Sequence record: KP869112
Origin: Escherichia coli O157 typing phage 14
Length of the DNA stretch: 64,000 nucleotides
Reading direction: 5' to 3' (one strand)
Part shown: positions 1-64,000 of the stretch, piece by piece
How positions within the stretch are numbered: the first letter of the stretch is position 1
Layout of the letters: each line of letters opens with the position of its first letter
Program-made: the position numbers and the translations under genes
The notes under the pieces: generated by a model
What the model was told of the DNA's origin: nothing
The model's input: only the letters and a program-made list of their open reading frames with translations
Database searches by the model: none

Positions 1-43
1 ACTAATGTATTTTACCACAAAGATACATCAAAAGCAACAATTT

Positions 44-664
44 TTAAAAACTGCGTTTGCGTCTTGGGTGGCGAGGAGGTTGGTTATTTAGACCACTGAT
101 AGGTGTAATCCCCTGGACATCGAACGGTCCGTTGCTGTTTTCATTAAATTTAACCCGAATTCCTTCATCTACACGAACACCACCAATGATAATCATTCTG
201 CTGTAAGCATCTAGCTCAGAATCTACATAGTCTGGGTGTGCCAGCAGCCAATCAAGGAAATCTTTCCATTGGGCGTAGGAAGATCCACCACGAATCTCTA
301 TGGTCTCATCACCTATTTTTTCCAGACGGGAAGTTATACTTGCATTACCGCTGGACACTTCCTGCATCATTAGCCACCGCACAAGCTGCACAAGCACATT
401 GTACTTAAGCAGAGGTAGCTTATCAGGGTCTGCCGGATAATTTAGTTTCAACTTCTCCATGTCAAGGAATGTTTTAATTACCTCATCAGGGAGAGTTTCC
501 TCATCAACATTGCCGAGCAACAACCTCATAATATTAATAAGAGGTTGGTCTGGATCAGGTTCCGGAAGTACAGGATCTTCTTTTGGTGGTTCTTCTGGGG
601 TATCGACTACACCATCATGGTTAGGCGGTGACGGGATAATCTCTTCATCTTCATACCATGCCAT
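44..664 (-). CDS. hypothetical virion/morphogenesis protein
   Basis: Minus-strand ORF at the distal end of the head gene block; start moved to internal ATG at 664 (GAGGT 8 nt upstream). No recognisable motif. Confidence 0.4.
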   Translation of the reverse strand: MAWYEDEEIIPSPPNHDGVVDTPEEPPKEDPVLPEPDPDQPLINIMRLLLGNVDEETLPDEVIKTFLDMEKLKLNYPADPDKLPLLKYNVLVQLVRWLMMQEVSSGNASITSRLEKIGDETIEIRGGSSYAQWKDFLDWLLAHPDYVDSELDAYSRMIIIGGVRVDEGIRVKFNENSNGPFDVQGITPISGLNNQPPRHPRRKRSF

Positions 665-723
665 TTGAAAATACCTCGTAAAAATAAAGCCCCATTCCTG
701 ATTTGGAAGGGGCCTTAACAAAA

Positions 724-1572
724 TTATGCCAGTGCAGCCTCAAAATCTTTCATCATATTTTGGAAAGTTTTTGCCTTACTTAAGGTAACACCGTACTCTT
801 TAGCGAAGGTTTGGAGTGCATCTTTTGAACCACTTTTGTCATCTTCGTTGTTAAGAGCTGCGGCCTGTTTAAGGATTTCATCCTTATTCTCAATGGCTAC
901 AAATGAGGAAGAGGATACAGTCACATCTTGCGGATCTGCTACAGTAACTTCACCGTCACCACCAGGTTCAGTAGGACCTACAGGCGGCTCCGGCTCTGGT
1001 TCAGGCGGCTCCGGCTCTGGTTCAGGCGGTGGAGCTATCGTAGAGACCAGTCCAAGATTTACAACCTGAGAACGTTTCTTAGGCCACTCAATGGTGAAAG
1101 TTTGGGTATCTTCTTCATAAACAATGTTGCATTGCTCATCGTTTATGGTCACTTTTTTAGGCATCCCTACAGGATCCCACAGATGACCTTCTGCCACGGA
1201 AACCTTGAAAGCAGCATCTACCTCTTTAAACACTGACGGAGTGAGTGTGATATTGACATCCCCGCTTTGCAGTGTTAAAGTGCTTTCATCAAGGTTCTCT
1301 GTGAAGAACAGAAGAATAACACCCATACGGATAGTTGAAATACCAGTATCAATTGGCAGGCCTGTATGTTTTGCAATCTTCTCGAAGAAGTCTACAATCG
1401 TTCTGCACGGATAGTGAACACTGCCAATAACGAATTCTGTTGGTGGCAGCAGGGCTGATAAACCAACATTGATTTCTGGGTTATATTGTGCTAAAAATTG
1501 ATAAAAACTTAACTGATTGTTGAAAACTCTTAATAGAGGATCATACTCGACTGGGTAGACGGTTCGCTTCAC
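724..1572 (-). CDS. hypothetical structural protein with Pro-Glu repeat linker
   Basis: 282-aa ORF immediately downstream of the capsid gene; contains PEPEPEPPEPEPEPP encoded by a tandem DNA repeat near 976-1030. Confidence 0.5.
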   Translation of the reverse strand: MKRTVYPVEYDPLLRVFNNQLSFYQFLAQYNPEINVGLSALLPPTEFVIGSVHYPCRTIVDFFEKIAKHTGLPIDTGISTIRMGVILLFFTENLDESTLTLQSGDVNITLTPSVFKEVDAAFKVSVAEGHLWDPVGMPKKVTINDEQCNIVYEEDTQTFTIEWPKKRSQVVNLGLVSTIAPPPEPEPEPPEPEPEPPVGPTEPGGDGEVTVADPQDVTVSSSSFVAIENKDEILKQAAALNNEDDKSGSKDALQTFAKEYGVTLSKAKTFQNMMKDFEAALA

Positions 1573-1646
1573 GGGACACTCCTGTTAAACCCTAATAAAT
1601 AAAAAGGGGAGGGGGAGAACCCCCTCCCCATATGGGATGAATCACC

Positions 1647-2660
1647 TCAGTGATTACCACCTTTCAGAGTTGCTTTAACAACCAGCTCTGGACGGGTGTT
1701 AACTGCCAGCATGGAAGTTTCAGATTCAATCTTCTCTTCACGCAGGTATGCAGAGTGTTTATACCACATATACAGTTCCTGTGCTGGAGTGTTTGCTTCG
1801 TTAACATCGTCTGCCGGAGCAAAGTGCAGCTGGAACATCTGATCAATACCCATCGGCAGGATGCGAGCCTCTTTCTTAGGAATATTGCCAGAGATATCTT
1901 CGATAAAGGTGATACCTTTATGCTCAAACACACGGTATACGCTGTCTTGACCACCCGCACCCAGACGGCGACGCAGAGGTTCCTGAGCAGAGCCGTAATA
2001 GGTGTATGCCAGTTCTACCAGCGGGTGATGGGTAACAGCACTGAAGAACTCCGGTGAGCACAGGGCTACGATGCGATAGCCAGCTGCGTTATCACCAGCT
2101 TGCAGTGCGATGTGCAGACGAGCTTCTTCCAGAACCTCCATAGGATCCTGATCTGCTTTTGCAGGGTCAATCTCAACAGACTTCTGATCCACACCCCACA
2201 GAGTGTAGTAGTTATACTGGCAGGTAGCGTCACCAGGTGCATAGGATTTACCCAGAATAGCCTGGAACAGCGCTTTCTCACGCAGTGCTTCATGGGAAAC
2301 ACGGATACGGCGAACAACGCGGGTTACTACGTCCTGAACAGTTTTCGGAGCATCAGGAGTGAAGTAACGACGGAAGTTCTGAACATCTGCAGCAGTGATG
2401 CCTTTATCCAGAGGGAAGAACGGGATGTTCAGGTTTTTAACCTGAGCACGTTCATTACCAACGTAGTTACGCTCACCACCACGACGGCGTGCCGGAATGT
2501 CTGTTACAACTTCATCAACACGCTCGATCTGAGCAATTGTTGAGGTGCCGAGACGAGTTTCGAACAGATCCATACCAGTAATCAGGCGGAATTGACGCGG
2601 AACAAGGTCCAGAGTAGCACCTAAATCAACAATGCCAAATTCATCTTTACGAGTAATCAT
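1647..2660 (-). CDS. putative major capsid protein
   Basis: 337-aa ORF at the end of the order terminase-portal-scaffold-like-small head protein; size and position fit an HK97-fold coat protein. Assigned by synteny, not by motif. Confidence 0.55.
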   Translation of the reverse strand: MITRKDEFGIVDLGATLDLVPRQFRLITGMDLFETRLGTSTIAQIERVDEVVTDIPARRRGGERNYVGNERAQVKNLNIPFFPLDKGITAADVQNFRRYFTPDAPKTVQDVVTRVVRRIRVSHEALREKALFQAILGKSYAPGDATCQYNYYTLWGVDQKSVEIDPAKADQDPMEVLEEARLHIALQAGDNAAGYRIVALCSPEFFSAVTHHPLVELAYTYYGSAQEPLRRRLGAGGQDSVYRVFEHKGITFIEDISGNIPKKEARILPMGIDQMFQLHFAPADDVNEANTPAQELYMWYKHSAYLREEKIESETSMLAVNTRPELVVKATLKGGNH

Positions 2661-2708
2661 TTATTTCTCCAAAGTAAAACTTAAATATTTTCCCGAACAA
2701 TTTAGGAC

Positions 2709-3098
2709 TTACTCTTCCCCAAGAGTCTGGACGTGAACTTTGTTACCCAGAGCTTCCAGCTTTTCAAGAACAGCCTGCTTAGCTGCTTCACCGTCAGACC
2801 CCAGCAGCTTATCTTTTGCAAAGGTAACACCATGAACTGCAACAACCAGTTTATATTTCTGACCTGTTTTCAGAGGCTCAGCAAGATGAACTTTTCCTGC
2901 ATCTTTTACCAAAGCTCGGTCTACAAGAACACCATAAACGTCTGAGTCATCATCGTTAGCGATAGTGCCAGTTTTTGTTACAACAGTACCAGCATGATGG
3001 TGCTCTGTCAGTATAATTTCCATCTCTTTAAAATTGTAGCCAGCATCGCTAGAATCAACTTTGCCGAGCACGATATCAGAATATTGAGCGGTAATCAT
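2709..3098 (-). CDS. putative head decoration/accessory protein
   Basis: 129-aa ORF directly upstream of the capsid gene; positional inference only. Confidence 0.35.
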   Translation of the reverse strand: MITAQYSDIVLGKVDSSDAGYNFKEMEIILTEHHHAGTVVTKTGTIANDDDSDVYGVLVDRALVKDAGKVHLAEPLKTGQKYKLVVAVHGVTFAKDKLLGSDGEAAKQAVLEKLEALGNKVHVQTLGEE

Positions 3099-3118
3099 TT
3101 ATTTCCCCCGTTAATGTC

Positions 3119-4096
3119 TTATTTGGTAGATTCTGCACGTGCACGAGCAAGTGCTTTTGCAACGTTTTCAGCAAGAATTTCTTCTGCGGATTTTGCAATA
3201 TCATCCACAACAGGTTCGCCATCATTACCATGTTCAGTGGTGGCAAACTCTTCTTTGGTTTTATGCACCTCTGCTTCCAGCTCTTCAATTTTGGCCTGAG
3301 CTTTCTCCAGCATAGCTACGATAGGTTCGTTAGCTTTTTCCAGCATGAAGTCAACCAGGGTTGCATGATCTTCTTCACCAACAAAGCTTAAAGCTTGAGC
3401 CTTAGTCAGCATTTTAGCTTTTTCAACTTCAATCTGGGCTTTGATGATTTCTTCAGCTTTACTCTGGGTTGCTTTCAGCTCTTCTACTTGCTTCAGCAGA
3501 TCCAGATACTCTTTAGTTTTGGTTACGTCCACCGGATTCTCCTCGGTATTTGCGGATTTTGCAACATCATCCACCTCGGTAGTTTTATCCACCTCAGCAG
3601 GTTCCTGTACCGCCTTGATCAGGTTCCCTTCTTTATCGAAGAGATCAGCGGTTACTTGTTCAAAAATCTGTTGTGTTTTTAACAGGCTGTACTGATCTAC
3701 CACACTAAGCTGCTTGCCTTCTTTTGCAGCCTTATGAATGGTCACGTTATCACAACGCTCTTCCAGCCATGCAATACAAGACTCTGCGTCAGCTTGCGCC
3801 CATTCCCAATCAGGATGCTCTTTAGCCCAAGCCTCCTCTTCAATCTCAAAACCAAGCATGTGTGCAAGTGCTTTAGCATCATCATACCACATACCGAAGA
3901 AACGACGCAGGTATTCTTCAAAACTAAGCTCCACAGTAACTTGGCGAAGTGCCTTAACAATATCGTCTGTTAACTGCTCAGGCTTAAGATCACTCTTCAT
4001 CAAAAGAGATACAGGTCTGTTGTTAGCGCTATAGCCTTGCGCCTTATGGCACAGGGCAATCCCCTTCTCTTTAATAGTAATCGTTTTTTCAGACAT
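3119..4096 (-). CDS. putative scaffolding protein
   Basis: 325 aa, acidic, long Ala/Glu/Lys-rich predicted coiled-coil C-terminal half; lies between portal and capsid genes. Confidence 0.45.
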   Translation of the reverse strand: MSEKTITIKEKGIALCHKAQGYSANNRPVSLLMKSDLKPEQLTDDIVKALRQVTVELSFEEYLRRFFGMWYDDAKALAHMLGFEIEEEAWAKEHPDWEWAQADAESCIAWLEERCDNVTIHKAAKEGKQLSVVDQYSLLKTQQIFEQVTADLFDKEGNLIKAVQEPAEVDKTTEVDDVAKSANTEENPVDVTKTKEYLDLLKQVEELKATQSKAEEIIKAQIEVEKAKMLTKAQALSFVGEEDHATLVDFMLEKANEPIVAMLEKAQAKIEELEAEVHKTKEEFATTEHGNDGEPVVDDIAKSAEEILAENVAKALARARAESTK

Positions 4097-4500
4097 TATT
4101 CATTGCCCTCTTCTACAACACTGATCCCGAAGTTTACGTTGGTAATTTCACCAGTTTCTTCATCAACATTACCTGTTGCCTGAATGCTTAGGCCACCAAC
4201 AATGCCAGCCTTCTTAGCTTCCCATAATTCAGGATTATTGTATTTAACTTTAGCAACCCAAGAGCCAGCCTTGATGACCTGCTCAGTGCCAATTACTACA
4301 ACATCAAACTCTTCTTGAATCCACGTCTTTTCAATAGTGAAAGCATCTGTAGAGGTCAAGTGAAAAAGGTTTTCAGAAACTAGTCCTGCGGCGTAGGCTG
4401 CGTCCCAGTTATCTTTAGCCTTTTTGATGGTGTCTTTACTCATCCACTCACCGTGAGCATCTTTAGTGTCAGGTTCGTAGATGATTTCGTAGGAAATCAT
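4096..4500 (-). CDS. hypothetical head-module protein
   Basis: Between portal and scaffold-like gene. Start trimmed to ATG at 4500 (AGGAAG SD); the longer 4671 start would overlap the portal gene by about 90 nt. Confidence 0.35.
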   Translation of the reverse strand: MISYEIIYEPDTKDAHGEWMSKDTIKKAKDNWDAAYAAGLVSENLFHLTSTDAFTIEKTWIQEEFDVVVIGTEQVIKAGSWVAKVKYNNPELWEAKKAGIVGGLSIQATGNVDEETGEITNVNFGISVVEEGNE

Positions 4501-4582
4501 TTCTTCCTGTGGCATCTTATTCCCCATGTGGATTATTTTATCACGCCAAAGGAGGTTTTGCAACCCCCTGTGTTGATAATTT

Positions 4583-6139
4583 TTAATTTTCCATGTTGGA
4601 TATGGAATTATCTCTGGTTGATGATATCTTAGAAGTACCGTTGCCAGTGGATCCTGCAGCCATTCCATCACCAGCTCTACTGATGTCCTGGCCCAAGAGC
4701 TTCATCAGCTCTTCCTGATCCATATCCTCGTCAAATCTTTCATCAAACCCGCCTACTTCAAGAATCTTATTAATTACTGCAGGAGTTTTTGGCAAGTAAC
4801 CTACAGCACCGATCCTCTGAACAAACTTGGAGAAGCTCTCCATGTCCACTTCTTCAATCAGACCAGGTTTCAGTTTAGGCATATCATCATCTTCAAGGAT
4901 GATACCATTCAATGCCAGAAGCTGTGGTATAAGATCTTTATTGAAGGCCTCAGTGATAATATCTATATCACGCTGAACAAAATGACCATGGATAGACTGT
5001 TTTGACTCAGACAGAGAGAAAGATCCGACGTTATCGTTACCGAGGTTAATAAAGCCAGCACCGAAACGGTCAAGAATCGCCTTCTTACGGGCATCAATCA
5101 AATCTTTAGTGGAATACTGCTTACCCATACCGTCAACCCCCTTCAGGGTCATGGAGTAAAGCTCTTTACCAGACTTATCTCTATCAGACGGAAGTATAAA
5201 GAAACTTTGCTCACCACTATGGGCGTTTGCTGCGTCAAGCATAAGGTCTGCAACCATTCTCCCTTCCATTGAATTCGGGTCAATGCTTGCCTTGTTCAAA
5301 ATATTGGAAGGAATTTTCAGCTCAAGCACACCACCAAGGTCTTTGGAACAGCCAACAACCTCAAGGTTTTCAATCAGAACTTTCTCACGGAAAGATCTGT
5401 AGCAACCTATCATCGGTGATACACCTGCAGGGTTAGATTCTGTTCCTGACAGGGTCATGAGCATAAGCTTTTTAGCAGGGATGAAAATTTCAGGCTCATT
5501 AAAGCCTTTTGAAGGCATTGCAGCAAGAGGTCCAGCCCAGCGTGCATTCTGAGTGTTTAGAAATGCATTAGGTGACTGATAAATACCTGTCAGTGTTCTG
5601 CTATTCTTATCAAAAACAAACGGCTCTGATCTGGACAGGCTGGCCTGAGGTCGGAATGCAATTTTATCGATAAGGAGCATCCCGGCATATTTACCTTCTT
5701 TTTCTCTGCGGTATACTTTCTCAAACAGTGAAAAACCATACTCGTTAAAGGTAGCTGCGCTTCTTGCAATATCTCGAAGAGTTTGTTGGTTTGCCAAATT
5801 ACGCAAAGAATACTCTATAAGCTCGGCAGCTTTCTTAGAGTCTTCACTTTTAACATTATAAAGGATCTTAAAATCATTGAATGCTTTCGTGATGAAAACA
5901 TATTTTGTATCTAAGGCAGTAGCAACTGTGGAATCACATTTCATAGTCTCCACTGTGGCAATCAGCTGAGGCCAACGCAATTCCTCAACCATCATAGATT
6001 GCGATTCTGCCATAATTTGGGAAAGTGCGCCAGAACCGATCTCACTCATACGAACATTATGAGTTGGTGCGCCTGCGTTCCCAGATTTATTCACAGTTTT
6101 GGCTGTGGCGTTGTGTTTCCTGCGGTTCTTTTTGGACAC
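4583..6139 (-). CDS. putative portal protein
   Basis: 518-aa ORF immediately downstream of the large terminase gene; size and position typical of portal proteins. Confidence 0.55.
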   Translation of the reverse strand: MSKKNRRKHNATAKTVNKSGNAGAPTHNVRMSEIGSGALSQIMAESQSMMVEELRWPQLIATVETMKCDSTVATALDTKYVFITKAFNDFKILYNVKSEDSKKAAELIEYSLRNLANQQTLRDIARSAATFNEYGFSLFEKVYRREKEGKYAGMLLIDKIAFRPQASLSRSEPFVFDKNSRTLTGIYQSPNAFLNTQNARWAGPLAAMPSKGFNEPEIFIPAKKLMLMTLSGTESNPAGVSPMIGCYRSFREKVLIENLEVVGCSKDLGGVLELKIPSNILNKASIDPNSMEGRMVADLMLDAANAHSGEQSFFILPSDRDKSGKELYSMTLKGVDGMGKQYSTKDLIDARKKAILDRFGAGFINLGNDNVGSFSLSESKQSIHGHFVQRDIDIITEAFNKDLIPQLLALNGIILEDDDMPKLKPGLIEEVDMESFSKFVQRIGAVGYLPKTPAVINKILEVGGFDERFDEDMDQEELMKLLGQDISRAGDGMAAGSTGNGTSKISSTRDNSISNMEN

Positions 6140-6241
6140 AAGCTTTACCCCTCAAAACAGTATAACAAAATAGCCCTCTAACACGAGGGCTAGTATCTCC
6201 GATTACTCTATTCTACCACATCTAATTAAGATTGGCAACAC

Positions 6242-7363
6242 TTAGATAAAACGCTTGAACATAGAAGGTGATGAGATTGATGGAATCACACAAGGGAGTG
6301 CTACCTCCTCTTTCTCCAGGAAATTAATCGCAGAAGCTACACAGTCGGCCCAGTCGTCTTTTCTGTTAAATGTTGATCTTTCCCCGTTGAATTTTTCAAG
6401 TTCAGTCAGAAATGCTTCCAGAGTATCAGGATGGAAACTGGATTTTACAATCCTCACCATTCCTTGTTGTGCAAGATTGGCAAAAGGTGAGAACCTTGTC
6501 AGTTTAGATTTGTTGGAAGGCATTGGGTCTTCTTCAACCCTGAACCCTTCGGCGAGCAAGGATCTGGATGAGGTTAAGAACTCACTCTTACCTGCCTGAC
6601 CAGGGTCCACAGAGAATACGATTATGCAATCATCACCATCAAACTGCGCCTGTTTCCTGATGATCACATCTCGTTCACCAGCCTTTTTACAGAACTTGCC
6701 TTCCAGACCTGTGGAATACCTCCCGTCATCCACGTTCTCAGGACAATAATCACCGGACAGGTAATAAAAGCCGTCGCTATCTTTACTTACCTTAATACTG
6801 GCGGTAAAGTCAGGAAATTTATTACCGGAAGTTCTCTCGGTTCCTGCCTTATCCCATGCCCTGCAAGATACTGATCCAAGGGGTACTCTATCGGCATCAC
6901 GAAGGAAAGATCTTTGAAAATAGTTTGCACCCTCAGGCTTTGCAAACCAGTTGCCATGAAGAAGCTGGGCTTTTTCAAGCTCGGGCAGACCTTCAAGAAA
7001 AGCAAGGTATTCTGGGTTGTCTCTTAAGCAGACAGGATTATCGAATATTGTTGCTCCTATAAACGAGAATGACAACGGTCTTGGCTTGATCTCCACACCC
7101 AGCCCGTTAACCGTGGTGTATTTCTCTATCAACTCTTCTTTGGAGTCTCCCCATATAAATTCACCGTCGCGTCGGATAAAATATCTTTTCTTACCGCATT
7201 TCTCCGGATCTGGATACCCTTCATCGTCCAACCACCATCTAACCAGTTTGGCAAGCATGTGTTCTGAATCGGGGTTACAGCTGATAACCATTCTTGATGG
7301 ATACTTTGACTGAGATCGCAGACGAGACATCAGATAGTCTATCTGCTCCCATTCGAACTGTGT
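6242..7363 (-). CDS. terL: terminase large subunit, exon 2 (nuclease domain)
   Basis: Reading frame is open upstream of the annotated ATG back to 7363 (TQFEWEQIDYLMSRLRS...MVISCNPD); joins in frame to exon 1 after removal of intron 7364-8246. Confidence 0.75.
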   Translation of the reverse strand, partial: TQFEWEQIDYLMSRLRSQSKYPSRMVISCNPDSEHMLAKLVRWWLDDEGYPDPEKCGKKRYFIRRDGEFIWGDSKEELIEKYTTVNGLGVEIKPRPLSFSFIGATIFDNPVCLRDNPEYLAFLEGLPELEKAQLLHGNWFAKPEGANYFQRSFLRDADRVPLGSVSCRAWDKAGTERTSGNKFPDFTASIKVSKDSDGFYYLSGDYCPENVDDGRYSTGLEGKFCKKAGERDVIIRKQAQFDGDDCIIVFSVDPGQAGKSEFLTSSRSLLAEGFRVEEDPMPSNKSKLTRFSPFANLAQQGMVRIVKSSFHPDTLEAFLTELEKFNGERSTFNRKDDWADCVASAINFLEKEEVALPCVIPSISSPSMFKRFI

Positions 7364-8246
7364 CGTTTATGTTCGGGCAAGGTCGCTAGTCTTGCCCCGC
7401 CATTTTCAGGCAGCTGCATGTCTCCATGCAGACCAGACTATATCTTATGAATGTGTAAATACTCTGCCGCTCTAAGAATAGTTTCCTCATCTTCTTGGAA
7501 GAAACCTAAAGCTCTGTTGCATTTATCACAAAGCAACCCTCTTACAGCACCAGTTTTATGGTCATGATCAACACAAAAGAAATCTCTGTACCCTTGCGTC
7601 CTATACTCATTAAGAGATATTCTACAAATGGCACACTTATGATCTTGATCTGAGAGTAGACGATAGTATTCATCTTTTGTTATGTGAAATTTCTTCTCAA
7701 TCTGATAAAACTTTTCACACATCTTACACCTGTTCGTAACCAGATATACTTTACCATAGTCACGTTTTGTGTAAAAACTATCAGCGAGCATACTTTCATG
7801 ACAAGATTTGCATTCAAAAAGTTCACCTTTCTTCAGCAAGTCTTGAATAAACAATGCTGCGTCATCTCTCTTAACCATATTTTTGTTTTTACGAGATCCA
7901 CCCTTCCTGTAGTACATATAGCATTCCTTGCATGTGCCTGAGTATCCATCCTTGCTCTCAGATGATAAAAAGAAATCATCAATAGGCAGAACTCTTTGGC
8001 AATCCATACATTTTTTAGTATTACACATTCACCCTCCCGTTTCGAATCGCTTGATTCTACGTCTTTCGACTAGTCGTTGAACGTTCATCCTCTCGGATGC
8101 TTCGCTGCGGATTATCTAAATTAACACACTGTTACCATACCTTCGATCTCTCTTCGAAGCCTCTATTATGTTACCATAACAGGTTGGTGGTGTCAATAAT
8201 AAAGATTTCCCCGCAATTAGGGAGGTTTTACGAGAGCTACAAATTA
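7364..8246 (-). mobile_element. group I self-splicing intron interrupting terL
   Basis: On the minus-strand RNA all four conserved group I elements are present: P AAUUGCGGGGAAA (plus 8206-8218), Q AAUCCGCAGC (8104-8113), R GUUCAACGACUA (8071-8082), S AAGAUAUAGUCU (7435-7446). Exon 1 ends GAGGGU and pairs with intron GCUCUC as a P1 helix with U.G at the splice site; intron ends in G. Confidence 0.8.
7438..8028 (-). CDS. intron-encoded endonuclease VII-family (HNH-type) homing endonuclease
   Basis: 196 aa with CVDHDHKTGAVRGLLCDKCNRALG (the DHDH...RGLLC..CN signature of T4 endonuclease VII-like nucleases) and Cys-rich N-terminus; ORF lies between intron elements R and S and its last codons overlap S. 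Confidence 0.75.
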   Translation of the reverse strand: MCNTKKCMDCQRVLPIDDFFLSSESKDGYSGTCKECYMYYRKGGSRKNKNMVKRDDAALFIQDLLKKGELFECKSCHESMLADSFYTKRDYGKVYLVTNRCKMCEKFYQIEKKFHITKDEYYRLLSDQDHKCAICRISLNEYRTQGYRDFFCVDHDHKTGAVRGLLCDKCNRALGFFQEDEETILRAAEYLHIHKI

Positions 8247-8672
8247 ACCCTCATCGAAGCAAACCATGGTGTACTCAAGCCCCTGATGGTTAAGCTTATC
8301 TTGTACATACTCCATGTGGCAGTATTTTACAACAGCTCCCTTTTTGCTTCTATCCCACTTACCAGTGTTCGGATCAAACCGTGGAAAAATGAACTTATGA
8401 TCCTTCTCTCTGAACTTTGGCTTAATGTTTTCAGGCAGATCACTATAAATAGCTACTGCTTTAGGCCATAGTCCACCCTCACCTTCCAACTGTGGTGTTG
8501 TTCTTCGGAACATAACCACAGAGCTGTGGGGGTCATCAATAATTTTAAGTGGCATCAACTGCAAGAGGAACGACTTGCCAGACCCTGCGGCACCGCCGAT
8601 TACCAAAATATCTGCATCGTTTTCTAGGATCATCTTCTGCTTTTCAGAACACGGTCCGTAAATCTTAGACAT
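8247..8672 (-). CDS. terL: terminase large subunit, exon 1 (ATPase N-terminus)
   Basis: Walker A GGAAGSGKS and Walker B MVCFDEG; the stop codon right after FDEG lies inside the intron. Confidence 0.75.
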
Positions 8673-8959
8673 TAACCTCTCTCCTTTGGAAACAGTGTTC
8701 TAATATAGTCTTGCAAAATGATCAATTTAGCTCTATCATTGCTACAAGACAGATTATTATCCCTCATAATGCCAGAATTCACTGCATCTGGCGCACCTTT
8801 CTTCAAAGGCATAGCTTTAGCAGGTGGTTTCATGGCACCTTCTGGGGGTTTAACAATCAACCTTCCTACATCCGGAGGGTCAATCTTGTATTCTCTCTCA
8901 ACGCTGGTTACACACCCACATAATAACAAGCACACAATAAACAGTGTAGCAACTCTCAT
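8672..8959 (-). CDS. putative o-spanin (Rz1-like outer-membrane lipoprotein)
   Basis: 95 aa; N-terminal signal peptide with LLLCGC lipobox-like motif, then Pro-rich region (KPPEGAMKPPAKAMP); directly follows the i-spanin-like gene. Confidence 0.55.
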   Translation of the reverse strand: MRVATLFIVCLLLCGCVTSVEREYKIDPPDVGRLIVKPPEGAMKPPAKAMPLKKGAPDAVNSGIMRDNNLSCSNDRAKLIILQDYIRTLFPKERG

Positions 8960-9354
8960 CTACCCTCCTGATTAATACTCTCATTATAAATATCTATAAG
9001 CTGATCAGGGAGTGTTGACTTCTTACCTTCAGGGGATTGGAGGTAGATAATCTGCTTTTCTCTACCTGCCCTCTCAGCTATATTTAATTTATCCTGCAGA
9101 TCAGAAAGAGATTTTTCAAGGTTTTTAACCTCCTCTGCGTGGCCCATTTTAATCTTGTCGGCCTGCTTTTGTTGCTGATCAAGGATCCGTTCCCACTTTA
9201 ACTCTGTTACTGACACACCCTCCTGGTAGGCATCATTAAGCTTGGAGTTAAACCAATACACGGCCCCAAGATAAGCTGTACCTATCGCAGCTGCAAAAAC
9301 TAAACCTTTTATGATCCCTTTATACCTACTCAGCCATGTTAAAACTGAAATCAT
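8956..9354 (-). CDS. putative i-spanin (Rz-like)
   Basis: 132 aa; one N-terminal transmembrane helix (GLVFAAAIGTAYLGAVYWF) followed by a charged coiled-coil-like domain. Confidence 0.55.
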   Translation of the reverse strand: MISVLTWLSRYKGIIKGLVFAAAIGTAYLGAVYWFNSKLNDAYQEGVSVTELKWERILDQQQKQADKIKMGHAEEVKNLEKSLSDLQDKLNIAERAGREKQIIYLQSPEGKKSTLPDQLIDIYNESINQEGR

Positions 9355-9372
9355 TTTAAGGCTCCAGAAACG

Positions 9373-9410
9373 AAAAAACCCCGCAGCTATGCAGCTAACG
9401 GGGCGGGTTA
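9373..9410 (-). terminator. rho-independent terminator
   Basis: Minus-strand hairpin CCCCG...CGGGG followed by TTTTTT, downstream of the 9460-9729 gene. Confidence 0.5.
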
Positions 9411-9459
9411 AAATTGAGTAACCTAAATAGATCGAAACTAACTAAAAGGAGACTAATAC

Positions 9460-9729
9460 TTATCGAGGCACTCGGTGGATGATTCTAACAGTAACTGCAT
9501 TTTCATTCATCAAGTATGCATCTACATCTCTGTAAATATAAAACTTCTGCTCACTATCAACAACACAAGCTACCGCCCCTTCAGAGTTGTCTTCAAAAAA
9601 GACCACCACTGCATCGCAGCTGAGTTCATGATATGACTCTCGAAGATTTACAGCCAGAGGATTGAAATCGTCACGAAAATCTAAGGTATGGGTTGGATTT
9701 ACACGCTCTACAATTTTAAGTGTATACAT
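9460..9729 (-). CDS. hypothetical protein
   Basis: Start trimmed to ATG at 9729 (AAGGAA SD) because the longer ORF overlaps tRNA-Pro. Confidence 0.4.
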   Translation of the reverse strand: MYTLKIVERVNPTHTLDFRDDFNPLAVNLRESYHELSCDAVVVFFEDNSEGAVACVVDSEQKFYIYRDVDAYLMNENAVTVRIIHRVPR

Positions 9730-9775
9730 TTTAAAGGTTCCTTTTGTTTGTATATGTTTAAAGTATAACTGAAAG

Positions 9776-9852
9776 TGGTCTCCACGGAGTGATTCGAACA
9801 CTCGACCTCCTGATCCCAAATCAGGCGCTCTACCAAGCTGAGCTACGCGGAG
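9776..9852 (-). tRNA. tRNA-Pro (anticodon UGG)
   Basis: Hand-folded cloverleaf: 7-bp acceptor stem, T-loop TTCGAAT, anticodon loop UUUGGGA, encoded CCA. Confidence 0.75.
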
Positions 9853-9863
9853 TATTTATTATT

Positions 9864-9938
9864 TGGTGGCCCTGGGTGGAATTGAACCACCGTCTGGCGA
9901 TTATGAGTCGCTTGCTTGAACCTTCCAGCTACAGGGCC
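9864..9938 (-). tRNA. tRNA with CAU anticodon (Met or Ile2)
   Basis: Acceptor GGCCCTG/CAGGGCC, T-arm GGTGG-TTCAATT-CCACC, anticodon arm GCGACUCAUAAUCGC, encoded CCA. The anticodon arm resembles the E. coli ileX type as I recall it, so Ile2 is possible. Confidence 0.7.
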
Positions 9939-9939
9939 A

Positions 9940-10015
9940 TGGTGCTGATGGCAGGACTTGAACCTGCAACCTATTGATTACAAATCAATTGCACTACCAA
10001 TTGTGCTACATCAGC
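9940..10015 (-). tRNA. tRNA-Thr (anticodon UGU)
   Basis: Acceptor GCTGATG/CATCAGC, D-stem GCAC/GTGC, anticodon stem ATTGA/TCAAT with loop UUUGUAA, T-loop TTCAAGT, CCA. Confidence 0.75.
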
Positions 10016-10022
10016 AAAAAGG

Positions 10023-10119
10023 TGCTAGGTGATGGAATCGAACCACCTATGTATTCAACGACTACCTCGTCTATTTTCAGGATTAAAAATCCTCGCCCTT
10101 GCCAAAGGGCTTACCTAGC
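10023..10119 (-). tRNA. atypical tRNA-like gene (Lys-like UUU anticodon loop, 29-nt variable region)
   Basis: Perfect 7-bp acceptor GCTAGGT/ACCTAGC, D-arm GCCC-TTTGGCAA-GGGC, T-arm GGTGG-TTCGATT-CCATC; anticodon arm GAGGA-UUUUUAA-UCCUG (G-G mismatch at 27-43). About 29 nt sit between anticodon and T stems, including an ACGA/TCGT hairpin. No complete encoded CCA. Confidence 0.5.
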
Positions 10120-10216
10120 TCAGTATGTTGACCATGTTGCTAGTCGGCGATGACGACTGTAACATTTGATAATCCGGTTCTGCTTCCGGCTTTCGCTTAA
10201 TTACAAGGTCAACAAT

Positions 10217-10308
10217 ATGGCCGAGGGTAATGGAATCGAACCATCATCAAGTCATCCTCAACGGGACGGTTTTCAAGACCGCTTGAGCACCATTGCTCCC
10301 TACCCTCA
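10217..10308 (-). tRNA. tRNA-Ser (anticodon UGA)
   Basis: Class II tRNA, 92 nt: acceptor TGAGGGT/ACCCTCG, anticodon stem GCGGT/ACCGT with loop CUUGAAA, long variable arm, T-loop TTCGATT, CCA. Confidence 0.7.
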
Positions 10309-10422
10309 TTTATAAACAATACTGATAATGACACTGATTTTCGAGCAGTTAGTGACTAGTATAAACGACGATAAATATCAATGCCATTATCTGTATGATT
10401 TATGCATTTAAAACTATAAATT

Positions 10423-10509
10423 TGGTGGGGAGTGGTGGAGTCGAACCACCCGAGTCGCAATGACAATAGATTTACAGTCTACACCGCTACCTCTACGGGA
10501 TAACTCCCC
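10423..10509 (-). tRNA. tRNA-Tyr (anticodon GUA)
   Basis: Acceptor GGGGAGT/ACTCCCC, anticodon stem GTAGA/TCTAT with loop CUGUAAA, long variable arm (class II, bacterial Tyr type), T-arm GGTGG-TTCGACT-CCACC, CCA. Confidence 0.7.
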
Positions 10510-10513
10510 AATT

Positions 10514-10588
10514 TGGCACCCCGTACTGGACTCGAACCAGTGTCAACGGCTTAGAAGGCCGCTGCTTTATCCACTAAGCTAACAGGGC
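10514..10588 (-). tRNA. tRNA-Arg (anticodon UCU)
   Basis: Acceptor GCCCTGT/ACGGGGT (two G.U pairs), D-stem GCTT/AAGC, anticodon stem GCGGC/GCCGT with loop CUUCUAA, T-arm ACTGG-TTCGAGT-CCAGT, CCA. Confidence 0.7.
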
Positions 10589-10684
10589 ACTGGGTGGCTT
10601 TCTTTTACACCTTAGCCGCCAGAAAAGGTGGGAGACCATGTTTACAATATTACACTGTTAAGCAAAGTTTGTCAAGAAAATATT

Positions 10685-11023
10685 TTAGCTATTGCTAACA
10701 GGTTGTATTTCTGTGGTAAATGGCATAAAAGGTGCTGGTTTTTCAGCCTCTTCTACTACCACCTCTTCCTCTTCACCAAACATCTCATCATATTCTTCCT
10801 GCATTCGGTCTGCCTTATCAAGAACATACTCTGCAATGCTTTGACGAATATTTTGTTTGGTTTTCGGGTCCAACATCAGCTCTCTTAAAACTTTGTGAGC
10901 TTCTGGAACCATCGCTATAAAAGATTCCTTCATATCAAGGATGTTCTTCTCTAGCTGAATGGCGTTGGACTCCTCTTTCAGAGGTCTGCCTCTACGGCGA
11001 CGCTTTTTAGTTGTATCCGCCAT
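10685..11023 (-). CDS. hypothetical basic protein (possible DNA-binding)
   Basis: Start at internal ATG 11023 (GGAGG SD). N-terminus KKRRRRGRP, acidic C-terminus. Confidence 0.45.
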   Translation of the reverse strand: MADTTKKRRRRGRPLKEESNAIQLEKNILDMKESFIAMVPEAHKVLRELMLDPKTKQNIRQSIAEYVLDKADRMQEEYDEMFGEEEEVVVEEAEKPAPFMPFTTEIQPVSNS

Positions 11024-11367
11024 GTTTCCTCCATTATCACGTGATAGGTGGATTTTATCATAGCAAATACTGATTGTCAAGTTCGCCGCAGGGTGGTATT
11101 CCCTGCGACTTGTCCAGCGTCCTGGACCAGCAAGACCCAACAAGTGGGTTACCAGAGCCCATTACCGCGCTTTGGCTAGACCTTATTACAGGTTGGCTGG
11201 GGTCACATCGTCATGTGCTGGCTGCCCCTACCATTTTAAGTGTGGTGCACTATCAAGCCCTCTAAGGGGAACTCAGACTTCTCCGAACCCTGTTTCAAAG
11301 CATCCGGAGATAAAGCCATCAAATTCATCTTTAAATTGGATATTCATCATGATACACGAAAACAACC

Positions 11368-11610
11368 TCATTGTAAAGCACAAATAAATAAAACATACTT
11401 AATTTGTTTGTTATCGGGCTCAGGGTAGAAGTAGAAGATCTTGCTATCACCGATCTGAACACCACCATCCCAACAGCATAACCCATAACCAGTATTCATA
11501 CAAGCTAAGTCGTTGGCAAAATCTATTGCATCATCCAGTGCACGAAATTCACCTTCATCTTCTAAATAATCCTCATTCATGGAACGAAAAACGAGCTTAA
11601 CCTTAAACAT
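11368..11610 (-). CDS. hypothetical protein
   Basis: 80-aa minus-strand ORF in a co-oriented gene block; no motif recognised. Confidence 0.35.
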   Translation of the reverse strand: MFKVKLVFRSMNEDYLEDEGEFRALDDAIDFANDLACMNTGYGLCCWDGGVQIGDSKIFYFYPEPDNKQIKYVLFICALQ

Positions 11611-11686
11611 AGCATTACCTGTAGACCTCGTAAGTTAAAATTGTATCACATCATATTGCAGATCTTATCAGGTAACATTATTTTTG

Positions 11687-11896
11687 TCAACAGATTCCGG
11701 CCTTATCCCTCCTGTCTGCATATTCTTTAATCGCAACCTCATCTGCATTGGTTACTAAATCTTCAAAGTAACTCTCAAGCTCCTCGTCAATGTCAGGAAA
11801 CCAACTCTTTTTCCTGTCAGTGTGAATAGCAGACTTGTTGAATTTATTACAGTTCTTTGCTACCGGATTGTTCATTAATCGCCCCTCAGCGTTCAT
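11687..11896 (-). CDS. hypothetical protein
   Basis: 69-aa minus-strand ORF; no motif recognised. Confidence 0.3.
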   Translation of the reverse strand: MNAEGRLMNNPVAKNCNKFNKSAIHTDRKKSWFPDIDEELESYFEDLVTNADEVAIKEYADRRDKAGIC

Positions 11897-12464
11897 AGTA
11901 AATCTTATTTAACATTACCTCATCCTTTGCAGAAAGGATATCAAGATATGCATCACCAAATCTTCCTGCAACAACCTCTGCATGATACATCACTTCGTTA
12001 ACATCGTCAAGAGTGATAACCGGATGACCATATCTTTCTGAATATTGTCTCAGGGTGCGATGTAACGAGTCGTCATCATATGCAGACTTTTTAATATCAC
12101 AAACACGACGAATAGCCTTGATGTCGAAAAAACCTGTGCGATACCACCCAAGAAAAAGGTTTCGTGCAGTGTCAACATCTACATTGATACCATCAAGAAC
12201 CTTATCTACAAGATAGCTGTCATCCTTTGGACCAGCGTCCTTAGTGCGAATGTAGTTGCCATCTTTTCCAGGCGATAGCTCCTTCTCATCCCCAACCTGC
12301 ATGCCATCATTTGGCGGTGTTAGCCACTTATCCGGATGCTTACGATCACGAGCGTTAGAATGATTACGCTGGAAACCGGGCTTCCACTTGAAAGTTTTCT
12401 CCATCTGTTCTTCATTCTGATAACGTTTTGCAATCTTTTCACGGTCATCTTTGCGTGAACCCAT
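11886..12464 (-). CDS. hypothetical protein
   Basis: 192-aa ORF downstream of the 700-bp non-coding block; no motif recognised. Confidence 0.45.
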   Translation of the reverse strand: MGSRKDDREKIAKRYQNEEQMEKTFKWKPGFQRNHSNARDRKHPDKWLTPPNDGMQVGDEKELSPGKDGNYIRTKDAGPKDDSYLVDKVLDGINVDVDTARNLFLGWYRTGFFDIKAIRRVCDIKKSAYDDDSLHRTLRQYSERYGHPVITLDDVNEVMYHAEVVAGRFGDAYLDILSAKDEVMLNKIYYER

Positions 12465-12968
12465 AGCTGCCTCCTCTTCAAGTTATAGAAAAACTCACTG
12501 TATCGCTTTGTAACGAGCTTTTCTATCAAACTGGTGCGATTGCCTTACCTGGTATAGTTTATATAGCTGTGGGGCTATTTAGGGGCCTCCTTGTCCGTTT
12601 CCACACATAAACTTTATCCAAACTCGCGCGGGAGACTCTTAACCGACTCCTTACGGCGCTGGCAAGCTTTCGTCGGTGGTCCACATTAGTGCTCGGCCTT
12701 TGGCCTGCGCTATCGCTTCGCTCCCACACATGTTAACATACCTGCATGTATGCACTTCTGTTATTGTGTGCACTATGGAGGCCCGGCATCTCGCCCCTCG
12801 TAGGCGAGTGCCAATGAAGGGCCGACACTATCCATAGTAAGCAATAAATTTAAAACATGGTACTTAGGATCTAGTATATTCTACATAAGTTAAGTATATG
12901 TACTTTAGTACCATAAGTACTAGATCTTTTATTTTTTATTATTTAGTTATTTTAGTTATATTCTTTAT

Positions 12969-13093
12969 GTGTCCGTATCACGGACAGTTAGTGTCCGTAT
13001 TACGGGCAGATGTGTCCGCGTGACGGACAGTAGTGTCCGTATTACGGGCAGATGTGTCCGCGTGACGGACAGTGGTGTCCGTATCACGGACAG
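12969..13093. repeat. array of six 19-bp palindromic repeats (iteron/operator-like)
   Basis: Units at 12969, 12991, 13012, 13033, 13054 and 13075 with 21-22 bp period. Three variants: A gtgtccgtatcacggacag, B gtgtccgtattacgggcag, C gtgtccgcgtgacggacag, in order A-B-C-B-C-A. Each unit is an inverted repeat (TGTCCG...CGGACA). An AT-rich stretch flanks it at 12923-12968. Confidence 0.85.
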
Positions 13094-13167
13094 TTGATAG
13101 CTTCTGTCCCATATCGAACATAAAACATACGAATCCTTATAGTACAGATATTTAAGTTTTTACTGGT

Positions 13168-13518
13168 CTAACCAGTTGTTGACATTCGAATAACTTCTTC
13201 TGGTGGCAAAACTTTGGAAAATGTGCATCTTTTACCTCTCCCCTGTGTGGATGTTTCAACCACTCCTGCACATTCTAAAGTTTTAACGCACGCTGCTGCT
13301 TTTGTTTTCTTTATCCCAACATCTGCTGCAATTTTCCTTGTGCTGGGTGTGAAGCGTGAATTTCCTCCAAGTTTATACCAGTTGTGCAGGTAGCAGTATA
13401 CGATCTTGTCATACAAGTCAAGAACAACAACCTCCCCAGTTGTGTCATTCAAAACTTTTGACATAGACAGTATTTCAAGGGGGACTTTAAGATATAGCAG
13501 CTTATCCCCATCTTTCAT
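13168..13518 (-). CDS. hypothetical protein, possible winged-helix DNA-binding protein
   Basis: 116 aa; segment STRKIAADVGIKKTKAAACVKTLECAGVV looks like a helix-turn-helix. Sits beside the repeat array. Confidence 0.35.
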   Translation of the reverse strand: MKDGDKLLYLKVPLEILSMSKVLNDTTGEVVVLDLYDKIVYCYLHNWYKLGGNSRFTPSTRKIAADVGIKKTKAAACVKTLECAGVVETSTQGRGKRCTFSKVLPPEEVIRMSTTG

Positions 13519-13565
13519 ATCTCCTGATTCTCCTTGTGTGGCAATTTTCTTTAAAATAGCAGGGA

Positions 13566-14120
13566 TTACTCCCCGCTGTCAATAGCAAAACTCATTGCAA
13601 TACGGTATGCCTCTTCTAATGGTAAGAGTCTCCCCCACACATCCCAACCGACATCAAGCTGCCTGCCAAACAACTGTTGTGTGGTTCCGTGAGCATGACC
13701 GAACAGTTGGACTGATCCGTGAGGCTTTCTGTTCCACTTTGCAAATTGGTAATGGCTCATACAGATCAAATTCTTGTTGTGGCGAAGCTCGTAATAATCT
13801 ACAACCTCGTGATAGAACTCTTTCATAATTCTGACAGTCGTCCTTGTGTCATGGTTGCCACGAACAAGAATAATATGTCCGTTCAACATATTTAGAATAT
13901 CTGGAAGTAATTTGTTGATATTCTTATCATTAGTGCACGCAATATCTCCCAAGTGGAACACAGTGTCTGCAGGTGACACAACAGAGTTCCACTCGGCGAT
14001 GATTCCCGCATTCATACTGTCAAGATTGTGATCATACTGAGATCTGTGTTTTTGACATGAATCAAACTCCATGACCCGCTGGTGGAGAAAGTGTGTGTCG
14101 CTTGTTACAAAGTATTTCAT
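13566..14120 (-). CDS. calcineurin-like metallophosphoesterase (candidate RNA-end healing phosphatase)
   Basis: Motifs SDTHF, HLGDIA, GNHD and FGHAHG in the order typical of binuclear metallophosphoesterases; start at ATG 14120, just after the kinase stop. Confidence 0.65.
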   Translation of the reverse strand: MKYFVTSDTHFLHQRVMEFDSCQKHRSQYDHNLDSMNAGIIAEWNSVVSPADTVFHLGDIACTNDKNINKLLPDILNMLNGHIILVRGNHDTRTTVRIMKEFYHEVVDYYELRHNKNLICMSHYQFAKWNRKPHGSVQLFGHAHGTTQQLFGRQLDVGWDVWGRLLPLEEAYRIAMSFAIDSGE

Positions 14121-14127
14121 ACATTCC

Positions 14128-14538
14128 TCATTTAAGTTTAATGCAGTTTTTAAGCTGGCGTTCCATACGATCCACAACCTTGTCTGGAACATCATGAATG
14201 CTTTTATTACCGTGGCGGTTTTCAACCACGATCACGGTATAACTATACCCATGACTGATTGCCATGTCAACATATTCCTGCACATGTTTTTCTTTTGTAA
14301 ACGTATTACTTACCACGATACGGTCGTATCCCATACGCATCATATCTTCTACGTTATCTTTGCACCATTTTGCTGCGAGTGTTACTTTACTTGCATCCCA
14401 GTTGTAATTGCCGTCATCGTCATACCAGAACATGTCGTTCTCAAAATGTGGATACAGACCTTCTAAAGATAGCGCATTTGCCAGTGTTGATTTGCCAGAC
14501 CCTGGCAGACCACGCACGATATATAGCATTTTAGACAT
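14128..14538 (-). CDS. pnk: polynucleotide 5'-kinase (T4 Pnk kinase-domain-like)
   Basis: P-loop GLPGSGKST, then acidic NDMFWYDDDG, IVVSNTF and IHDVPDKVVDRM, matching the layout of the T4 polynucleotide kinase domain as I recall it. Confidence 0.65.
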   Translation of the reverse strand: MSKMLYIVRGLPGSGKSTLANALSLEGLYPHFENDMFWYDDDGNYNWDASKVTLAAKWCKDNVEDMMRMGYDRIVVSNTFTKEKHVQEYVDMAISHGYSYTVIVVENRHGNKSIHDVPDKVVDRMERQLKNCIKLK

Positions 14539-14638
14539 AGCAATCCTCCGTTTTAATTTTAATGATAGTATACCTAACTGTTTTGTTAATTTCAAGTGTT
14601 GACACTAGGTTATTTGTGTGGCAGGATAGACTGACAAA

Positions 14639-15574
14639 ATGACAAATGAGGAACGTATGATGAAGTATTTTAATGCAGATGACCTAGTAGACAAAGGTCT
14701 TGTAACCAGTCGGTATTATCCAGATCTTGGATTAAAGATCTATAAATATGCCAGAAAAGTATTCTACAACAATCTGTGGCATTTGTCTCCGCGTTTACTG
14801 GAGTGCCGAGGTATTGTTGTTGGCAATGAGGGGAATGTTGTGGCATGGCCTTTCACAAAAGTATTCAACTTAGGAGAAAACTCCACCAACCTACCGGACA
14901 GTAAACTTGTTACTGCGGTAGAGAAAAAGAACGGATTCCTCGGTGTGGTATCATCTCATAAAGGTGAACTATTGTTCTCAACAACCGGGTCTCTTGATTC
15001 TCCATATTGTAACCTTGCAAAGGAAACCATCCAAGAGCAATGTGGTAATTTAGATCTTATCAAGAAGGTTATGGGCAATGAAAACATGACATTCATGTTT
15101 GAAATTTGTCACCCTTCAGATCCGCATATTGTTCAAGAAGACCATGGCGCATATTTGATAGGTTGCAGATATAATGATTCTGGAATAATGCTACCAGAAG
15201 CAGCTTTAGATGGGATTGCCAAATACCTTGGTGCAAAACGTCCTCACACTGTGCGTGAAATCCCGTTCAGCTATGCAAAAGAATTAGCTGCAGAAACAAG
15301 GGGCGAAGGGTATATGATCCGTAAGCCTTACTACCCTTATGACCTGCAGCTGAAGATCAAGTCTCCATACTATTTGGCACGGAAGGCCGTAATGAGAGGT
15401 AAAGCATGGAAGATTTGGGATGACGATATTTTTAAACGTGTTGACGAGGAGTTTTACGGTATGGTAAAATTTATTCGTAGCAACTATACAGAAGATGTGT
15501 GGAATTGCTTATTAGAGCAGGAGCGTCGCGAGATACTGGACTGCTATTTCCACAACGAGGACTATATGCAATGA
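14639..15574 (+). CDS. rnlA: RNA ligase, T4 Rnl1 family
   Basis: LLECRGIVV, KVFNLGEN and the motif I lysine in VEKKNGFLGVV (KxNG) match the T4 RNA ligase 1 N-terminal region as recalled (ALECRGIMF, KFFNLNEN, TKEDGSL); also EGYMIR and KIKSP motifs. Confidence 0.8.
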   Translation: MTNEERMMKYFNADDLVDKGLVTSRYYPDLGLKIYKYARKVFYNNLWHLSPRLLECRGIVVGNEGNVVAWPFTKVFNLGENSTNLPDSKLVTAVEKKNGFLGVVSSHKGELLFSTTGSLDSPYCNLAKETIQEQCGNLDLIKKVMGNENMTFMFEICHPSDPHIVQEDHGAYLIGCRYNDSGIMLPEAALDGIAKYLGAKRPHTVREIPFSYAKELAAETRGEGYMIRKPYYPYDLQLKIKSPYYLARKAVMRGKAWKIWDDDIFKRVDEEFYGMVKFIRSNYTEDVWNCLLEQERREILDCYFHNEDYMQ

Positions 15575-15921
15575 AGAAGTGGATTGTGTGGCTTGATGAT
15601 TTTAGAGATCCGTCAGATTATGGACTCCCAGACGCTCTGTGGCTAAAGAATTCTTCTGAATTTATGGATTTTCTTAATGATAAGAGAAAGCTCTACAGAC
15701 GCGTATCTGAATGGTATTTTGACAATGATCTAGGTGAAGTTCTTGAAGGGTACGACTGCTTCTCTGCGCTAGAGGAGAAACTTGTATTCGGAAAGCCACC
15801 ACTTATTGACAACGTGATTATTTTCGTGCATACTTCTAATCCATCGGCAGCTCGTAAATTTATGCTTGCTGCTGACTCATTCAAGAAGTTTGGAATAGAG
15901 ATCAAACAAAACATCTACTAA
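15571..15921 (+). CDS. hypothetical protein
   Basis: Start at ATG 15571 overlapping the ligase stop (ATGA); no motif recognised. Confidence 0.4.
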   Translation: MKKWIVWLDDFRDPSDYGLPDALWLKNSSEFMDFLNDKRKLYRRVSEWYFDNDLGEVLEGYDCFSALEEKLVFGKPPLIDNVIIFVHTSNPSAARKFMLAADSFKKFGIEIKQNIY

Positions 15922-15929
15922 GGACATTT

Positions 15930-16691
15930 ATGCGACGACTTATTGTTATTTCTGGTGCTGGTTTGAGCGCAGAATCTGGTATTCCCACCTTCCGATCTGG
16001 TAGCACTGCAATGTGGGAGAATTTCAGCATCGATGAGGTGTGCAACATCCACACCTTTGCCAAGAACTACTATAAGGTGCATGACTTTTACAATGCACGT
16101 CGTGTAGCGCTGGGCAGTGTTGATCCTAACCTTGCACATCTTCGGATCGCTGAGTGGTATTCCCGCTGGTCTGGTCGTGTGATCAACCTTACCACCAATG
16201 TAGATGATTTGCTGGAGCGTGCTGGTGTAAAACATGAAGATATTTTACATGTCCACGGGTATTTGCCTGAAATCACCTACGAAGATGCTGAAGGTAATGA
16301 TGTAATTAAAAATATCGGATACACGGAGGTAGATACAGGCAAGTATACCTGGGTTAAGCCCAATGTAGTGTTCTTCGGCGAGGTTGCTCCTAAGTATACA
16401 GACATGTATGACCTGTTGACATCTCTCACCAGCAATGATATGGTGATCCTAGTGGGTTGTTCTAACACAGTTATTAATTTTAACTGGGAATTGTTTCCTG
16501 CTACTTGTAAAGGAACAAAACTGCTGATTGTAAACAAGTATGATTCGCAGAGTGCAGATGGAAGTGGCATTTCACGTAGCGACCTTTATCAATATGAGGA
16601 TCGCGGGATCCCTGTATGGTTTAACGGTGCTGTTGACGCTTTCTCTGATAAAGCATTTATTGAAACTGTAGAAAACTTTATGGAACTTTAA
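15930..16691 (+). CDS. Sir2-family (sirtuin-like) NAD-dependent protein
   Basis: Canonical sirtuin motifs GAGLSAESGIPTFR, TTNVDDL, HVHG and VVFFGE, but no Cys4 zinc ribbon between the HG and FGE motifs. Confidence 0.75.
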   Translation: MRRLIVISGAGLSAESGIPTFRSGSTAMWENFSIDEVCNIHTFAKNYYKVHDFYNARRVALGSVDPNLAHLRIAEWYSRWSGRVINLTTNVDDLLERAGVKHEDILHVHGYLPEITYEDAEGNDVIKNIGYTEVDTGKYTWVKPNVVFFGEVAPKYTDMYDLLTSLTSNDMVILVGCSNTVINFNWELFPATCKGTKLLIVNKYDSQSADGSGISRSDLYQYEDRGIPVWFNGAVDAFSDKAFIETVENFMEL

Positions 16692-16704
16692 AAGGAGACC
16701 TTTA

Positions 16705-17418
16705 ATGCTGAATACTAAACTGATCGACAACCTGGAAAAACTGTCTCAGCCTGAAAACTACCTTTGGTCTGCCAATTGGGTGGAAAACTGGAACCGTGTG
16801 GCAGCTAAAGTGAAAAAATCATACACACCATTCGAATTACAGCTTAGCTTCATTGAGGAAGAGTTCAATGAGGTTTTGGAAGAGCTGGAGAAAGGTGATG
16901 GTGGAGATCACCTGCTAAAAGAGGCCTGCGATCTTCACGTTGTCACAAGTTATGCCGCTTATCTTGTTAATGATAATCACGAAAAGTGGTCAAACCTGTT
17001 TGATAATCCGCGAGGTCTTAAGTTCAAGATCGGCGAGTTCTATGATACACTGATCGCTGCGAAAAACACCTCTAAGCAAAGAGCGTCTGCTTACCGCTTA
17101 GCAGAGTTGTCAACAGCTTTGCTGTTCCAGCTTCGCGGCGATGTGTGCGGGATGATGCGTAAGGTTCTCAAATCGAATGACAGCAAGTTTGCACGGGTCA
17201 ACCATCTACGGTATTCACACGGTGCCAGTGCAGATATGCCTGCTGAACAACTAATCGAGTTGGAGATTAAAGATCTTGAACGACGCTTTGATGGTCGATA
17301 TGAAGGTTTTGTTGCCAAGGAAGAATTCTACAACGGTAATAAAGTTATCATATTCCTTGACAGTAAAGGTAAGATCATGAAGCCTTCGAGCTTCAAGGAT
17401 GTAACAGAGTATATTTAA
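16705..17418 (+). CDS. MazG-like nucleotide pyrophosphohydrolase
   Basis: EExxE...ExxD pattern (FIEEEFNEVLEEL...KEACDLHVV) typical of all-alpha NTP pyrophosphatases. Confidence 0.5.
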   Translation: MLNTKLIDNLEKLSQPENYLWSANWVENWNRVAAKVKKSYTPFELQLSFIEEEFNEVLEELEKGDGGDHLLKEACDLHVVTSYAAYLVNDNHEKWSNLFDNPRGLKFKIGEFYDTLIAAKNTSKQRASAYRLAELSTALLFQLRGDVCGMMRKVLKSNDSKFARVNHLRYSHGASADMPAEQLIELEIKDLERRFDGRYEGFVAKEEFYNGNKVIIFLDSKGKIMKPSSFKDVTEYI

Positions 17419-17480
17419 CAACATAGCCGGGATTACCCGGCTTTACTTATTATGGAAAGTATGCAGTGAGGTAGTTAGTT

Positions 17481-17789
17481 ATGTACAAGCATTCCAGAGA
17501 TCTTGAAAAAGATGCTGTGTTTGGCGATCAGATGAAGGAGCTGATCAAACTTATAGGTAGAATGGAAGATAAGTTTGACACTAAAATCTACATCGATAGC
17601 AAGATCTTCAACCACAAAATATGGACAAATGTGTGTGTTGGGCTACATGGTGATAAAGATATTGTAAATTTGGTTGTAATAAAGTTCATAGTGTGGCAGA
17701 ATAGGACTATACGTTATTCCGATCCACACTTACTTGTTTATCCTATAAAAGACCTACTACAGAAGGAGGACTGCAATGCCGTTATTTAA
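17481..17789 (+). CDS. hypothetical protein
   Basis: 102-aa plus-strand ORF; no motif recognised. Confidence 0.35.
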   Translation: MYKHSRDLEKDAVFGDQMKELIKLIGRMEDKFDTKIYIDSKIFNHKIWTNVCVGLHGDKDIVNLVVIKFIVWQNRTIRYSDPHLLVYPIKDLLQKEDCNAVI

Positions 17790-18045
17790 TCTTGCTAAAC
17801 CTGTAGAAGCCCACCAGTTTGACGGAAGCTCTTCATCAGTAGCTGATCTGCAACGGTGGATTGATACAGGTGTGTTTACATCGTCACCTGTTCGGACCAG
17901 AGATATTCGTCGCATGTGTGAGCTTGTCGAGCCTTTTGGTAACCTTGTCTTGTACCAGGGAGATTGGCTAGTTGACTTTATGGGAGACTGGTTGGTAATG
18001 AGTAAAGAAGAGATGTTTAAAATTTTTAAGGAAGAGGCCGAGTAA
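17776..18045 (+). CDS. hypothetical protein
   Basis: 89-aa ORF abutting the ligase start; no motif recognised. Confidence 0.35.
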   Translation: MPLFNLAKPVEAHQFDGSSSSVADLQRWIDTGVFTSSPVRTRDIRRMCELVEPFGNLVLYQGDWLVDFMGDWLVMSKEEMFKIFKEEAE

Positions 18046-19328
18046 TGCATCAAATCAAAACAACACTGTACGCACTGAACAAAGATGGCAGCTACCAACA
18101 GTGGAAAGTATTCACGGATGGTGATAAGGTTATCGTAGAGTTTGGCAAGCTTGATGGTAAACTGCAATACAAAGAGACGATCTGCACACCTAAGAACGTT
18201 GGTCGCGCCAATGAAACTACAGCTGAGCAACAGGCCGAGCTGGAAGCGATCAGTAAGTGGGAAAAACAGGTCCGACTCGGGTACGTGGAGAGTATGGAAG
18301 ATTGTGAGCAAGGTGTTGATCTTTTACCCATGTTGGTGCATGACTACCTGAAGCGTGGCAAGGCACTTAAATTACCTTGCTGGATCTTGCGTAAGTTAGA
18401 TGGCCTTCGTCTACTTGTTGTTTTCCAGAATGGTGAGCCTAAATTTATTTCCCGTGGTAATAAATCCTACCCTATTCAAGGAAAGCTTCTGGAGCAACTT
18501 CGCTCTTTCCACCTAACCACCGGGATTAAACAGCTCGACGGAGAGCTCTATATTCATGGTCTGCCTCTGCAGAAAATAGTGTCTCTTGCTAAACGGTGGC
18601 GCACACAGGAAGAAATTCAGGCCGAGATCGATAAAGACTACGAGGCAGATAAAAAACGCCGTCAGGCTGCGATTAAGGCAGGTTTAGCAACATACAAAAA
18701 CTTCAACAAGATGGATATTCCTGTTGATGTTGAGCCTGTTCGTGATGATTTGCGTTACGGAGGGTACTGCAGCTACGACTTAGAGTATCATATTTTCGAT
18801 ATTCCTAGCGATAAGGTGTGGTGGGATCCTGAAACAGAGTCTGGACGCTGTAAGGATCTTATGGAGGCAAATGGTGCTATTGCTTCTTTGATGCTTGACC
18901 ATATTAAGGTTGTTGATGCAGAGCTTGCATACACAGTTGATCGGTGCGAAGAGTCTGTTGGTATATTTATGTCTGAGGGATATGAAGGTACCATTATGCG
19001 TAACTTCTGTGGTAAATATGAGTATGGTCAGCGAACATCTGAAGCATTGAAATGGAAAAAGTTCAACGACGCAGAGGTGAAAGTTATTGACGTTGAGAAA
19101 GATAAGAATGATGAAGGTGTTCTTATCTGTGTTGACAAGGAAGGTGTTGTTGTTAAAATGAAGATGAAAGGCACGCACGAGGAGCGTAGCTATGACAGGA
19201 TGCAGGAAATGATCGGCAAGTTTGTCACCTTCAAATATCAAGCAAGGACAGAAGACAACAACTACCAATTCCCTGTCGGTATCTGCGTCCGAAATGTTAA
19301 CCCAGACACTTGGGAGGTTCTGGAATGA
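18045..19328 (+). CDS. ATP-dependent DNA ligase
   Basis: 427 aa with nucleotidyltransferase motif I KLDG (LRKLDGLRLLVVF). Confidence 0.7.
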   Translation: MHQIKTTLYALNKDGSYQQWKVFTDGDKVIVEFGKLDGKLQYKETICTPKNVGRANETTAEQQAELEAISKWEKQVRLGYVESMEDCEQGVDLLPMLVHDYLKRGKALKLPCWILRKLDGLRLLVVFQNGEPKFISRGNKSYPIQGKLLEQLRSFHLTTGIKQLDGELYIHGLPLQKIVSLAKRWRTQEEIQAEIDKDYEADKKRRQAAIKAGLATYKNFNKMDIPVDVEPVRDDLRYGGYCSYDLEYHIFDIPSDKVWWDPETESGRCKDLMEANGAIASLMLDHIKVVDAELAYTVDRCEESVGIFMSEGYEGTIMRNFCGKYEYGQRTSEALKWKKFNDAEVKVIDVEKDKNDEGVLICVDKEGVVVKMKMKGTHEERSYDRMQEMIGKFVTFKYQARTEDNNYQFPVGICVRNVNPDTWEVLE

Positions 19329-19452
19329 TGTAGGATGGTTTAGTAGGTAACGGTAGCCAATTGAATGATGGTTTTTCAATTGGCACCTACATAACCACAC
19401 TATGCAGTGTTGTTGATCGGGTTAGTTATGAGTAAACTGGAGAGTATGAAAA

Positions 19453-19923
19453 ATGAAACTTGATAAAAATGTTCAACGAAAAGCTTTCTTGGATATGATC
19501 GCATATTCGGAAGGAACAGATAATGGTAGACAACCTACCAAGGATCGGGGATACGATGTAATAGTCGGAGGCAAGCTGTTCAGCGATTACAGCAAGCATC
19601 CCGGTGTTTACGTTAAGCTAAATGCTAAACTTACCTCCTCCGCTGCTGGGCGTTACCAGGTTTTGGAGAAGTTTGCTAAACACTACATGAAACAGTTAGG
19701 ATTACCAGATTTTGGCCCTGCCAGCCAGGACAATATTGCGTTGCAACTGATCCGTGAGTGCAAGGCTCTTGCCGACATTGACGAAGGTCGTATCCACGAA
19801 GCTATCCGCAAATGCCGTTCCCGCTGGGCTTCGTTACCTGGTGCTGGGTATGGTCAGCATGAACAGAAGATCGAGAAGTTGATCGAGGTGTTTAAAAAGG
19901 CAGGCGGCGTTGTCCTGGATTGA
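19453..19923 (+). CDS. endolysin, lambda R-like lytic transglycosylase
   Basis: Near-colinear with lambda R as recalled: QRKAFLDMIAYSEGTDNGRQ, YDVIVGG, AGRYQ, KQLGL.DF, WASLPGAGYGQ. Confidence 0.9.
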   Translation: MKLDKNVQRKAFLDMIAYSEGTDNGRQPTKDRGYDVIVGGKLFSDYSKHPGVYVKLNAKLTSSAAGRYQVLEKFAKHYMKQLGLPDFGPASQDNIALQLIRECKALADIDEGRIHEAIRKCRSRWASLPGAGYGQHEQKIEKLIEVFKKAGGVVLD

Positions 19924-19986
19924 TCATTGACATAACCACACGGACGTGGTATTGTTACCTCATAGAATGTTCGAGAGGGTTTAACC

Positions 19987-20193
19987 ATGAAAGATTTTCT
20001 GTTGGCAATTTTGTTCATGGCAGCATGTCTGGCCTGTGGTGTCGTGTTTGCAGGTGAAACAGCGTATCTTGTCGATGTATATCGGGACAATGGTAAACGT
20101 ATTTGCCTTTATGAGACAAGCCAAGGTGAGCTCTACGAGCTTGTGAAACAAGGCGAGGCTGGATCTTGTCCTCGCACCCATTTCTTTGAATGA
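19987..20193 (+). CDS. small secreted/membrane protein
   Basis: 68 aa with hydrophobic N-terminus (LLAILFMAACLACGVVFA) directly downstream of the endolysin gene; role in lysis is speculative. Confidence 0.35.
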   Translation: MKDFLLAILFMAACLACGVVFAGETAYLVDVYRDNGKRICLYETSQGELYELVKQGEAGSCPRTHFFE

Positions 20194-20202
20194 GGAGAAT
20201 AC

Positions 20203-20667
20203 GTGGAAGACGGACGTTTAATGAAGTCTGAACGCAGGCTTATTGTGCAACTGATCCCAGAAACAGCTTGGTATAATAACCTCCGGAACGCTGTGAAGAA
20301 GAGTGAGTGGGATAAGATCCGCAAGAAGTGCTATAGAGAAGCCAACTACACTTGTGAGGTGTGCGGCGGTAAAGGCAGCAAACACCCAGTGGAGTGTCAT
20401 GAACTTTACACTTTCGAAGAGGGAGTGATCCGGCTTGTCGGACTGATAGCGTTGTGCCCAGATTGTCACACATCGGTGCATCCTGGGTTAGCAAATATCC
20501 GTGGAAAGTATGCTCAAGCAGTTAATCAGTTGGCTAAGGTGAATAAGATCACCAAAGGTATGGCAGAGGCGTATTACCGAGACTGCTTTGCAGAGTGGCG
20601 TGAGCTTAGTAAAGTTCCAGAATGGAAGACTGACTTTTCGTGGATAGAGGGTTACCTTGATGGCTAA
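20203..20667 (+). CDS. zinc-binding HNH-like protein
   Basis: CEVCGG...HPVECHE...CPDCHTSVH (CxxC, H-H, CxxCH) resembles an HNH nuclease fold; GTG start after GAGGAG. Confidence 0.4.
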   Translation: MEDGRLMKSERRLIVQLIPETAWYNNLRNAVKKSEWDKIRKKCYREANYTCEVCGGKGSKHPVECHELYTFEEGVIRLVGLIALCPDCHTSVHPGLANIRGKYAQAVNQLAKVNKITKGMAEAYYRDCFAEWRELSKVPEWKTDFSWIEGYLDG

Positions 20668-20950
20668 GAGACCTGTAAAAGAGAAATTCGATAAGACAGC
20701 TTTTGTATTCGATACACCTCTGGACGATATCATCAGAGGTATGCAAGCCTTGTATCGGAAGGCTGAATCTGAGCAGTTGTCTGAATCAGAACTTTACTGG
20801 CTTGGTTGGTGGGAGTTAAACCTGCCTAAAGCTGAAAGTTCTTGTCTGAGAACTGTTAAAACGTGCGCCCAAGAAAACGCTGCACTTGGAATCTACCACA
20901 AAAGGAAAAGATCAACAAAAAGCTCTCCAAGAAAGACTAAAAAGTCTTGA
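20657..20950 (+). CDS. hypothetical protein
   Basis: 97 aa, basic C-terminus; no motif recognised. Confidence 0.35.
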   Translation: MMAKRPVKEKFDKTAFVFDTPLDDIIRGMQALYRKAESEQLSESELYWLGWWELNLPKAESSCLRTVKTCAQENAALGIYHKRKRSTKSSPRKTKKS

Positions 20951-20976
20951 CAAAAGTGTTATTAATCTGATATTAT
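20947..20976 (+). promoter_or_regulatory. sigma70-like promoter
   Basis: TTGACA, 18-nt spacer, TATTAT. Confidence 0.4.
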
Positions 20977-21009
20977 CGGTCAGATATCTATAAACTAGGA
21001 GAACTAGAT

Positions 21010-21318
21010 ATGCTTAAAATTTTTATTGTTGAAGATAAAGATATTGTCCAGTTGTATGCAAACGAGAATCATAAAGGTATGATTCTGAAGAAGGCAAGCA
21101 ACCTTCATGAAAACACAATTCAACCTGGCGATGTAATTAAGATCTGTGGTTATATGATACCAGACTCCTTGATGAAAATAACCCACCACTGGGGGTCTAA
21201 TCCGTTCCTTTTTGAAAAGTATTGGGATGTTGAGTCACTTATTGCAGAGAGTGATGATGCATTCCATTACAGCATCCAACCATCTTGCAGAATAACTAAC
21301 AGGAGGGTCTTTGAGTAG
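21010..21318 (+). CDS. hypothetical protein
   Basis: 102-aa ORF; no motif recognised. Confidence 0.35.
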   Translation: MLKIFIVEDKDIVQLYANENHKGMILKKASNLHENTIQPGDVIKICGYMIPDSLMKITHHWGSNPFLFEKYWDVESLIAESDDAFHYSIQPSCRITNRRVFE

Positions 21319-22450
21319 AGAATATCCACTTATTGAGTCCATAGATTGTCTGGCTGATCTTCTTGAACCTGACGCTATAGTTTATTATGACTTCGATCAG
21401 GTTGCATATCAAGCTGCAGCAAGTTGTGAAAAAAGGACAATTGAGGTAACACACAAAGCCTCCGGACGTAAGAAGATGTTTAAAACACGAACAGAGTTCT
21501 GGGGGCGGCAGAAGAACACCGTTGGTGGTTGGTTAAAAGCTGAGAATACCAACCGTGAAGCTGCATGTAAAAAGGCTGGCAAGGAGTTTATTCCGTGGAC
21601 ACGAGAAGATTTCGATGTCTTGGATATCCAAACCCCTGATCCTGTAGAGAACTGCTTGCACACAATTAAGTGTAAAGCTAATGCAGTCCTTAATTATCTC
21701 GGTATTCCGGAAGATCGGTGCGTGGGGGTACTTGGAGGCACAGGTAATTTCAGACTAGATCTTCCCATGCCGGAAAGATATAAAGCCAACCGTAACAATA
21801 CTCTTCGACCACTGCTGCTTGGAGATGCAAGACAGTATCTCCAAAAGCAGTATAATGCTCAAGTGATCAACGGTATCGAGGCTGACGACTGGTTAGCTAT
21901 TCAGCAATTTGAAGGTTGGAACCACTACCAAAAAACAGGTAAGTTCAACAAGTTTATTATCTCTATTGATAAGGACCAAAGAACACTACCTGGGCTTGTG
22001 TTCGATCCCATGCGAAACGATAAGGGGGATTTTGTAAGGGAAACCCCTATGCTGATCGATAACGGTATGGGTAACATCTTCATGAAGCCTAATGGAGAGG
22101 TTGGTGGTTACGGAATGCTGTTCTTCGGATACCAAATGCTGTGTGGTGACTCTGCTGACAACATTAAGCCGTATCAAGGACTTATCGGTAAGGGTAAGTT
22201 CGGAGATGCCTCAGCATTCTACCTACTGTCTCAGTGCAGCACTCCAAAGGAGATGTGGGTGGCTATTATTGATCAGTACAAGAAGTGGTTCCCGAAAGGT
22301 GTTGTTAAGTATACTGACTTCAATGGTGTTGATCGTAGAATTTCCGTAGGTCAATGGATGAGTATAATTTTTGACTGTTTGTATATGAAGCGAACATTCA
22401 ATGATCAAACAAAACTTGTTAACGTTCTTAGAAATGTTGGAGCAATCTGA
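21311..22450 (+). CDS. 5'-3' exonuclease / flap endonuclease (RNase H-like)
   Basis: GIEADDWLA and LCGDSADNIKPYQGLIGKG match the metal-binding and helix-3-turn-helix motifs of the FEN / T5 D15 / T4 RNase H family; TTG start after AGGAGGG. Confidence 0.6.
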   Translation: MSREYPLIESIDCLADLLEPDAIVYYDFDQVAYQAAASCEKRTIEVTHKASGRKKMFKTRTEFWGRQKNTVGGWLKAENTNREAACKKAGKEFIPWTREDFDVLDIQTPDPVENCLHTIKCKANAVLNYLGIPEDRCVGVLGGTGNFRLDLPMPERYKANRNNTLRPLLLGDARQYLQKQYNAQVINGIEADDWLAIQQFEGWNHYQKTGKFNKFIISIDKDQRTLPGLVFDPMRNDKGDFVRETPMLIDNGMGNIFMKPNGEVGGYGMLFFGYQMLCGDSADNIKPYQGLIGKGKFGDASAFYLLSQCSTPKEMWVAIIDQYKKWFPKGVVKYTDFNGVDRRISVGQWMSIIFDCLYMKRTFNDQTKLVNVLRNVGAI

Positions 22451-22782
22451 TGACTAAAAATGCTGTAGATAACGCAATTATGGAAGCTGTTTTTGAGGAT
22501 GATCATACAACAGGGACACTTAAAACAAAAAATACATTCGTTGTTGCCACAGGTATGTGGCGGTTGTATGAAGATGACACCATTTCATACATCCTGTACA
22601 CGGATGATTACGCAGATGACCGTGTATGGTCTGCTGTTTTAAAAGAGGATTGTGAACTGATTGAGGGCGAGCGGTTATGCATGTTCACCAGTGTGGAAAC
22701 AGATGTTAAGCTTTGCTCTCTCGTCTTGTTCAAAGATAAGGCTTATGCTCCTGATGAAGGAGAGGAGGATGAGGAAGCATGA
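22450..22782 (+). CDS. hypothetical acidic protein
   Basis: 110 aa with acidic C-terminus (EGEEDEEA). Confidence 0.35.
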   Translation: MTKNAVDNAIMEAVFEDDHTTGTLKTKNTFVVATGMWRLYEDDTISYILYTDDYADDRVWSAVLKEDCELIEGERLCMFTSVETDVKLCSLVLFKDKAYAPDEGEEDEEA

Positions 22783-23408
22783 GAGAGCGTCTATTATCCA
22801 TAGACCAGTCGTTGACACACACAGCTTGCGTTGTATGGGACGATGGAAAGCCTGTTCATAAGGTTGTATTACGAACTCAAAGCTCATCTGCAAAAGAGAA
22901 GAAACCAGGGACGGTTTCTTTTGCAACAGCTGCTGAGCGTATTGACTGGATCTGCAAACAGGTCAGATATTATATCCACACGCACGGAGTTGACACCGTG
23001 GTTATGGAAGGGCTTTCCTTTGGATCACGCGGGGATGCCACACGTGAACTGGCTGGGTTGTTTTACGGTCTTGAAGTTATGCTTTGGGATGCCTTAGCTG
23101 ATTGTGAAAATGACGGCCTGTTTAAGGTCCACACAGTGACACCAACAACTGCCAAAAAGTTTGCTCGTAGTCATCTTCCTGAGGAACTTGCTTTTGAGGA
23201 GAAGAAAAAGCTTGACAAAAAGACAGGTAAAGAGCATACTGTGAAGAAACCTGTTACGATGGATAAAAAGTTGATGGTTAAGGCCTGCGAAGTATCTGAA
23301 CCTGGGTTCCTAGATGGGATCAATTTGGTACAAGGTAAGGCCGATCTTGCAGATGCTTATTGGATAGGCAGGGCGCATCTGGAGGGATTATCGCAAAGCG
23401 TAAAATAA
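22779..23408 (+). CDS. RuvC-like Holliday junction resolvase (putative)
   Basis: RNase H-fold pattern: LSIDQSLTHTACVV, VVMEGLSFG, DLADAYWIGRAHL. Confidence 0.45.
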   Translation: MRERLLSIDQSLTHTACVVWDDGKPVHKVVLRTQSSSAKEKKPGTVSFATAAERIDWICKQVRYYIHTHGVDTVVMEGLSFGSRGDATRELAGLFYGLEVMLWDALADCENDGLFKVHTVTPTTAKKFARSHLPEELAFEEKKKLDKKTGKEHTVKKPVTMDKKLMVKACEVSEPGFLDGINLVQGKADLADAYWIGRAHLEGLSQSVK

Positions 23409-23965
23409 GAAAGAAAGCTGTCAAAGCTCCCGTTCATAACGGGTGGTTAAAAGATTCTAAGGACATAGCCAACTTTCGAAAAGAATTGTCAGAGGAGCAG
23501 GATGGTCTTGATCCAATCTTGTGCGAGCCACTTCGTAAGCCTTGTTTAGATCATGATCATCTGACTGGTCGTTGCAGGGGTGTTTTGTCTCAATGCACTA
23601 ATACCTTTGAGGGGTATGTGCTTAAATACTGGATGAAATACTGTAACGAGTATACAGATTGCAGTTTATCAGAGGCGTTGCGCCGGATGGCTGACTATTT
23701 GGAGAAAGACTACAGCGACTTCCCGCTCCACAAAAACTACAGAGATGATATGACAAAGTTCTTGAGGAGATGCTCTAAAGCTACGATTATTGCACGAGCA
23801 GAATCAGATCTCAATCTTGTCATTAATCCGGAGTGCACCAAGCATGAGGCTATTGAGTTCTACATGCAGGAGTTTATAAAGAAAACTGAGGAGAGAGATT
23901 TCTATGGGGATGAAAAAGGTATTCAATCCTTGCGACTCAGTCCTGATCAGGATGAAATACCGTAA
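23360..23965 (+). CDS. endonuclease VII-family nuclease
   Basis: CLDHDHLTGRCRGVLSQCTN signature; TTG start overlapping the upstream gene, so exact start is uncertain. Confidence 0.55.
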   Translation: MDRQGASGGIIAKRKIRKKAVKAPVHNGWLKDSKDIANFRKELSEEQDGLDPILCEPLRKPCLDHDHLTGRCRGVLSQCTNTFEGYVLKYWMKYCNEYTDCSLSEALRRMADYLEKDYSDFPLHKNYRDDMTKFLRRCSKATIIARAESDLNLVINPECTKHEAIEFYMQEFIKKTEERDFYGDEKGIQSLRLSPDQDEIP

Positions 23966-24125
23966 CTGGAAAGGTGTTGTTGCAGATCGCTGCGTTACTG
24001 AGCCTAATTTATGGTTTGGCTCTACAGAGTATCATAAAGAAGAGCAGTGGTTGATGCGTGCCTTCGATGTAGACAAGGGCGAATATCGTGACTTCGCTTT
24101 AAAAGACATTCTTCAGTTTTACTAA
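23904..24125 (+). CDS. hypothetical protein
   Basis: 73-aa ORF overlapping the preceding gene's 3' end; no motif recognised. Confidence 0.25.
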   Translation: MGMKKVFNPCDSVLIRMKYRNWKGVVADRCVTEPNLWFGSTEYHKEEQWLMRAFDVDKGEYRDFALKDILQFY

Positions 24126-24137
24126 GGAATCTTAACG

Positions 24138-25121
24138 ATGATGACAAAGTTAACTCTTGAGCAAATTTTAACACTAAAGCAACAGGGATACACTAATAGA
24201 CAAATTGCTCGTGAATTTTTAGGCCGTGAGTCACGTGAGAGCTGGATCCGACTACAGCTTAAACGTGCACAAGAGAATATGTCAGAGATTGTAGGAGAAG
24301 CAACGGAGCGCTTCCTTGAAGAGCACAAAGGCGCTAAAGTTTGGGTGTATGATACAGAGACATCCCCAACAAACGGCTGGTTCTTTGGGCACTATAAGAC
24401 CAACATTCAAACCTGTGGTATTGAAGTTATGCCTTATATGCTAACTTTCGCAGGTAAGTGGTTAGACAGCCCTAGTGTGGTTGACTGCGCTCTTCCCGAT
24501 TACAAAATGTGGGATGAGGATATTCACAATGATCTCGAATTGATTCAGGATTTGTGGTATTATCTGGATAAATGCGATGTCGCAGTAGCCCACAATTCAG
24601 GTTTTGACTGCGGGTGGGCCAACCAACGATTTGCATTTCACGGGTTGCCTCCAACAAGCCCCTACAAAGAGGTTGACACCCTTAAAATGATCAAGAAGGC
24701 ATTCCGTTTGAATGCAAACACTTTGGAGTATGCATGCAAATACTTCCAACTGGCCCGACAGAAACTGATTGATCACACATTTGAAATGTGGATCAAGTGT
24801 GTCCATGGCGATCTTGAGGCATTTAAACAGATGCGGGAGTATAATGTTGGTGATATCCTGTCTCTGGAAGGACTGTATTTGCTGGCTCGCCCGTTTGCTA
24901 AGCAGCACCCAAACATGTCATTGTACTACCAGGACGAGGAGCCAAAGGTTCGTTGCCCACGCTGTGGTGGAGAACACCTTCACGAGGAAGAAGCTTTGGC
25001 ATATACTCAGCTGAGTGCATTTAAAACATACCGCTGCGAAGGTTGTGGATCTGTTGTTCGTGACCGTAACAACATCCGTACCAGAGAAGAAATGAAAAAC
25101 ACCCTGATTCAGATAATCTAA
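24138..25121 (+). CDS. DnaQ-like 3'-5' exonuclease with N-terminal HTH and C-terminal zinc ribbon
   Basis: Exo motifs VWVYDTETSP, VAHNSGFDCGW, YNVGD; HTH-like YTNRQIAREFLG; C-terminal CPRCGG...CEGCG. Confidence 0.55.
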   Translation: MMTKLTLEQILTLKQQGYTNRQIAREFLGRESRESWIRLQLKRAQENMSEIVGEATERFLEEHKGAKVWVYDTETSPTNGWFFGHYKTNIQTCGIEVMPYMLTFAGKWLDSPSVVDCALPDYKMWDEDIHNDLELIQDLWYYLDKCDVAVAHNSGFDCGWANQRFAFHGLPPTSPYKEVDTLKMIKKAFRLNANTLEYACKYFQLARQKLIDHTFEMWIKCVHGDLEAFKQMREYNVGDILSLEGLYLLARPFAKQHPNMSLYYQDEEPKVRCPRCGGEHLHEEEALAYTQLSAFKTYRCEGCGSVVRDRNNIRTREEMKNTLIQII

Positions 25122-25129
25122 CAATTATA

Positions 25130-25157
25130 GGGAGGCTTGCGCCTCCCTTTTCCTTTT
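25130..25157 (+). terminator. rho-independent terminator
   Basis: GGGAGGC-ttgc-GCCTCCC hairpin followed by TTTTCCTTTT. Confidence 0.6.
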
Positions 25158-25166
25158 GGAGGCACT

Positions 25167-25985
25167 TTGAGCAAGAAAGAGTCCAACGACAAATATTACA
25201 CAAACCCTGAGTATGCAGAATATCTTGTTGGTAAAGTAAAAGATAACTATGGGAATTGTGCATACGTTGAGCCCTCTGCTGGGAGGGGTTCTTTTTCAAA
25301 ACTATTTTCAGAGATACTGTCGTACGATTTAGTACCAGATCCTGAATTTGAAGGGCCAACACCGTGCATTCAGGCAAACTTCTTGGAGGTGCACCCCAAG
25401 GCAGATGTCTTCATAGGTAACCCACCATTTGGCAAGAATTCATCTTTAGCTTGCAAATTCTTCAACCATTGTGCATCATTGCTAGAGCTTGGAGGGGCCA
25501 TAGCCTTCATCTTGCCACGGACATTTGAAAAAATATTTTTTGCAAACAAATTGGACATGTCGATGCACCTTGTCTACAGCGAAAGGTGCCCTAAGAATTC
25601 GTTTTTACTTAATGGCAAACCTTATGACGTGCCGTGTGTTTTCCAAATTTGGGAGAAAAAGGCGTGTAATAGGGATCCTGTAGAGATTGGAGAGAATAAG
25701 TTATTTTCTTTTAGCACTCCAGATGACTACGACTTCTGTGTAAGACGTGTTGGGTATAATGCTGGAAAAGTATTGGGGGATGATGACCCAAAATCTGAAG
25801 AATCGACATATTTCATAAAATCTTTAGTTGACGGTGTTGACAGAGTGTTTGCTGAATGCTATTCTTCTTTTCAAGAAGAAGCAGGTAAGACTGCCGGAAT
25901 GAAGAGTATAGGCAAGAAAGAACTACAATACATTTTGGAGACCAGGTATGATCAAAAGCATAGACTTGACCAAAGAACTCACTGA
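25167..25985 (+). CDS. DNA N6-adenine methyltransferase (putative)
   Basis: YYTNPEY, motif I-like SAGRGSFS, motif IV FIGNPPFG. Start placed at TTG 25167 after GGAGG because the longer ORF begins inside the terminator hairpin. Confidence 0.55.
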   Translation: MSKKESNDKYYTNPEYAEYLVGKVKDNYGNCAYVEPSAGRGSFSKLFSEILSYDLVPDPEFEGPTPCIQANFLEVHPKADVFIGNPPFGKNSSLACKFFNHCASLLELGGAIAFILPRTFEKIFFANKLDMSMHLVYSERCPKNSFLLNGKPYDVPCVFQIWEKKACNRDPVEIGENKLFSFSTPDDYDFCVRRVGYNAGKVLGDDDPKSEESTYFIKSLVDGVDRVFAECYSSFQEEAGKTAGMKSIGKKELQYILETRYDQKHRLDQRTH

Positions 25986-26406
25986 TGCGAAAGCTTTTGG
26001 TGAGACAGCGGTACAAAGGGGGCAGGCAATGGGACTGGCACTACCTTTCGTCTTAAAAGAGCACTTTACAGATTTTCAACTTATCAAGGGCGATAAGGGA
26101 ATGCTTATCCTGGAGCATAAGTTGAGTAAGAAACGCTACAAAGTTGTTTTTAATTCTAAAGCCCCAACAAAACTTGGATTCAGAACTTACAATCTCAACC
26201 CATCCTATACTAAGGGTGTTGGAAGGGTAGAACAACAGCATTTCAGTGCTAGAGCTTCTTTAGCCCCTTTGATGCTAAATTTCTCAGGGGTGGCTTTAGG
26301 ATACCTTGATAAGAAAAGAGTTCTTCATGTCCGTTTCACAGACTTTGTAACGCTTTTAGCTAACAACGAAGTTGATGAAAAGGGACGTGTAAAAACAAAC
26401 TTCTAA
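25948..26406 (+). CDS. hypothetical protein
   Basis: 152-aa ORF; no motif recognised. Confidence 0.4.
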   Translation: MIKSIDLTKELTDAKAFGETAVQRGQAMGLALPFVLKEHFTDFQLIKGDKGMLILEHKLSKKRYKVVFNSKAPTKLGFRTYNLNPSYTKGVGRVEQQHFSARASLAPLMLNFSGVALGYLDKKRVLHVRFTDFVTLLANNEVDEKGRVKTNF

Positions 26407-26421
26407 TAACGCATGGTATGA

Positions 26422-26625
26422 TTGGAGACCACAATGACACTAAAGTTAACAATTCCAGACAGTTTTTCAGAAAACTTTATCCCAGAAATGATGGGTAAGA
26501 TGCGATCATTGCTTGATCAGATTGAGGAAGCTGTTTGGGGAGACGATGCTGTAGTGGCTAACGAGCTGGTAGATAAGTGTAAAAGTATTATTGATGCAGT
26601 TGAAGAATACCACGGAGGTTTTTGA
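26422..26625 (+). CDS. hypothetical acidic protein
   Basis: 67-aa ORF; no motif recognised. Confidence 0.35.
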   Translation: METTMTLKLTIPDSFSENFIPEMMGKMRSLLDQIEEAVWGDDAVVANELVDKCKSIIDAVEEYHGGF

Positions 26626-27239
26626 TGGATATTATTGTTCTTAACGCCCCACCCAGCAGTGGTAAGGATCACATTGCAGATCTCTTGTTGGAAGCTATTC
26701 CTAACTCACACCACCGTGAGGTTAAGGAGATGCTCTTCAGCGTGGCAATTAAGGCAGCTGGTGTAACTCCTCAACTCTGGAATGCACTTTATGACCGCCA
26801 CTACAAAGAAGAGCCTTGCCCTTTCTTAATGATAGACGGCAAGCATGTTTCTCCGCGAGAATGGATGATCCATTGTAGTGAAAATCTGATTAAACCTATC
26901 TTTGGTGAAGATGCTTTCGGTAAGGCCGCAGTCACATCCTTGAAGAAAGATTTCCCTAAAGGTAAAGGGGTTGTTGTTTACTCCGATGGTGGATTCAAAG
27001 AGGAGCTGGCATGCCTTAGCGAGTACGCATACAGCACAGGTGGAGATCTGTTGTTGTTCCGTATTCACCGTGTCGGATATGACTGGGGAAATGATTCCAG
27101 AACCTATCTAAGTCTGGAAAAGAACGGAATAAAAGGGATTGAGTTCGATGTTGTAAACCCTGAAGGTGCACCTTGGGAGTGTGCATCGGAGATTGTGTGC
27201 AAGTATATTGATGCTAAAGAGGCCCAAGAAGAATGTTAA
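26622..27239 (+). CDS. deoxynucleoside monophosphate kinase (putative)
   Basis: P-loop variant NAPPSSGKD, similar to the SGKD P-loop of T4 gp1 dNMP kinase as recalled. Confidence 0.45.
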   Translation: MMDIIVLNAPPSSGKDHIADLLLEAIPNSHHREVKEMLFSVAIKAAGVTPQLWNALYDRHYKEEPCPFLMIDGKHVSPREWMIHCSENLIKPIFGEDAFGKAAVTSLKKDFPKGKGVVVYSDGGFKEELACLSEYAYSTGGDLLLFRIHRVGYDWGNDSRTYLSLEKNGIKGIEFDVVNPEGAPWECASEIVCKYIDAKEAQEEC

Positions 27240-27826
27240 TCGGAATTGATGTAGATTTGACACTGGTAGATTCAGGAACAGCATGGTGGGAGTGGTTGGA
27301 GCGTTTGTATGGTCCAGCCAGTAAGACAGTCGCTAAACCTTCTAATGGACTGATGTATTACGATCTGTCAAAGTATTGGCCTGATCGCCCCAAAGAAAAC
27401 ATCATAGGGCCTTTTGATTTCTGGAGTGACCCATTCCTCTACGACTTTCTTAAGCCTGAAGAGGGGGCTATTGAGGTTATGAAAGATTTGGTGGCTCGTG
27501 GTCACAAGCTTGCATTTATCTCGGTATGCAAGAAAGGTCACCTTGCATCTAAATCAAGGTTCTTAAAGCGTTGGACCAGTGATTTTATGGATCTGGACGA
27601 TCACACCCAGGGTCACGGCTTCTACGCCACACATTTCAAAGGAAATGTGGCTGTAGATGTTATAATTGACGACAGGCATGAATACCTTAACCAATTCGCT
27701 TCACGACCTGAAGTTATTAAAATCCTAAAAGATACGCCTTATGAGCAATTCGAGGAGTTAAAGGTCAGTGTTGACTATACCGCTAATAGTTGGTATAAAA
27801 TAGGAAAGTTTTTAGAAGGTATTTGA
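27233..27826 (+). CDS. HAD-family phosphatase, putative 5'(3')-deoxyribonucleotidase
   Basis: HAD motif I GIDVDLTLVD (DxDxT) plus downstream K and DD motifs. Confidence 0.5.
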   Translation: MLIGIDVDLTLVDSGTAWWEWLERLYGPASKTVAKPSNGLMYYDLSKYWPDRPKENIIGPFDFWSDPFLYDFLKPEEGAIEVMKDLVARGHKLAFISVCKKGHLASKSRFLKRWTSDFMDLDDHTQGHGFYATHFKGNVAVDVIIDDRHEYLNQFASRPEVIKILKDTPYEQFEELKVSVDYTANSWYKIGKFLEGI

Positions 27827-27827
27827 A

Positions 27828-28028
27828 ATGGGCAGATGTTCTAAAGGTGGCGATCCTGTAGTCAGATACGGTGACTGGCTGGAGGTATATGATCTGGGGG
27901 GTAAGCTAGTGTATGCCTCCAGGATCACCCAAGATATGTGCTCTGATATGTTTAACAGATACCTTGCATTTAAGGCCAATATAAACCCAGACGAAATTTC
28001 CAAAATTAAAACAAGGAGAGCTAAATAA
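27828..28028 (+). CDS. hypothetical protein
   Basis: 66-aa ORF; no motif recognised. Confidence 0.3.
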   Translation: MGRCSKGGDPVVRYGDWLEVYDLGGKLVYASRITQDMCSDMFNRYLAFKANINPDEISKIKTRRAK

Positions 28029-29011
28029 TGCTAAAACTGTGCACTGCAAAGATCATTGCTGACAGCATTTCCGAGAAAGGTAAGCGTATCACCACTTTTG
28101 AACTAGAGTATCCTCGAATTATTCACTCAGAGCTTATGACGCACCGAGTATTCAGCCGAAACGCCATGTCTTCCCGTGCAGTGCCTGTCGGCAAGATGCT
28201 GCAGCAGATTGTGGAGAATCCGGCAATGCCAGTTCGCTTCGGTGTAAATAAGCGAGGGATGGAAGATGGTGGGGAACACGATCAAAAGATCCGTGTAGAG
28301 TACACTGACATGGAGCTAACCCCTGAAGAGTTTTGGAAAGAAGCTGCAAAAAACGCCGCTTGGCATGCAGAGAAGTTCGCCCTTGCTGGTTACCATAAAC
28401 AAGTATGTAACCGCTTAGTGGAGCCGTTTCAGCGCATGAAAACAGTTGTAACAAGCACAGAGTGGAATAATTTTTTCCATCTCCGTTGCTGGCACGATGC
28501 GGATCCTACGATTCAGATGTTGGCTAATTGTATGTGGGAAGCTCTTGTGAATAGCACTCCTGAAATCCTTAAACCAGGTCAATGGCACACTCCATATGTA
28601 GAGCACGTTTATTTGGACGGAGAGTTTAACTACGCTGTACGTGACACAGAAGGAAAGCTCTGCATTCTTGATACTAAAGAAGCTCTGTCTATTAGTGCTA
28701 GTTGCTGTGCACAAGTATCTTATCGAAATATTGACAGCACGTTTGAAAAGGCAGACAGTGTGGCTAAAAAATTGATTGGTGGGGATCGTATTCATGCAAG
28801 CCCTTACGAACACCAGGCAACACCTATGGATCATGATAACGCAATGGAACGTTTAAACTACTACCTGTCTTCATGTGAAATCACACAAGACATTAGTACT
28901 TGGCAGGAAGGTGTAACCCATCAAGACCGTGATGGTAAATTCTGGTCTGCCAACTTTTGTGGGTGGGTTCAGCACAGACAACTGCTTAATAACCACTTCG
29001 TGAAAGGTTAA
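28028..29011 (+). CDS. thyX: ThyX-like flavin-dependent thymidylate synthase (putative)
   Basis: ELMTHRVFSRNAMSSRA resembles the ThyX RHRx7S motif, with T in place of the first R. Confidence 0.45.
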   Translation: MLKLCTAKIIADSISEKGKRITTFELEYPRIIHSELMTHRVFSRNAMSSRAVPVGKMLQQIVENPAMPVRFGVNKRGMEDGGEHDQKIRVEYTDMELTPEEFWKEAAKNAAWHAEKFALAGYHKQVCNRLVEPFQRMKTVVTSTEWNNFFHLRCWHDADPTIQMLANCMWEALVNSTPEILKPGQWHTPYVEHVYLDGEFNYAVRDTEGKLCILDTKEALSISASCCAQVSYRNIDSTFEKADSVAKKLIGGDRIHASPYEHQATPMDHDNAMERLNYYLSSCEITQDISTWQEGVTHQDRDGKFWSANFCGWVQHRQLLNNHFVKG

Positions 29012-29040
29012 TCCTATCACAGCGATAGGTAACTTTTGTG

Positions 29041-29069
29041 TTGACTAATAGTATCAGATAATCTATAAT
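29041..29069 (+). promoter_or_regulatory. sigma70-like promoter
   Basis: TTGACT, 17-nt spacer, TATAAT. Confidence 0.55.
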
Positions 29070-29109
29070 AATGGCTCACTTTGTTGGTGAGCCAGAAATG
29101 GAGACAGAT

Positions 29110-29571
29110 ATGAGTAATGTTATGATTCCTAAAAAGACATTTATTTCAGTTACTTTAGATTTCCTAGCTACCGTCCCTGGGTTTAACGTTCGCACACGAA
29201 ACGGTCTCCGAGCTGCACTCTTCGCCGTAGGGTTTGATTTAAAAAATATTGATGTTCTTCGTGGAAAAAACGTTAGATGCAAAAATAAGCCAACCCATTA
29301 TCGAAAGGCAGATGTATTTGCTGGTGTCATGCGTGCAGACTTTAGATACCCACAAATGTATAACGGTGTAGATATTTTAGATGTAGATAAAGCACCTGGT
29401 GAGGCAATGCTTGTTCAAGATCTTCCGTATGATATCCCTGTAGAGGATCGTGTTAATGTAAGAAAGTATACAAAACAATCTGAAAAGGCTGAAGATATTC
29501 ATATTGTTGATGAACCTTTCAATTTTGAAGATCTGCATCGCCTAGAAAAATTATTCGGTATTGAAAGCTAA
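29110..29571 (+). CDS. hypothetical protein
   Basis: Start moved to ATG 29110 (GGAG 7 nt upstream) because the longer ORF begins inside the promoter -10 region. Confidence 0.4.
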   Translation: MSNVMIPKKTFISVTLDFLATVPGFNVRTRNGLRAALFAVGFDLKNIDVLRGKNVRCKNKPTHYRKADVFAGVMRADFRYPQMYNGVDILDVDKAPGEAMLVQDLPYDIPVEDRVNVRKYTKQSEKAEDIHIVDEPFNFEDLHRLEKLFGIES

Positions 29572-29812
29572 GGTGGTGAAGATGAGTCATAACTCCAAGT
29601 GGAAGGATCTTGGTTTTGCAAGTCGGGCAGAATATGTTGGCTGGCTTTGGTTCAACGGCCTGACAAACGATATTAAAATGTATGATGATGTTTATTATGA
29701 CGAGTATACAGGTAAAATTATAAATATCTCTGTAGAAGAGGATACCTTTGTCCAGCAAGATACTGATACCTGCCTTGATAAATACGTTAATGAAGTGGAG
29801 GAAGCAAATTGA
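29561..29812 (+). CDS. hypothetical protein
   Basis: 83-aa ORF; no motif recognised. Confidence 0.35.
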   Translation: MKAKVVKMSHNSKWKDLGFASRAEYVGWLWFNGLTNDIKMYDDVYYDEYTGKIINISVEEDTFVQQDTDTCLDKYVNEVEEAN

Positions 29813-32124
29813 TCACCAAGGTAATTAAAAGCAACGGATGTGAAGTGGCATTCGATCCAGAACGTTTAAATAAGGCAGCTATTTTCGGTGACGACGGTAA
29901 CGGCAATTGGTCACACATTGCACTGGATGCATACAAACGACTGTATGATGGATGTACAACCAAAGAAGTTAACCAAGCTATCATAGACTCCTGTGTTAGC
30001 CGTAAAGACGAAGCACATTCCCGTATGGCTGGTCGTGTTCTTATTGGTCAGATTTATAAAGAGGCTTTTGGAGGGTTTACAAAGATCCCTTCCTTACCAT
30101 CCTTTTACAACGACATGGTTGAGAAAGGGTATTGGGAGGATATGGGTTATAGCTTTACCGAGTTAAACACTTTAGGCACGGTTATTGATCACAGTAAAGA
30201 TCTCGGTTATGGCTATGCAGTCCTTAAACAGTTTCGCGACAAATACGGGATCAAGGATACTCTTAAAGACACCTTGTTTGAATCTCCCCAGATGATGTTT
30301 ATGGGGATAGCAATGGCTGTCATGAAGAATATGCCGAAAGAACGTCGTATCAACGATGTTGTAAAATTATACACTTATCTGTCCGACTTAAAGATCAATG
30401 CCCCGACACCGTACTTAAACGGGCTGCGTACAGGTAAGACAGGGTATGCATCTTGTTGTGTAATAAAAGCTGATGATACAGCAAAATCTATTGGTGTGGC
30501 ACGTGAAGTTGCGTACACAATGACGGTTAACCAAGCAGGTATCGGCTACTATTTATCATCAAGATCTGCAGGCGATGGTGTTCGTGGTAACACTATTAAA
30601 CACATGGGTAAGATTCCATATTATCGAGGTATTGATGCTGGGGTTAAGGAGAACAGACAACAATCACGTGGCGGTTCTGCAACAGTATCATTCCTTGCAC
30701 TAGACCCGCAGATTGATGAGCTAATCCGTTTGAGAAACCCTATGACTGTTGCTTCAAAAAGAATCAACACCATGGACTACTCTATAGGTATTAATAGGTC
30801 GTTTATCAACCGTGTGGCTAAGAATTTAGATTGGATGCTTGTTTCTTATAAGCACGCGCCTCAACTGCATGAAGGTATCTTCACCATGTCTATGGAGGAG
30901 TTTGATGCAGAGGTTGATCGTATCGCTAAAGATGACAGTATTCCTAAAACATGGATCCGAGCTAGAGATCTTGCTGTTGAGCTGATCACGCAGCGTACCG
31001 AGGTGGGAAGACTGTACGTATACTGGACAGATGAGATGAATAGACATACACCTTTTAAAGATGTGATCTATTCAAGTAACCTGTGTGCAGAAATAGCCCT
31101 CCCGACAAAAGGCTATTCAGATATGCGTAATATCTTCAAGTACGATGTTGATGATGGTGAGGTTGCATTGTGCTTCCTGTCATCCCTTGTAGCTGGAAGG
31201 GTTACCCCAGAGGAGTATGAGGATGTTGCATACTACACGGTGCTTATGATTGACAATGTTATGGAAATCATGACATATCCGTATGAAAATATGGAGAGTA
31301 CTGTTAAAAAACGCAGATCCATCGGGGTTGGCCTTACCAATGTTGCACATTTTATTGCCAGCCACAAGGTTACTTACGGATCTCCTGAAAGTAAACAGCT
31401 TGTTCACGATCTTGCAGAACTTCACAGCTACAGCTTGCATAAGGCAAGTTTACGGTTGGCAAAAGAGCGTGGTGTCTGCGAGTGGATGCATAAGACAAAA
31501 TATCCAGAAGGTTGGTTACCAATCGACACCTATAACAAAGAGGTCGATAGCGTGGTGAAAGATCCTTCTCTTAAACAGGATTGGGAAGGGTTACGTAAAG
31601 AAATCATTGAAAATGGTGGGCTACGTAATAGCGTTCTTGAAGCATATATGCCTAATGAAAGCTCTTCGCTGGCAACAAACACCACTAACGGGGTCTATCC
31701 TGTCCGTGAGCACATTATCTTTAAAAAGTCGCCACAAGGGCAGGTGCTGTTTATCGTTCCTGACTATGATGAGTTGAAAGAGTATTACACTTCGGCTTGG
31801 GACGTTGATACTAACGACATGATCGATATGTATGCTGTGATTCAAAAATTCACAGGTCAGGCAATCAGCGCGGATTTGTACATAGACTACACCAAGTTGA
31901 AAGATGGTAAAATTTCAATGAAGGAGCAGCTAGGGTACCTTATCCGTGCCACTAAATTCGGGATGAAGACATGGTATTATTTAAACTCTAGGGTTGGTGC
32001 TGGTGACTCCTTGGCAGAGGAACTTCATGCCAAGAAACAGGCTGAAGATGAAACCAGAAAGAACTATCCTTTGATTGCAGATAGTTCAGTTGAAGATCCG
32101 TATTGCGAAAGCTGTGCACTATAA
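29809..32124 (+). CDS. nrdA: ribonucleoside-diphosphate reductase alpha subunit
   Basis: 771 aa; class I RNR active-site motif SNLCAEIALP, C-terminal Cys pair (YCESCAL); TTG start after GGAGGAAG. Confidence 0.85.
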   Translation: MITKVIKSNGCEVAFDPERLNKAAIFGDDGNGNWSHIALDAYKRLYDGCTTKEVNQAIIDSCVSRKDEAHSRMAGRVLIGQIYKEAFGGFTKIPSLPSFYNDMVEKGYWEDMGYSFTELNTLGTVIDHSKDLGYGYAVLKQFRDKYGIKDTLKDTLFESPQMMFMGIAMAVMKNMPKERRINDVVKLYTYLSDLKINAPTPYLNGLRTGKTGYASCCVIKADDTAKSIGVAREVAYTMTVNQAGIGYYLSSRSAGDGVRGNTIKHMGKIPYYRGIDAGVKENRQQSRGGSATVSFLALDPQIDELIRLRNPMTVASKRINTMDYSIGINRSFINRVAKNLDWMLVSYKHAPQLHEGIFTMSMEEFDAEVDRIAKDDSIPKTWIRARDLAVELITQRTEVGRLYVYWTDEMNRHTPFKDVIYSSNLCAEIALPTKGYSDMRNIFKYDVDDGEVALCFLSSLVAGRVTPEEYEDVAYYTVLMIDNVMEIMTYPYENMESTVKKRRSIGVGLTNVAHFIASHKVTYGSPESKQLVHDLAELHSYSLHKASLRLAKERGVCEWMHKTKYPEGWLPIDTYNKEVDSVVKDPSLKQDWEGLRKEIIENGGLRNSVLEAYMPNESSSLATNTTNGVYPVREHIIFKKSPQGQVLFIVPDYDELKEYYTSAWDVDTNDMIDMYAVIQKFTGQAISADLYIDYTKLKDGKISMKEQLGYLIRATKFGMKTWYYLNSRVGAGDSLAEELHAKKQAEDETRKNYPLIADSSVEDPYCESCAL

Positions 32125-32131
32125 TTTTAAA

Positions 32132-32150
32132 GGGGCTTCGGCCCCATTTT
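32132..32150 (+). terminator. intercistronic hairpin (possible terminator/attenuator)
   Basis: GGGGC-ttcg-GCCCC followed by ATTTT, between nrdA and nrdB. Confidence 0.4.
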
Positions 32151-32162
32151 AGAGGTAGAATA

Positions 32163-33251
32163 ATGGCTGTATTTAATGCTGAGAACACCGCTCATAAAAC
32201 TGGTGACTATCCGCTGTTTCTGGGACAGCAAATGGGTATGTACGACTCTATCAACAAAAAATATCCACAACTGTTCGAACTGTACAAAAAACAAAAAGAA
32301 CAAGACTGGGCAGAGGATGAAGTGGATTTGTCGCAATCTATTTCAGATTTTGTAACATGCTCAAAGTCAACTTATGACGTGATGGTGCAGACCTTGATGT
32401 GGCAATGGGAGGCTGATAGCGTTGCGGCAAGATCAATCATCTGCCTCTTTTCACCATTCATCACTAATAGTGAGCTTTTCACTCTATTGATGAAACAGTC
32501 AGAGATTGAAGTTCTTCACGCACTAACTTACTCAGAGATTGTTAGACAATGCCTCCCCAATGCCCGTGAGATTATAGAAGAGATTCAGGAAAACCAAAAC
32601 GTTCTGAGCAGATCTGGCGTTATTGTAAAATACATGCAAGAGCTTGAGATTATTGGTGCAAAATACCGACTGGATCCTTCTAGTGTTGAAGAAGATATTG
32701 TGCGGAAATGCATTCTTAGAGCGCTTTTTGCACTTTTAGCCCTGGAAAGTATTGAGTTTATTGCAAGTTTTGCATGCACTTTCGCAGTAGCTGAACAGGG
32801 TATTTTTGTTCAGGTGGCGCAGCTTGTTCAAAAAATCATGCTTGACGAAATGCTACACTCGAAAGGTGATTTTGCCATCATTGATATCCTGCTTAATGAT
32901 CCAGCATGGGAGAAAAGCTTCCTTGAGATAAAAGGGGAGTTAAAAGAGATTCTTGATGAAGTACGAACCAAAGAGTACGGTTGGAGTGACTATATTTTCA
33001 GCGAAGGAAGAGCGATTATAGGTCTTAACTCACCGTTGCTTAAAGAATGGGTTGACTATAACTGCTCACCGATTTATGATTACTACGGCATCGACAAAGA
33101 CTTTGTGCCGCCAACAAAGGACCCTCTACCGTTTATGCAGGTGTGGATGAAACCTTCATTGCAACAGACGGCGAACCAAGAAATGTCGAACACTGACTAC
33201 CGCGTCAACACAACTGTTAATGACGCTGAAGAAGAAATTTGGGAGTTTTAA
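32163..33251 (+). CDS. nrdB: ribonucleoside-diphosphate reductase beta subunit
   Basis: Follows nrdA; start set at ATG 32163 downstream of the hairpin rather than the overlapping 32103 start; ferritin-like features and C-terminal EEIWEF tail. Confidence 0.7.
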   Translation: MAVFNAENTAHKTGDYPLFLGQQMGMYDSINKKYPQLFELYKKQKEQDWAEDEVDLSQSISDFVTCSKSTYDVMVQTLMWQWEADSVAARSIICLFSPFITNSELFTLLMKQSEIEVLHALTYSEIVRQCLPNAREIIEEIQENQNVLSRSGVIVKYMQELEIIGAKYRLDPSSVEEDIVRKCILRALFALLALESIEFIASFACTFAVAEQGIFVQVAQLVQKIMLDEMLHSKGDFAIIDILLNDPAWEKSFLEIKGELKEILDEVRTKEYGWSDYIFSEGRAIIGLNSPLLKEWVDYNCSPIYDYYGIDKDFVPPTKDPLPFMQVWMKPSLQQTANQEMSNTDYRVNTTVNDAEEEIWEF

Positions 33252-33254
33252 TAC

Positions 33255-33533
33255 ATGAGCTGTGAAAAATCTTTTTTCTTTATTATTTACGGTAAAGATA
33301 ACTGCCCACATTGTGTAAGAGCAAAAGAATTTGCAGTCAGTAAGGGTCTGCCTTTTGTATATAAGACACTTGGCGAGGGTTACACAAAAGAAGAGCTTAT
33401 TGAGAAGTGCAGTCCAATCGTACCCAGAACGTTGCCGCAGATCTTCTTAGAAAGTAATCTTGAAAGTGTCCATATAGGCGGTGCCGACGATTTCATCTCT
33501 TTTGTTAAGAATGGTTTTGGAGAGAAAAAGTGA
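33255..33533 (+). CDS. glutaredoxin-like protein (NrdH/Grx)
   Basis: CPHC active-site motif near the N-terminus; sits between nrdB and nrdD. Confidence 0.7.
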   Translation: MSCEKSFFFIIYGKDNCPHCVRAKEFAVSKGLPFVYKTLGEGYTKEELIEKCSPIVPRTLPQIFLESNLESVHIGGADDFISFVKNGFGEKK

Positions 33534-35653
33534 AAGTTGTAAAACGGGACGGTAGAGAAGAGGTCTATAACGGAATTAAGGTGATCAAGGCGGCAGAGTC
33601 CGCCTTACTTGAGTCTGGACATACTGAAGAAGAAGCTTACCGGATCGCCTGCGCGGTTAATGAAGTTGTTGCTAACAATCTACCAACCGACCAGTGCACG
33701 ATCTCTGTAAAAAATATCCATATCCTTGTTGAAGACGCTCTTATGGATATGGGTTTAAAATGTGCAGCCAGAGAATACATCCAGTATAGGCAGACAAGAG
33801 ATAATAACAGAGAGGCAGGTGGAAAACTGCTTGCAGATATTAGTGGCTTCTTGGATCGCACTTGTGATGAATTTACAAAAGAAAACGCAAATAAGCCTAC
33901 CAATCATGTACACACTCATCGTGACCTGCTTGCAGGCATCCTTAGCAAACACCTTGCATCAACACAGATCCTGCCAGACCGTGTCTCAGAAGAGCACAAT
34001 AGAGGCTTCATCCATGTGCATGATCTTGACTACTTGATCAGTCCGTTAACAAACTGTTGTTTGGTAAATTATCCAGATATGTTGGAAAACGGATTCAACA
34101 TTGGTAACGCCCATGTCAGTAAGCCTAAGTCAATAGGGGTTGCAACAACAATCCTTAGCCAAATCTCTAGTGCAGTAGCTAGTGCTCAATATGGGGGTCA
34201 GACTATGAGCCATATTGATCATTATCTGGCACAGTATGCTGAAGCGACCTATGAGAAGAACCTTAAATTTTGCCAGGAACATTGGTTGCCAGATGCTGAG
34301 ACTGTTGCAATGCAAATGACAGATAAAGACGTATTTGACAGCATGCAGACTTTGCTCTATCAAATCAATACGTTAACTTCTGTCAACGGGCAAACTCCAT
34401 TCATCACATTAAGTTTAGGACTGGATACCTCGGTCTTTGGTAGAATGATTACCAAAAATTACTTGAAAGTCCACAAAATGGGTCTTGGTGAAGAACGTAT
34501 CACACCTGTGTTCCCTAAAGTGCTATTCTTCCTAGAAGAGGGTGTCAACATGAACCCTGGAGATCCTAACTATGATTTGAAACGATTAGCTCTGGAATGC
34601 TCTGCAGAGCGGATTTATCCTGACTTTGTTTCTGTTCCACTAAATCGTAAAGTGACAGGCTCGACAGATGGTAAAGTAACGAGCATGGGTTGCCGGAGTT
34701 TTCTTAGCAAATATAATGACTTGGAAACAGGCGAGGAGAAATACCTTGGCAGATTTAACTTAGGCGTTGTTAGCCTTAACCTACCAATGATTGCGGCAAA
34801 AGCTAAAACGGAAGGTGTTGATTTCTTTGCAGTTCTTGACGAATACCTGGATCTTGCATACGAGGCTCACCTTGTAAGGGTTAACCGTCTAAAAGGAACA
34901 AAGGCAGGGCAGAACCCTATCATGTGGTGTGAAGGCGCTCTTGCTCGCCTGGATCCTGAAGAGAGTATTGATAAACTCTTCTATGACGGGTACGCTTCCA
35001 TCAGTATTGGGTATATTGGTGTGTATGAAACCTGTCAGATTTTGGGCAGGGAGGGTGACAAGGCTTTAGCTCTTGGAATACTTCAGCACATGAGAGATGC
35101 TTGTGAGCGATACAAGAAGGAAAGTAGACTAGCGTTTAGCTTGTACGGCACCCCTTCTGAGAGTCTATGCTATAAAGCTGCAACCTGTCTGGATCGTGAA
35201 TATCCCGAAGTGTTGAAGCACGAGCATGAATATCTCACCAACAGTTTCCATCAGCCAGTATGGATCAATAGCTCTCCTTTTGATAAGTGGGAGTATGAGG
35301 AAGGTTTTGCTATGATCTCCTCTGGTGGCAACATCGGATATGTAGAGACACCAAATCTGAAAAACAACTTAGATGCTTTAGAGGCTCTTGTTGACTTCGG
35401 GTATAAACACATTATGTATTTTGGTATTAACCAACCTGTGGATAAATGTCTCAAGTGTGGTTTCTCTGGTGAGTTTAGTGCAACAGCTAAAGGCTTTGTA
35501 TGCCCAGAGTGTGGAAACCATGAAGAGGGAACGATCAGTGTAATTCGACGTGTGTCTGGATACCTTTCCAGTCCTAACTCCCGTCCTTATAATAAAGGTA
35601 AGCAAGCGGAAGTTATCGAGCGAGTTAAGCACTATGGAAGTTGTAGTTGCTGA
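33530..35653 (+). CDS. nrdD: anaerobic ribonucleoside-triphosphate reductase
   Basis: 707 aa; C-terminal glycyl-radical motif RRVSGYL and Zn site CLKCG...CPECG; GTG start overlapping the upstream stop. Confidence 0.85.
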   Translation: MKVVKRDGREEVYNGIKVIKAAESALLESGHTEEEAYRIACAVNEVVANNLPTDQCTISVKNIHILVEDALMDMGLKCAAREYIQYRQTRDNNREAGGKLLADISGFLDRTCDEFTKENANKPTNHVHTHRDLLAGILSKHLASTQILPDRVSEEHNRGFIHVHDLDYLISPLTNCCLVNYPDMLENGFNIGNAHVSKPKSIGVATTILSQISSAVASAQYGGQTMSHIDHYLAQYAEATYEKNLKFCQEHWLPDAETVAMQMTDKDVFDSMQTLLYQINTLTSVNGQTPFITLSLGLDTSVFGRMITKNYLKVHKMGLGEERITPVFPKVLFFLEEGVNMNPGDPNYDLKRLALECSAERIYPDFVSVPLNRKVTGSTDGKVTSMGCRSFLSKYNDLETGEEKYLGRFNLGVVSLNLPMIAAKAKTEGVDFFAVLDEYLDLAYEAHLVRVNRLKGTKAGQNPIMWCEGALARLDPEESIDKLFYDGYASISIGYIGVYETCQILGREGDKALALGILQHMRDACERYKKESRLAFSLYGTPSESLCYKAATCLDREYPEVLKHEHEYLTNSFHQPVWINSSPFDKWEYEEGFAMISSGGNIGYVETPNLKNNLDALEALVDFGYKHIMYFGINQPVDKCLKCGFSGEFSATAKGFVCPECGNHEEGTISVIRRVSGYLSSPNSRPYNKGKQAEVIERVKHYGSCSC

Positions 35654-35719
35654 TACTTGACAAAAGCCACAAGGATGTGGCACCCTTAGTTCAAAGACGA
35701 GAACTAAGAGGATTCAGCA

Positions 35720-36880
35720 GTGAGAAAACTTACAACCGAAGATTTTATAGAGGGGGCGAAAGCAGTTCATGGTGATAAATATGATTATTCCAAAGTCAAA
35801 TATGTGGGTGCACACACCAAGGTTGTAATTATATGCCCTGAGCATGGAGAATTTAAGAAAACTCTTGGAGATCACCTCCGTAAAAAACAGGGTTGCCCAA
35901 AATGTCAGATTGAAGCAGAAAGAGCGGCTTCTGCTGAAAAATTTAAAGCGGAGGCCGAGGCTAAGTATAATTATAAATATGATTACTCTAAGGTAGAGTA
36001 TGTAAATGCTAAAACTAAAGTTGTGATTGTTTGTCCTGTTCACGGCGAGTTTGAGCAAAAGCCTTATAACCATCTCCGCGAGGGGGGTTGCCGTAAGTGT
36101 GGAGGGACTGAGAGAAAGACTACTGAAGAGTGGATCGCTGAGGCAAAAGCGCTTCATGGCGATAAGTATGATTACTCTCTTGTAAATTATAAAACCTGTA
36201 ATGATAAAGTGGAGATAATCTGTAATACATGTGGTGCTCACTTCCCACAAAGACCTCATGACCATGCACCAAGTGGAAACGGTTGCCCCGAGTGCGGGAA
36301 GAAGAAGGTGGCCGAGGTTAGTAGGAAGACGCAGAGAAAGAAAGCATCTGAGGTAGCTAAAAGGTTTGAGGCAAGAGCCAGAGCTATCCATAAAGATAAA
36401 TACGATTATTCCAGGGTGGAATATGTTAATAGGGAGACAGAGGTCACTATCATCTGTCCGATTCACGGGGAGTTCACACAAAAACCGTTTGTCCACATCA
36501 ACCAAAAAGCTGGCTGTCAAAAATGTGCTAAAGTCGGCTTCTTATCTCATGAACATGGTAGCCTTTATATCATGGTTGACGATCTGGAAGTACCAACTAT
36601 GATGAAAATTGGTGTGAGTGTCCGGGTAGATGAACGAAGAAAAGATGTGTTAAAAAGAGCTAAAAAAGCTGGTGCTAGATTCTCTGATCTACATGTTATA
36701 AAAACTTGGGAAGGAACAACAGACGACATGCAAACTTTAGAAAAAGCTATGCACCAAGCCTTGAGCCAATACAAAATCAACTTCACAGAGAAGTTTGATG
36801 GCTGTCGAGAGTTCTTCTACTACAGACCGGAGGTATTCGAGCTAGTAGAAGAACATTTGAAGAAATTTGCTAATAAATAA
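35720..36880 (+). CDS. T5orf172 (GIY-YIG-like) domain protein with four tandem zinc-binding modules; candidate free-standing homing endonuclease
   Basis: Four repeats of HGDKYDYS.V.YV....KV.I.CP.HGEF...P..H....GC.KC, then a C-terminal SLYIMVDD...KIGVSVRVDERR region fitting the T5orf172 pattern; inserted between nrdD and nrdG. Confidence 0.55.
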   Translation: MRKLTTEDFIEGAKAVHGDKYDYSKVKYVGAHTKVVIICPEHGEFKKTLGDHLRKKQGCPKCQIEAERAASAEKFKAEAEAKYNYKYDYSKVEYVNAKTKVVIVCPVHGEFEQKPYNHLREGGCRKCGGTERKTTEEWIAEAKALHGDKYDYSLVNYKTCNDKVEIICNTCGAHFPQRPHDHAPSGNGCPECGKKKVAEVSRKTQRKKASEVAKRFEARARAIHKDKYDYSRVEYVNRETEVTIICPIHGEFTQKPFVHINQKAGCQKCAKVGFLSHEHGSLYIMVDDLEVPTMMKIGVSVRVDERRKDVLKRAKKAGARFSDLHVIKTWEGTTDDMQTLEKAMHQALSQYKINFTEKFDGCREFFYYRPEVFELVEEHLKKFANK

Positions 36881-36941
36881 TAACACACAAAGGGCCAGCT
36901 TTATTCTAGCCCTTCAGTCCGTTGTAAATTAAGGAGTTGTT

Positions 36942-37067
36942 ATGTCATCTGGTGGCTTTAAAGTAAAAATTTGTAAACACTGCGGTTGTAAGTGCAACCT
37001 TCGTTGGTGCAAGTCACTAGACGATTTTATTTGGCATTGCCCTAAATGTGATGCGGAGTATCTATGA
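36942..37067 (+). CDS. small Cys-rich zinc-ribbon protein (41 aa)
   Basis: AAGGAG SD 6 nt upstream of ATG; CKHCGCKC...CPKCD; stop overlaps the nrdG start (ATGA). Below the 60-aa ORF-track cutoff. Confidence 0.45.
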   Translation: MSSGGFKVKICKHCGCKCNLRWCKSLDDFIWHCPKCDAEYL

Positions 37068-37537
37068 ACATTGTCGGATACACAGAAATATCTTACACCG
37101 AAGGGCCAGGTATTAGAACTGCCTTGTGGGTATCTGGGTGCCCACACGCTTGCCCTGGTTGCTTTAATCAGGCATTTTGGTCAAAAGATAAGGGGAGGGA
37201 GTTCACTGAAGAAGATTTGCAAAAAATCTTGTCAGATTTAGATAACCCGTCTGTGTGCGGTATCTCTCTGCTGGGTGGAGAACCCTTAGCCTACTATAAT
37301 GAGCCAGATATTATTAGCCTGATGGAGAAAATTAAGGAAAAATTTGGTGACAAGAAAACTATTCTTGTATATACTGGGTTCACATTTGATCATATCTCTA
37401 GTGATGTTCTTAAACTGGCTGATATCATCATTGACGGTAAGTATGTAAAAGATTTACCAACCAAGAAACCGTTCCGAGGTAGCGATAACCAAAGAATGTT
37501 TAAAAAAGTAGCAGGCGGTTGGGTTCAGGTAGACTAG
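37064..37537 (+). CDS. nrdG: anaerobic ribonucleotide reductase activating protein (radical SAM)
   Basis: CPHACPGC (Cx3Cx2C) radical-SAM cluster motif. Confidence 0.8.
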   Translation: MNIVGYTEISYTEGPGIRTALWVSGCPHACPGCFNQAFWSKDKGREFTEEDLQKILSDLDNPSVCGISLLGGEPLAYYNEPDIISLMEKIKEKFGDKKTILVYTGFTFDHISSDVLKLADIIIDGKYVKDLPTKKPFRGSDNQRMFKKVAGGWVQVD

Positions 37538-37540
37538 TTG

Positions 37541-37570
37541 TTGACAAAGCTTTGTTTAGATAGGTATAAT
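37541..37570 (+). promoter_or_regulatory. sigma70-like promoter
   Basis: TTGACA, 18-nt spacer, TATAAT, upstream of the small basic ORF. Confidence 0.55.
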
Positions 37571-37601
37571 TATCGTAAAATGAAAGCAGAGGAGGTGCCA
37601 A

Positions 37602-37715
37602 ATGGCTAAAAAAGCCTTGAAGAAGGCGTACAAAAAAGAGATTGCGCTTGAGCTTAAGAAAAAACACAAGCGTGAAAAGAAATATCATGAGGATGAAGAG
37701 GGGGTGCAACAGTGA
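37602..37715 (+). CDS. small Lys-rich protein (37 aa)
   Basis: AGGAGG SD then ATG; MAKKALKKAYKKEIALELKKKHKREKKYHEDEEGVQQ; below ORF-track cutoff. Confidence 0.4.
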   Translation: MAKKALKKAYKKEIALELKKKHKREKKYHEDEEGVQQ

Positions 37716-38062
37716 CACAAGAACGTATCGATTTGGCTAATAAGTTTGTAGATCTCATTTTGCCACGGTTAGTTACTCAACATGCAGACGCTATTTCTAC
37801 TAATCTTGATGGCTTACGCCTAATGCTGAATCGCACAGATGATCCTCGTATTCGAGCTGATTTAGAAGCCTCTGCCAACAAACTGGAAAAGTTCTTGCAA
37901 GTAGATACGCAAGAAGCCTTACACAAGATTATGGTGGAAGGTTTCTCTAAAGAATTTACCATTAAAGAGCTTAAGGAGCTGATCCACCAAGAAGAGATGA
38001 ATATCCGAGTTCAGGCTGTTGCAAGCAGCATGGAAGCGGCTATTGAAAAACTGTTGCAGTAA
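37712..38062 (+). CDS. hypothetical protein
   Basis: 116-aa ORF with GTG start overlapping the preceding small ORF. Confidence 0.4.
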   Translation: MTQERIDLANKFVDLILPRLVTQHADAISTNLDGLRLMLNRTDDPRIRADLEASANKLEKFLQVDTQEALHKIMVEGFSKEFTIKELKELIHQEEMNIRVQAVASSMEAAIEKLLQ

Positions 38063-38100
38063 AAGTACTTGGCACATCTCAATCTGAAAGGAGTCCCAAC

Positions 38101-38889
38101 ATGGGTCGAGCTAAAGAAACAAAACGCATGCGTGATGAAGCTAGAGAGGCTCGCAAATCTGATCGCCTGCGTAAGGCTGCTGAGAAATTTGCTGACGAAC
38201 GAGAGCACACCGCTCCAGCTCTCCGACCAATGAATAAAAAGCAGCAAAAGTATCTTGATTATCTAGGGTCACGTAAGATTATTATTGTAAACGGTGTGTT
38301 TGGATCCGGTAAGACATTCATGGCATCTGCATATGCAGGTGATCTTCTGCGTAAGAATGAGATTGATAAGATCATTGTTGCACGTCCTTATGTACAGACC
38401 GGAAAATCAAGCGGATACAAACCGGGAACGTCAATGCAGAAGCTTTGGCCTTACCTTCGTAGTATGATGGACACTATTTGTCGTCGTGTTGGCAAAGGTG
38501 CTTTTGCCGCAATGCTGGGAGATGGTCAGAACAGCCGTATCGAGATTTGTGAAGTTGAAAGCATTCGTGGTCGTAGTTTCGATGAGCGATGCTTTGTCCT
38601 GATTGACGAGGCACAGCAAACTAACCCTGAAGAAATGTTGTCAATTATTACAAGGATCTCTGATCAGGCCACCCTTGTAATTATGGGTGATAATAGTCAA
38701 CGTGACATCCCTGGTAAATCTGGCCTTGCATGGGTGACGGATTTCTTTACTCGTCATCCAGATCCTGAGGTTGGAATGATCAGCTTTGATAGTCCAGACG
38801 ATGTCGTTCGTTCCGGGTTGGGCCGTCAGATTGCTCTCAATCTTATAGAGGATCGTGCAAATCATATTTGGACCCCTGTTTCCGAGTAA
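38101..38889 (+). CDS. phoH: PhoH-like ATPase
   Basis: Walker A GVFGSGKTFMA, Walker B FVLIDEAQ. Confidence 0.8.
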   Translation: MGRAKETKRMRDEAREARKSDRLRKAAEKFADEREHTAPALRPMNKKQQKYLDYLGSRKIIIVNGVFGSGKTFMASAYAGDLLRKNEIDKIIVARPYVQTGKSSGYKPGTSMQKLWPYLRSMMDTICRRVGKGAFAAMLGDGQNSRIEICEVESIRGRSFDERCFVLIDEAQQTNPEEMLSIITRISDQATLVIMGDNSQRDIPGKSGLAWVTDFFTRHPDPEVGMISFDSPDDVVRSGLGRQIALNLIEDRANHIWTPVSE

Positions 38890-38933
38890 TACAGAAGGGT
38901 GGTTATTCCACCCTTAAATATCTAAAACAGTTG

Positions 38934-38962
38934 TTGACAAACAGGTAAGCTTTAGATATTAT
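38934..38962 (+). promoter_or_regulatory. sigma70-like promoter
   Basis: TTGACA, 17-nt spacer, TATTAT. Confidence 0.45.
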
Positions 38963-38992
38963 TATCGGACAAGACAAGTAGAAGGAGATAGT

Positions 38993-39304
38993 ATGGCTAC
39001 AATACAAGAAAGACTGAATAAAATATACTGCCTGTTTGTCTATAAAGGCGAGACAATTTTGGCAAATAAAGGATACAAGAATGTGTGGATCAAGGACAGT
39101 GGTGGTAATATAATCAACTTAGCGTTGCTACGTGAGCGCCGACACAGATTCTTTATCGAGTCTCGGATTATTGAAAGCAGCACCTGCTACAGAACCGGCG
39201 ATAAAGTAATTGTTGACAATGATACGTGGTATGTGGTAGACTGGCAATCATTGAGCTGTGATGCTTCTGACAATCGTAAGTATTCCCTAGTGATTGCTAA
39301 ATAA
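38993..39304 (+). CDS. hypothetical protein
   Basis: 103-aa ORF; no motif recognised. Confidence 0.4.
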   Translation: MATIQERLNKIYCLFVYKGETILANKGYKNVWIKDSGGNIINLALLRERRHRFFIESRIIESSTCYRTGDKVIVDNDTWYVVDWQSLSCDASDNRKYSLVIAK

Positions 39305-39364
39305 AGGTAAATGTGAATCAGGTTTAAATAAATAGCTTTCAACTTCCAATATTAAGGATTTCTC

Positions 39365-40414
39365 ATGAATTTAACACCTCGCAGCACCATGGTACACGGC
39401 ATGAAAGAAAAACAGAACGGTTTCGAACCTATGAGTAATAAAATGTTTGGTATGCCGGGTGGTATTATGGAAACATACAGCTACCCAACACCTGTTGTTG
39501 ACCACGTTCTTTATATCGACGATTTGGAAGACTTACAAGATCATATGTCTCGTCTGCAGACGATCCGTATGGCTCAGCCGGAAGAAAGCATTCGGGTGAT
39601 CATCAATAGCCCTGGGGGTTGCGTGCACATTGCAATGGCTTATCTGCAGGCATTCCGCGAGTCTCAGGCAAGCGTTGTTGCACATGCTGAAGGGATGTGC
39701 TGCTCTGCTGGAACAATCTTATGGCTTGGTTGTAAAGAACGTACTGTGGCTCCGGACACAGAATTTATGTTCCACTACTATCAAGGTGGCACTTATGGTA
39801 ACGGTGTGAACATGAATACTCAGGTCAGCTACTGGAAAAAACGTTTTGAACGCCTGATCGAAAAATACTACGGTGGGGTGCTGACAGAAGATGAGATCGC
39901 ATCCATCACAGCTGGTGGCGAAGTGTGGTTGGACGGAGAAGAGCTGGCAGCACGCACTGGAGCTATTATTCTGGATGAAGGCAACATACAACGCATCCAG
40001 AACGGACAAAAACCGAAAAAGCTTCTGGCAAAAGGTGATGAAGAGGGCGTGTTAGGTGAAGCAGGTCTTCCGGAGATTCACCAGTGCACATCTTTAGATG
40101 AGTTAGTTCATGCTGTTGAATCTGCAAAAGCGGGTGGTTCGAAAGGTGATGTTCACACTGTGTTCCTGAATCTGCAGATGGAAAGTGGCGAGACCGTCCG
40201 AATTGCCCTGGGTGAGATTACTTCAGAAGATCTGCAGAGATTCTCTGTCGTTGAACTTCAGGATATTCTGTCTCAATTGAAGACTACTCTGAACGGCGGT
40301 GAAGAGGTTAAGGTGAAAGATAAGACTCGCAAGCGTCTGGTGGATAATATTATTAAAACAGCAAAAGAGCTCAATGAAAAAATCCTGGGCGCAGGAATTG
40401 TCGAAGAAGTTTAA
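39365..40414 (+). CDS. ClpP-like serine peptidase (S14/S49 family) with long acidic C-terminal extension
   Basis: IINSPGG and GMCCSAGTILW resemble the ClpP nucleophile region; C-terminal half about 170 aa, acidic. Confidence 0.5.
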   Translation: MNLTPRSTMVHGMKEKQNGFEPMSNKMFGMPGGIMETYSYPTPVVDHVLYIDDLEDLQDHMSRLQTIRMAQPEESIRVIINSPGGCVHIAMAYLQAFRESQASVVAHAEGMCCSAGTILWLGCKERTVAPDTEFMFHYYQGGTYGNGVNMNTQVSYWKKRFERLIEKYYGGVLTEDEIASITAGGEVWLDGEELAARTGAIILDEGNIQRIQNGQKPKKLLAKGDEEGVLGEAGLPEIHQCTSLDELVHAVESAKAGGSKGDVHTVFLNLQMESGETVRIALGEITSEDLQRFSVVELQDILSQLKTTLNGGEEVKVKDKTRKRLVDNIIKTAKELNEKILGAGIVEEV

Positions 40415-40426
40415 ACATTAATTCTA

Positions 40427-40450
40427 AAGCCCTCTTCGGAGGGCTTTTAT
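40427..40450 (+). terminator. rho-independent terminator
   Basis: AAAGCCCTC-ttcg-GAGGGCTTTT. Confidence 0.6.
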
Positions 40451-40465
40451 GATCTGGAGATTTGC

Positions 40466-40999
40466 ATGACTTGTGCTAGAAAACCTGATGAACAACGTAA
40501 CGCCTACGATGAGTATGTGACACCGGAGTGGTGTGCAGAAGGGCTGTATGACCTTATTCCGTTCCCAGAAGACTGGACCTACTTAGAGCCTTGCAGGAAT
40601 AGTGCCTCAGGTGTGTTCTACTCCCGTATGCCGTTAGGATCTGCATGGGGAGAAATCCAAGAAGGTGTTGACTATCTGAATACAGAATACAACCATGTTG
40701 ACTGTATTATCACCAACCCACCATACAGCTTGGCTCGTGAGTTTGTAGACAAGGCGTTGAAAGATGCTGACGTAGTTATTATGCTTTTACGTCTTAATTT
40801 TCTGGAAAGCAAAGCCAGATTTGAATGGTGGCTTGATAATGCACCTACCACTGTGATCACAATATCTAAGCGTCCGTCATTTCAATCAAATGGCAGAACT
40901 GACGGGCAAGCATATGCATATTTTGTGTGGGATAAGAAAAACCGTTTAGGCTTGCCGCCATTTATGTGGTTGGCACCCCCAGAGGTAGACCTGAAATGA
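40466..40999 (+). CDS. DNA N6-adenine methyltransferase (small phage Dam-like)
   Basis: 177 aa with motif IV ITNPPY. Confidence 0.6.
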   Translation: MTCARKPDEQRNAYDEYVTPEWCAEGLYDLIPFPEDWTYLEPCRNSASGVFYSRMPLGSAWGEIQEGVDYLNTEYNHVDCIITNPPYSLAREFVDKALKDADVVIMLLRLNFLESKARFEWWLDNAPTTVITISKRPSFQSNGRTDGQAYAYFVWDKKNRLGLPPFMWLAPPEVDLK

Positions 41000-41280
41000 A
41001 AATGAGTGCTAAGGACAAATTACACCAGTTAGCGCTAAAATGTCCTGTAACGCTCCCTGACGAGCTTAACTCCATTTATGATGCGATTGTAGGGGAGATA
41101 CAAAATAAAGCGTTAGCAGGCTTTCTGGGATGCGGATTTTCGATAAATCTACCCTCGCATCTCTCAGATTACTTCCCGCATATTGTTGGGGATTTGAGGG
41201 CAGGAGGTCTGCAGGTAGATGTTGTTGGCATCTCTCCAGAGAAAAATAATACGGTTGCCTACTTGACAGTAACCTGGTAG
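40996..41280 (+). CDS. hypothetical protein
   Basis: Start at ATG overlapping the methyltransferase stop. Confidence 0.35.
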   Translation: MKMSAKDKLHQLALKCPVTLPDELNSIYDAIVGEIQNKALAGFLGCGFSINLPSHLSDYFPHIVGDLRAGGLQVDVVGISPEKNNTVAYLTVTW

Positions 41281-41287
41281 TAGTGTA

Positions 41288-41554
41288 TTGTTGTTCTCAA
41301 CAAGGGGGTCATTTATGTACAAGTCATTTTCAATTTACTCAAGACAGGCGAAACACTACACAGAGATCCTGATTACTCAGAAAAAATCTGTAGAAGGTGA
41401 GTGGGAATATCACCATAAAATGTTGCGTCCAGATTGGGTTTTTGATAGACTTATTGCCATGATCCCTCTTGGGGAAGTATACCCTCTGACAGGTGGGAGG
41501 GATGCTTGGGATTTAATTGATTACATAGATTCATTTAAGGAGCCCAGTGTATGA
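41288..41554 (+). CDS. hypothetical protein
   Basis: 88-aa ORF; no motif recognised. Confidence 0.35.
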   Translation: MLFSTRGSFMYKSFSIYSRQAKHYTEILITQKKSVEGEWEYHHKMLRPDWVFDRLIAMIPLGEVYPLTGGRDAWDLIDYIDSFKEPSV

Positions 41555-41949
41555 AGATTGAGATCACTAAAGAAGGTAAGAAAGTGTCTGGAGACTATGC
41601 AACAGTAATTCGAGATTTAATGTTTGAAACCACCAAGTTCGGCACATCTAAAGTTGGTCAAACTGTTAGTGTGCAAGGCAATATCACCACAGGGGAGAAG
41701 ATAATCATTGTAATCAAAGGGCAGGATCCTGTGGAAGGAACAGTGGGCCGAGGAGGATACCTGTGCATTTCTGAAGAGCCACGTATGCTGGTGGCTGACC
41801 ACACTACAGGTGGGAAACGTGTGTGCGAGGCGAATGAGGTAATGATTATTCAACCTGTTGATCCAGATGATCCAGCAACTTGGGTGGTAGGAAATGAAAT
41901 CTTCTCCTTAGAAGAGTTATCCTTCCCAGCCCCACGCTCTGTTCAGTAA
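41551..41949 (+). CDS. hypothetical protein
   Basis: 132-aa ORF; no motif recognised. Confidence 0.4.
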   Translation: MKIEITKEGKKVSGDYATVIRDLMFETTKFGTSKVGQTVSVQGNITTGEKIIIVIKGQDPVEGTVGRGGYLCISEEPRMLVADHTTGGKRVCEANEVMIIQPVDPDDPATWVVGNEIFSLEELSFPAPRSVQ

Positions 41950-41988
41950 TAATTTATCTTACCATGGACGGTAGAAGCAGGAGGTAGC

Positions 41989-42222
41989 ATGAAAGTTAAA
42001 TTTCTTACAGATTTAGGGTACCCTTCCTTGGTTGACTGCATTGGTAAAATTGTGGAAGCAAAACGGCTATCTGCAAACGATAATGTTGTCATGGTTAAGG
42101 GAAAAGATTTATTAGCTGCAGGTGCAGAGTCTGGCAGGATCTCTCCTGACTATACATATTACTTATCTTTAAGTAATCTACCAGAACGAGGCGGCAAAGG
42201 CCTTGAAGTTGTGGAGGAGTGA
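41989..42222 (+). CDS. small acidic protein, paralog family member
   Basis: MKVKFL..., VVMVKGKDLLAAGAE, C-terminal GLEVVEE; shares these with 45388, 45605, 47477 and 47745. Confidence 0.5.
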   Translation: MKVKFLTDLGYPSLVDCIGKIVEAKRLSANDNVVMVKGKDLLAAGAESGRISPDYTYYLSLSNLPERGGKGLEVVEE

Positions 42223-42764
42223 CAGGTATGCTTCTGATTAACTGGGAAGACCTCTATGGGGACAAAGACCCTGTTGCGTTTGTTGATCGTAGATGGAGAT
42301 ACACTGAAGAACAACTGGCTGCAAAAAATTTAACTGCGAAACGCAGAAAGATCATCCAGTGCAAGTACAAATACGCACAATTTGCTGCAAAAGTGTCTCC
42401 ACAAATCGAGAGTTTTGTACTTAAATTGTATGACGAATACCTCAAGTTCAAATTGGATTTTGTACAGGTGTACCGTGCACAGGTACGCCCAGATACCAAC
42501 ATATGTAGATGGAAGGTTGTTTGTGACGGTAAAGATTTGCCGCTCAGCTTGACAATTGAGTGGCGTTATGGGTATCATGAGTGTGGTCTGTATGATATTT
42601 GGGATGTCATTGTAGATCCTGCTAAGTACCTGAACACAGAGGAGCTGGAATATATCAATAAGGTTATTCTCGATATGTTTTTCAGATACACCCGTGAAAA
42701 CTCTGAGAAAGAACGGGATGATTTTCTTGACACCATCAGCAACCATCTGCAGTATACAATTTAA
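42219..42764 (+). CDS. hypothetical protein
   Basis: 181-aa ORF; no motif recognised. Confidence 0.4.
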   Translation: MTGMLLINWEDLYGDKDPVAFVDRRWRYTEEQLAAKNLTAKRRKIIQCKYKYAQFAAKVSPQIESFVLKLYDEYLKFKLDFVQVYRAQVRPDTNICRWKVVCDGKDLPLSLTIEWRYGYHECGLYDIWDVIVDPAKYLNTEELEYINKVILDMFFRYTRENSEKERDDFLDTISNHLQYTI

Positions 42765-42782
42765 CCTACAAAGGGAGGGCTA

Positions 42783-43019
42783 ATGAGTATAAATGTTGTG
42801 CTAATAGGCTACCTGGTAATAGCCGTTATAACAGCGGTATTCTTGACAGGTATATGCATCGTGTCTAGACGAAAGGTGAAGTTTGATGATTTTATCACCA
42901 TCATCACTGCTGCACCTTTTTGGCCTATTGTTATCTTCATCGTAATAATGTGCCTAGTTGATTACTACAAGAATATTCGTAAGGAGAAAAAGGAGAGTAG
43001 GGATGGAGACCGCACCTAA
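42783..43019 (+). CDS. small membrane protein
   Basis: Two hydrophobic segments (LIGYLVIAVITAVFL, FWPIVIFIVIMCL). Confidence 0.4.
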   Translation: MSINVVLIGYLVIAVITAVFLTGICIVSRRKVKFDDFITIITAAPFWPIVIFIVIMCLVDYYKNIRKEKKESRDGDRT

Positions 43020-43132
43020 AGCTGTTTATACTGTTCTTAAAGAGATTGCGTTCTACGCAGATCTTAGCCAGGCACCTTTATGGGAAAAGAGCATGTATTT
43101 AAAATGGTGCGTTAATTTAGGGAGACCTTCCA

Positions 43133-43621
43133 GTGTTTCAAGCCATGTTTATTGAGATGCTATCTGGGGTATTGTTACTGGTAGCCATCTTAGGTGGTGC
43201 AGTTCTGATGTATAACTATCTTGAAAAAGGAGAAATTTTAACAAAATCTGGAAAGATAACTTTGATACCTCTTGATAGTAAAGGTAAAGACCCGTCACGA
43301 CTTGTTATAGATGATTACGTTACAGGTGTGACGTTCGAGGTCTCTGTGGAGAGGTTAATACGCAGAGCTGGCGGCCCTTATGACCGAAGAGAGTATGTTT
43401 TCGATTCCGTTACAGAGATGGGGGAGCATCCGTCTTTAATGTTCAGGATGGTAATCAGGGATATGAGGTCATCTATAGATAGGATCGTAAAGGACATTAA
43501 GGAACCTTTTAGGGTAAAAGTTAAGAAGTTTTTTGATTCTAAGATTAACATACTTGCTGTTGTGCTAGGCGTAATTCAACTTCTGTTAATTTTGCACTAT
43601 TTTGAACTGTTGTTTAAGTAG
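43133..43621 (+). CDS. membrane protein
   Basis: Hydrophobic helices at N- and C-termini. Confidence 0.4.
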   Translation: MFQAMFIEMLSGVLLLVAILGGAVLMYNYLEKGEILTKSGKITLIPLDSKGKDPSRLVIDDYVTGVTFEVSVERLIRRAGGPYDRREYVFDSVTEMGEHPSLMFRMVIRDMRSSIDRIVKDIKEPFRVKVKKFFDSKINILAVVLGVIQLLLILHYFELLFK

Positions 43622-43681
43622 TGTGCAACAAGGCACAAAGGATGTGCCATAATTAAACAAATTAAGAAAGAGGTAGAGAGA

Positions 43682-44029
43682 ATGTCAAAGATTAAATCGA
43701 TATTAATGTGGGTAGCTGTTGTGGCTTTTGTAGGATACTGGACTTGGGAAACTGAATTAAAAGATATCGGATATACCAGTCTTGAGAGCAAGGCATGCAT
43801 TGGCATAACCGATGCATTCAGGCAAAATGCTATGGATCACGAATGTGTCGATGCAGATATAGATGAGAAACTATCTAAGGACAAGGATTTTTACCATGGT
43901 CATGCCTTGCTTGATAGTGGTGACACTGTAGAATTCTGGTCGTGGTTCCGTGAAGATGGAACAATAAAGACAGCAGTAAAGATTTCCAACAAAGAGTTAA
44001 TGCTGTTGCAGCAGAAGGAGGCTCAATGA
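43682..44029 (+). CDS. hypothetical protein with N-terminal transmembrane segment
   Basis: ILMWVAVVAFVGYWTW. Confidence 0.4.
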   Translation: MSKIKSILMWVAVVAFVGYWTWETELKDIGYTSLESKACIGITDAFRQNAMDHECVDADIDEKLSKDKDFYHGHALLDSGDTVEFWSWFREDGTIKTAVKISNKELMLLQQKEAQ

Positions 44030-44313
44030 TCTGGATATCTTATACTGATGGCACCATGCTGTATACTGCAGGTACCAGATATGAAGTTCAGGAGAACGAT
44101 AAAAAATTTATCGTAAGAACATTTGACAAGGACGACAACCTTTTGCTAGAATTGACTTACAAGGTTGGAGAGGTATCCAATATCCAATTGGATTGTGGTC
44201 ATAAAGATAATCCACTCAAAAAACCTGGAATAGGCAAGGCTTCAGAAGAACGTTTGTCTCGTATTGCAGAAAGCGTTTCTCCCCAAAAATCCAAGAAGAG
44301 GATTAGAAAATGA
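44026..44313 (+). CDS. hypothetical protein
   Basis: 95-aa ORF, start overlaps upstream stop. Confidence 0.35.
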   Translation: MIWISYTDGTMLYTAGTRYEVQENDKKFIVRTFDKDDNLLLELTYKVGEVSNIQLDCGHKDNPLKKPGIGKASEERLSRIAESVSPQKSKKRIRK

Positions 44314-44510
44314 GTGACAAAATTCTTAAATTTAATACCTACTATGAGAATGATTTGAACGATCTGTATTATATAGTGCGTAGCGAAAACCCAAATGTAG
44401 TTCTGTTTTGCCGAGAACCTTTCAAAAAAGAGGAGATTGAATCTACCATGAATGTGGATCAGATTTCACACCTGCTGCTCCTTGGATCATTAAAAGAGGC
44501 AGTATTCTAA
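44310..44510 (+). CDS. hypothetical protein
   Basis: 66-aa ORF, start overlaps upstream stop. Confidence 0.3.
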   Translation: MSDKILKFNTYYENDLNDLYYIVRSENPNVVLFCREPFKKEEIESTMNVDQISHLLLLGSLKEAVF

Positions 44511-44529
44511 ACCAGGGTGGAGGGTTTTT

Positions 44530-44715
44530 ATGAAGCATTATTGTCTGTCTGGTAGATTGGGTGCAGATTGTGATTGGGTTTTCTTAAAACTTGTCAGCAT
44601 TCGAGAGTCCATCTCAGAAGAAGAGCAAGAAAGTGAGCTGATGTCATGGATCAACCATTACGGTAACACTTTTCGGCATGTTAAGGTAGAAGAGTTGCCA
44701 AGCGAGGCTGATTGA
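44530..44715 (+). CDS. hypothetical protein
   Basis: 61-aa ORF. Confidence 0.3.
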   Translation: MKHYCLSGRLGADCDWVFLKLVSIRESISEEEQESELMSWINHYGNTFRHVKVEELPSEAD

Positions 44716-44810
44716 CTATGATTGCATCAATATTAACGTTTATGGGTGGCGTGGCATTCGGATTCATTGTTTGCCTGTTTATAGTGATTATGTCTATGCG
44801 AGGCTGAATT

Positions 44811-45107
44811 ATGAAACTTTTTGAGTGGTTTAAAAAGTTTAAATATAAAGCTGTAGCCATCGTGCCGTGGTCCATTCAGTGGGTTGATGAAGGTGGTCTA
44901 CCAATACCTGGTGACAAAGATACTGGGTACTGGATTATGATGGAGAACGGGTTTGGAAAGCGAAAGTATACGTGCACAAACTCTACTCGATCTGCGCTTA
45001 ATAGAGTGCCTGGTTACAAACTTATGGTTGTGTGGAAAATGTCAGGCGTGCCTCCAGCTAATGCTCAATTTCTTACTGACAATCCGACCACGGTAGAGGG
45101 AGATTGA
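44811..45107 (+). CDS. hypothetical protein
   Basis: 98-aa ORF. Confidence 0.35.
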   Translation: MKLFEWFKKFKYKAVAIVPWSIQWVDEGGLPIPGDKDTGYWIMMENGFGKRKYTCTNSTRSALNRVPGYKLMVVWKMSGVPPANAQFLTDNPTTVEGD

Positions 45108-45391
45108 TAATGAAAAAGATTAACAGTGGTGAAGTTGAGTTTAAACTTGTCGGGAAAGGCACTTACTGGGAAGTTCGTCAAAAGGTATATTTGTTCGGTC
45201 TTATTCCCTATTGGTCTAAATTCTACTGGGGAGCTAACGAGTGGGGAAGATACGCCACCAAATCAATGGCACTTATTGGTATAGCAGAGTACATTGCAGC
45301 CAGAGATAGGGTTGGAGACACTTATTACTATACTGCGGACGATATTCGTAACAGTGTTTACGTCCCACAACCACCTGATGGAGACCGTTGA
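45104..45391 (+). CDS. hypothetical protein
   Basis: 95-aa ORF. Confidence 0.35.
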   Translation: MIMKKINSGEVEFKLVGKGTYWEVRQKVYLFGLIPYWSKFYWGANEWGRYATKSMALIGIAEYIAARDRVGDTYYYTADDIRNSVYVPQPPDGDR

Positions 45392-45615
45392 TGAAAGTTA
45401 AAGTTTTAGATTCAAGCTTCTATATTGGTCAGGAGCCTTTAGTAGGAAAAGTGTTTACTGCTGTCCCTAACGAAGATTACCCTGACCTTTTAAAAATAAA
45501 AGGAGCAGATCTTATTGCCGCTGGTGCATCTCAGGAATGCTTTGACAGTCAGTGGACCTACAACTTTGCCCTAGGTGAGGATGTAGAGGTAGTGGAGGAC
45601 GATCATGAAGGTTAA
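45388..45615 (+). CDS. small acidic protein, paralog family member
   Basis: MMKVKVLDSSFYIGQ..., LLKIKGADLIAAGAS, EDVEVVEDD. Confidence 0.5.
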   Translation: MMKVKVLDSSFYIGQEPLVGKVFTAVPNEDYPDLLKIKGADLIAAGASQECFDSQWTYNFALGEDVEVVEDDHEG

Positions 45616-45859
45616 AATTCTTGATTCTAACGTCTACTTGGGACAATCCTTCCTGAATGGAAAGGTCGTTCCTGCGGTATACTTTGAAGGGTTGCCGTGG
45701 GATGATCCTGTGCGGCAACATCACAGTTATGTAGGCCACAACGTGGTGTTTATCTTGGGATCAGACCTGATCACCGCTGGTGCACCTGAATATTATTTCG
45801 GGGAAGAGTCCTACTATGCCTTTGGGGTAGGGTCAGATGCAGATATTGTAGAGCTGTGA
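45605..45859 (+). CDS. small acidic protein, paralog family member
   Basis: MKVKILDSNVYLGQ..., VVFILGSDLITAGAP, DADIVEL. Confidence 0.5.
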   Translation: MKVKILDSNVYLGQSFLNGKVVPAVYFEGLPWDDPVRQHHSYVGHNVVFILGSDLITAGAPEYYFGEESYYAFGVGSDADIVEL

Positions 45860-45871
45860 TGGGTAACCGTT

Positions 45872-46270
45872 GTGAAAAATAAACTGTTTAAAGTTACAAT
45901 GAAAATTCGCGGGGCTTGGAGCGTAAAGCAAGGGCGTATTCCAGAATTTGAGAAAGACTTCTACGTAGTCTCCACCTCGGAGGAGGCTGCATGCTGGCAG
46001 GCTGGCTATGCCTATGCAAGAACCTGGTACGAAGGATACCAGACTGGGGGCTATGACGGAGAAATTATCAGCAAGGGTGTAGAAGAAATTAATGTGTTGA
46101 CAAGTGAAAAAGTTTTTGTTATAGTGCATCCAGATTCCAGAGTGAAGCATTACTGGAATGCCAGAACAAAAACTTGGACACCGTTTGCAGATTCTGCTAC
46201 GCCACTTTTAAACCAGAAAGCTCTTGACTCTGCCCCAAGTTATGGGGTTGTTGAAGAAAAGCTAAACTGA
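45872..46270 (+). CDS. hypothetical protein (second paralog pair, with 48077)
   Basis: Shares HYWNARTKTWTP / YYWDVLNNEWTP and overall layout with 48077-48472. Confidence 0.4.
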   Translation: MKNKLFKVTMKIRGAWSVKQGRIPEFEKDFYVVSTSEEAACWQAGYAYARTWYEGYQTGGYDGEIISKGVEEINVLTSEKVFVIVHPDSRVKHYWNARTKTWTPFADSATPLLNQKALDSAPSYGVVEEKLN

Positions 46271-46287
46271 AACAGTGAGGTGTCACC

Positions 46288-46578
46288 ATGATGGATTTAA
46301 TTCTAAATATTGATAACGCAGGAGAGTTTAAAGACGAGGGTGTAACAAGCATGGACAAACCCTGCTCTGCTAAGGTTGACTCAAAATGGACCTACAAGTT
46401 TGACGGAGAGATCTTCGCAAATGATGAGAAGGTTGTAGATGCTGCAGCCATTTTAAACGCTCTAGGGTACGACCCTGTGAATTCTTTGATCAAGGATCCT
46501 GTTGAGTTTGCAGAGTATGTTCGAAAAATGGCAGATCTTGCTGTGGATATTTTAAAAACTATCGACAACAAGCTGTAA
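46288..46578 (+). CDS. hypothetical protein
   Basis: 96-aa ORF. Confidence 0.35.
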   Translation: MMDLILNIDNAGEFKDEGVTSMDKPCSAKVDSKWTYKFDGEIFANDEKVVDAAAILNALGYDPVNSLIKDPVEFAEYVRKMADLAVDILKTIDNKL

Positions 46579-46584
46579 AAACTG

Positions 46585-46613
46585 TTGACACAACGCTTCA
46601 GATTTAGTATCAT
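46585..46613 (+). promoter_or_regulatory. sigma70-like promoter
   Basis: TTGACA, 17-nt spacer, TATCAT, upstream of the hpf-like gene. Confidence 0.4.
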
Positions 46614-46660
46614 TGTTTTCAAAGATGGTTTGGTTCCCTCTTCTTTAAAAGGAACACGTT

Positions 46661-46978
46661 ATGCAAATTGAAATCACTGGCAACGTAGAAATCACTGAAG
46701 GTATGGTGTCTTTCATTTCCCACAAAATGTCTAAGCTGGAGCGTTTGCACCCCTCTGCCAACTATGCACGTGTGAGTGTAAAAGTTGAAAATGATCACCA
46801 GGAAGTTATGGCGCTCATTTTTGACAATTCTGGAAAAGAAGTTATTGCCAAGGCTAAAGGTAGTGATGCTTACGAGGCAACTGACCGTATGGTAGATGTT
46901 GCAGCACGTCAGCTGGCTAAATGCGGTGGAAAGAAAGGTAAGGGGAAAGGCAAAGTAAAGATTGACTTTGGAGAATGA
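46661..46978 (+). CDS. hpf: ribosome hibernation promoting factor homolog (HPF/RaiA/YfiA family)
   Basis: MQIEITGNVEITEGM...SKLERL...VSVKVEN...GKEVIAKAKGSDAYEATDRMVDVAARQLAK aligns along its length with E. coli HPF as recalled; Lys/Gly-rich tail. Confidence 0.8.
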   Translation: MQIEITGNVEITEGMVSFISHKMSKLERLHPSANYARVSVKVENDHQEVMALIFDNSGKEVIAKAKGSDAYEATDRMVDVAARQLAKCGGKKGKGKGKVKIDFGE

Positions 46979-47115
46979 GGTGCTACAATGGGCGTGATTA
47001 AGAAACTAGTCCCAAATGTAGAGATTGCATGCTTTGAAATTATGTTTGCAATCGCAGTTGTAGTTAATGTGTTAGGTTACGGCTATTAATATCAAATAAT
47101 TGAGGAGACCTCTAA

Positions 47116-47385
47116 ATGAAAATTAAATTATTCAAAACTGAGCTGGCAGACAAAAACTGTGGACTGGTTGAAGGCATGATTGTCGAAGCACAACCAGTTG
47201 ACTATATGAAGGTGGTTCGTGATGCCCTGGGTGAAGGTTTTGATCTGATGGAGCCAGCTCTGCGAGAAGATGTTATCGAGATGGCTAAAAAGCACACACC
47301 TGAAGGAATGGTGGTGTTTGTTGCACCAGGTAACGGAGAAGAGTTGATTGTAACTCCGGATGTGTATGAGATTGTAGAGGAATAA
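47116..47385 (+). CDS. small acidic protein, probable distant paralog family member
   Basis: MKIKLF..., MVVFVAPGNGEEL, C-terminal VYEIVEE. Confidence 0.4.
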   Translation: MKIKLFKTELADKNCGLVEGMIVEAQPVDYMKVVRDALGEGFDLMEPALREDVIEMAKKHTPEGMVVFVAPGNGEELIVTPDVYEIVEE

Positions 47386-47476
47386 TCCTGCTTGGATTAG
47401 CATACTTCCTCGACAAGGAAGGTTTGTAATTATTTGTGGGAAAGGAATCCCAATCTCTTACCATAGGTGATACTAT

Positions 47477-47740
47477 ATGATTGTTTATTTTAAAACTTCA
47501 GGTGGATACCCTGATTCTCAAAGCTTGATCGGAAAAACGTGCACAGCATACTCACCTCTTGATGAGGAGGTAGGCGATATTCTACGAAATATGTATCGGA
47601 TTGATCCCCAAGAAGCCTTTGATCAAAACCTTGTATTTGTCAAGGGCTCAGACATGAAGTCTTTGGGAGCATTCCCTGAAGCAGATGATGATGCCGTTTA
47701 TTCGTTCATGACCCCTTTTGAAGCTATGGTTGTCGGGTGA
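47477..47740 (+). CDS. small acidic protein, paralog family member
   Basis: LVFVKGSDMKSLGAFPE. Confidence 0.45.
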   Translation: MIVYFKTSGGYPDSQSLIGKTCTAYSPLDEEVGDILRNMYRIDPQEAFDQNLVFVKGSDMKSLGAFPEADDDAVYSFMTPFEAMVVG

Positions 47741-47744
47741 TAAT

Positions 47745-48077
47745 ATGAAAGTACGCTTTATTGGTGAAACAATTCCTGTGCATCTCCGGTCGCCTGAGGA
47801 TTCTGCAGATCTTGCATCTCAGAAAGCGAGAGGCTATGATAAGAAAGTAACCTCAACCGGTGTAGTGCTTGAGGCTACTAGTCTACCTGACCCTGCTGCA
47901 TTCTTTAATCATTATGGGTACTATTTCAGCAATCTTATGAATATCGGTGAGCTTGTGTTTATTAGTGGTGGAGAGATTGTTAGCAAGCTTGGCGGCGATC
48001 CGGATGTCTTTCATGAAACCTGTCCTTTTGCATTTGTGGTAGGTTCAGATGTGGAAGTTATTGAGGAGGTGCGGTAA
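47745..48077 (+). CDS. small acidic protein, paralog family member
   Basis: Start at internal ATG (MKVRFIG); LVFISGGEIVSKLGG, VVGSDVEVIEEV. Confidence 0.45.
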   Translation: MKVRFIGETIPVHLRSPEDSADLASQKARGYDKKVTSTGVVLEATSLPDPAAFFNHYGYYFSNLMNIGELVFISGGEIVSKLGGDPDVFHETCPFAFVVGSDVEVIEEVR

Positions 48078-48472
48078 TGGTAAGCCTATACCGTGTTGAG
48101 TATAGCTCAGATACTGTATACAACGTAAGAAGCAAAGATCGCAGCAACAGAGTGCAAGAAATGTATGTTCTTGCCGACAGTCCGTTATCTGCAGCGTTCA
48201 AGGCAGGGGCTCTTGCATCTCGTTGGAAATTTGAAGGCGGATCTTTCTATGAAGAAACCCTTGAAGATTCTGTTGTTATTTCTTCTGTAGAGGTTTCAGA
48301 TGACTACGAAGGGAAAAAGTTCGTAATGCGGCACCCACACAGCAACATTGCGTACTACTGGGATGTTCTGAACAACGAGTGGACCCCAGATCTTCAGAAG
48401 GCCACTGTGCTAACACCGTTTTTGGCAGATAAGTTCCCACCAGAAGGTAATTTATCCGCACTGTTTCAGTAA
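48077..48472 (+). CDS. hypothetical protein (paralog of 45872)
   Basis: YYWDVLNNEWTP region shared with 45872-46270. Confidence 0.4.
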   Translation: MVSLYRVEYSSDTVYNVRSKDRSNRVQEMYVLADSPLSAAFKAGALASRWKFEGGSFYEETLEDSVVISSVEVSDDYEGKKFVMRHPHSNIAYYWDVLNNEWTPDLQKATVLTPFLADKFPPEGNLSALFQ

Positions 48473-48548
48473 TTTTCTTGCACACAGGTGTTGACAACAC
48501 CAACCCTGTGTGAAATAATACCTTCATCTTAACAAGACGGGAGACTGA

Positions 48549-48809
48549 TTGATGAAGATTAAACTGAAAAACCTTGAAATGGCAGAGATTCAGGATGGTG
48601 TTGATTTCCGCTCTAAAGATGGTGACATCTTAGAGGTAAATCTTCCAACCTACGAGCTGATTAAAGGTTTTGGCAACGTTCAGGAAGAGGATATTCCAGA
48701 AATTCTTATGATGTTGATTCTTGACGGAACTGTGTTTGTAGGTGAAGGTGAGAACGCTATTGCAATCCCAGGCCATTTTTATGAAGTAGTTGACGAAGAG
48801 GTGCTGTAA
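48549..48809 (+). CDS. small acidic protein, probable distant paralog family member
   Basis: MMKIKLKNLE..., TVFVGEGENA, YEVVDEEVL. Confidence 0.4.
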   Translation: MMKIKLKNLEMAEIQDGVDFRSKDGDILEVNLPTYELIKGFGNVQEEDIPEILMMLILDGTVFVGEGENAIAIPGHFYEVVDEEVL

Positions 48810-49160
48810 ATGAAAGTAGAAATTACTGGTTTTGATGTTAGTGTGGTTCCGGAAGATATTTTAGCTAACTTACCGGAAGGTTTTGGTAACGGTGTTGTGG
48901 TGGATGCTGTTCCTCCTACCAAAGACATTCTGCTGCAGTATGGTGTAGCAGAGGAAGATGTCGATAAAGTTCTTACAATGATGGCAATCGATCGTGTTGT
49001 CGTTGTTAAAGGTCTCGATAATTTTGAGAGTGATCCTCTGATTATTCGCGGAGATGACTACAAAATCATCGATAATGAAGGCCAAGAGTTCTATGAGCCT
49101 TGTGCAGAAGATATTCTTAACTTATTACTGGAAGCAGGCACCGAAGAGGAGGACGAATAA
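48810..49160 (+). CDS. small acidic protein
   Basis: MKVEITGF..., VVVVKGLDNF, acidic tail. Confidence 0.4.
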   Translation: MKVEITGFDVSVVPEDILANLPEGFGNGVVVDAVPPTKDILLQYGVAEEDVDKVLTMMAIDRVVVVKGLDNFESDPLIIRGDDYKIIDNEGQEFYEPCAEDILNLLLEAGTEEEDE

Positions 49161-49489
49161 TGAAGATTGACCAGTTACTGAAGGCTCGTGCAGAAAAAGC
49201 GTACACCATTAAGCTGACCAACCTGGTTCCTACTTGTCATCCGGATGTAGGTTGGCCCGAAGGTCTGGTAGAGGGAACTGTAACAGCTGCATACCTTCCT
49301 AACATCAAGTACCTTATGGAGATCTTAGAGATGGATGAGGAAACTGCAGAACAGTTCCAGTTAGATATGAAACAGAGTGGGACTCTGGTTATTCACGGGT
49401 GGTATAATACTAAAGATGCAGAAGACCCTCTGGTAACTTCTAATCTGGCATATGAAATCTTAGGGCCTTTGAACCTGGAGGAAGACTAA
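49160..49489 (+). CDS. small acidic protein
   Basis: 109-aa ORF, C-terminal AYEILGP. Confidence 0.35.
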   Translation: MKIDQLLKARAEKAYTIKLTNLVPTCHPDVGWPEGLVEGTVTAAYLPNIKYLMEILEMDEETAEQFQLDMKQSGTLVIHGWYNTKDAEDPLVTSNLAYEILGPLNLEED

Positions 49490-49776
49490 TGAAAGATCTG
49501 GTTAAGATTAAGATTAAAGATACCAATGGAGAACTCAGCCATTTTGGAATTAATGATGGTGACGAGCTGATCGCACACCTGCCTACTAAGGAGGTTGTAA
49601 GCAAAGCAGTTGCAGGAGAAGAAGCTGCAATGCAGGCTGCAGGTGTGGATGAAAACTATGTAGCTATGTGCATGTGCCGAGATCAGGTTGTTCTGTATAA
49701 AGCGTATCGACCAAACGGAGCCACGGAGTGGCTTGTATTCCGACCCGAAGGATATGAAATCTTAGAGGCACTATGA
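49489..49776 (+). CDS. small acidic protein
   Basis: 95-aa ORF, C-terminal GYEILEAL. Confidence 0.35.
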   Translation: MKDLVKIKIKDTNGELSHFGINDGDELIAHLPTKEVVSKAVAGEEAAMQAAGVDENYVAMCMCRDQVVLYKAYRPNGATEWLVFRPEGYEILEAL

Positions 49777-49865
49777 TAAATCTTGCCAAGGTTGCAACGG
49801 CACTGCTAATTATTTGCTGGTCAGTAACCTTAACACTGTGTCTTGTATTTCAGTGAGGTGCTTGT

Positions 49866-50129
49866 ATGAACATCCTGATGTGGGTTATAGCAGTGGCGTT
49901 TGTTGCATGTTTTTGCTGCTGGGTTGCGGTGAGGATTTCTGTAGCTACCCTTCGGAAGTTGGGGTTCTCAGAATGGGATATTAATATCCTTTCTTTTCGC
50001 AATGAAACAATCTCAGCCGCCCTGCTTTGTAAGAAATTCAAGTGGGAACCTTGTGAGGTCATGAGCTATCTAAGAACAGGCGATATCCCTGAAAGATTTA
50101 AAAAAGTTCTTGACGGCAAGGATAAATGA
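49866..50129 (+). CDS. small membrane protein
   Basis: N-terminal hydrophobic helix ILMWVIAVAFVACFCCWVAV. Confidence 0.4.
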   Translation: MNILMWVIAVAFVACFCCWVAVRISVATLRKLGFSEWDINILSFRNETISAALLCKKFKWEPCEVMSYLRTGDIPERFKKVLDGKDK

Positions 50130-50284
50130 CAGTATAGTGACTAACAAGAGGTGAGGAGTGACTGATTTTACTGAAGCTTTAATGATGGCCTTGTCTGTTT
50201 TAGCGCTATCGGTGTGTTTTGGGGCGTTATTCACATCTCTGGTTAAAGTTTTACATACAATATTATTACCCAAGGAGCGCAGTA

Positions 50285-50536
50285 ATGACGAAGATTGACT
50301 TGAATGCTGGCGATCATGTTGTTGTCAAATGCATTGGAGATTATCTTGGATTCACAATCGGCAATACTTACGAGGCGGTAGTGGCGAAGGTTTATCATGA
50401 TAAAGTCCTCAGTCTTGTATTTGACTGCGATGATGATGGGGATGACCGATACGTCTGTGAGGTGCTGGCACGAGACGATAGTGAAGACCAGAAATTTCTG
50501 GTTATTGAACTGAACGGTATTTTTGTAGAACGTTAA
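50285..50536 (+). CDS. hypothetical protein
   Basis: Start at internal ATG (MTKIDLNAGDH). Confidence 0.35.
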   Translation: MTKIDLNAGDHVVVKCIGDYLGFTIGNTYEAVVAKVYHDKVLSLVFDCDDDGDDRYVCEVLARDDSEDQKFLVIELNGIFVER

Positions 50537-50564
50537 TTTAAAACAACATAAGGAGACTCTTACT

Positions 50565-50870
50565 ATGGCTAAATCTAAAGTTGAACTGTTCACCTCTCTT
50601 CCTTCTGACACTGCAGAGCGTGATCGCCTTCGCAAAACAATCGAAGAACTGGTGGAACTCCAACTTCAGATTAAAGATCTGAAAGATGCCATTAAGGATA
50701 TCATTCTTGTTGAGAAGCAGGATCATTTGTATTCTCCTAAATTCATCAAATCTCTGGTGGCTACCGAGTTCGATATTCGATATGAGGCTGAAAAACGTCG
50801 AGCTAAAATCGAAGAAGAGGTTGAGCACATGTCTGAGGCAGACATTCTGTTCAAACGCTCTGTAGAATAA
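50565..50870 (+). CDS. hypothetical protein
   Basis: 101 aa, charged; followed by a terminator. Confidence 0.4.
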   Translation: MAKSKVELFTSLPSDTAERDRLRKTIEELVELQLQIKDLKDAIKDIILVEKQDHLYSPKFIKSLVATEFDIRYEAEKRRAKIEEEVEHMSEADILFKRSVE

Positions 50871-50876
50871 TGACAA

Positions 50877-50904
50877 AGAGGGGGGGCTTAGGCCCCTCTT
50901 TTTA
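50877..50904 (+). terminator. rho-independent terminator
   Basis: AGAGGGG...CCCCTCT hairpin followed by TTTTT. Confidence 0.6.
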
Positions 50905-50926
50905 CTATCTATGAAGGAGATTTGAG

Positions 50927-51259
50927 ATGGGCATGCCGATCACTGTAAAAGAATTGAATGAACGTGATGCAGGTGGTCTATGGCCTGCACGAAAAATCCG
51001 TTGCATCCGTATGAAAGAGAACCTTGAACATCTTGAGCAACAGAAACGGATTGAGGTTGGTGATATTTTCGAAGTATTTTATTCTGATCGCCGTAACTGG
51101 GAAACCATTCAACCTTCCGGTCTTGTTCTTGCTAAGCTTGACACTGGAGAAGTGATTGTTCCTGGGTTGGATATTGTCTTCGAAATTATCCAGGAGTGGG
51201 ATCCGGACAAGATTAGATACGAAGAGTTATTCGGTAAAGGTATTATCAAACCTGTGTGA
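50927..51259 (+). CDS. hypothetical protein
   Basis: 110-aa ORF. Confidence 0.4.
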   Translation: MGMPITVKELNERDAGGLWPARKIRCIRMKENLEHLEQQKRIEVGDIFEVFYSDRRNWETIQPSGLVLAKLDTGEVIVPGLDIVFEIIQEWDPDKIRYEELFGKGIIKPV

Positions 51260-51567
51260 GGTGGATTATGTCTACAAAGGCGGCTAAATACTCCTACATA
51301 CCATCAACCTCTGCAGAGGTAGACTTTAGTTTCGATGTGTTTCCACTGTTTGAGGTGGTTCTGGCATACCCAACAATACTATCTACTCCTGAGTCACTTG
51401 TGCCTGTTAAGTTGCAGAACGCTATGCATTCTATGCACTACAACAATAAATGTAGGCACAGATGGTGTCAGGACGAGGAAAAAGATCTGGATAGTTTGAG
51501 AGATTTTGACAATCACCTTTTGACACCTTTCAGCTACTCCAACCTTGATAAGCCCTCATGGGTATAG
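51256..51567 (+). CDS. hypothetical protein
   Basis: 103-aa ORF. Confidence 0.35.
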   Translation: MRWIMSTKAAKYSYIPSTSAEVDFSFDVFPLFEVVLAYPTILSTPESLVPVKLQNAMHSMHYNNKCRHRWCQDEEKDLDSLRDFDNHLLTPFSYSNLDKPSWV

Positions 51568-51592
51568 CAAAATATCAAATTTAAGACACCTA

Positions 51593-51618
51593 GGACGCTC
51601 TGTGGCGTCCTTTTCTTT
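51593..51618 (+). terminator. rho-independent terminator
   Basis: GGACGC-tctgtg-GCGTCC followed by TTTTCTTT. Confidence 0.55.
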
Positions 51619-51780
51619 ATCTGGTGCACGATTGCATACCTTTGACAGATAATCTCATTACAGAGCGTTTAAGAGCTTCCTACAAACAAATCTCTCTTTC
51701 GAGCGTAGCGAGAACGCACGTCCGTTTTGACCCAAATCACCATACGCTCGGATTTTAACCAAACCCTCGCGGCGTTTCTA

Positions 51781-51809
51781 TTGACACATTACCGCTCCAG
51801 TGATAATAT
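51781..51809 (+). promoter_or_regulatory. sigma70-like promoter
   Basis: TTGACA, 17-nt spacer, TAATAT. Confidence 0.5.
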
Positions 51810-51841
51810 CCACACATAGTTTGTAGAATATGGGGTACACT

Positions 51842-51931
51842 ATGAGAACATTGTCCGAAGTTTTGGTGGTGATCCTGATGATCATTACGTCCATAGCGGC
51901 TGTTGCCGGAATACTCACGGGTGGAACATGA
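51842..51931 (+). CDS. small hydrophobic peptide (29 aa)
   Basis: MRTLSEVLVVILMIITSIAAVAGILTGGT; downstream of the promoter; stop overlaps the next ORF start. Confidence 0.3.
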   Translation: MRTLSEVLVVILMIITSIAAVAGILTGGT

Positions 51932-52140
51932 TAAACACACATGCATCTGAAGAGACATCCAAAGGAGTGACTATATGTCCCTTGGCTGAGCCAGTGAAAG
52001 AGGAAAACTTCGATTCTGAAGATTCTCCATCTTCGCTCCAGGTAGATCCTGAGGCTGATGACCTAACGTGGGAAGACATCGTAGATATCTGGTTCTCTAT
52101 TATGCCTGAGCACGAAGAGTTCAGGGGTGGTAGACTATGA
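51928..52140 (+). CDS. hypothetical acidic protein
   Basis: 70-aa ORF. Confidence 0.3.
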   Translation: MINTHASEETSKGVTICPLAEPVKEENFDSEDSPSSLQVDPEADDLTWEDIVDIWFSIMPEHEEFRGGRL

Positions 52141-52261
52141 AGCACCGAGCCCACACAGGTTCCTCATGCTAAAGCATGGCCTGAAGAGGCAAACGTGCAT
52201 AATTCCTGTACATTGGGACGTATAAAACCCTGTTCACATTCTCATTTCCAGAGGAGATTTC

Positions 52262-52477
52262 ATGAAGATAGAAATATTTGGTGGAGCTGACAATACTCGT
52301 GGCCTGATTTACCTTGAATTCGATGAATCATACCTGCCAGAGGTGTTAAATATGGACTCTGTTGCTGATGCTTTGGGAGTAAGTCCTAAAGATCTCTACT
52401 CTGGTGCTGAGATTGATGGTTGGGAGGAGACCATGAACATTGATTTCAGTGAAGTAGGTGATGAACCACTGGACTGA
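52262..52477 (+). CDS. hypothetical acidic protein
   Basis: 71-aa ORF with GGAG SD; last plus-strand gene before the non-coding region. Confidence 0.35.
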   Translation: MKIEIFGGADNTRGLIYLEFDESYLPEVLNMDSVADALGVSPKDLYSGAEIDGWEETMNIDFSEVGDEPLD

Positions 52478-54020
52478 CACACAATTAGCTACCCGGCTAA
52501 AGTGCTGGGAGCACCTATAACACATCTTTCAACTAAATTTCCTACCACCACAATCACTTACCTCCCACACATGACTGTTTGCTTGTTTAGTGAGCAGTCA
52601 TGCCTTGACATTCTTGCCTATCCTGATAAAATTAAGTTCTTCTCTTTTCTTTTACCGAGTAATTCGGGTTTTCTGTTCTCTTCGGTTTGAAGGGGTATGG
52701 AGATACACCTGAGTGAACAGGGTGAACAACCGAACCATTGGCTATGGCATTAGCATGGCGAAGCGGACGGGTGACGAAAGAGGGGCCGGAGGACACCAGT
52801 CACTGCCATATGATATATAGGTGATAACCTGAAGAGTCTGAATAAGTGTTTAAGTACCAGTCAGAGGAAAAGGTGAATGGTAGCCGAAGGGGGAGGGGGG
52901 TTTCTTGTATCTTTAATTTGTATATTATGTATACACTTGTAAACCAACACCATCTGAATTTGCTTACCACACAAAGCGGATAGAGACAAATATTACCTAT
53001 TAAACTTGAATTATTTATAGAAAATACCACAACACCACTTAAGTCTTTGATTTTACACATAAATCCTACAGATATTCACCCTCCATATTTAACATACTTG
53101 TAACATATCTATACCCAACCTGTCTGATCAACTCACCCAACTACATCCTCCATATTTCCCCTGTCTGTACTACCCCTGCCCAGCCGGGAGTCCCGTCATA
53201 TCTGGCTTTCCAGCAAATATCACACCCACAAATATCATTGCCTGAAGAGGGTTTCATCCCATAATACATGCCTTACCTGAAGAGCGCTTCATACACCACG
53301 TAAATTTTTTAATTGACCTGCAATTTTCCCGTCATGACCCCCTGCCCCGCCAGAGAGGTTGACTTTTCCCACACAGACCTGAAGAGCCAGCCAGAAATAT
53401 CTGAACAGGTCCAGTTATACCACGATTTTGACCTGACCGACAGGAGTGCCTCCCTGTCAGGAGCCGGTAGCGACTGGAGTGCTGCCAGGCGGACGAAATG
53501 GGAATACTTCTCATTCTTATAATAATTCTCAAATATCGAGGCAGTGAGGCAAATTAATAGGTGAGGCCGTTCACACAGTGGCACAACATTTGCAACCTAT
53601 CTTGTGGGGTGAATGAGAATACCTATCATTGTGAGAATAGTTATCATTACGGGCAATTTAACATAATACCCATTATGCGCACCACTGGCGATACATACAG
53701 GGGTTGATAACATGAGTTACTGTTTACGCACATAACAATTATATTTCTTACTATTTGTGTGGGATATAGTTAGCAGCCGATAGATTAGATATTGACCTGT
53801 AGACTTCCAACCGTCTAGACGTCTAAACGCCCACACAACAAGGCTTATACATACATCACTGAATGTAAACAGGACCGCAAAAATGCTACCATACAAGCTT
53901 GTAAATTTTTCATGCAGCACTTGACAAAGAGGAGGAAAACTTGTCTGACACACTGGGCACAACATAACATACTGCAGCACAATATGACACAATAACGACT
54001 GTTATTATTTCATGTTTCAC

Positions 54021-54080
54021 TGTTCACGTATAGATTGTTCCCGCATAGACTGTTTACGCCTGGATAGTTCACGCATAGAT
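54021..54080. repeat. four tandem ~15-bp direct repeats
   Basis: tgttcacgtatagat, tgttcccgcatagac, tgtttacgcctggatag, ttcacgcatagat in tandem. Confidence 0.7.
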
Positions 54081-54086
54081 GATAAG

Positions 54087-54317
54087 CCATGCCATTCGTT
54101 TGCATGACAATAATTAACTTGTTTACAATAGATGACATAATATAAAAGCAGGGCAACTATTAGAAGATCATAGTTGCCTTGCTTGTTATGTCATGATTAA
54201 CTAAATACAAGGCAACTATGATCTGATTAATAGATTGCAGACAAACTATCACGGGGGTGATTGTTACTGCTTTTATATTATGTCGCGACTCCGTCGCGCC
54301 ATGCCATTCGTTTGCAT
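54087..54317. repeat. nested repeat structure: 19-bp direct repeats flanking a 17-bp inverted-repeat pair
   Basis: ccatgccattcgtttgcat at 54087-54105 and 54299-54317; acataatataaaagcag at 54135-54151 with exact reverse complement at 54268-54284; internal palindrome ggcaactat...atagttgcc (54151-54177). Confidence 0.8.
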
Positions 54318-54981
54318 AGTTGCCTTATTGTTACAGATAAAATAATTGTATTGTTAATTATTTCTTATCTTTCTATTAGTCATCTAATGATTTCAGTTAG
54401 TATAGTAACGTACAGTAAACATTAGACGACTAAAGATTTCTCTGCTTATAATAACCTAACGTGACAATTCCGGACTGTTTACGAAAAATGTTGACACCTG
54501 AGCTGATTTATGTTATGCAGTTTACACGAATAATTATTTTATGCAGGTATTGACTATTCTGTTATTCTATGGTTGGAATAAATACTTAGCAGGCTATAGA
54601 ATGGTGAGCGTACGTAAATTCTAAGATCTGGCGGCTATAGTTATGCCCGATTTTTCACGTAGAAAACGCTTTTATGAGTGTGTAAGTGTATGACTTATAA
54701 AGATTTTTAGTTGTTGACAAGATACTGAAGATGTGCATCAGGTTAAATTTTGTGCAATAGCGGCATTACGTGCAATTTTGGAAGGAAAAACGTGTAAAAA
54801 ATGGCGCTGCTACCACACAATGAAAGATTATGCAATAGCTATTTTACATGTATGTTTGTACAGTGGTGGTAATTGATGGCTTGTCGATTATTCCACTTGC
54901 CAGGCTGGGCCGTTTGTGGTAGGGGAAATACAGACAAAAAGAAAGGGGCCTTTTAAAGCCCCTGATAGTTTAGTTAATAAA

Positions 54982-55401
54982 TTATAATGATTCGTATATT
55001 TCAAAAATCCGATTTGCCAGGTCGTTACGGTACCGGAATTTTTCTTCACGTTTGATCATTAGATCTTTGAAGCCGTATTCTTTAAGCACTTCATTAACTT
55101 TATAGCGGCATACCCTCATATTGTCTTGCGCGTCACCGATAAACTTGTTGCTATGGTGCATGGCTTTAATTTCTTCTTCCAGGACCAGGGCAACTATGCG
55201 GACCGGATCAAGCTGATAGGCGGTAACATCCATGCGGCATTGTAAACGGCTTTTTACGTCTGCCACCGGGTATACTGCAACCTCTTCCCCGTCAACATTG
55301 ACAATAATTAGTTTACCATCGATTTCGAATCCTTTCGCCGCCGGACCGTGACAAAAAGCGTTATCAAAGCTATATGCCGGATTATTAGATTTGATGTTCA
55401 T
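54982..55401 (-). CDS. hypothetical protein
   Basis: 139-aa ORF with AAGAGG SD and an upstream sigma70-like promoter. Confidence 0.45.
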   Translation of the reverse strand: MNIKSNNPAYSFDNAFCHGPAAKGFEIDGKLIIVNVDGEEVAVYPVADVKSRLQCRMDVTAYQLDPVRIVALVLEEEIKAMHHSNKFIGDAQDNMRVCRYKVNEVLKEYGFKDLMIKREEKFRYRNDLANRIFEIYESL

Positions 55402-55450
55402 GGTGTTTTTACCTCTTAGTTAATTTTCTTACAACTTCCCTTCAAAAAAG

Positions 55451-55479
55451 AATATAGCAAAACTGCCGATCCTTGTCAA
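55451..55479 (-). promoter_or_regulatory. sigma70-like promoter (minus strand)
   Basis: On the minus strand: TTGACA, 17-nt spacer, TATATT, upstream of the 54982-55401 gene. Confidence 0.45.
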
Positions 55480-55548
55480 CCAAGGATAGCATAATTTTTA
55501 TGTGATCAAGGGGCTTTATTGCCCCCTCTGATCGTGCAACTTGTTGTA

Positions 55549-55812
55549 TTATTTGTTGCTCATCCAGTTTTCCCAGGCTGCCTGATAATCTGCCTCACTG
55601 CGGCGGATCTCTTCTTGCTCTTCAAGTCGGATCTCTTCTTCCAGGTACCCCAAGATGTCAGCCTTTTTGGTCTGGCGTAGCATCCAGTCATCTTTTTTGC
55701 GGGTAAAGATCTTATAAGCTTTCTCGCAAACCTCTTTTTTGCTACCTTTTTGGACTTCAAGAATTCTGTAGGCCATGTACTGAACTAATTTAAGCTGATC
55801 CAGACGTTTCAT
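55549..55812 (-). CDS. hypothetical protein
   Basis: 87 aa; AAAGAGGAAA SD. Confidence 0.4.
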   Translation of the reverse strand: MKRLDQLKLVQYMAYRILEVQKGSKKEVCEKAYKIFTRKKDDWMLRQTKKADILGYLEEEIRLEEQEEIRRSEADYQAAWENWMSNK

Positions 55813-55889
55813 GATGTTTCCTCTTTATGTGGTTCGTTTTGATTAGTTGATAATACAGCAGTTCGCAGATCAGTCTTTAGCAATTCATG

Positions 55890-56108
55890 CTATTTACTCA
55901 CAAGGGTGTCGAAAACAAATTTTTCTTTATTGTCTAAACTCACGTATCCGATTCGACCACGCAAGCCGCAAGTAGTGCCGTACTCGTAACCATTAAGGCC
56001 TTTAACCTTCCAATCCGTACCCATTAAAACCGCATTATATTCCTGACCAACTACAAAAGCGCCCCCAGTCGATTCAATGCAAACAACTTTAATTTTACGG
56101 GTTGTCAT
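55890..56108 (-). CDS. hypothetical protein
   Basis: 72 aa; preceded by GGGCC-aaaa-GGCCC hairpin and AAAGAGAGAAAG SD. Confidence 0.4.
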   Translation of the reverse strand: MTTRKIKVVCIESTGGAFVVGQEYNAVLMGTDWKVKGLNGYEYGTTCGLRGRIGYVSLDNKEKFVFDTLVSK

Positions 56109-56168
56109 TTTCTTTCTCTCTTTGTGTGGTTCTGATTAGTGGGCCTTTTGGCCCGTGTCATTATCTTA

Positions 56169-56441
56169 TTACTTGCGGCGGCAGAATTCAAGCGTTTTTA
56201 ATTGATAATCTTCCTCAGCCTGGAGTACGACCGCCTCGATCATTTCGTTGGCATTGTTAAAGCCATAACCTTTAGCGAACTCATCCGCGCCACCTTCGTG
56301 ATCATGTTCTGCGTTCATCGCTTCCACAAAATGGAATTCCAAATTGTTGAGGTAGGGGCTTGATGTTCCGTCCTCTTTTTCGATGAGATCCCAAATAGCA
56401 TTAAAACGTGATTCGACTTCTTGATTAATCCAGCTTGACAT
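56169..56441 (-). CDS. hypothetical acidic protein
   Basis: 90 aa; preceded by a GC hairpin and GAAGAGAGGAAA SD. Confidence 0.4.
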   Translation of the reverse strand: MSSWINQEVESRFNAIWDLIEKEDGTSSPYLNNLEFHFVEAMNAEHDHEGGADEFAKGYGFNNANEMIEAVVLQAEEDYQLKTLEFCRRK

Positions 56442-56652
56442 AATGTTTTCCTCTCTTCTGGTTGTTGTGTGGGCACTTTTGCCCCTTCAAGATAAATGTT
56501 ACCCCACCCCCTGGCAGATGTCAACGGTTTTTATAGTTCTTATATGACAGGCACCCCCGGTGATTGTCTCCCCCCGTCGCCAGGTGCCTGCCGTGGAATA
56601 AGTATAACAAAAAACAGGACCATTGCAAGCCCTGTTTTGTAGTTTATAAATA

Positions 56653-56844
56653 TTATATTTTTTCGCCTATGTAGTCCGGTCGGTTTTTCTCTGTCATGCG
56701 CTTTAGCAATTCTTGAATAATCCATATTGCGGTCAATGTCTCATCTTCACGCTTTGAGTCAACATAATCAGGATCGTTTATAACCTTTGTTTGATTATGA
56801 TATCTCAATACCGCCAACACTTTTACAGCTTCATCAGTGGTCAT
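56653..56844 (-). CDS. hypothetical protein
   Basis: 63-aa ORF. Confidence 0.3.
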   Translation of the reverse strand: MTTDEAVKVLAVLRYHNQTKVINDPDYVDSKREDETLTAIWIIQELLKRMTEKNRPDYIGEKI

Positions 56845-56989
56845 TATCGCACCTAAAACAATGAGTTAATATATAACACCAGATCGCTGACCACTAGAAT
56901 AACACTGATCAGCACATACCTAACCATAAGGGGAAAGAGCGCCAATATTGCCACCACAATCCCCAAGGTGATGATTATCTTTTTCATGG

Positions 56990-57274
56990 TTAACGGTTCA
57001 CGTAAGTTTTCCCGTTCACGGTTATGGGCAGATCCTCCAGGTCTGGGTCTTCCTTAAGGTCGCGAGCAAGCTCACCGCACCGGATACCCTCGAATCCGTA
57101 GTACTCTGTTGTACCGTCATTAAAAGTTTTAGCGGCAAGGCATAAGCGATAAGTAACCCCGATTTGATTGACGGCATGGATATCCGTTAGATCAACCTCT
57201 TTTGCCAGCTCTTTAGCCATTACAGGCGCATTAAGTCCAACAACCAGGGCAACCACTGCGATCATCTTTTTCAT
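56990..57274 (-). CDS. secreted/periplasmic protein
   Basis: N-terminal signal peptide MKKMIAVVALVVGLNAPVMA. Confidence 0.45.
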   Translation of the reverse strand: MKKMIAVVALVVGLNAPVMAKELAKEVDLTDIHAVNQIGVTYRLCLAAKTFNDGTTEYYGFEGIRCGELARDLKEDPDLEDLPITVNGKTYVNR

Positions 57275-57365
57275 TGTGTCTATCCTCTTTCTGCTACGTT
57301 TAAGGCGGCGGTAACCGCCTGTTTATGCTTTGTTGGTTAATTTTCAGGTATCTGTATAAATTAAA

Positions 57366-57590
57366 CTATGCTGTACGCTCAACTATAACAACGGTTTGGG
57401 GGATCTCACCTTCCACCACTAGTAAGGCCTTTTTCTGCGTGATGGATATCTTTACCCGTTGCAGCGTGGCGGTGAAGTCTTTCATTTCGTCACGTGGTGT
57501 TTTAGTGCAATGCCAGATCTCAGGCTTACCTATTTGCAAGCCGCGTAAAAATTCTGTTTTACCTGTCTTATTCGTGATCATTTTATTCAC
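57366..57590 (-). CDS. hypothetical protein
   Basis: 74-aa ORF. Confidence 0.35.
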   Translation of the reverse strand: MNKMITNKTGKTEFLRGLQIGKPEIWHCTKTPRDEMKDFTATLQRVKISITQKKALLVVEGEIPQTVVIVERTA

Positions 57591-57592
57591 CT

Positions 57593-57695
57593 TAACCGAT
57601 ACCGTGGGAAGATAGGATCATGTTAGCCATAGTTGCAACCACTCCAACCGATAATGCCAGGCCAACTACTACAACCGTGAAAATTTTCTCTAACA
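57593..57695 (-). CDS. small hydrophobic peptide (about 33 aa)
   Basis: Hand-translated: MLEKIFTVVVVGLALSVGVVATMANMILSSHG..., GAGGGT SD; below ORF-track cutoff; coordinates approximate. Confidence 0.3.
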
Positions 57696-57782
57696 TGATT
57701 CTACCCTCATTAATGGGCGTTGCCTTATTGCCCCGCCCTACGAAATACATTCTACCCGATTTGTAATTGTTGTCAAACTATT

Positions 57783-57962
57783 TTAACGATAATCATCATA
57801 TGCTTTATTTACCTGGCGAATATAACATTCAAAAGCCAGATCAATAGATTTATATTCACGAATATACTCACCATAGGAAACCACATACATTTCTATAGCT
57901 TCCTCATATGCGAGGAGAATAGAATCTAAGCCTACGATCTCAGTCTTTGCAATAATAGCCAT
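57783..57962 (-). CDS. hypothetical protein (59 aa) missing from the ORF track
   Basis: Hand-translated: MAIIAKTEIVGLDSILLAYEEAIEMYVVSYGEYIREYKSIDLAFECYIRQVNKAYDDYR; preceded by a GC hairpin and AAAGAGGA SD. Confidence 0.45.
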   Translation of the reverse strand: MAIIAKTEIVGLDSILLAYEEAIEMYVVSYGEYIREYKSIDLAFECYIRQVNKAYDDYR

Positions 57963-58038
57963 GATTTTTATCCTCTTTGTGGTTGGTGGGGCTTGTTGCC
58001 CCCCTTTGATTTATATATTACAGTCTTATATGGTCATG

Positions 58039-58272
58039 TCAACTATTTTCAAAAAATTTTTCTGCTGTGATATTTTTCCCGGTCGGATTCGCTACTTTCA
58101 AAATTTTATCATGTACTGGACGCCCAAAAGAATAAGATCCGTATACAGTAAACCAATAATCGCCGTCAGGCTGTACTATTACCGCCGCATATGGTACGCC
58201 TTTTTCGTTTTTGCTGACAAAATAGATCACATTGCCATTAATAGCCTCAGCGCGTTTAATTTGTTCCATCAT
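58039..58272 (-). CDS. hypothetical protein
   Basis: 77 aa; preceded by a GC hairpin and AAAGAGAGG SD. Confidence 0.4.
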   Translation of the reverse strand: MMEQIKRAEAINGNVIYFVSKNEKGVPYAAVIVQPDGDYWFTVYGSYSFGRPVHDKILKVANPTGKNITAEKFFENS

Positions 58273-58326
58273 GATGATTTACCTCTCTTTATTTTCATAA
58301 TTGGGGCCTTTTCGGCCCCGCCAGGT

Positions 58327-58611
58327 TTATTTATTGATAGCGTGCAGCGGGAAAGGTACGCCAGGTTGATAGATAACTTTTACAACCTCATCAGGGCAAA
58401 AGAAATTGCAGAATTCCCCCTGATAAGCCTCATCCTCTTTCAATTCTTCATCAACATACTCAAAAAAGTAGTCAACACTTGGATAATCTTGCCCTGGGTT
58501 ATAGTCAACCATTGTCAGGACCAGTTCAAGATCGTTGCGTAGGATATGCATACCCGCTTTTAAGTATTTTGCTTCCATTTCTACTACATCGCCAGCGGTA
58601 ACAATAGCCAT
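58327..58611 (-). CDS. hypothetical acidic protein
   Basis: 94 aa; upstream TATGGATAAT extended -10-like motif and GGGGGG...CCCCCC hairpin. Confidence 0.4.
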   Translation of the reverse strand: MAIVTAGDVVEMEAKYLKAGMHILRNDLELVLTMVDYNPGQDYPSVDYFFEYVDEELKEDEAYQGEFCNFFCPDEVVKVIYQPGVPFPLHAINK

Positions 58612-58813
58612 GGTTTTAACTCCTATCTATCCGGTTAATGATTGGGGGGCCTCCCCCCTGACACGTCCTATTATCCATATTGTAGGGCTTGATGCAAGTA
58701 CTTCTTTAAAAAATTTTTAAGCGCCTTGGGGCCGCTGTAACGCTAAAATAATAAAGGCCATGCAACCGCATAGCCTTTATGTGATTATATCACTGCAGGA
58801 CCTGCTAGAGGCC

Positions 58814-59164
58814 TTATTTTGCATTCTTGCCTGTATTGCCGCCACGGTACCAGCGTTTGCGGTGAAAATGGTAATAATCACCCTCGGCATTAAACATCAG
58901 ATGATTTTCAATAACCAGCTTACGAAGGTGGGCCGGATCTTGTTCCATTCTTGCCAGATTCCGGCGGCTGTTACGTAAGCGTATAAATTCCATATTCAGG
59001 CCGTTGATTGCAGCATGGATGTCAAAGTAACCACCTTTGAGACGTTCACGCATGGCGTTAAGCTCAACACAATATACAGATTTCTCACAAATCAAGGTAT
59101 TAGCTAGGGCGCGGACCTGGGCAAGGGGGTTAAGCTCATTAAGGTAATATAGTTTGACTTTCAT
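58814..59164 (-). CDS. hypothetical basic protein
   Basis: 116-aa ORF. Confidence 0.4.
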   Translation of the reverse strand: MKVKLYYLNELNPLAQVRALANTLICEKSVYCVELNAMRERLKGGYFDIHAAINGLNMEFIRLRNSRRNLARMEQDPAHLRKLVIENHLMFNAEGDYYHFHRKRWYRGGNTGKNAK

Positions 59165-59181
59165 AAAATCGCCTGCTGAAA

Positions 59182-59481
59182 TTAGTTTGAGAAAACATCG
59201 TTCACAATAGCGATCACAATGCCGCCCACCTTGTCACGGTCAACAATGCACAAATCACCATGGATCATGCGGTAGTCTGGATGATCTTTCACAGAATAGT
59301 CAATAAGTGTTTTCTTGTCGTCCAGCTTCGTAACTTCCATTCTCATAACGATATGAGAATCATCAAAGGCATTATTCCGAAAAGTCATAGCCTGACCGCC
59401 AGGGCACCCGGTGATCTCCACTTCCACACCATCTACGATCTGACCATCAAAGAAATAAAGATTATTAGCCTGGATAAACAT
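59182..59481 (-). CDS. hypothetical protein
   Basis: Start at ATG 59481 (AAGGA SD). Confidence 0.4.
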   Translation of the reverse strand: MFIQANNLYFFDGQIVDGVEVEITGCPGGQAMTFRNNAFDDSHIVMRMEVTKLDDKKTLIDYSVKDHPDYRMIHGDLCIVDRDKVGGIVIAIVNDVFSN

Positions 59482-59574
59482 GTCTATCACTCCTTGTTAA
59501 CTGCGTGGTATTTTAACAGGGTTTAAATTTACTTTATTGATGGCCCTGGAGTCAAGGCCATCTAAAAATAAATT

Positions 59575-59775
59575 TTACAGGCCTACAATCTCTTTGATTC
59601 GTTTAACCGCTGCCTCAGCGCCTTGGGGGTAAAAATTATGGTAACCAATCACGCGAGTGATACTAATCGCCGTTTGATGATCTTCATAGTCGCCCTTGAA
59701 GATTTCTTGACCGTCAATCAGCACGGCAATTTTTTCTTCTTTTTTGAAGTTAATAACGCGGATATTGTTGCTCAT
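59575..59775 (-). CDS. hypothetical protein
   Basis: 66 aa; upstream TATGGATAAT motif and GGGGA...TCCCC hairpin. Confidence 0.4.
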   Translation of the reverse strand: MSNNIRVINFKKEEKIAVLIDGQEIFKGDYEDHQTAISITRVIGYHNFYPQGAEAAVKRIKEIVGL

Positions 59776-60030
59776 TTTGTTTCTCCTTTCTGGTTTTTGT
59801 GTTGGTGGGGATGTTTCCCCGTTGATTGTTATTATCCATATTGCGGACCAGATTGCAACACCCTGGAAGAAAAATTTTTTGAAAAAGTTAAGCCCCCCAT
59901 GATCGGGGGCGTTATCAGTTACTTATAGCAATAAAGTACATTCCTACCCCTAACAATATTTCAAGGGCGATGATCTCAAGCCATACCATAACCTGGCGCA
60001 CCTTATCGGTGCGGGGCTTATCCTTGGTTG

Positions 60031-60276
60031 TCATCGTCTCCCCCTTTCCTCCTGGTAGTAGTGACGTAGTTTACAATGGCCCCCAGGAGTACCATCACCA
60101 CGCACATCATAAGAAAAATTATCTCTGTCGTTGTTCGATCCATTGTTATAAAATTCCTCAAGATCAGGCCTGAAAATAAAGCGTTCGTTATTGAATCCAT
60201 CACGCCAGGCGGCTGGCTTCAAATCTTCATTAAAGGGATTAATTAACGTGGTATTATTTAAACGGCTGGCCCACAT
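60031..60276 (-). CDS. hypothetical protein
   Basis: Start at ATG 60276 (GAGAGGAA SD); overlaps the upstream gene's 3' end by about 22 nt, so uncertain. Confidence 0.3.
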   Translation of the reverse strand: MWASRLNNTTLINPFNEDLKPAAWRDGFNNERFIFRPDLEEFYNNGSNNDRDNFSYDVRGDGTPGGHCKLRHYYQEERGRR

Positions 60277-60625
60277 ATTTTCTATTCCTCTCAAATAGGC
60301 GATCCGCCTCAGTTAAACATATCTCATGGGCTTGATCTCTGGTTTTAGCCTCATCAAAAACTTGTTGTGCCAGGCTGCAGCGCAAGGAGACCGGAAGATC
60401 ACTATAATAGGCGTTAACAAAAGTTTGGGCGTCATACAGGTCGGAAAATACTTTACCCTTCTTATTATTATCCTTGTCAACAATTGCAAGGATAACTAGT
60501 ACAATGGTTGCAACCACCCCCAAGAAAATAGATATAATAAACCATAAAAAGGCGGATCTACCCATCTTGCCAGCTATCCAGGCGTTGAACAAGGCAACTA
60601 CTACAGCCAAAATAATAAATTCCAT
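60254..60625 (-). CDS. membrane protein
   Basis: Start at internal ATG 60625 (AAGAGG SD); two transmembrane helices (ILAVVVALFNAWIAG, LWFIISIFLGVVATIVLVILAIV). Confidence 0.45.
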   Translation of the reverse strand: MEFIILAVVVALFNAWIAGKMGRSAFLWFIISIFLGVVATIVLVILAIVDKDNNKKGKVFSDLYDAQTFVNAYYSDLPVSLRCSLAQQVFDEAKTRDQAHEICLTEADRLFERNRKYVGQPFK

Positions 60626-60692
60626 TCTATGTACCTCTTTTGCAGTTCTGTTTAACAATAAGGCGGCAAATATGCCGCCGCCTGTTACCTGA

Positions 60693-61073
60693 TTAAAAAC
60701 TATCGCCGTAAATCTTCCCGCTTTCTGCCCACACCACCACGCGGGGCATACTATCCCACACATCTTGTTTTAGATTGAGCGCGTGCAATTCTTCGATGGT
60801 GCCCATACCGGGCACGGGCTGATTGTATACTGCAAAACGACCACCCGCATAATCATAGGCTAGAATTAAATCACACTGGATCATCTTTTTGATCATGGCA
60901 TTAAGCATGGCGTTAGCCGCATACTGATCACGTTTTAAAGGCAACTCTTTGATTAGTTTGCGATAGTTTTCGATATGGTCGCACACTGTTTCACGCGGAA
61001 GATCTTTCATATCCTCGCGAAAGGTAACCAGGTTAAACATAACGGTGTAAATAGCTTTGGTAGTGTTTTTCAT
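60693..61073 (-). CDS. hypothetical protein
   Basis: 126 aa; upstream minus-strand promoter-like TTGCAA, 17-nt spacer, TATATT. Confidence 0.4.
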   Translation of the reverse strand: MKNTTKAIYTVMFNLVTFREDMKDLPRETVCDHIENYRKLIKELPLKRDQYAANAMLNAMIKKMIQCDLILAYDYAGGRFAVYNQPVPGMGTIEELHALNLKQDVWDSMPRVVVWAESGKIYGDSF

Positions 61074-61162
61074 GATGTTTTCCTCTTTGTTTTGTGTGGG
61101 GGCAAACGTCTTGCCCCTTGAGTTTTAATATAGCAGGTTTTTAGGTTATTGCAACACTTTAT

Positions 61163-61786
61163 TTATGAAAAAGTCATCTCGCCATATTCATCCACATCAA
61201 ACCGCCAATCATTGGCCTCGATAAGGCCGATCAGGTTTTCGGTGGTGAATTGTTCAAGATAGGCTTGCTCCAGGTCTACGTAAACCTTGCGGGATAACTC
61301 CCGTACCGTCTCGGTGATCAGCTCTTCCAGCTCTTCAACTTTATCCTCTTGCTTGGTGGTCAGGTCTAGCCAATTGGTATCGATGCACCCGCCTATTGTG
61401 TTTTCGTGATGATAATGGCTAAACGGGATACGTTCAACGCTGGCTGACAGTTCGCCATCATGCATTGTGCCGAACAAGTGTCTAATTAAGCGGAATTTTG
61501 TAAGCGCTTTAACCTTACGCAAGAATTTTTCTAAGTTTACATTTTCAGCGCTAATTGATGCGCCGTCGCCTTGACACCAAAAGCCGGACCAATGTATTTC
61601 GGTATCTTCAAGGCCATACTCTGGAAAAACATATTCTTTATAGTACTCAATTACACTTTCTGCAAAAAAGTTATCCCCGCTGTGTTCTTCTCTTTCGCGG
61701 ACCATTTCAACAGCTTTTTCTTTTTGTTCGTCGGTCAGCACGTCGAAAGATAAATTGTAACCTGTAGTAATGTTAACGGTGGTCAT
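61163..61786 (-). CDS. hypothetical acidic protein
   Basis: 207-aa ORF ending about 35 nt before the N run. Confidence 0.45.
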   Translation of the reverse strand: MTTVNITTGYNLSFDVLTDEQKEKAVEMVREREEHSGDNFFAESVIEYYKEYVFPEYGLEDTEIHWSGFWCQGDGASISAENVNLEKFLRKVKALTKFRLIRHLFGTMHDGELSASVERIPFSHYHHENTIGGCIDTNWLDLTTKQEDKVEELEELITETVRELSRKVYVDLEQAYLEQFTTENLIGLIEANDWRFDVDEYGEMTFS

Positions 61787-61820
61787 GATATTTTCTCCTA
61801 TTTTCTTTGTTAGTGGCGGG

Positions 61821-62094
61821 NNNNNNNNNNNNNNNNNNNNNNNNNNNNNNNNNNNNNNNNNNNNNNNNNNNNNNNNNNNNNNNNNNNNNNNNNNNNNNNN
61901 NNNNNNNNNNNNNNNNNNNNNNNNNNNNNNNNNNNNNNNNNNNNNNNNNNNNNNNNNNNNNNNNNNNNNNNNNNNNNNNNNNNNNNNNNNNNNNNNNNNN
62001 NNNNNNNNNNNNNNNNNNNNNNNNNNNNNNNNNNNNNNNNNNNNNNNNNNNNNNNNNNNNNNNNNNNNNNNNNNNNNNNNNNNNNNNNNNNNNN
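61821..62094. other. assembly gap (run of 274 N)
   Basis: Uninterrupted N characters. Confidence 0.99.
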
Positions 62095-62247
62095 TTTAAT
62101 CACTGGACGGCCTTGCCAGTGCCCTTGGAGAAAGCGCGCTTTAACTTTATCGGTGGAACTATCACGCCACCAAACGGCTTTATTATTGCAGTAGTAAAAA
62201 TTATTCAGGACAACATCGACTTTATCAAAATTTTTTAATTTACGCAT
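62095..62247 (-). CDS. hypothetical protein, 3' end lost in the gap
   Basis: Minus-strand ORF starts at 62247 (MRKLKNFDKVDVVLNNFYYCNNK...) and runs into the N run. Confidence 0.3.
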
Positions 62248-62450
62248 GGCGTTTACTCCTTCCTTCTTGCTTTGATGTGGTTAGTATATCCGGACTATCC
62301 CAAGGTGTCAAGCTTTAAATAGAATCACTGTCAATAATATTTTTAACGCCATAAAACGGCCCTAGACGCTGTTTTCAGGTTAAGAAAGGGGATTGCATAG
62401 GTAGGGGCCTTTATGGCGCTTGTAGGGCCAACCAGGGGCGCTATCGGCGG

Positions 62451-62484
62451 GATAGAAATAAAAAGCCCCGCACAATGGCGGGGC
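62451..62484 (-). terminator. rho-independent terminator (minus strand)
   Basis: Minus strand: GCCCCGC-cattgt-GCGGGGC followed by TTTTATTTC. Confidence 0.6.
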
Positions 62485-62492
62485 GTTGGTTG

Positions 62493-62714
62493 CTATTTGT
62501 CTTTGTGGCGGTATCGTTCCGCCTGTCGTTCACGTTCCAAAAGCAGGCCCGGTAATTTGCGATCATAGTGATTTCTCCAGATCTTCCCGAACCTTTTCGG
62601 TTTATTCGGTTTATTGTTACGCTGGCGGCGTTCCGGCAGCTCTTCGGAATCGTGGGGGCGCTTTACAATTTTTTCGAAATTAATTTTCATAAACGCCCCC
62701 TTTACTGATCTCAA
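62493..62714 (-). CDS. hypothetical basic protein
   Basis: 73 aa, Arg/Lys-rich. Confidence 0.4.
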   Translation of the reverse strand: MRSVKGAFMKINFEKIVKRPHDSEELPERRQRNNKPNKPKRFGKIWRNHYDRKLPGLLLERERQAERYRHKDK

Positions 62715-63051
62715 TATTTGCCTGAATCGCCCGGATACGACGTTTTATAGTCTCCTGATCCTTGCAATCATATCCCCAAAAGTCTACGATTTTTGCGCCG
62801 CCAGCCTTTAAGCGGTATAATGTTTCTTGCATCTTGTAAGCTGGGATCGGTCTCGGTGTTACCTGGTCCCCTTTCTCATCCTTGTACTTGATAATGTAGT
62901 CTTCATTGTCGTTGAATACCCAAAATGGGTATTCTGTAAGCGCGTTGCTCTCTTTTTCGTTTTTGGATTGGATCTTGTTTACAATTAAAGCCGTAGCAAT
63001 AGCGCCAATAATAAAACTTGCCCCGCTGATCATGTTACTTTCTCCTTTCAT
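62680..63051 (-). CDS. hypothetical protein with N-terminal transmembrane segment
   Basis: ISGASFIIGAIATALIV then soluble domain. Confidence 0.4.
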   Translation of the reverse strand: MKGESNMISGASFIIGAIATALIVNKIQSKNEKESNALTEYPFWVFNDNEDYIIKYKDEKGDQVTPRPIPAYKMQETLYRLKAGGAKIVDFWGYDCKDQETIKRRIRAIQANIEISKGGVYEN

Positions 63052-63109
63052 TGTGCTGATAAACTATCTTTATAGATGGCCCTGCTACCAGGACCACCGA
63101 AAAAACAGT

Positions 63110-63355
63110 TTATTTGACGATACCGACAAAACAGATCCCGCCTTCCCCTATATAGGCAACATCGGTAATTTTATAATTTGTCAAGATCCGCGTGTTCAGA
63201 TCATTAATAAAATCGGTCATCGCGTTGGTGTAGTTGTCTTCCGTGTCTAAGGCATAATCCCAGGTGTAAACCTTTTTACGTCCGAAGCCTTTTACCATGA
63301 TACGGGCGCTTTTGGTGTTGGTAGGGGCATAATATTTGGTGATTAGTGCTGCCAT
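63110..63355 (-). CDS. hypothetical protein
   Basis: 81-aa ORF. Confidence 0.4.
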   Translation of the reverse strand: MAALITKYYAPTNTKSARIMVKGFGRKKVYTWDYALDTEDNYTNAMTDFINDLNTRILTNYKITDVAYIGEGGICFVGIVK

Positions 63356-63444
63356 GGTTTTAACTCCTCTGAATTAGTTCAGTGTTAACAGTATAAAGTT
63401 TACTTTATTGATGGCCCTGAAGTCAAGGCCATCTAAAAATAATC

Positions 63445-63786
63445 TTACTCGTTTTCTTCCAGCTCTGCAAGCTCTTCTTTTGCTTCTTCTAACTCTGTCT
63501 GTAGTTCCTGGTATTCTTCATCGTCCTCAATATCCAGGCTGTCGATGTAGTCGCTAAATCCGCAGCGGTAAGCGATAGGATCTAGCTCCTCGAGGATACG
63601 CGACGGAAGAAAAGAAATGTTTCCGATCATAATTTCGCCGTAGATCTCGTCTAACCATTCATCATAGTTTTCGTCGTACTTGTCCTCGTCGATTTCAAAG
63701 TTATCGATCTTATTCTCAAGGTCTGCGATCTGTTTTTTCAGCGCGGCGATCTGCATGGCTTTTTCTGCGGCGGTCATAGTAGTCAT
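63445..63786 (-). CDS. hypothetical acidic coiled-coil protein
   Basis: 113 aa, very acidic. Confidence 0.4.
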   Translation of the reverse strand: MTTMTAAEKAMQIAALKKQIADLENKIDNFEIDEDKYDENYDEWLDEIYGEIMIGNISFLPSRILEELDPIAYRCGFSDYIDSLDIEDDEEYQELQTELEEAKEELAELEENE

Positions 63787-63864
63787 GGTGTTTTTCTCCT
63801 TTTGTGTGTTCTGGGAAGTTTTCCCGTCTATGTGTTTAGTATACTGATCTAAGTTAGCTTGTCA

Positions 63865-63984
63865 ATTAAAAGTTTAAGAAAAATTTTGCGATACCGTTGG
63901 CGCTACCCATCAACATTTGCGCCAGGATGTAACCAATGATGCAAACGATAATAGTTACCTTTGTGTGCTGGCGTGTAGTACTCA
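63865..63984 (-). CDS. small hydrophobic peptide (about 39 aa)
   Basis: Hand-translated: MSTTRQHTKVTIIVCIIGYILAQMLMGSANGIAKFFLNF; AAGGGGG SD; coordinates approximate. Confidence 0.3.
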
Positions 63985-64000
63985 TCTTTAAGCCCCCTTT

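Follow-up and report, generated by a model that had tools for sequence, protein, structure and literature searches.

A predicted self-splicing group I intron with an endonuclease VII-motif gene in the large terminase gene of a Vequintavirus related to rV5

The large terminase gene (TerL) of the phage analyzed here is interrupted, in the region coding for its Walker B motif, by an 883-nt insertion that we interpret, with a probability of about 0.93, as a mobile, self-splicing group I intron of IA-like type carrying a homing-endonuclease gene in the loop of its P8 helix. The insertion occupies positions 7364..8246 of the window (the whole stretch of 64,000 nucleotides under analysis). It starts with a UAA in frame with the first exon and ends with an omega-G at 7364; these and all other intron and TerL coordinates given for the window refer to the minus strand. 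The intron itself is already known, since phages that are nearly identical carry it as an annotated feature and publications refer to it. The window phage is a Vequintavirus of the rV5-like type, its locus being 98-99% identical to those of rV5-like phages such as JES-2013, APECc02, inoa and HeinrichReichert. The locus also matches several records labelled 'Campylobacter phage', whose GenBank taxonomy is Vequintavirus.

The first exon of TerL (8247..8672) comprises 142 codons, encodes Walker A (GGAAGSGKS) and Walker B (MVCFDE) and ends in ...FDEG with a GGU codon. In the ORF list it appears as 8672..8244, a frame of 142 aa terminating in ...MVCFDEG and then TAA, in accordance with the sequence-only reading, which had described an N-terminal part with both Walker motifs stopping right after FDEG. 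The product of this exon is identical to the N-terminus of intron-less TerL. The second exon (6242..7363) comprises 373 codons and a stop and encodes the remaining ATPase domain and the RNaseH-like nuclease domain, its translation from 7363 being TQFEWEQIDYLMSRLRS. A TAA at 7369-7367, one codon 5' of the proposed 3' splice site, bounds the frame of this exon, whose earliest start is hence 7366. The Pfam profile Terminase_6N has 215 positions, of which exon 1 covers 2-104 and exon 2 covers 111-211, the latter being followed by Terminase_6C; since both ORFs map on this single profile, they are halves of one ATPase domain.

The boundaries of the insertion were set by alignment of the window with the intron-less AlexBoehm allele, from which exactly 8246..7364 (883 nt) is missing. 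This gap equals the interval 7364-8246 proposed from the sequence, and it is placed without positional ambiguity because the flanking bases differ on each side. The two nucleotides expected to define the splice sites of a group I intron, the U of the wobble pair U8247.G8237 and G7364, sit exactly on these independently determined boundaries. The proposed continuation of the nuclease-domain ORF 883 nt downstream is correct as to distance, but not as to its being in the same genomic frame: since 883 = 3 x 294 + 1, the two exons are in different frames, which join only once the intron is removed. An intein, a programmed frameshift and read-through were considered and rejected as explanations of this arrangement, given the immediate stop in the exon 1 frame, the 3n + 1 length of the insert and an internal ORF with its own frame and its own start.

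Removal of the intron restores an intact TerL. When the predicted ligated protein was aligned with the uninterrupted TerL of AlexBoehm, as the sequence-only reading had suggested doing with intron-less terminases, all 458 of the 458 residues available for comparison were identical. Terminase_6N matches the ligated product in one uninterrupted stretch with 72.2 bits (residues 25-294, profile positions 2-211 of 215), the scores of the unspliced halves being 25.6 and 31.7 bits. Terminase_6C follows at residues 394-489, and the ATPase and RNaseH-like nuclease domains are thereby contiguous, as in a T4-type large terminase.

The assignment to group I was examined with the Rfam covariance model RF00028, a search that had been proposed along with the sequence-only reading. 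The window's copy is matched at 8256..7414 over the full model (positions 1-253) with 47.8 bits and E 7.9e-11, including an insertion of about 560 nt in the P8 loop; as the gathering score of this model is 50 bits, the match is formally sub-threshold by 2.2 bits. This shortfall is attributed to the penalty for the P8 insertion, since the ORF-less orthologues at the same site (rV5 and JohannBauhin, 319 nt), near-identical to the window's copy outside P8, score 84.9 and 84.3 bits. For the same reason, the intron was seen only with an E-value threshold, both in the sub-region and in the whole window, where it is the sole group I match in the 64 kb; a scan of the whole window at the gathering threshold returned tRNAs only. 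The core pairings from P3 to P8, including the P3/P7 pseudoknot, all align to the RF00028 consensus, and so do the elements P (AAUUGCGGGGAAA), Q (AAUCCGCAGC), R (GUUCAACGACUA) and S (AAGAUAUAGUC), all four of which had been recognized beforehand by the sequence-only reading. The model positions of P2 are deleted in this alignment, with only GUAAAA between P1 and P3. Because P2 is absent and P7.1 and P7.2 point to subgroup IA, we describe the intron as IA-like and not as a typical IA2.

The P1 helix, its U.G wobble at the splice junction and the terminal G, all likewise predicted from the sequence, are found in the structure. In the Rfam alignment, P1 pairs 8252-8245, composed of exon GAGGGU (8252-8247) and intron UA (8246-8245), with UAGCUCUC at 8239-8232; the U8247.G8237 wobble marks the 5' splice site, and all 8 pairs are standard in 10 alleles. 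A candidate P10 of 3 bp could form between UGU (8241-8239) and ACA at the start of exon 2 (7363-7361). P3 is made of CCUCCC (8220..8225) and GGGAGG (8033..8038), whereas P4 (8215-8210 with 8111-8106) and P5 (8206-8203 with 8117-8114) come from the Rfam alignment and are extended by P5a (8197-8190 with 8127-8120), P5b (8182-8176 with 8169-8163) and P5c (8159-8154 with 8146-8141). The P6/P6a hairpin (8081..8105) is closed by a GNRA loop, GAGA in the window and GAAA in three alleles, no other loop variant occurring among those aligned. P7 pairs GACUA (8075-8071), in the R element, with UAGUC (7440-7436), within the S element. The 29 nt (8070-8044) that separate P7 from the second strand of P3 are an insertion with two hairpins, P7.1 (GUC-GAAA-GAC, 8070-8061) and P7.2 (GAAUC-AAGC-GAUUC, 8057-8044), whose pairs are invariant, the fold being what supports them. 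The P8 strands are GAAUGUGUAA (8021..8030) and UUACACAUUC (7449..7458), and the 3' part of the intron continues with P9 (7431-7414, GAGA loop), P9.1 (7411-7399) and P9.2 (7397-7375) before the omega-G.

Ten intron-bearing alleles were aligned, after excision of the ORF loop from four of them, and the 91 proposed pairs were counted. These are standard in 99.7% of cases over the 10 alleles, against 32-39% after displacement of the partners by 1-3 columns; the former figure is partly circular, as the structure was read from these same sequences, and the compensatory changes are the only independent evidence. Six pairs have changed on both sides, two in P5a, one in P5b and three in P8. Those of P5a (U-A to C-G and A-U to G-C) occur in HMD-6, and the P5b pair is U-A, U.G or C-G in different alleles. 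The P8 stems are wholly different in the ORF-less (AAGCG/CGCUU) and the ORF-containing (GAAUG.../...CAUUC) introns, each pairing at the same place. Most core helices are invariant and hence uninformative either way, the alleles being 95-99% identical.

These data also bear on the hypothesis of a non-splicing insertion, where TerL would be made as two reassembling polypeptides, one of 142 aa and one of about 362 aa starting at M7330. Split genes of this kind exist in phages, NrdA of Aeromonas phage Aeh1, split by mobE, being a precedent for one that does not splice. In the window, an in-frame ATG is present in exon 2, 11 codons past the junction; however, this ATG at 7330 is without a clear Shine-Dalgarno as far as can be read from the sequence, and restarting there would lose 11 residues that are unchanged in intron-less TerL. 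The break moreover falls within one Pfam domain, two residues past the Walker B Asp-Glu. In the related phage CB7, an intron-associated HNH was reported as non-splicing (PMC7344957), and our literature search found no splicing or cleavage experiments on the window's intron, no RNA or protein data for it, and no direct splicing data on Vequintavirus TerL introns. The insertion nevertheless has a complete group I fold according to the covariance model, with compensatory changes, and its U.G pair and omega-G coincide with the ends given by the intron-less alleles, which makes an unspliced split gene very unlikely.

The self-splicing intron that we favor contains an ORF of 196 aa (7438..8028). As the sequence-only reading had it, this ORF is inside the intron, although not in the P8-P9 region but in the terminal loop of P8, and its product belongs to the endonuclease VII family: residues 110-192 match PF02945 (Endonuclease_7) with 76.7 bits (cut-off 23.6) and E 1.3e-21. 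The motif CAIC / DHDH / RGLLC / CDKCN is read in the translation, and all zinc-binding and catalytic residues are present. Among PDB sequences, the best matches of the ORF are to the restriction enzyme Hpy99I (3fc3, E 1.1e-5, residues 57-192) and T4 endonuclease VII (1e7d, E 1.3e-4). The N-terminal half has two CxxC...CxxC modules. Since a Pfam search of the N-terminal 115 aa gave no significant match (best DUF7836 with E 0.067, then weak zinc-ribbon/LIM-type matches with E > 0.8), it is from these two patterns and the Hpy99I alignment that zinc-binding DNA-recognition modules may be suggested.

The signals of this gene are embedded in the ribozyme. It starts with an AUG (8028-8026) in the 5' strand of P8 and stops with a UAG (7440-7438) in the 3' strand of P7, its last codons, for the C-terminal L-H-I, being the 3' strand of P8. 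Within P3, the 3' strand contains GGAGG (8037-8033), which by its sequence and spacing is a putative Shine-Dalgarno of the ORF. With the Shine-Dalgarno in P3 and the AUG in P8, ribozyme folding and ORF translation should compete. An internal promoter was also considered 5' of the ORF, where a sigma-70-type match at 10 of 12 positions runs from 8196 to 8168, and was rejected, as the region holds 10 such sites against 6.8 +/- 2.7 in shuffled sequence.

Three states of the locus are found in the phage collection. TerL is uninterrupted at the site in 66 records, the ORF-containing intron is present in 29, and about 23 have an ORF-less intron, the last number being obtained by subtracting the 29 from the 52 records that hold at least 80% of the intron. 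The ORF is always within this intron and is at least 96.9% identical in protein sequence across its 29 records, the next best match being a Listeria phage protein with 40.6% identity. Taken alone, the roughly 23 ORF-less records indicate that loss or absence of the ORF is tolerated, in agreement with the hypothesis of a decaying element, in which the ribozyme would splice while the ORF would encode a dead or domesticated nuclease, with no homing and vertical descent only. One odd record, Gotham (MT682716), could be viewed in the same way, as the match to its ORF begins only at residue 6, and 1 nt is missing from the length of its locus. The ORF is however intact in 28 of the 29 records, and in 5 of 5 copies sampled, and the codon differences between the window and Aya are 15 synonymous and 6 non-synonymous, a pattern that fits purifying selection on the endonuclease gene; the full set of zinc ligands and catalytic residues is kept as well. 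The patchy presence of the element among genomes that are 95-99% identical favors recent mobility over descent alone. A dead endonuclease in a vertically inherited intron is therefore extremely unlikely in our view, and we retain the mobile intron with a probably functional nuclease gene.

We propose that the element works as follows. The late transcript would be a single pre-mRNA, on which ribosomes translating exon 1 would halt at the UAA formed by intron bases 1-3, so that the ribozyme could fold undisturbed. Free guanosine, held in P7, would attack 3' of U8247, at the U.G pair of P1, and the 3'-OH of exon 1 would then attack past the omega-G, joining ...GAU GAG GGU to ACA CAG UUC. The product would be a TerL of 515 aa containing ...MVCFDEGTQFEWEQ.... 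The nuclease, of the Endo VII-motif DHHRN family, would be made from intron RNA with P3 and P8 unpaired, a state that its translation should need because its putative Shine-Dalgarno and its AUG are within those helices. During mixed infection, it would cut intron-less TerL alleles near the insertion site, and repair off the intron-bearing genome would transfer to the recipient the intron together with the exon base next to it.

Among known relatives, the closest are in other rV5-like phages. For rV5 itself, 'Introns in terminase' were described, with three exons and one intron containing a homing endonuclease, David Shub being thanked for their location (Kropinski et al. 2013, PMC3606486), and the GenBank record DQ832317 gives TerL (ORF64ABC) as a three-piece join. 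Intron 1 of rV5 TerL is the same ribozyme at the same site as in the window, P1-P7.2 and P9-P9.2 differing by few substitutions. It differs in being ORF-less and 319 nt long: where the window has 582 nt of P8 plus ORF, rV5 has a short hairpin for P8, AAGCGAUUGUUGUCGCUU. A further TerL intron of rV5, which contains an HNH ORF, has no counterpart in the window. The same intron with its endonuclease gene is found in JES-2013, APECc02 and the BASEL phages HeinrichReichert, DrSchubert, MaxBurger and WalterGehring, whose loci are 97.8-98.4% identical in DNA, and whose proteins are 98-99.5% identical, to those of the window; the JES-2013, APECc02 and BASEL copies differ from the window's by point substitutions only. 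The BASEL GenBank records, including MZ501073, enter TerL as a join of two pieces, between which a 'putative homing endonuclease' is nested, the intron boundaries having been set by comparative genomics (PMC8594841). Fang et al. (2018) defined the DHHRN family around F-CphI and regarded the Endo VII-motif protein of JES-2013, 99.0% identical to that of the window, as intron-encoded (PMC6083498).

F-CphI, the founding member of this family from cyanophage S-PM2, shares with the window's protein the C-terminal Endo VII motif (CxxC, DHDH, R and CxxC-N). Unlike the window's ORF, which is internal to its intron and encodes a predicted nuclease, F-CphI is free-standing, adjoins its intron and has been assayed for activity (PMC6083498). 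A homologue beside psbA in cyanophage S-RSM88 was also found by tblastn (E 1e-8), with about 30% identity in the C-terminal two-thirds only.

The td, nrdB and nrdD introns of T4 (IA2) have in common with the window's intron the core elements, P7.1/P7.2 and an in-frame stop soon after the 5' splice site. The resemblance of the 3' region to the T4 td intron, which the sequence-only reading had put forward, is confirmed: the block from the S element to P9.2 (about 7445..7367) shares 83.5% identity with T-even td introns across 79 nt (E 3e-13). For the central core, the identity with nrdB introns is about 70%. The window's intron differs from those of T4 in its host gene, in the lack of an aligned P2 and in having its ORF in L8. 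In the td intron, I-TevI, of the GIY-YIG family, is encoded in the P6 loop.

Outside the genus, Pectobacterium phage CB7 (Certrevirus, Vequintavirinae) has a TerL intron whose splicing was shown by RT-PCR (PMC7344957). Like that of the window, it is a group I intron (RF00028, 35.2 bits, E 4.8e-7) that contains a nuclease ORF and interrupts the orthologous TerL in its Walker B region. It is nevertheless a different intron, inserted 6 nt upstream (FIGVD|EGTQF against FDEG|TQF in the window), and its ORF, an HNH of the rV5 ORF65 type, is located further 5' in the fold than the window's.

The main practical value of these results concerns annotation, since many GenBank records of these phages give two 'terminase' fragments and not one spliced TerL, and the intron-encoded homing endonuclease goes in them under the name of 'recombination endonuclease VII', or even of 'Holliday junction resolvase'. 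As the intron is already annotated and cited, it is of little interest as a discovery; the proposed mechanism follows the usual scheme of phage group I introns that carry a homing endonuclease gene, and the locus raises no new question. The coexistence of intron-less, ORF-less-intron and ORF-containing-intron alleles in genomes that are 95-99% identical provides a natural example of the homing cycle, and the presence of all three states makes the locus convenient for measuring homing by an enzyme of the DHHRN family.

The exon bases next to the insertion site differ between these states. The 45-mer spanning the window's exon junction is found exactly in 0 of the 66 intron-less records, at least 51 of which have exactly its GGC|ACG version and up to 2 of which could, judged by their identities, be mixed at -1 and +3, and exon position -1 is T, i.e. 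the U of the U.G pair, in the 11 of 11 intron-bearing alleles aligned. Several explanations may be offered for the C at -1 in intron-less alleles: (i) co-conversion, by which the T would travel with the intron; (ii) a splicing requirement; and (iii) resistance to the endonuclease. Taken together with the unrelated Certrevirus TerL intron 6 nt away, the -1 pattern could also reflect an ongoing arms race over the Walker B codons, where a C at -1 would block productive splicing of an incoming intron and/or protect against the endonuclease. With the Shine-Dalgarno in P3 and the AUG in P8, RNA in which the ribozyme is folded could likewise be closed to translation of the endonuclease and vice versa, which would provide a timing switch. 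This joint reading is speculative, and we regard it as rather improbable. The A at +3 in the window's exon 2, a synonymous difference like the T at -1, was also examined as a base linked to the intron and rejected, since either A or G occurs at +3 among intron-bearing alleles (Aya, ECP26 and JEP1), so that only position -1 is linked to the presence of the intron.

Comparison of the intron forms found in the large terminase gene (TerL) shows that the whole P8 hairpin is swapped between them, with 582 nt in the ORF-containing intron and 18 nt in the ORF-less one (window 8021-8030 / 7449-7458 versus 1142-1159 of L002, the rV5 TerL locus, DQ832317). The P8 stem is self-complementary in both forms, each having its own. 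Since the hairpins of the two forms are distinct, the endonuclease gene seems to move together with a 10-bp inverted repeat, which acts as P8. In Gotham (MT682716), the intron locus is 1 nt shorter and the endonuclease match begins only at residue 6, so the endonuclease may be frameshifted there.

At the splice junction, exon position -1 (window 8247) is T in all of the 11 intron-bearing alleles sampled, and position +3 (window 7361) varies between A and G among intron-bearing alleles. The sequence GGC/ACG (the slash marking the junction) is found exactly in 51 of the 66 intron-less alleles, none of which matches the GGT/ACA of the window.

The RT-PCR-verified TerL intron of Pectobacterium phage CB7 (KY514263; positions 381-1350 of its locus, L006; PMC7344957) lies 6 nt upstream of the window site, after the Walker B Asp, whereas the window intron follows Asp-Glu-Gly, and its ORF is of the HNH type, different from that in the window intron. 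The two introns being unrelated and their sites 6 nt apart, the same few TerL codons have therefore been targeted twice in one phage subfamily. In rV5 (about 1564-2545 of L002), HdK5 (about 2130-3120 of L003, its TerL locus, MK373780) and several other relatives, TerL holds a further intron, which is about 980 nt long, contains an HNH ORF (ORF65 in rV5) and is inserted at ...ACCAU / AUUCGAU. The window TerL lacks this intron, and the matching site falls within exon 2, in the codons of ...GATI/FDNP. Rfam at its gathering threshold misses this second intron, presumably owing to the ORF that it carries.

Closest to the window, at 98.8%, come records MG065644-MG065682, labelled 'Campylobacter phage' (A12a, C15, A116 and others), which are Vequintavirus according to GenBank and near-identical to E. 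coli rV5-like phages; their Campylobacter host label looks doubtful, and among the records inspected one bears the tag UNVERIFIED. TerL exon 1 is misannotated as 'putative recombinase endonuclease' in ECP26 (MK883717) and as 'hypothetical protein' in HdK5.

Directly upstream of TerL, on the minus strand of the window, lie the genes of an o-spanin (8672-8959; lipoprotein-like, MRVATLFIVCLLLCGC...), whose stop overlaps the TerL start codon, and of an i-spanin (8956-9354), both named from BASEL records. Just upstream of this lysis/terminase block, at least six tRNA genes are clustered on the minus strand (9779-10588); the cluster includes two long, low-scoring tRNA-like sequences, at 10023-10119 and 10428-10507, as well as a tRNA-Sec-like match below threshold (10223-10307).

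Follow-up and report, generated by a model that had tools for sequence, protein, structure and literature searches.

The tRNA operon of Escherichia coli O157 typing phage 14 may combine codon supply with replacement of nuclease-targeted tRNAs

Escherichia coli O157 typing phage 14 carries a tRNA operon that probably has a mixed function, supplying tRNAs for codons favored by the phage and replacing host tRNA-Tyr and tRNA-Thr. We analyzed a 64,000-nucleotide stretch of this phage (sequence record KP869112; the window). An earlier note, made from the letters alone, had described a set of seven tRNAs at 9776-10588, and ARAGORN detected exactly seven tRNA or tRNA-like genes at the same coordinates, all on the minus strand. 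The region is 99.8-99.9% identical to rV5-like Vequintavirus phages. A sigma-70-like sequence with putative promoter function is located directly upstream of the first tRNA. The elements of the operon are:

10647..10675, minus strand: putative sigma-70-like promoter (TTGACA, 17 nt, TAATAT; consensus scan, 10/12 matches)
10514..10588, minus strand: tRNA-Arg(UCU), reads AGA/AGG (ARAGORN; Rfam 67.8 bits)
10423..10509, minus strand: tRNA-Tyr(GUA), class II (ARAGORN)
10309..10422, minus strand: spacer of 114 nt with a single long hairpin as its predicted fold (RNAfold MFE -26.4 kcal/mol, z -4.2)
10218..10308, minus strand: tRNA-Ser(UGA), class II, with an unusual D-arm (ARAGORN; tRNA-Sec model 37.9 bits, below the gathering score)
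10120..10217, minus strand: structured spacer RNA (invariant core of ~60 nt inside a covarying closing helix)
10021..10119, minus strand: atypical tRNA-like RNA of 99 nt (ARAGORN; Rfam tRNA 35.5 bits; fold z -3.7)
9940..10015, minus strand: tRNA-Thr(UGU), reads ACA (ARAGORN; Rfam 79.5 bits)
9864..9938, minus strand: tRNA of the Ile2 type (CAU), reads AUA (anticodon arm as in ileX; ARAGORN)
9776..9852, minus strand: tRNA-Pro(UGG) (ARAGORN; Rfam 66.4 bits)

Six of the genes (Arg, Tyr, Ser, Thr, CAU and Pro) were identified with ARAGORN as canonical elongator tRNAs, defined by a cloverleaf, a 7-nt anticodon loop with U33 and a purine at position 37, a canonical T-loop and a CCA that is either encoded or can be added; CCA is encoded in all six. 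The gathering score of the Rfam tRNA model was reached by six of the seven genes, including five of the six canonical ones. The exception is the class-II-like tRNA-Ser(UGA), for which the best Rfam match is the class-II-like tRNA-Sec model at a sub-threshold score. This tRNA shares 87% identity with tRNA-Ser from an E. coli phage-plasmid and has the anticodon loop of serT. tRNA-Pro(UGG) is 82% identical to the T-even tRNA-Pro and 78% to proM, with the loop of the host, and the anticodon loop of tRNA-Arg(UCU) is that of E. coli argU.

The CAU gene, left as either Met or Ile2 in the earlier note, is of the Ile2 type and is predicted to read AUA. Its anticodon arm (GCGACTCATAATCGC) is identical to that of E. 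coli ileX. The acceptor stem (GGCCCUG/CAGGGCC) includes C4-G69 and C5-G68, which we take to be TilS determinants, and the CAU anticodon is presumably lysidine-modified. An identity as Met or fMet was ruled out, as the sequence matches a T-even CAU tRNA in 74/75 positions and ileX at 76%, with only 61-66% identity to metT/metZ, and as initiator features are absent from its stems: pair 1-72 is G-C, and three consecutive G-C pairs are missing from the anticodon stem.

In five of the seven genes the anticodon loop is that of the host. Thus, the operon for the most part lacks the 'loop-mutation' signature described by van den Berg 2023. No relevant change at nuclease recognition or cleavage determinants was found in the Arg, Ser, Pro and Ile2 tRNAs. 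The CNG stem motif is kept in phage Ser and Pro and lost in phage Thr and Tyr; phage Arg has acquired a CNG motif that is missing from host argU.

The idea that phage tRNAs allow evasion of defence systems is already published (e.g. Burman 2024, Belukhina 2025, P2-OLD study 2025, Azam 2024). For the present set it had been raised in the earlier note as an addition to codon compensation, with strong enrichment of the cognate codons in phage late genes, combined with rarity in the host, as the refuting outcome. Relative to host usage (a small sample of 8 genes, 3518 codons, in agreement with published values; the late-gene sample comprised only 2732 codons), the phage/host per-mil ratios were 20.6 for AGA, 4.7 for ACA, 2.2 for AUA and 1.6 for UCA, equivalent to enrichment ranks 1, 2, 5 and 16 among 59 codons. 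For CCA, UAC and AAA the ratios were 1.05, 1.11 and 1.40 (ranks 34, 32 and 22 of 59), and none of these codons is rare in the host. The mean log2 enrichment of the seven Watson-Crick codons was 1.24 (permutation p=0.002). Defined as host rarity combined with enrichment in the phage, codon compensation thus applies to AGA, ACA and AUA (Arg, Thr and Ile2), is marginal for UCA and fails for CCA, UAC and AAA. For the Pro, Tyr and Lys-like genes, the only fit is with demand at the amino acid level, where over-use in the phage is highest for Lys (1.78-fold) and Tyr (1.42-fold), or with U-ending codons; CCU (2.05) and UCU, readable by cmo5U34 tRNAs, are enriched ~2-fold. Codon usage as given in the rV5 genome paper follows the same trend (AGA 5.1% vs 26%; ACA 14.6% vs 35%). 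In the mixed-function operon that we propose, the Arg(UCU), Thr(UGU) and Ile2(CAU) tRNAs, and less so Ser(UGA) and Pro(UGG), would increase the capacity to decode codons ending in A or U, which are far more common in the 43%-GC phage than in E. coli, where the matching tRNAs are minor species.

These data also bear on the alternative that all genes of the operon only match the tRNA pool to the codon and amino acid usage of the phage, any protection from nucleases being incidental. This is the classical reading for T4 and rV5. It is in line with the host rarity and phage enrichment of AGA, ACA and AUA, with the ~2-fold enrichment of CCU and UCU and with the mostly host-identical anticodon loops. 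Moreover, Lys and Tyr being the two most over-used amino acids of the phage, plain demand could account for the Lys-like and Tyr genes as well. We nevertheless consider this alternative rather unlikely, given that none of CCA, UAC and AAA is a rare host codon and given the properties of the Tyr and Thr genes.

tRNA-Tyr(GUA) is identical to T6 tRNA-Tyr in 84/87 positions (97%), including the same variable arm, and to a T-even tRNA-Tyr in 85/87. Identity is 76-80% to the Tyr tRNAs of the N4-like phage HS106 and T5-like phages and only 68% to E. coli tyrU; the CNG motif of the host stem is lost. Unrelated phage families of differing composition thus have one Tyr tRNA sequence family (76-98% identity) in common, which argues against codon supply as the sole function. 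So does the demonstrated anti-Septu effect of the near-identical T6 tRNA: deletion of T6 tRNA-Tyr sensitizes the phage to Septu EcB88, and overexpression or amplification rescues it. Tyr tRNAs of the HS106 and T5 types rescue from retron-Eco7. Compared with these Tyr tRNAs counteracting PtuAB (T6 against Septu; T5, SP15 and HS106 against retron-Eco7), the phage 14 tRNA has the same anticodon, and its variable arm, the region of cleavage, is that of T6. Note that T6 tRNA-Tyr, with this variable arm, is itself cut by Septu, so that any protection by the phage 14 tRNA would be by dosage only. In contrast, T5 tRNA-Tyr is resistant through a distinct variable loop, which phage 14 tRNA-Tyr lacks. 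The phage 14 cluster also differs from the T6 system in having no SegB-driven amplification module.

tRNA-Thr(UGU) was missing from the targets listed in the earlier note, despite being targeted by P2-OLD, PARIS and DARNA. E. coli thrU is the prime target of P2-OLD, which acts via the paired CNG stem motif and A37, and also a prime target of the PARIS nuclease AriB; together with tyrT/V it is a top target of DARNA, which cuts most tRNAs. Phage Thr tRNAs that rescue from P2-OLD have the CNG motif altered. In the anticodon stem of the phage 14 tRNA, a compensatory change of C28-G42 to U28-A42 eliminates the paired CNG on both strands. This is the sole base-pair change in that stem and it removes the P2-OLD motif, again arguing against supply alone. 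In the loop, U32 replaces host C32. Thus, phage 14 tRNA-Thr resembles the phage Thr(UGU) tRNAs that rescue from P2-OLD or PARIS (T5, phage 21 and library tRNAs) in having a UGU anticodon and a destroyed CNG pseudo-palindrome. However, while the AriB determinants are mutated in the T5 tRNAs, phage 14 tRNA-Thr retains the recognition and cleavage motif U36AAUC|A41 as well as U16, and is therefore predicted to be sensitive to PARIS and to confer no protection from it. Neither rV5 nor Vequintavirinae tRNAs feature in the papers on PARIS, retron-Eco7, Septu, OLD and Schlafen.

Anticodons of the operon that match host tRNAs cleaved by defence systems are UGU of Thr (P2-OLD, PARIS, DARNA), GUA of Tyr (PtuAB, DARNA) and UUU of the atypical RNA (PrrC, PARIS). 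The hypergeometric p value for this overlap is 0.013 with the atypical gene and 0.10 without it, a post hoc calculation that we do not count as evidence. The list of defence-targeted tRNAs is still growing. Among the nuclease targets named previously (Lys, Tyr, Arg and Met), Tyr stands by virtue of its near identity to T6 tRNA-Tyr. Met falls away because the CAU gene is Ile2, the Lys-like gene is not secure as a Lys tRNA, and the case for Arg refers to colicin D, a bacteriocin rather than a defence against phages. The broader proposal of defence evasion beyond codon compensation is partly supported, for Tyr and Thr by homology and motif change, but is countered by the host rarity and phage enrichment of the Arg, Thr and Ile2 codons. 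In the mixed-function reading, tRNA-Tyr(GUA) and tRNA-Thr(UGU) would serve as spares when the host copies are cut by PtuAB of Septu or retron-Eco7 (Tyr) or by P2-OLD (Thr), with Tyr acting through dosage and Thr also through its altered anticodon stem.

An RNA repair cassette near the tRNAs, as claimed in the earlier note, was confirmed by Pfam and phrog matches. It is located at ~13.57-17.42 kb, 3-7 kb from the tRNA operon, and consists of:

13566..14120, minus strand: calcineurin-like phosphoesterase, candidate RNA end-healing phosphatase (PF00149/PF12850; phrog_547 E=2e-52; start taken from the annotated relative 'ime')
14128..14538, minus strand: P-loop nucleotide/polynucleotide kinase (PF13671 AAA_33 E=1.7e-10; phrog_2071 and phrog_505 'polynucleotide kinase')
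14639..15574, plus strand: RNA (tRNA) ligase of the T4 Rnl1 family (PF09511 E=9e-15; phrog_562 E=9e-66)
15571..15921, plus strand: cREC (cyclic-phosphate processing receiver-like) protein, predicted role (PF20274 E=1.6e-13)
15930-16691, plus strand: sirtuin (PF02146 E=7e-28)
16705-17418, plus strand: MazG-like pyrophosphohydrolase (phrog_2162 and phrog_671 support the sirtuin/MazG pair, 15930..17418)

The adjacency of PF09511, PF13671 and PF00149, together with cREC, is consistent with a predicted healing-and-sealing RNA repair system of the T4 Pnkp/Rnl1 type. Neither ligase nor kinase had a PDB sequence match at E<=0.01. Like the T4 system, in which Pnkp and Rnl1 repair tRNA-Lys cleaved by PrrC, the cassette has an Rnl1-family ligase, a P-loop kinase and an end-healing phosphoesterase. 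In contrast to T4, kinase and phosphatase are separate genes, the phosphatase is calcineurin-like rather than HAD-type, and cREC, sirtuin and MazG are added. In phage V5 the same neighbourhood has been predicted to be a sirtuin-centred, NAD-dependent RNA repair system (Iyer et al. 2022). The kinase, phosphoesterase, Rnl1, cREC and sirtuin could provide a second line, resealing tRNAs whose anticodon loop has been nicked, as by nucleases of the PrrC type.

The most unusual elements of the operon are the atypical tRNA-like RNA and one of the structured spacers. The earlier note had classified the former as an atypical, Lys-like tRNA; it is indeed atypical, whereas its Lys identity is not secure, the loop varying between lineages of a conserved tRNA-like family. 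The RNA folds with a 7-bp acceptor stem, a 6-bp D-stem with a 4-nt loop, a 4-bp anticodon stem and a canonical T-arm. RNAfold and covariation place UUUUUAA in the anticodon loop, which would give a UUU anticodon. The variable region contains a 29-nt insertion, forming an extra hairpin between invariant linkers. At the 3' end A73 and CC are present and CCA is not encoded, and C41 replaces A41, as in T5 Mut2. The gene thus fails as a canonical elongator tRNA, which should have a standard variable region and keep its anticodon loop across orthologues.

Homologues of this RNA were found in 5-6 lineages with differing anticodon loops: UUUUUAA, UUUAUAA, CAUCAAA (with A33) and loops of 6 or 8 nt (CCAUCCAG / CCAGCCAG). 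The 'anticodon' loop of the family is thus lineage-specific and often non-canonical. In contrast, pairing holds in 99.4% of the cells of the cloverleaf alignment, both partners have changed in 6 pairs, and the elbow pair covaries from G19-C56 to U19-A56. Throughout the family an insertion of 29-38 nt with invariant linkers takes the place of the variable loop, and CCA is inconsistently encoded. The conserved 19-mer had no matches among 185,579 species genomes, and searches of IMG/VR with a gapped pattern and of metagenomes with a 17-mer gave mostly chance matches; a covariance model retained only the 5-6 lineages. Two other assignments were rejected. The four-base anticodon called by ARAGORN ('???/atcc') involves an A/U stem that is not conserved in orthologues, while the AGGA/UCCU stem covaries. 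A tRNA-Sec or allo-tRNA is incompatible with the 7/5 architecture, which is not 8/5 or 9/4 (8/4, 9/3). Moreover, while those tRNAs have UCA and G73, UCA occurs in only one lineage of the family, with A33, and the discriminator is A or U. Resemblance to tRNA-Sec is limited to the 6-bp D-stem and its 4-nt loop, and the best Rfam match is the general tRNA model.

We tentatively suggest that this RNA is no ordinary lysine tRNA and may belong to an undescribed family of tRNA-like RNAs restricted to phages of the Vequintavirinae type, possibly acting as a decoy or mimic. Conserved across the family are an L-shape (covarying stems and the 19-56 pair), a tRNA-Sec-like D-arm and two invariant single-stranded linkers around the extra hairpin. 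As a decoy, the RNA would mimic tRNA for host factors that bind tRNA, for example anticodon nucleases. The rV5 lineage, which combines UUU with A73, might then represent a secondary conversion to a nuclease-proof Lys decoder.

The spacer RNA at 10120..10217 is 83-88% identical to sequences of lambda/HK630 and D6, i.e. of lambda-like phages and D6-like phage-plasmids. It is present, unannotated, in 426 of 5426 E. coli genomes. Its closing helix differs in sequence in four lineages, with pairing always kept. Neither spacer matched an Rfam family in a permissive search of 9700-10700, which returned only chance-level extras (e.g. YrlA, 25 bits vs a gathering score of 69).

The closest known counterpart is the T-even (T4/T6) cluster, with the same Pro UGG, Ser UGA, Thr UGU, Ile-type CAU and Arg UCU tRNAs, and Tyr GUA in T6-like members. 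Most of the five shared by the T-even phages recur in a phage-plasmid, and Pro UGG and Ser UGA are also present in an N4-like phage. The adjacency of Thr and CAU is common to both clusters, and identity reaches 99% for CAU and 97-98% for Tyr. Both also hold extra structured RNAs that are not tRNAs, those of T4 being the species 1 and 2 RNAs. However, the phage 14 cluster has a different gene order, lacks Gln, Leu and Gly tRNAs as well as the SegB homing endonuclease, and has Arg and Ser tRNAs that are not closely related to those of T-even phages (66-69% identity). The atypical tRNA-like RNA and the lambda-shared spacer RNA set it further apart. The phage 14 operon would be expressed in T-even style: host RNA polymerase would probably transcribe it early, starting at the operon's strong sigma-70-like promoter, and the transcript would be processed to seven RNAs, with the tRNAs presumably being aminoacylated.

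Two further explanations were considered. Phage tRNAs might replace host tRNAs lost to infection-caused RNA decay, making the phage self-sufficient during host shut-off, an idea of Yang et al. 2021 as quoted by van den Berg. The early sigma-70-like promoter and the presence of this concept in the literature are compatible with such a role, which we regard as very unlikely since the 64,000-nt window holds no sign of phage-induced tRNA decay and six ordinary tRNAs are too few to sustain translation alone. Hardly credible is that the whole set consists of nuclease-resistant replacements, as proposed for T5 and mycobacteriophages: although Thr, Tyr and the UUU-loop RNA represent three of the four main E. 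coli defence targets (Lys, Thr UGU, Asn and Tyr; the post hoc p=0.013) and the repair cassette is close by, Arg UCU, Ile2, Ser UGA and Pro UGG are not strongly linked to defence, carry the loops of the host and decode exactly the codons most enriched in the phage or rare in the host, while phage Arg has gained a CNG motif and Thr keeps its AriB site.

In conclusion, codon compensation and defence evasion can coexist in one operon, and defences seem to target the very tRNAs most needed by AT-rich phages. Few therapeutic coliphages are isolated as commonly as phages of the rV5 type. If 2-3 genes of the operon indeed decide survival of immunity of the Septu/retron-Eco7, P2-OLD or PARIS type, the operon would predict host range and would also be an easy engineering handle. 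New non-coding functions in phage tRNA clusters might be discovered by turning to the atypical tRNA-like RNA and the spacer RNA shared with lambda, both of them cheap and well-defined targets.

The seven tRNA or tRNA-like genes called by ARAGORN are all on the minus strand, and their coordinates agree exactly with the earlier note:

9776-9852 (-), tRNA-Pro (UGG)
9864-9938 (-), CAU tRNA
9940-10015 (-), tRNA-Thr (UGU)
10021-10119 (-), odd 99-nt gene
10218-10308 (-), tRNA-Ser (UGA)
10423-10509 (-), tRNA-Tyr (GUA)
10514-10588 (-), tRNA-Arg (UCU)

Six of the seven reached the gathering score of the Rfam tRNA model, and the class II tRNAs Ser and Tyr had additional sub-threshold scores against the tRNA-Sec model. 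A promoter-like TTGACA-17-TAATAT (10675-10647) lies immediately upstream of the first cluster gene (Arg). The cluster region is 99.8-99.9% identical to rV5-like Vequintavirus coliphages, and a similarity search found most of the cluster in 112 records. About 19-21 GenBank records titled 'Campylobacter phage' (hits H4, H5, H29 and H30; MG0656xx), 98.8-99.8% identical to the window's rV5-like region, are probably mislabelled or contaminant genomes. The 114-nt Tyr-Ser spacer (10309-10422, minus strand) is predicted to form a single long hairpin (z -4.2).

Judged by its sequence, the CAU gene encodes an Ile2-type, AUA-reading tRNA, because its anticodon arm is that of E. coli ileX (GCGACTCATAATCGC), its acceptor stem carries C4-G69 and C5-G68, initiator features are absent, 74 of 75 positions match the CAU tRNA located just after Thr in a T-even phage, and identity to metT and metZ is only 61-66%. 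The VapC toxin targets initiator tRNA; the earlier note's link from Met to tRNA-cleaving toxins does not apply to an Ile2-type gene.

Codon usage was compared between 14,242 phage codons (101 non-overlapping ORFs called in the window) and 3,518 host codons (eight E. coli K-12 genes). The phage/host per-mil ratios, with enrichment ranks among 59 codons in brackets, were AGA 20.6 (1), ACA 4.7 (2), AUA 2.2 (5), UCA 1.6 (16), AAA 1.4 (22), UAC 1.1 (32) and CCA 1.05 (34). Mean log2 enrichment of these seven cognate codons exceeds that of random seven-codon sets (p=0.002), AGA and UCA are even higher across 44-9354, the late block with portal and terminase, and the rV5 genome paper describes a codon trend in the same direction. 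The pattern that the earlier note named as favouring codon compensation, cognate codons enriched in the phage and rare in the host, is thus seen for Arg, Thr and Ile2 and weakly for Ser, and is absent for Pro, Tyr and the Lys-like odd gene. The residues most over-used by the phage are Lys (1.78-fold) and Tyr (1.42-fold), and therefore plain demand could still explain the Lys-like and Tyr genes. An insertion, probably of homing-endonuclease or intron type, splits the terminase large subunit gene (6242-8672, minus strand) into two ORFs, 8244-8672 and 6242-7330; the insertion bears an HNH/endonuclease VII-like ORF (7438-8028) and is missing from the close relative 'ime'.

Septu EcB88 and retron-Eco7 PtuAB cleave tRNA-Tyr in its variable arm. 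T6 tRNA-Tyr, though itself cleaved at C48, weakens Septu according to its dosage, and tRNA-Tyr of T5, SP15 or HS106 rescues from retron-Eco7. The window tRNA-Tyr has the same variable arm as that of T6; overall it is 98% identical to a T-even Tyr, 97% to T6, 93% to a phage-plasmid copy, 76-80% to N4-like and T5-like copies and only 68% to E. coli tyrU.

P2-OLD kills chiefly via cleavage of E. coli thrU and requires a paired CNG motif at 28-30/40-42 together with A37; in phage Thr(UGU) tRNAs that rescue from P2-OLD, the CNG motif is altered. The anticodon stem of the window tRNA-Thr differs from thrU by one compensatory pair change only, C28-G42 to U28-A42, and CNG is therefore lost on both strands. 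Tyr of the phage carries this pair change too when compared with tyrU, while CNG is kept in phage Ser and Pro and gained in Arg. PARIS AriB reads U16 and cleaves at U36AAUC|A41, its substrates being Lys(UUU) and Thr(UGU); T5 escapes through substitutions at these positions. The window tRNA-Thr is predicted to be AriB-sensitive, because both U36AAUC|A41 and U16 are retained. The odd RNA has C41, as in T5 Mut2, and a wholly different D-arm. DARNA is promiscuous, acting most strongly on trpT, thrU and tyrT/V. The anticodon loops of Arg, Tyr, Ser, Pro and Ile2 are identical to the host's, whereas position 32 is U in Thr and the odd RNA and C in the host.

One Tequatrovirus cluster contains the full canonical set of six isoacceptors: Arg UCU, Ile2 CAU, Thr UGU, Ser UGA, Pro UGG and Tyr GUA. 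Five of them are present in a 97-kb E. coli phage-plasmid, three (Pro, Tyr and Ser) in an N4-like Klebsiella phage, and four in T6, which has Arg, Tyr, Thr and a CAU tRNA; the Arg-Tyr segment matches 1,539 phage records. In E. coli phage-plasmids of ~92-97 kb, an Arg-Tyr-Thr...Ser...Ile2 cluster (plasmid NZ_CP021537, locus L003, 549-3064) is 82% identical to that of the window and adjoins a Tad2 anti-Thoeris gene, an anti-defence neighbourhood. Tequatrovirus ECO07P4 (L023, 1506-1861) carries consecutive Tyr-Asn-His tRNAs; colicin E5 cleaves four queuosine tRNAs, including these three, and Asn is also targeted by PARIS.

The odd gene belongs, by sequence comparison, to a conserved tRNA-like family with lineage-specific, partly non-canonical anticodon loops:

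odd tRNA-like family: window 10021-10119 (-); loci L011:1501-1599, L012 (Salmonella phage KE22):1997-2104, L015:1671-1776, L057:8695-8802, L058:1487-1595

Its orthologues come from the genera Vequintavirus, Avunavirus (Av-05) and Seunavirus (KE22) and from two to three uncultured lineages; a scan of 185,579 genomes of bacterial and archaeal species returned none. Pairing in the cloverleaf is 99.4%, with both sides changed in six pairs and none in slid controls. In two lineages D-loop UGGC to UGUC is coupled to T-loop UUCGAUU to UUAGAUU, two substitutions that compensate each other at the 19-56 elbow pair. The D-arm, a 6-bp stem with a 4-nt loop, resembles that of tRNA-Sec, and invariant linkers GAAAAUAG and UGAAUACAU flank a covarying extra hairpin. 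The anticodon loop reads UUUUUAA in the window, UUUAUAA in Av-05 and CAUCAAA (without U33) in another lineage, and has 6/8 nt in Seunavirus-like phages; the discriminator is A73 in the UUU lineage only and U in the others. The RNA may be a derived Lys decoder or a non-decoding tRNA mimic. KE22 (also L177), whose 22 canonical tRNAs cover 17 amino acids without Lys, His or Trp, carries a copy.

Between tRNA-Ser and the odd gene lies a structured 98-nt RNA with an invariant core of ~60 nt:

structured spacer RNA: window 10120-10217 (-); L013:793-882; L003:1345-1442

In D6-like phage-plasmids the core again directly follows tRNA-Ser; in lambda/HK630 it stands alone, within the late leader, between orf64 and the holin gene S; and it occurs in 426 of 5,426 E. 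coli genomes. Its closing helix differs in sequence among four lineages and pairs in all (covariation). It matched no Rfam family and is unannotated in all these genomes.

The nearby RNA repair cassette reported earlier was recovered with Pfam and PHROGs:

13566-14120, calcineurin-like phosphoesterase
14128-14538, P-loop AAA_33/polynucleotide-kinase-like protein
14639-15574, Rnl1-family RNA ligase (phrog_562, E=9e-66)
same cassette, cREC protein
15930-17418 (+), sirtuin and MazG-like protein, adjoining the ligase, kinase and cREC genes

Sequence searches detected no PDB relatives of the ligase or kinase. The arrangement matches the phage V5 neighbourhood described as a predicted NAD-dependent RNA-repair system (Iyer et al. 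2022).

Defence-evasion tRNAs are an already published concept; among the papers searched, none tests an rV5-like phage. Of the four main tRNA targets of E. coli defences, the operon covers three (p=0.013), or two without the odd gene (p=0.10); this overlap is post hoc and confounded. Defences seem to single out tRNAs required by AT-rich phages. The data fit a mixed-function operon best. Supply would account for Arg, Ile2 and Thr and partly for Ser and Pro, and homology and motif give good grounds to infer that Tyr and Thr would serve as replacements under nuclease attack.

Follow-up and report, generated by a model that had tools for sequence, protein, structure and literature searches.

A conserved family of tRNA-shaped RNAs with a shortened anticodon arm and an expanded variable region in rV5-like phages

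The window analysed here, a 64,000-nucleotide stretch of Escherichia coli O157 typing phage 14 (KP869112), comes from a Vequintavirus that is about 99.9% identical to phage MaxTheCat/Bas57. Its minus strand carries a seven-gene tRNA operon in the order Arg(UCU), Tyr, spacer, Ser(UGA), spacer, the tRNA-like RNA described in this work, Thr(UGU), Met/Ile(CAU) and Pro(UGG). The tRNA set has shrunk to six in Vequintavirus, yet the tRNA-like RNA has been retained. A sigma-70-like sequence is likely the promoter of the operon; lying immediately upstream of the mature tRNA-Arg, it occupies the place that the annotation of phage rV5 gives to ‘P(tRNA)’, a correspondence inferred from position and not from alignment. 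A set of RNA healing and sealing genes (13566–15574), which agrees with the MaxTheCat annotation, lies 3.5–5 kb from the tRNA-like RNA. The features, with the evidence for them in brackets and the RNA read directly from 5′ to 3′, are:

10647–10675, minus strand: sigma-70-like promoter, TTGACA-17-TAATAT, upstream of tRNA-Arg
9776–10588, minus strand: seven-gene tRNA operon holding the tRNA-like RNA (ARAGORN and Rfam)
10023–10119, minus strand: tRNA-like RNA (ARAGORN; Rfam tRNA, 35.5 bits; family model R1, 102.5 bits)
10113–10119, minus strand: 5′ strand of the acceptor stem, GCUAGGU, with its partner ACCUAGC at 10024–10030 (7 of 7 pairs)
10095–10112, minus strand: linker A8-A9 and D arm, GCCC-UUUGGCAA-GGGC (D stem covaries)
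10078–10094, minus strand: short anticodon arm, G-AGGA-UUUUUAA-UCCU-G (Rfam alignment; same layout in 34 of 34 members)
10085–10087, minus strand: anticodon-like UUU, the bracketing Gs of the arm being at 10094 and 10078
10072–10077, minus strand: 5′ linker, AAAAUA (alignment columns)
10057–10071, minus strand: insert hairpin, GACGA-GGUAG-UCGUU (hairpin predicted in 34 of 34 members)
10048–10056, minus strand: 3′ linker, GAAUACAUA, containing the invariant AAUACAUA (34 of 34 distinct sequences)
10031–10047, minus strand: T arm, GGUGG-UUCGAUU-CCAUC (Rfam alignment and family covariation)
10021–10022, minus strand: two extra encoded C after the discriminator A
13566–14225, minus strand: metallophosphoesterase (Pfam PF00149)
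14128–14595, minus strand: P-loop polynucleotide-kinase-like protein (Pfam PF13671)
14639–15574, plus strand: Rnl1-type RNA ligase (Pfam PF09511)

The tRNA-like RNA is a 97-nt cloverleaf that runs from its 5′ end at 10119 to the discriminator A at 10023. The acceptor stem (7 bp), the D stem (4 bp that can be lengthened to 6) and the T stem (5 bp, including one G-U) contain no mismatch, and the T arm has the canonical 7-nt UUCRANY loop. In its fold the acceptor stem, the D arm and the T arm are normal, and the D and T loops make the contact, G19:C56, that shapes the elbow; none of 200 shuffles folds as well as the single sequence (−34.2 kcal/mol, z = −3.66). The anticodon loop, UUUUUAA, is in the canonical 7-nt frame (U32 U33 UUU A37 A38) and gives the anticodon UUU, with a G/G mismatch at 27–43. 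Between the anticodon and T stems there are 30 nt, made up of a 15-nt hairpin with linkers of 6 nt on its 5′ side and 9 nt on its 3′ side. The discriminator A is followed by CC and then by U, so that no complete CCA is encoded. A sequence-only reading had already described a non-random, tRNA-shaped element with a UUU loop, a 27–43 mismatch and an incomplete CCA, all of which is borne out; the long insert that it had put at about 29 nt is also present and counts 30.

ARAGORN places a tRNA at 10119–10021 and leaves its anticodon undetermined, given as ‘(atcc)’. Such a 4-base anticodon needs an all-A-U stem (AUUUU/AAAAU) that can be formed in no other member of the family and was discarded, as were the registers UAA (Leu) and UUA (ochre), which yield no stem. 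The Rfam tRNA model (RF00005) matches 10119–10023 at 35.5 bits, above its gathering score of 29; its alignment puts a 26-nt insert in the variable region, deletes position 27 on the 5′ strand of the anticodon stem and leaves G43 unpaired.

Including the window RNA, 34 distinct members (33 others) were found. Besides five genera of the Vequintavirinae (Vequintavirus, Avunavirus, Seunavirus, Mydovirus and Henunavirus), their sources are an N4-like phage and metagenomic contigs, of which eleven measure 75–152 kb and the rest are shorter. The copy in the N4-like phage (Schitoviridae) is 87.6% identical to a Henunavirus copy, which implies horizontal transfer; no co-transferred protein gene was seen beside it. 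The covariance model R1 cleanly separates the family from ordinary tRNAs: members score 98–114 bits, with one copy per genome searched, and ordinary tRNAs at most 28.7 bits, the best being tRNA-Ser(UGA) (28.7), tRNA-Tyr (24.1) and a class I tRNA-Lys (23.6). Members beyond Vequintavirus fall below every Rfam threshold, and their sole match, also sub-threshold, is to the tRNA-Sec model. No such RNA came up when 185,579 bacterial and archaeal genomes were scanned for the exact pattern, blastn with a 110-nt query gave no match among T4-like phages, and scanning viral contigs for the D-arm pattern yielded nothing more than four chance matches (L017–L020), none with a tRNA. GenBank labels are inconsistent, comprising tRNA-Lys (the call in records using tRNAscan-SE, as for the BASEL phages), tRNA-OTHER, tRNA-TERM (from the UCA loops in Henunavirus and, in SophiaRose, from another tool’s call), pseudo and ‘hypothetical protein’, or the RNA is left unannotated. 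A literature search found no description of it. On the evidence of these comparisons, it is a conserved, so far undescribed family of tRNA-shaped RNAs in rV5-like phages. The rV5-like, PVP-SE1-like and related phages, which include BASEL members and rank among the therapeutic and model coliphages that are isolated and used most often, carry the RNA, except for phage V18, which has lost it by deletion and remains viable.

Across the 34 members, 97.9% of the alignment cells in the stems are paired, against 82.8% in shuffles. The covariation score of 0.432 compares with 0.162 in shuffles, none of 500 of which attains it, and with at most 0.099 in slid controls. Compensatory changes affect 12 of the 21 pairs and are spread over all four stems. 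All seven acceptor pairs vary within the family, five on both sides and two on one, and they are never broken; the D stem occurs as GCCC/GGGC, GACC/GGUC or GCGG/CCGC. The D-loop/T-loop pair changes from G19:C56 (25 members) to U19:A56 (9 members), again without ever being broken. The same cloverleaf is independently recovered by RNAalifold. In all members A8 and U14 take the place of the usual U8 and A14. Judged by this pattern of substitutions, the tRNA-like RNA is a real, selected structure.

The variable region is a module made of a conserved AAAA linker, a hairpin of free sequence and the invariant AAUACAUA linker. In the 5′ linker, alignment columns 45–47 (A2–A4) are invariant and column 44 (A1) nearly so. 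The hairpin is free in sequence and length, with two insert types, yet always formed; an A-U to G-C change is found in Av-05 and TH18. No near-identical pair of members differs in the 3′ linker, and the only one that differs in the 5′ linker (pEp_SNUABM_01/Hena1) does so at its variable sixth position. The invariance of AAUACAUA in a predicted single strand suggests sequence-specific recognition. Several known elements were considered for the linkers and rejected: a hammerhead ribozyme, k-turn or loop E, for which the core residues are unfit and no Rfam match appears even at E ≤ 1; a hidden promoter, whose putative −35 is not conserved between genera; and an antisense regulator of phage mRNAs, as the window has no excess of the complement of AAUACAUA(G).

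A hairpin between the anticodon and T arms is also found in class II tRNAs (Leu, Ser and Tyr) and in tRNA-Sec, and the 6-bp D arm with a 4-nt loop of tRNA-Sec can also be formed in the tRNA-like RNA. The class II arms are joined to the core by 1–2 unpaired nt, whereas the linkers here measure 6–8 and 9 nt; the 30-nt region corresponds neither to the 4–5 nt of ordinary tRNAs nor to a class II hairpin. Class II identity resides in G73, G2-C71 and C11-G24 for Ser, in A73, G34 and U35 for Tyr, and in A73 with a class II core for Leu (PMC9976931). The window RNA has A73, C2-G71 and the anticodon UUU; it differs from these tRNAs in lacking G73 (Ser and Sec) and G34/U35 (Tyr) and in its short anticodon arm, and its compatibility with Leu is limited to A73 and a hairpin, the core being atypical (A8/U14). 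The tRNA-Sec model (RF01852) gives 23–38 bits where 47 are needed. An acceptor/T arrangement of 7/5, and not 8/5, 8/4 or 9/3, rejects both tRNA-Sec and allo-tRNA, and a tmRNA-like RNA was rejected in the absence of G3-U70 and of an ARAGORN tmRNA call.

It is therefore highly improbable that the RNA is a class II tRNA misread in register, or a decaying tRNA pseudogene with an insertion, a reading refuted by the comparative data. The pseudo, OTHER or missing annotations in several GenBank records, the failure of ARAGORN to assign an anticodon and the loss in V18 speak for it; against it stand the compensatory changes in four stems and in the tertiary pair, the invariance of the insert flanks across five or more genera and the transfer into an unrelated phage family. 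A class II register emerges from no tool or manual parse. The prospect that prediction tools would reassign the RNA to an ordinary class II tRNA with a shifted register did not materialize with ARAGORN or Rfam, and the tRNAscan-SE-based records that label it tRNA-Lys bear this out. The pseudogene with an insertion, also put forward from the sequence alone, has to be given up: the stems covary, and the supposed insertion is the most conserved hallmark of the family.

The anticodon arm has the same layout in all 34 members, namely a G, 4 bp, a loop of 7–8 nt, 4 bp and a second G, both Gs being invariant. The window RNA has the 7-bp acceptor stem and discriminator of a canonical tRNA; it has neither U8/A14 nor N26 followed by a 5-bp anticodon stem, the arm being one nucleotide short, and in every member this arm is one layer shorter than the 5-bp stem of a decoding tRNA. 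The loops found are UUUUUAA, UUUAUAA, CCAUCCAG, CCAGCCAG, CCCUCAAG, CAUCAAA and UAUCAAA. The triplet is UUU in Vequintavirus alone, UAU in Avunavirus and UCC, GCC or UCA elsewhere (UCA being limited to Henunavirus-type members). A 7-nt loop that has U33 and carries a purine at position 37, as in the window RNA, is lacking in most other genera: outside Vequintavirus and Avunavirus there is no U33, and the loops have 8 nt (in Seunavirus and Mydovirus, with the extra base 5′ of the triplet) or carry A33 or C33. The discriminator is A73 in the window RNA, U or C in Avunavirus and U in all members of the remaining groups. The loop is the second most variable region after the insert hairpin, with an entropy of 0.92 bits against 0.12 bits for the columns of the 3′ linker, and it differs even between near-identical members (L034/L040 and L042/L055; in KE22 and NINP13076 it holds two of the three differences). 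Loop type tracks the phage lineage and not the host genus. Canonical tRNA-Gly(UCC) and tRNA-Lys(UUU) genes share clusters with the tRNA-like RNA.

These data bear on whether the window RNA is a working, structurally unusual tRNA-Lys(UUU), which would be charged by LysRS, decode AAA and AAG for a Lys-rich proteome and escape AriB or PrrC because its anticodon stem and body are unlike those of host tRNA-Lys. This, the cleavage-resistant replacement of the sequence-only reading, is the main alternative to the mimic favoured below; we regard it as somewhat unlikely, though with considerable evidence in its favour. The bacterial tRNA-Lys identity set consists of A73, U34, U35 and U36 (PMC9976931, Table 1), and the window RNA carries it whole, A73 completing what the canonical U33/UUU/A37 loop provides. 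Lys codons are frequent in the window ORFs (AAA 44.3 and AAG 30.5 per 1000, 75 in total), and ARAGORN finds no second tRNA-Lys gene in the cluster; the tRNAscan-SE-based labels and the Rfam score above gathering point the same way. The host tRNA-Lys anticodon stem is GUUGA/UCAAU (PMC11464382); compared with its UUGA/UCAA pairs, three of the four in AGGA/UCCU differ and only the loop-closing A31-U39 is shared, and a single stem-pair swap suffices for PARIS resistance (PMC11464382). The window RNA thus resembles an evasion-type tRNA, an isoacceptor of a targeted host tRNA with a different anticodon stem-loop. Coliphages with tRNA-Lys(ttt) also have rnl ligases (PMC10264068), as is the case here.

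Against a tRNA-Lys, the anticodon arm is too short in every member, the core has A8/U14, and the loop is highly variable. The orthologues keep neither anticodon nor discriminator (UAU with U73 or C73 in Avunavirus; UCC, GCC or UCA with U73 in the others), often lack U33 and lie beside canonical isoacceptors. We know of no tRNA-Lys with a 30-nt variable region and single-stranded linkers of 6 and 9 nt. LysRS is a class II synthetase that approaches its tRNA from the variable-loop side, and from established structures the insert may therefore clash with it. Of the phage tRNA-Lys proposed in the sequence-only reading, the UUU anticodon stands, and with A73 it gives the full Lys identity set; the Lys-like loop is confined to Vequintavirus, and it sits on a short arm whose loop varies.

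The context of the RNA fits a conflict over tRNAs. Phage tRNA variants neutralise tRNA-cleaving defences (PMC11464382, PMC10264068), and phage T5's tRNA-Lys is not cleaved by AriB and rescues PARIS-restricted infection (PMC11464382). The T5 and window RNAs both belong to phage tRNA clusters and have a UUU anticodon and a stem unlike that of host tRNA-Lys, and both come from coliphages facing tRNA-Lys-cleaving immunity. The T5 tRNA-Lys is otherwise an ordinary class I tRNA, whereas the window RNA has the short anticodon arm, A8/U14, the 30-nt insert and a Lys anticodon that its orthologues do not keep. The nearby Rnl1 ligase, P-loop kinase and phosphoesterase make a conflict with anticodon nucleases, invoked in the sequence-only reading, a relevant context. 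A functional coupling of the RNA to the ligase was rejected for want of a specific co-distribution, the Rnl1 ligase occurring in 768 phage records from many unrelated groups and being far more widespread than the RNA.

We favour, at a probability of roughly 45%, the reading that the RNA is a chargeable, non-decoding tRNA mimic in the conflict over tRNA-targeting defences. Conservation as a family, with the anticodon arm shortened and the large insert flanked by invariant sequence, argues for a mimic rather than for an ordinary or broken tRNA-Lys. The RNA would be excised by RNase P and 3′ trimming like the neighbouring tRNAs; in other genera it begins 2 nt past the CCA that ends the tRNA before it. 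Most of those genera also encode the CCA of the RNA itself; the window RNA would receive it from the host enzyme and, given UUU and A73, could probably be charged by LysRS. Its main job would be other than routine decoding, away from which point the arm one layer short, the variable loops without U33 and the canonical isoacceptors alongside; it may act as a decoy, as the sequence-only reading also suggested, as a competitor that nucleases cleave poorly or as the ligand of some tRNA-binding factor, serving the conflict over PrrC, PARIS or ApeA-type nucleases. The fast-changing anticodon loop would be the part retargeted between phage lineages, and the invariant linkers would form a special core or a binding site.

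Several observations weigh against the mimic. The window RNA has a canonical loop frame with A73 completing the Lys set, and the combination of A73 with UUU here and U73 outside Vequintavirus and Avunavirus has the look of an identity switched in a coordinated way. This fits a tRNA-Lys in use, as do the Lys-rich codon usage and the lack of another tRNA-Lys gene. An 8-nt loop can decode in at least one natural tRNA, the yeast mitochondrial tRNA-Thr(UAG) (PMC7609411). A catalytic nuclease would be poorly titrated by a decoy, the dependence of loop type on phage lineage argues against a simple matching of host defences, and V18 is viable after losing the RNA. The RNA is not to be counted as an ordinary tRNA-Lys or a suppressor tRNA, which corrects the present annotation, and it is a concrete candidate, defined by its sequence, for an RNA with which phages answer tRNA-targeting immunity. 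To our knowledge, the phage RNAs tested so far against such immunity are all ordinary-looking tRNAs.

A bolder proposal, to which we give low odds, is that the family is a portable tRNA ‘chassis’, with an invariant core (A8/U14, the two Gs, AAAA and AAUACAUA) that host tRNA-targeting enzymes could not use or cut and with a triplet and discriminator re-programmed between lineages. The programmes may be Gly-type (UCC/GCC with U73), Lys-type (UUU with A73), UAU and UCA. If true, the family would represent a new class of phage RNA, serving in counter-defence or in the reprogramming of translation and charged as its loop dictates. In a more radical variant, the linkers may be cleavage and ligation sites, the hairpin being excised and the halves rejoined by the phage kinase, phosphoesterase and Rnl1 ligase. 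In any case, a natural example of a tRNA whose core has been remodelled to take an expanded variable region, with the 8–14 bases swapped and the anticodon arm shortened, is useful for the study of tRNA structure and for engineering.

There is also a small chance that the RNA is an aminoacylated carrier or regulator outside translation and defence: a transferase donor, a titrant of RNase P, the CCA enzyme, EF-Tu or RelA, or a small-RNA precursor cut in the A-rich linkers. That aminoacyl-tRNAs can serve outside translation is well established, most genera encode the CCA, and the invariant single-stranded AAUACAUA would suit such a role. The Seunavirus and Mydovirus members have U73, G1-C72, C2-G71, C35 and C36, which is all of the Gly identity set of bacteria but G3-C70. 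The implied amino acid varies by genus (Gly, Lys or none obvious), which argues against a single chemical donor role; the N4-like phage shows no co-transferred protein gene, the window shows no enrichment of sites complementary to the invariant linker, and the Rnl1 ligase is far more widespread than the RNA.

Other unusual RNAs invite comparison. RNAs C and D (species 1 and 2), encoded in the tRNA cluster of phage T4, are stable and tRNA-like; they are likewise small RNAs among phage tRNA genes, presumably processed by the tRNA machinery, and are longer than the tRNA-like RNA described here. As an idea only, the U73, G1-C72, C2-G71 and UCC/GCC triplets might reflect an origin of the family from tRNA-Gly. 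The non-proteinogenic tRNA-Gly of Staphylococcus is a natural tRNA with a non-translational role. The Seunavirus and Mydovirus members share with the group formed by this tRNA-Gly and the yeast mitochondrial tRNA-Thr an 8-nt loop, Gly-type acceptor features and altered D-loop/T-loop bases; those two are cellular or organellar tRNAs and differ in being of normal size, in having a demonstrated function and in having no insert with invariant linkers.

The tRNA-like RNA gene at 10119-10023 on the minus strand has a distinct conserved architecture and belongs to a discrete phage family. The sequence-only reading, which described it as an atypical tRNA with a Lys-like anticodon loop, is accurate for that strand according to the ARAGORN call, the Rfam match, direct reading and the fold. 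ARAGORN reports a tRNA at 10119-10021, minus, with no usable anticodon, and the Rfam tRNA model matches 10119-10023 with 35.5 bits (threshold 29); in its alignment the variable region carries 26 inserted nt, and one anticodon-stem position is deleted. The 5' part reads GCUAGGU AA GCCC-UUUGGCAA-GGGC G AGGA-UUUUUAA-UCCU G and the 3' part AAAAUA GACGA-GGUAG-UCGUU GAAUACAUA GGUGG-UUCGAUU-CCAUC ACCUAGC A, followed by CC and then U. The cloverleaf is the minimum-free-energy fold (z = -3.66). Rfam has no family for this RNA apart from the marginal tRNA match, and no description was found in literature searches. GenBank records of BASEL phages label it tRNA-Lys, from tRNAscan-SE; labels among other relatives are tRNA-OTHER, tRNA-Pseudo, tRNA-???(atcc) and tRNA-TERM, and many records, the original rV5 entry among them, leave the locus unannotated. 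Short "hypothetical protein" CDSs, probably annotation artefacts, are placed directly over it in Proteus phage Mydo (locus L022, 326-527), SSE121 (L025, 185-268) and the loci L030 and L031.

Over 1 kb around the gene, the sequence shares 99.9% identity with Escherichia phage MaxTheCat (Bas57); its identity to rV5, FV3 and roughly a hundred further Vequintavirus genomes is 98-99%. Some 18 GenBank records named "Campylobacter phage" (MG0656xx, with C. jejuni given as host) match E. coli rV5-like phages at 98.6-100% identity throughout the region, and their host labels look doubtful. The surrounding features are as follows.

Features around the tRNA-like RNA gene
10675-10647, minus: sigma-70-like promoter just upstream of mature tRNA-Arg, in a position resembling the annotated "P(tRNA)" of rV5
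10588-9776, minus: tRNA operon (ARAGORN and Rfam), in the order Arg(UCU), Tyr, Ser(UGA), tRNA-like RNA, Thr(UGU), Met/Ile(CAU), Pro(UGG)
10309-10422, minus: Tyr-Ser spacer, 114 nt
10120-10217, minus: spacer between tRNA-Ser and the tRNA-like RNA, 98 nt
9864-9938, minus: CAU-anticodon tRNA (tRNA-Met per ARAGORN and rV5; tRNA-Ile reading AUA per MaxTheCat)
13566-16691: RNA repair-type genes for a metallophosphoesterase, a P-loop kinase and an Rnl1 ligase, and adjoining Sir2-family gene
15930-16691: Sir2-family protein (PF02146, 6.9e-28)

In other genera the RNA starts 2 nt past the CCA of the preceding tRNA, from which we infer that it sits in a polycistronic tRNA precursor. It probably undergoes tRNA-type processing. 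The Tyr-Ser spacer folds into one extended hairpin with almost perfect pairing (-26.4 kcal/mol, z = -4.2; none of 200 shuffles as stable) and is a candidate for a further small structured RNA or for a processing element of the operon. The spacer after tRNA-Ser, missing in other genera, where a tRNA immediately precedes the RNA, folds into a cloverleaf-like 8-bp closing stem with three hairpins (z = -2.6) and may be a decayed tRNA remnant. The CAU tRNA may be a lysidine-type tRNA-Ile2, with which the AUA frequency in the phage (9.7 per 1000) is consistent.

Homologues came from blastn with three divergent queries, from scanning viral and metagenome contigs for an exact pattern, and from fetched annotated loci; 34 distinct sequences resulted.

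Lineages carrying the RNA, with anticodon loops and discriminator
Vequintavirus: UUUUUAA; A
Avunavirus (Av-05, TH18): UUUAUAA; U or C
Seunavirus (PVP-SE1, SSE121, GAP31, 4MG and others) and Mydovirus (KB57, Mydo, Ro1, DP, AV124): CCAUCCAG, CCAGCCAG, CCCUCCAG, CCUUCCAG, CCCUCAAG; U
Henunavirus (Hena1, pEp_SNUABM_01), one Schitoviridae (N4-like) phage (Salmonella phage vB_SenP_UTK0002; loci L027/L033, 5356-5460 of L033) and several uncultured phage contigs (75-152 kb): CAUCAAA, UAUCAAA; U

The UTK0002 copy lies within that podovirus's own tRNA cluster and shares 87.6% identity with the copy in the Erwinia Henunavirus, which points to horizontal transfer between unrelated phage families. The same exact-pattern scan found the pattern in none of 185,579 bacterial and archaeal genomes. 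A covariance model of the family scores members at 98-114 bits and the best ordinary tRNA at 28.7 bits, and the genomes searched with it contain one copy each.

All members share one parse: a 7-bp acceptor stem, an AA/AG linker, a 4-bp D stem with an 8-nt loop, G, an anticodon arm of 4 bp + 7-8 nt loop + 4 bp, G, an AAAA(N) linker, a hairpin, a (N)AAUACAUA linker, the T arm, the acceptor 3' strand and the discriminator. In one hairpin type a small loop tops a stem of 5-7 bp; in the other, 3-4 bp close a 14-nt loop containing a conserved GAACUAACAGUAC. The "variable region" is the hallmark of the family. Standard pairs occupy 97.9% of alignment cells versus 82.8% in shuffles, all 15 unpaired cells being due to an alignment offset in the 8-nt-loop rows; compensatory changes occur at 12 of 21 pairs, and the covariation score is 0.432 versus 0.162 shuffled (reached by none of 500 shuffles; slid controls ≤0.099). 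RNAalifold found the same cloverleaf independently. The tertiary pair G19:C56 becomes U19:A56 in nine sequences and is broken in none, strong comparative evidence for a tRNA-like elbow. A8 and U14, reversed from the usual U8/A14, are invariant. So are the two Gs flanking the anticodon arm, AAUACAUA of the 3' linker and, within the AAAA run, the second to fourth A, the first being nearly so. The gene is thus a selected, tRNA-shaped one; the covariation refutes the earlier suggestion of a pseudogene, and a pseudogene or misread class II tRNA is now very improbable. For tRNA-Lys, class II tRNA and tRNA-Sec alike, some defining features proved absent on testing, so the RNA is not classed with any of them.

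Variation is concentrated elsewhere. Column entropy is 0.92 bits in the anticodon loop, 0.12 in the 3' linker and 0.21 in the T loop, the opposite of orthologous decoding tRNAs. Near-identical pairs differ in the anticodon loop and the insert hairpin, at a single wobble-tolerant position of the acceptor stem and a single position of the 5' linker, at linker position 9, at a base each in the T stem and the D stem (pairing kept in both), and in the discriminator of Avunavirus, with zero substitutions in the 3' linker, T loop, D loop and bracketing Gs. U33 is missing in every lineage except Vequintavirus and Avunavirus, and the Lys-like loop is restricted to Vequintavirus.

Set against the tabulated bacterial identity elements of PMC9976931, the RNA in the window has the complete Lys set (A73, U34, U35, U36). 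Seunavirus and Mydovirus members, which encode CCA, have U73, G1-C72, C2-G71, C35 and C36, with triplets UCC or GCC, that is, the Gly set minus G3-C70. These patterns, which rest on few independent events, suggest that the RNAs may be meant to be recognized, and perhaps charged, according to their loops. Canonical tRNAs also occur in the same clusters: tRNA-Gly(UCC) in PVP-SE1, and both tRNA-Lys(UUU) and tRNA-Gly(UCC) in one uncultured relative. PVP-SE1 carries a second unassignable tRNA (L014, 5994-6079, minus; ARAGORN "tRNA-?(Ala|Cys)(ggca)", 86 nt, long variable region), which is unrelated to the family.

We tentatively favor, with a probability of about 0.45, a tRNA mimic and not a routine decoder. 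The RNA may be chargeable, judging by its identity elements; in this reading it would serve as decoy, competitor or ligand in a conflict over tRNA-targeting defences, with the loop as its evolving, retargetable part. The main rival, somewhat unlikely, is that the Vequintavirus RNA became, or remains, a usable nuclease-resistant tRNA-Lys: its loop is canonical, A73 is present, and the phage has Lys-rich codon usage (AAA 44.3, AAG 30.5 per 1000 in window ORFs) and no other tRNA-Lys. However, the stretch from D stem to AAAA linker is 17-18 nt in the family and 18 in a decoding tRNA (N26 plus 17), so in members with a 7-nt loop, including Vequintavirus, the arm is one layer short or the loop too small; the variable-region insert and the way the orthologues behave also argue against decoding. 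Three of the four anticodon-stem pairs differ from host tRNA-Lys, only the loop-closing A31-U39 being common; for PARIS, swapping a single anticodon-stem pair confers resistance (PMC11464382). A carrier or regulator role unrelated to defence is less probable still.

The Rnl1-type ligase, kinase and metallophosphoesterase genes lie 3.5-5 kb from the operon, and T4 counters the tRNA-Lys anticodon nuclease PrrC with this kind of healing and sealing set (PMC10264068). The ligase occurs in 768 phage records spread over many groups without the RNA, and hence there is no specific link between the two. In Escherichia phage V18 (NC_041937; locus L005, 650-747), a deletion takes out tRNA-Ser and the 5' half of the RNA, so that tRNA-Tyr, reduced to its 5' half, runs directly into the RNA's 3' part from GUCGUUGAAUACAUAGG onwards; V18 is a natural knockout, and viable.
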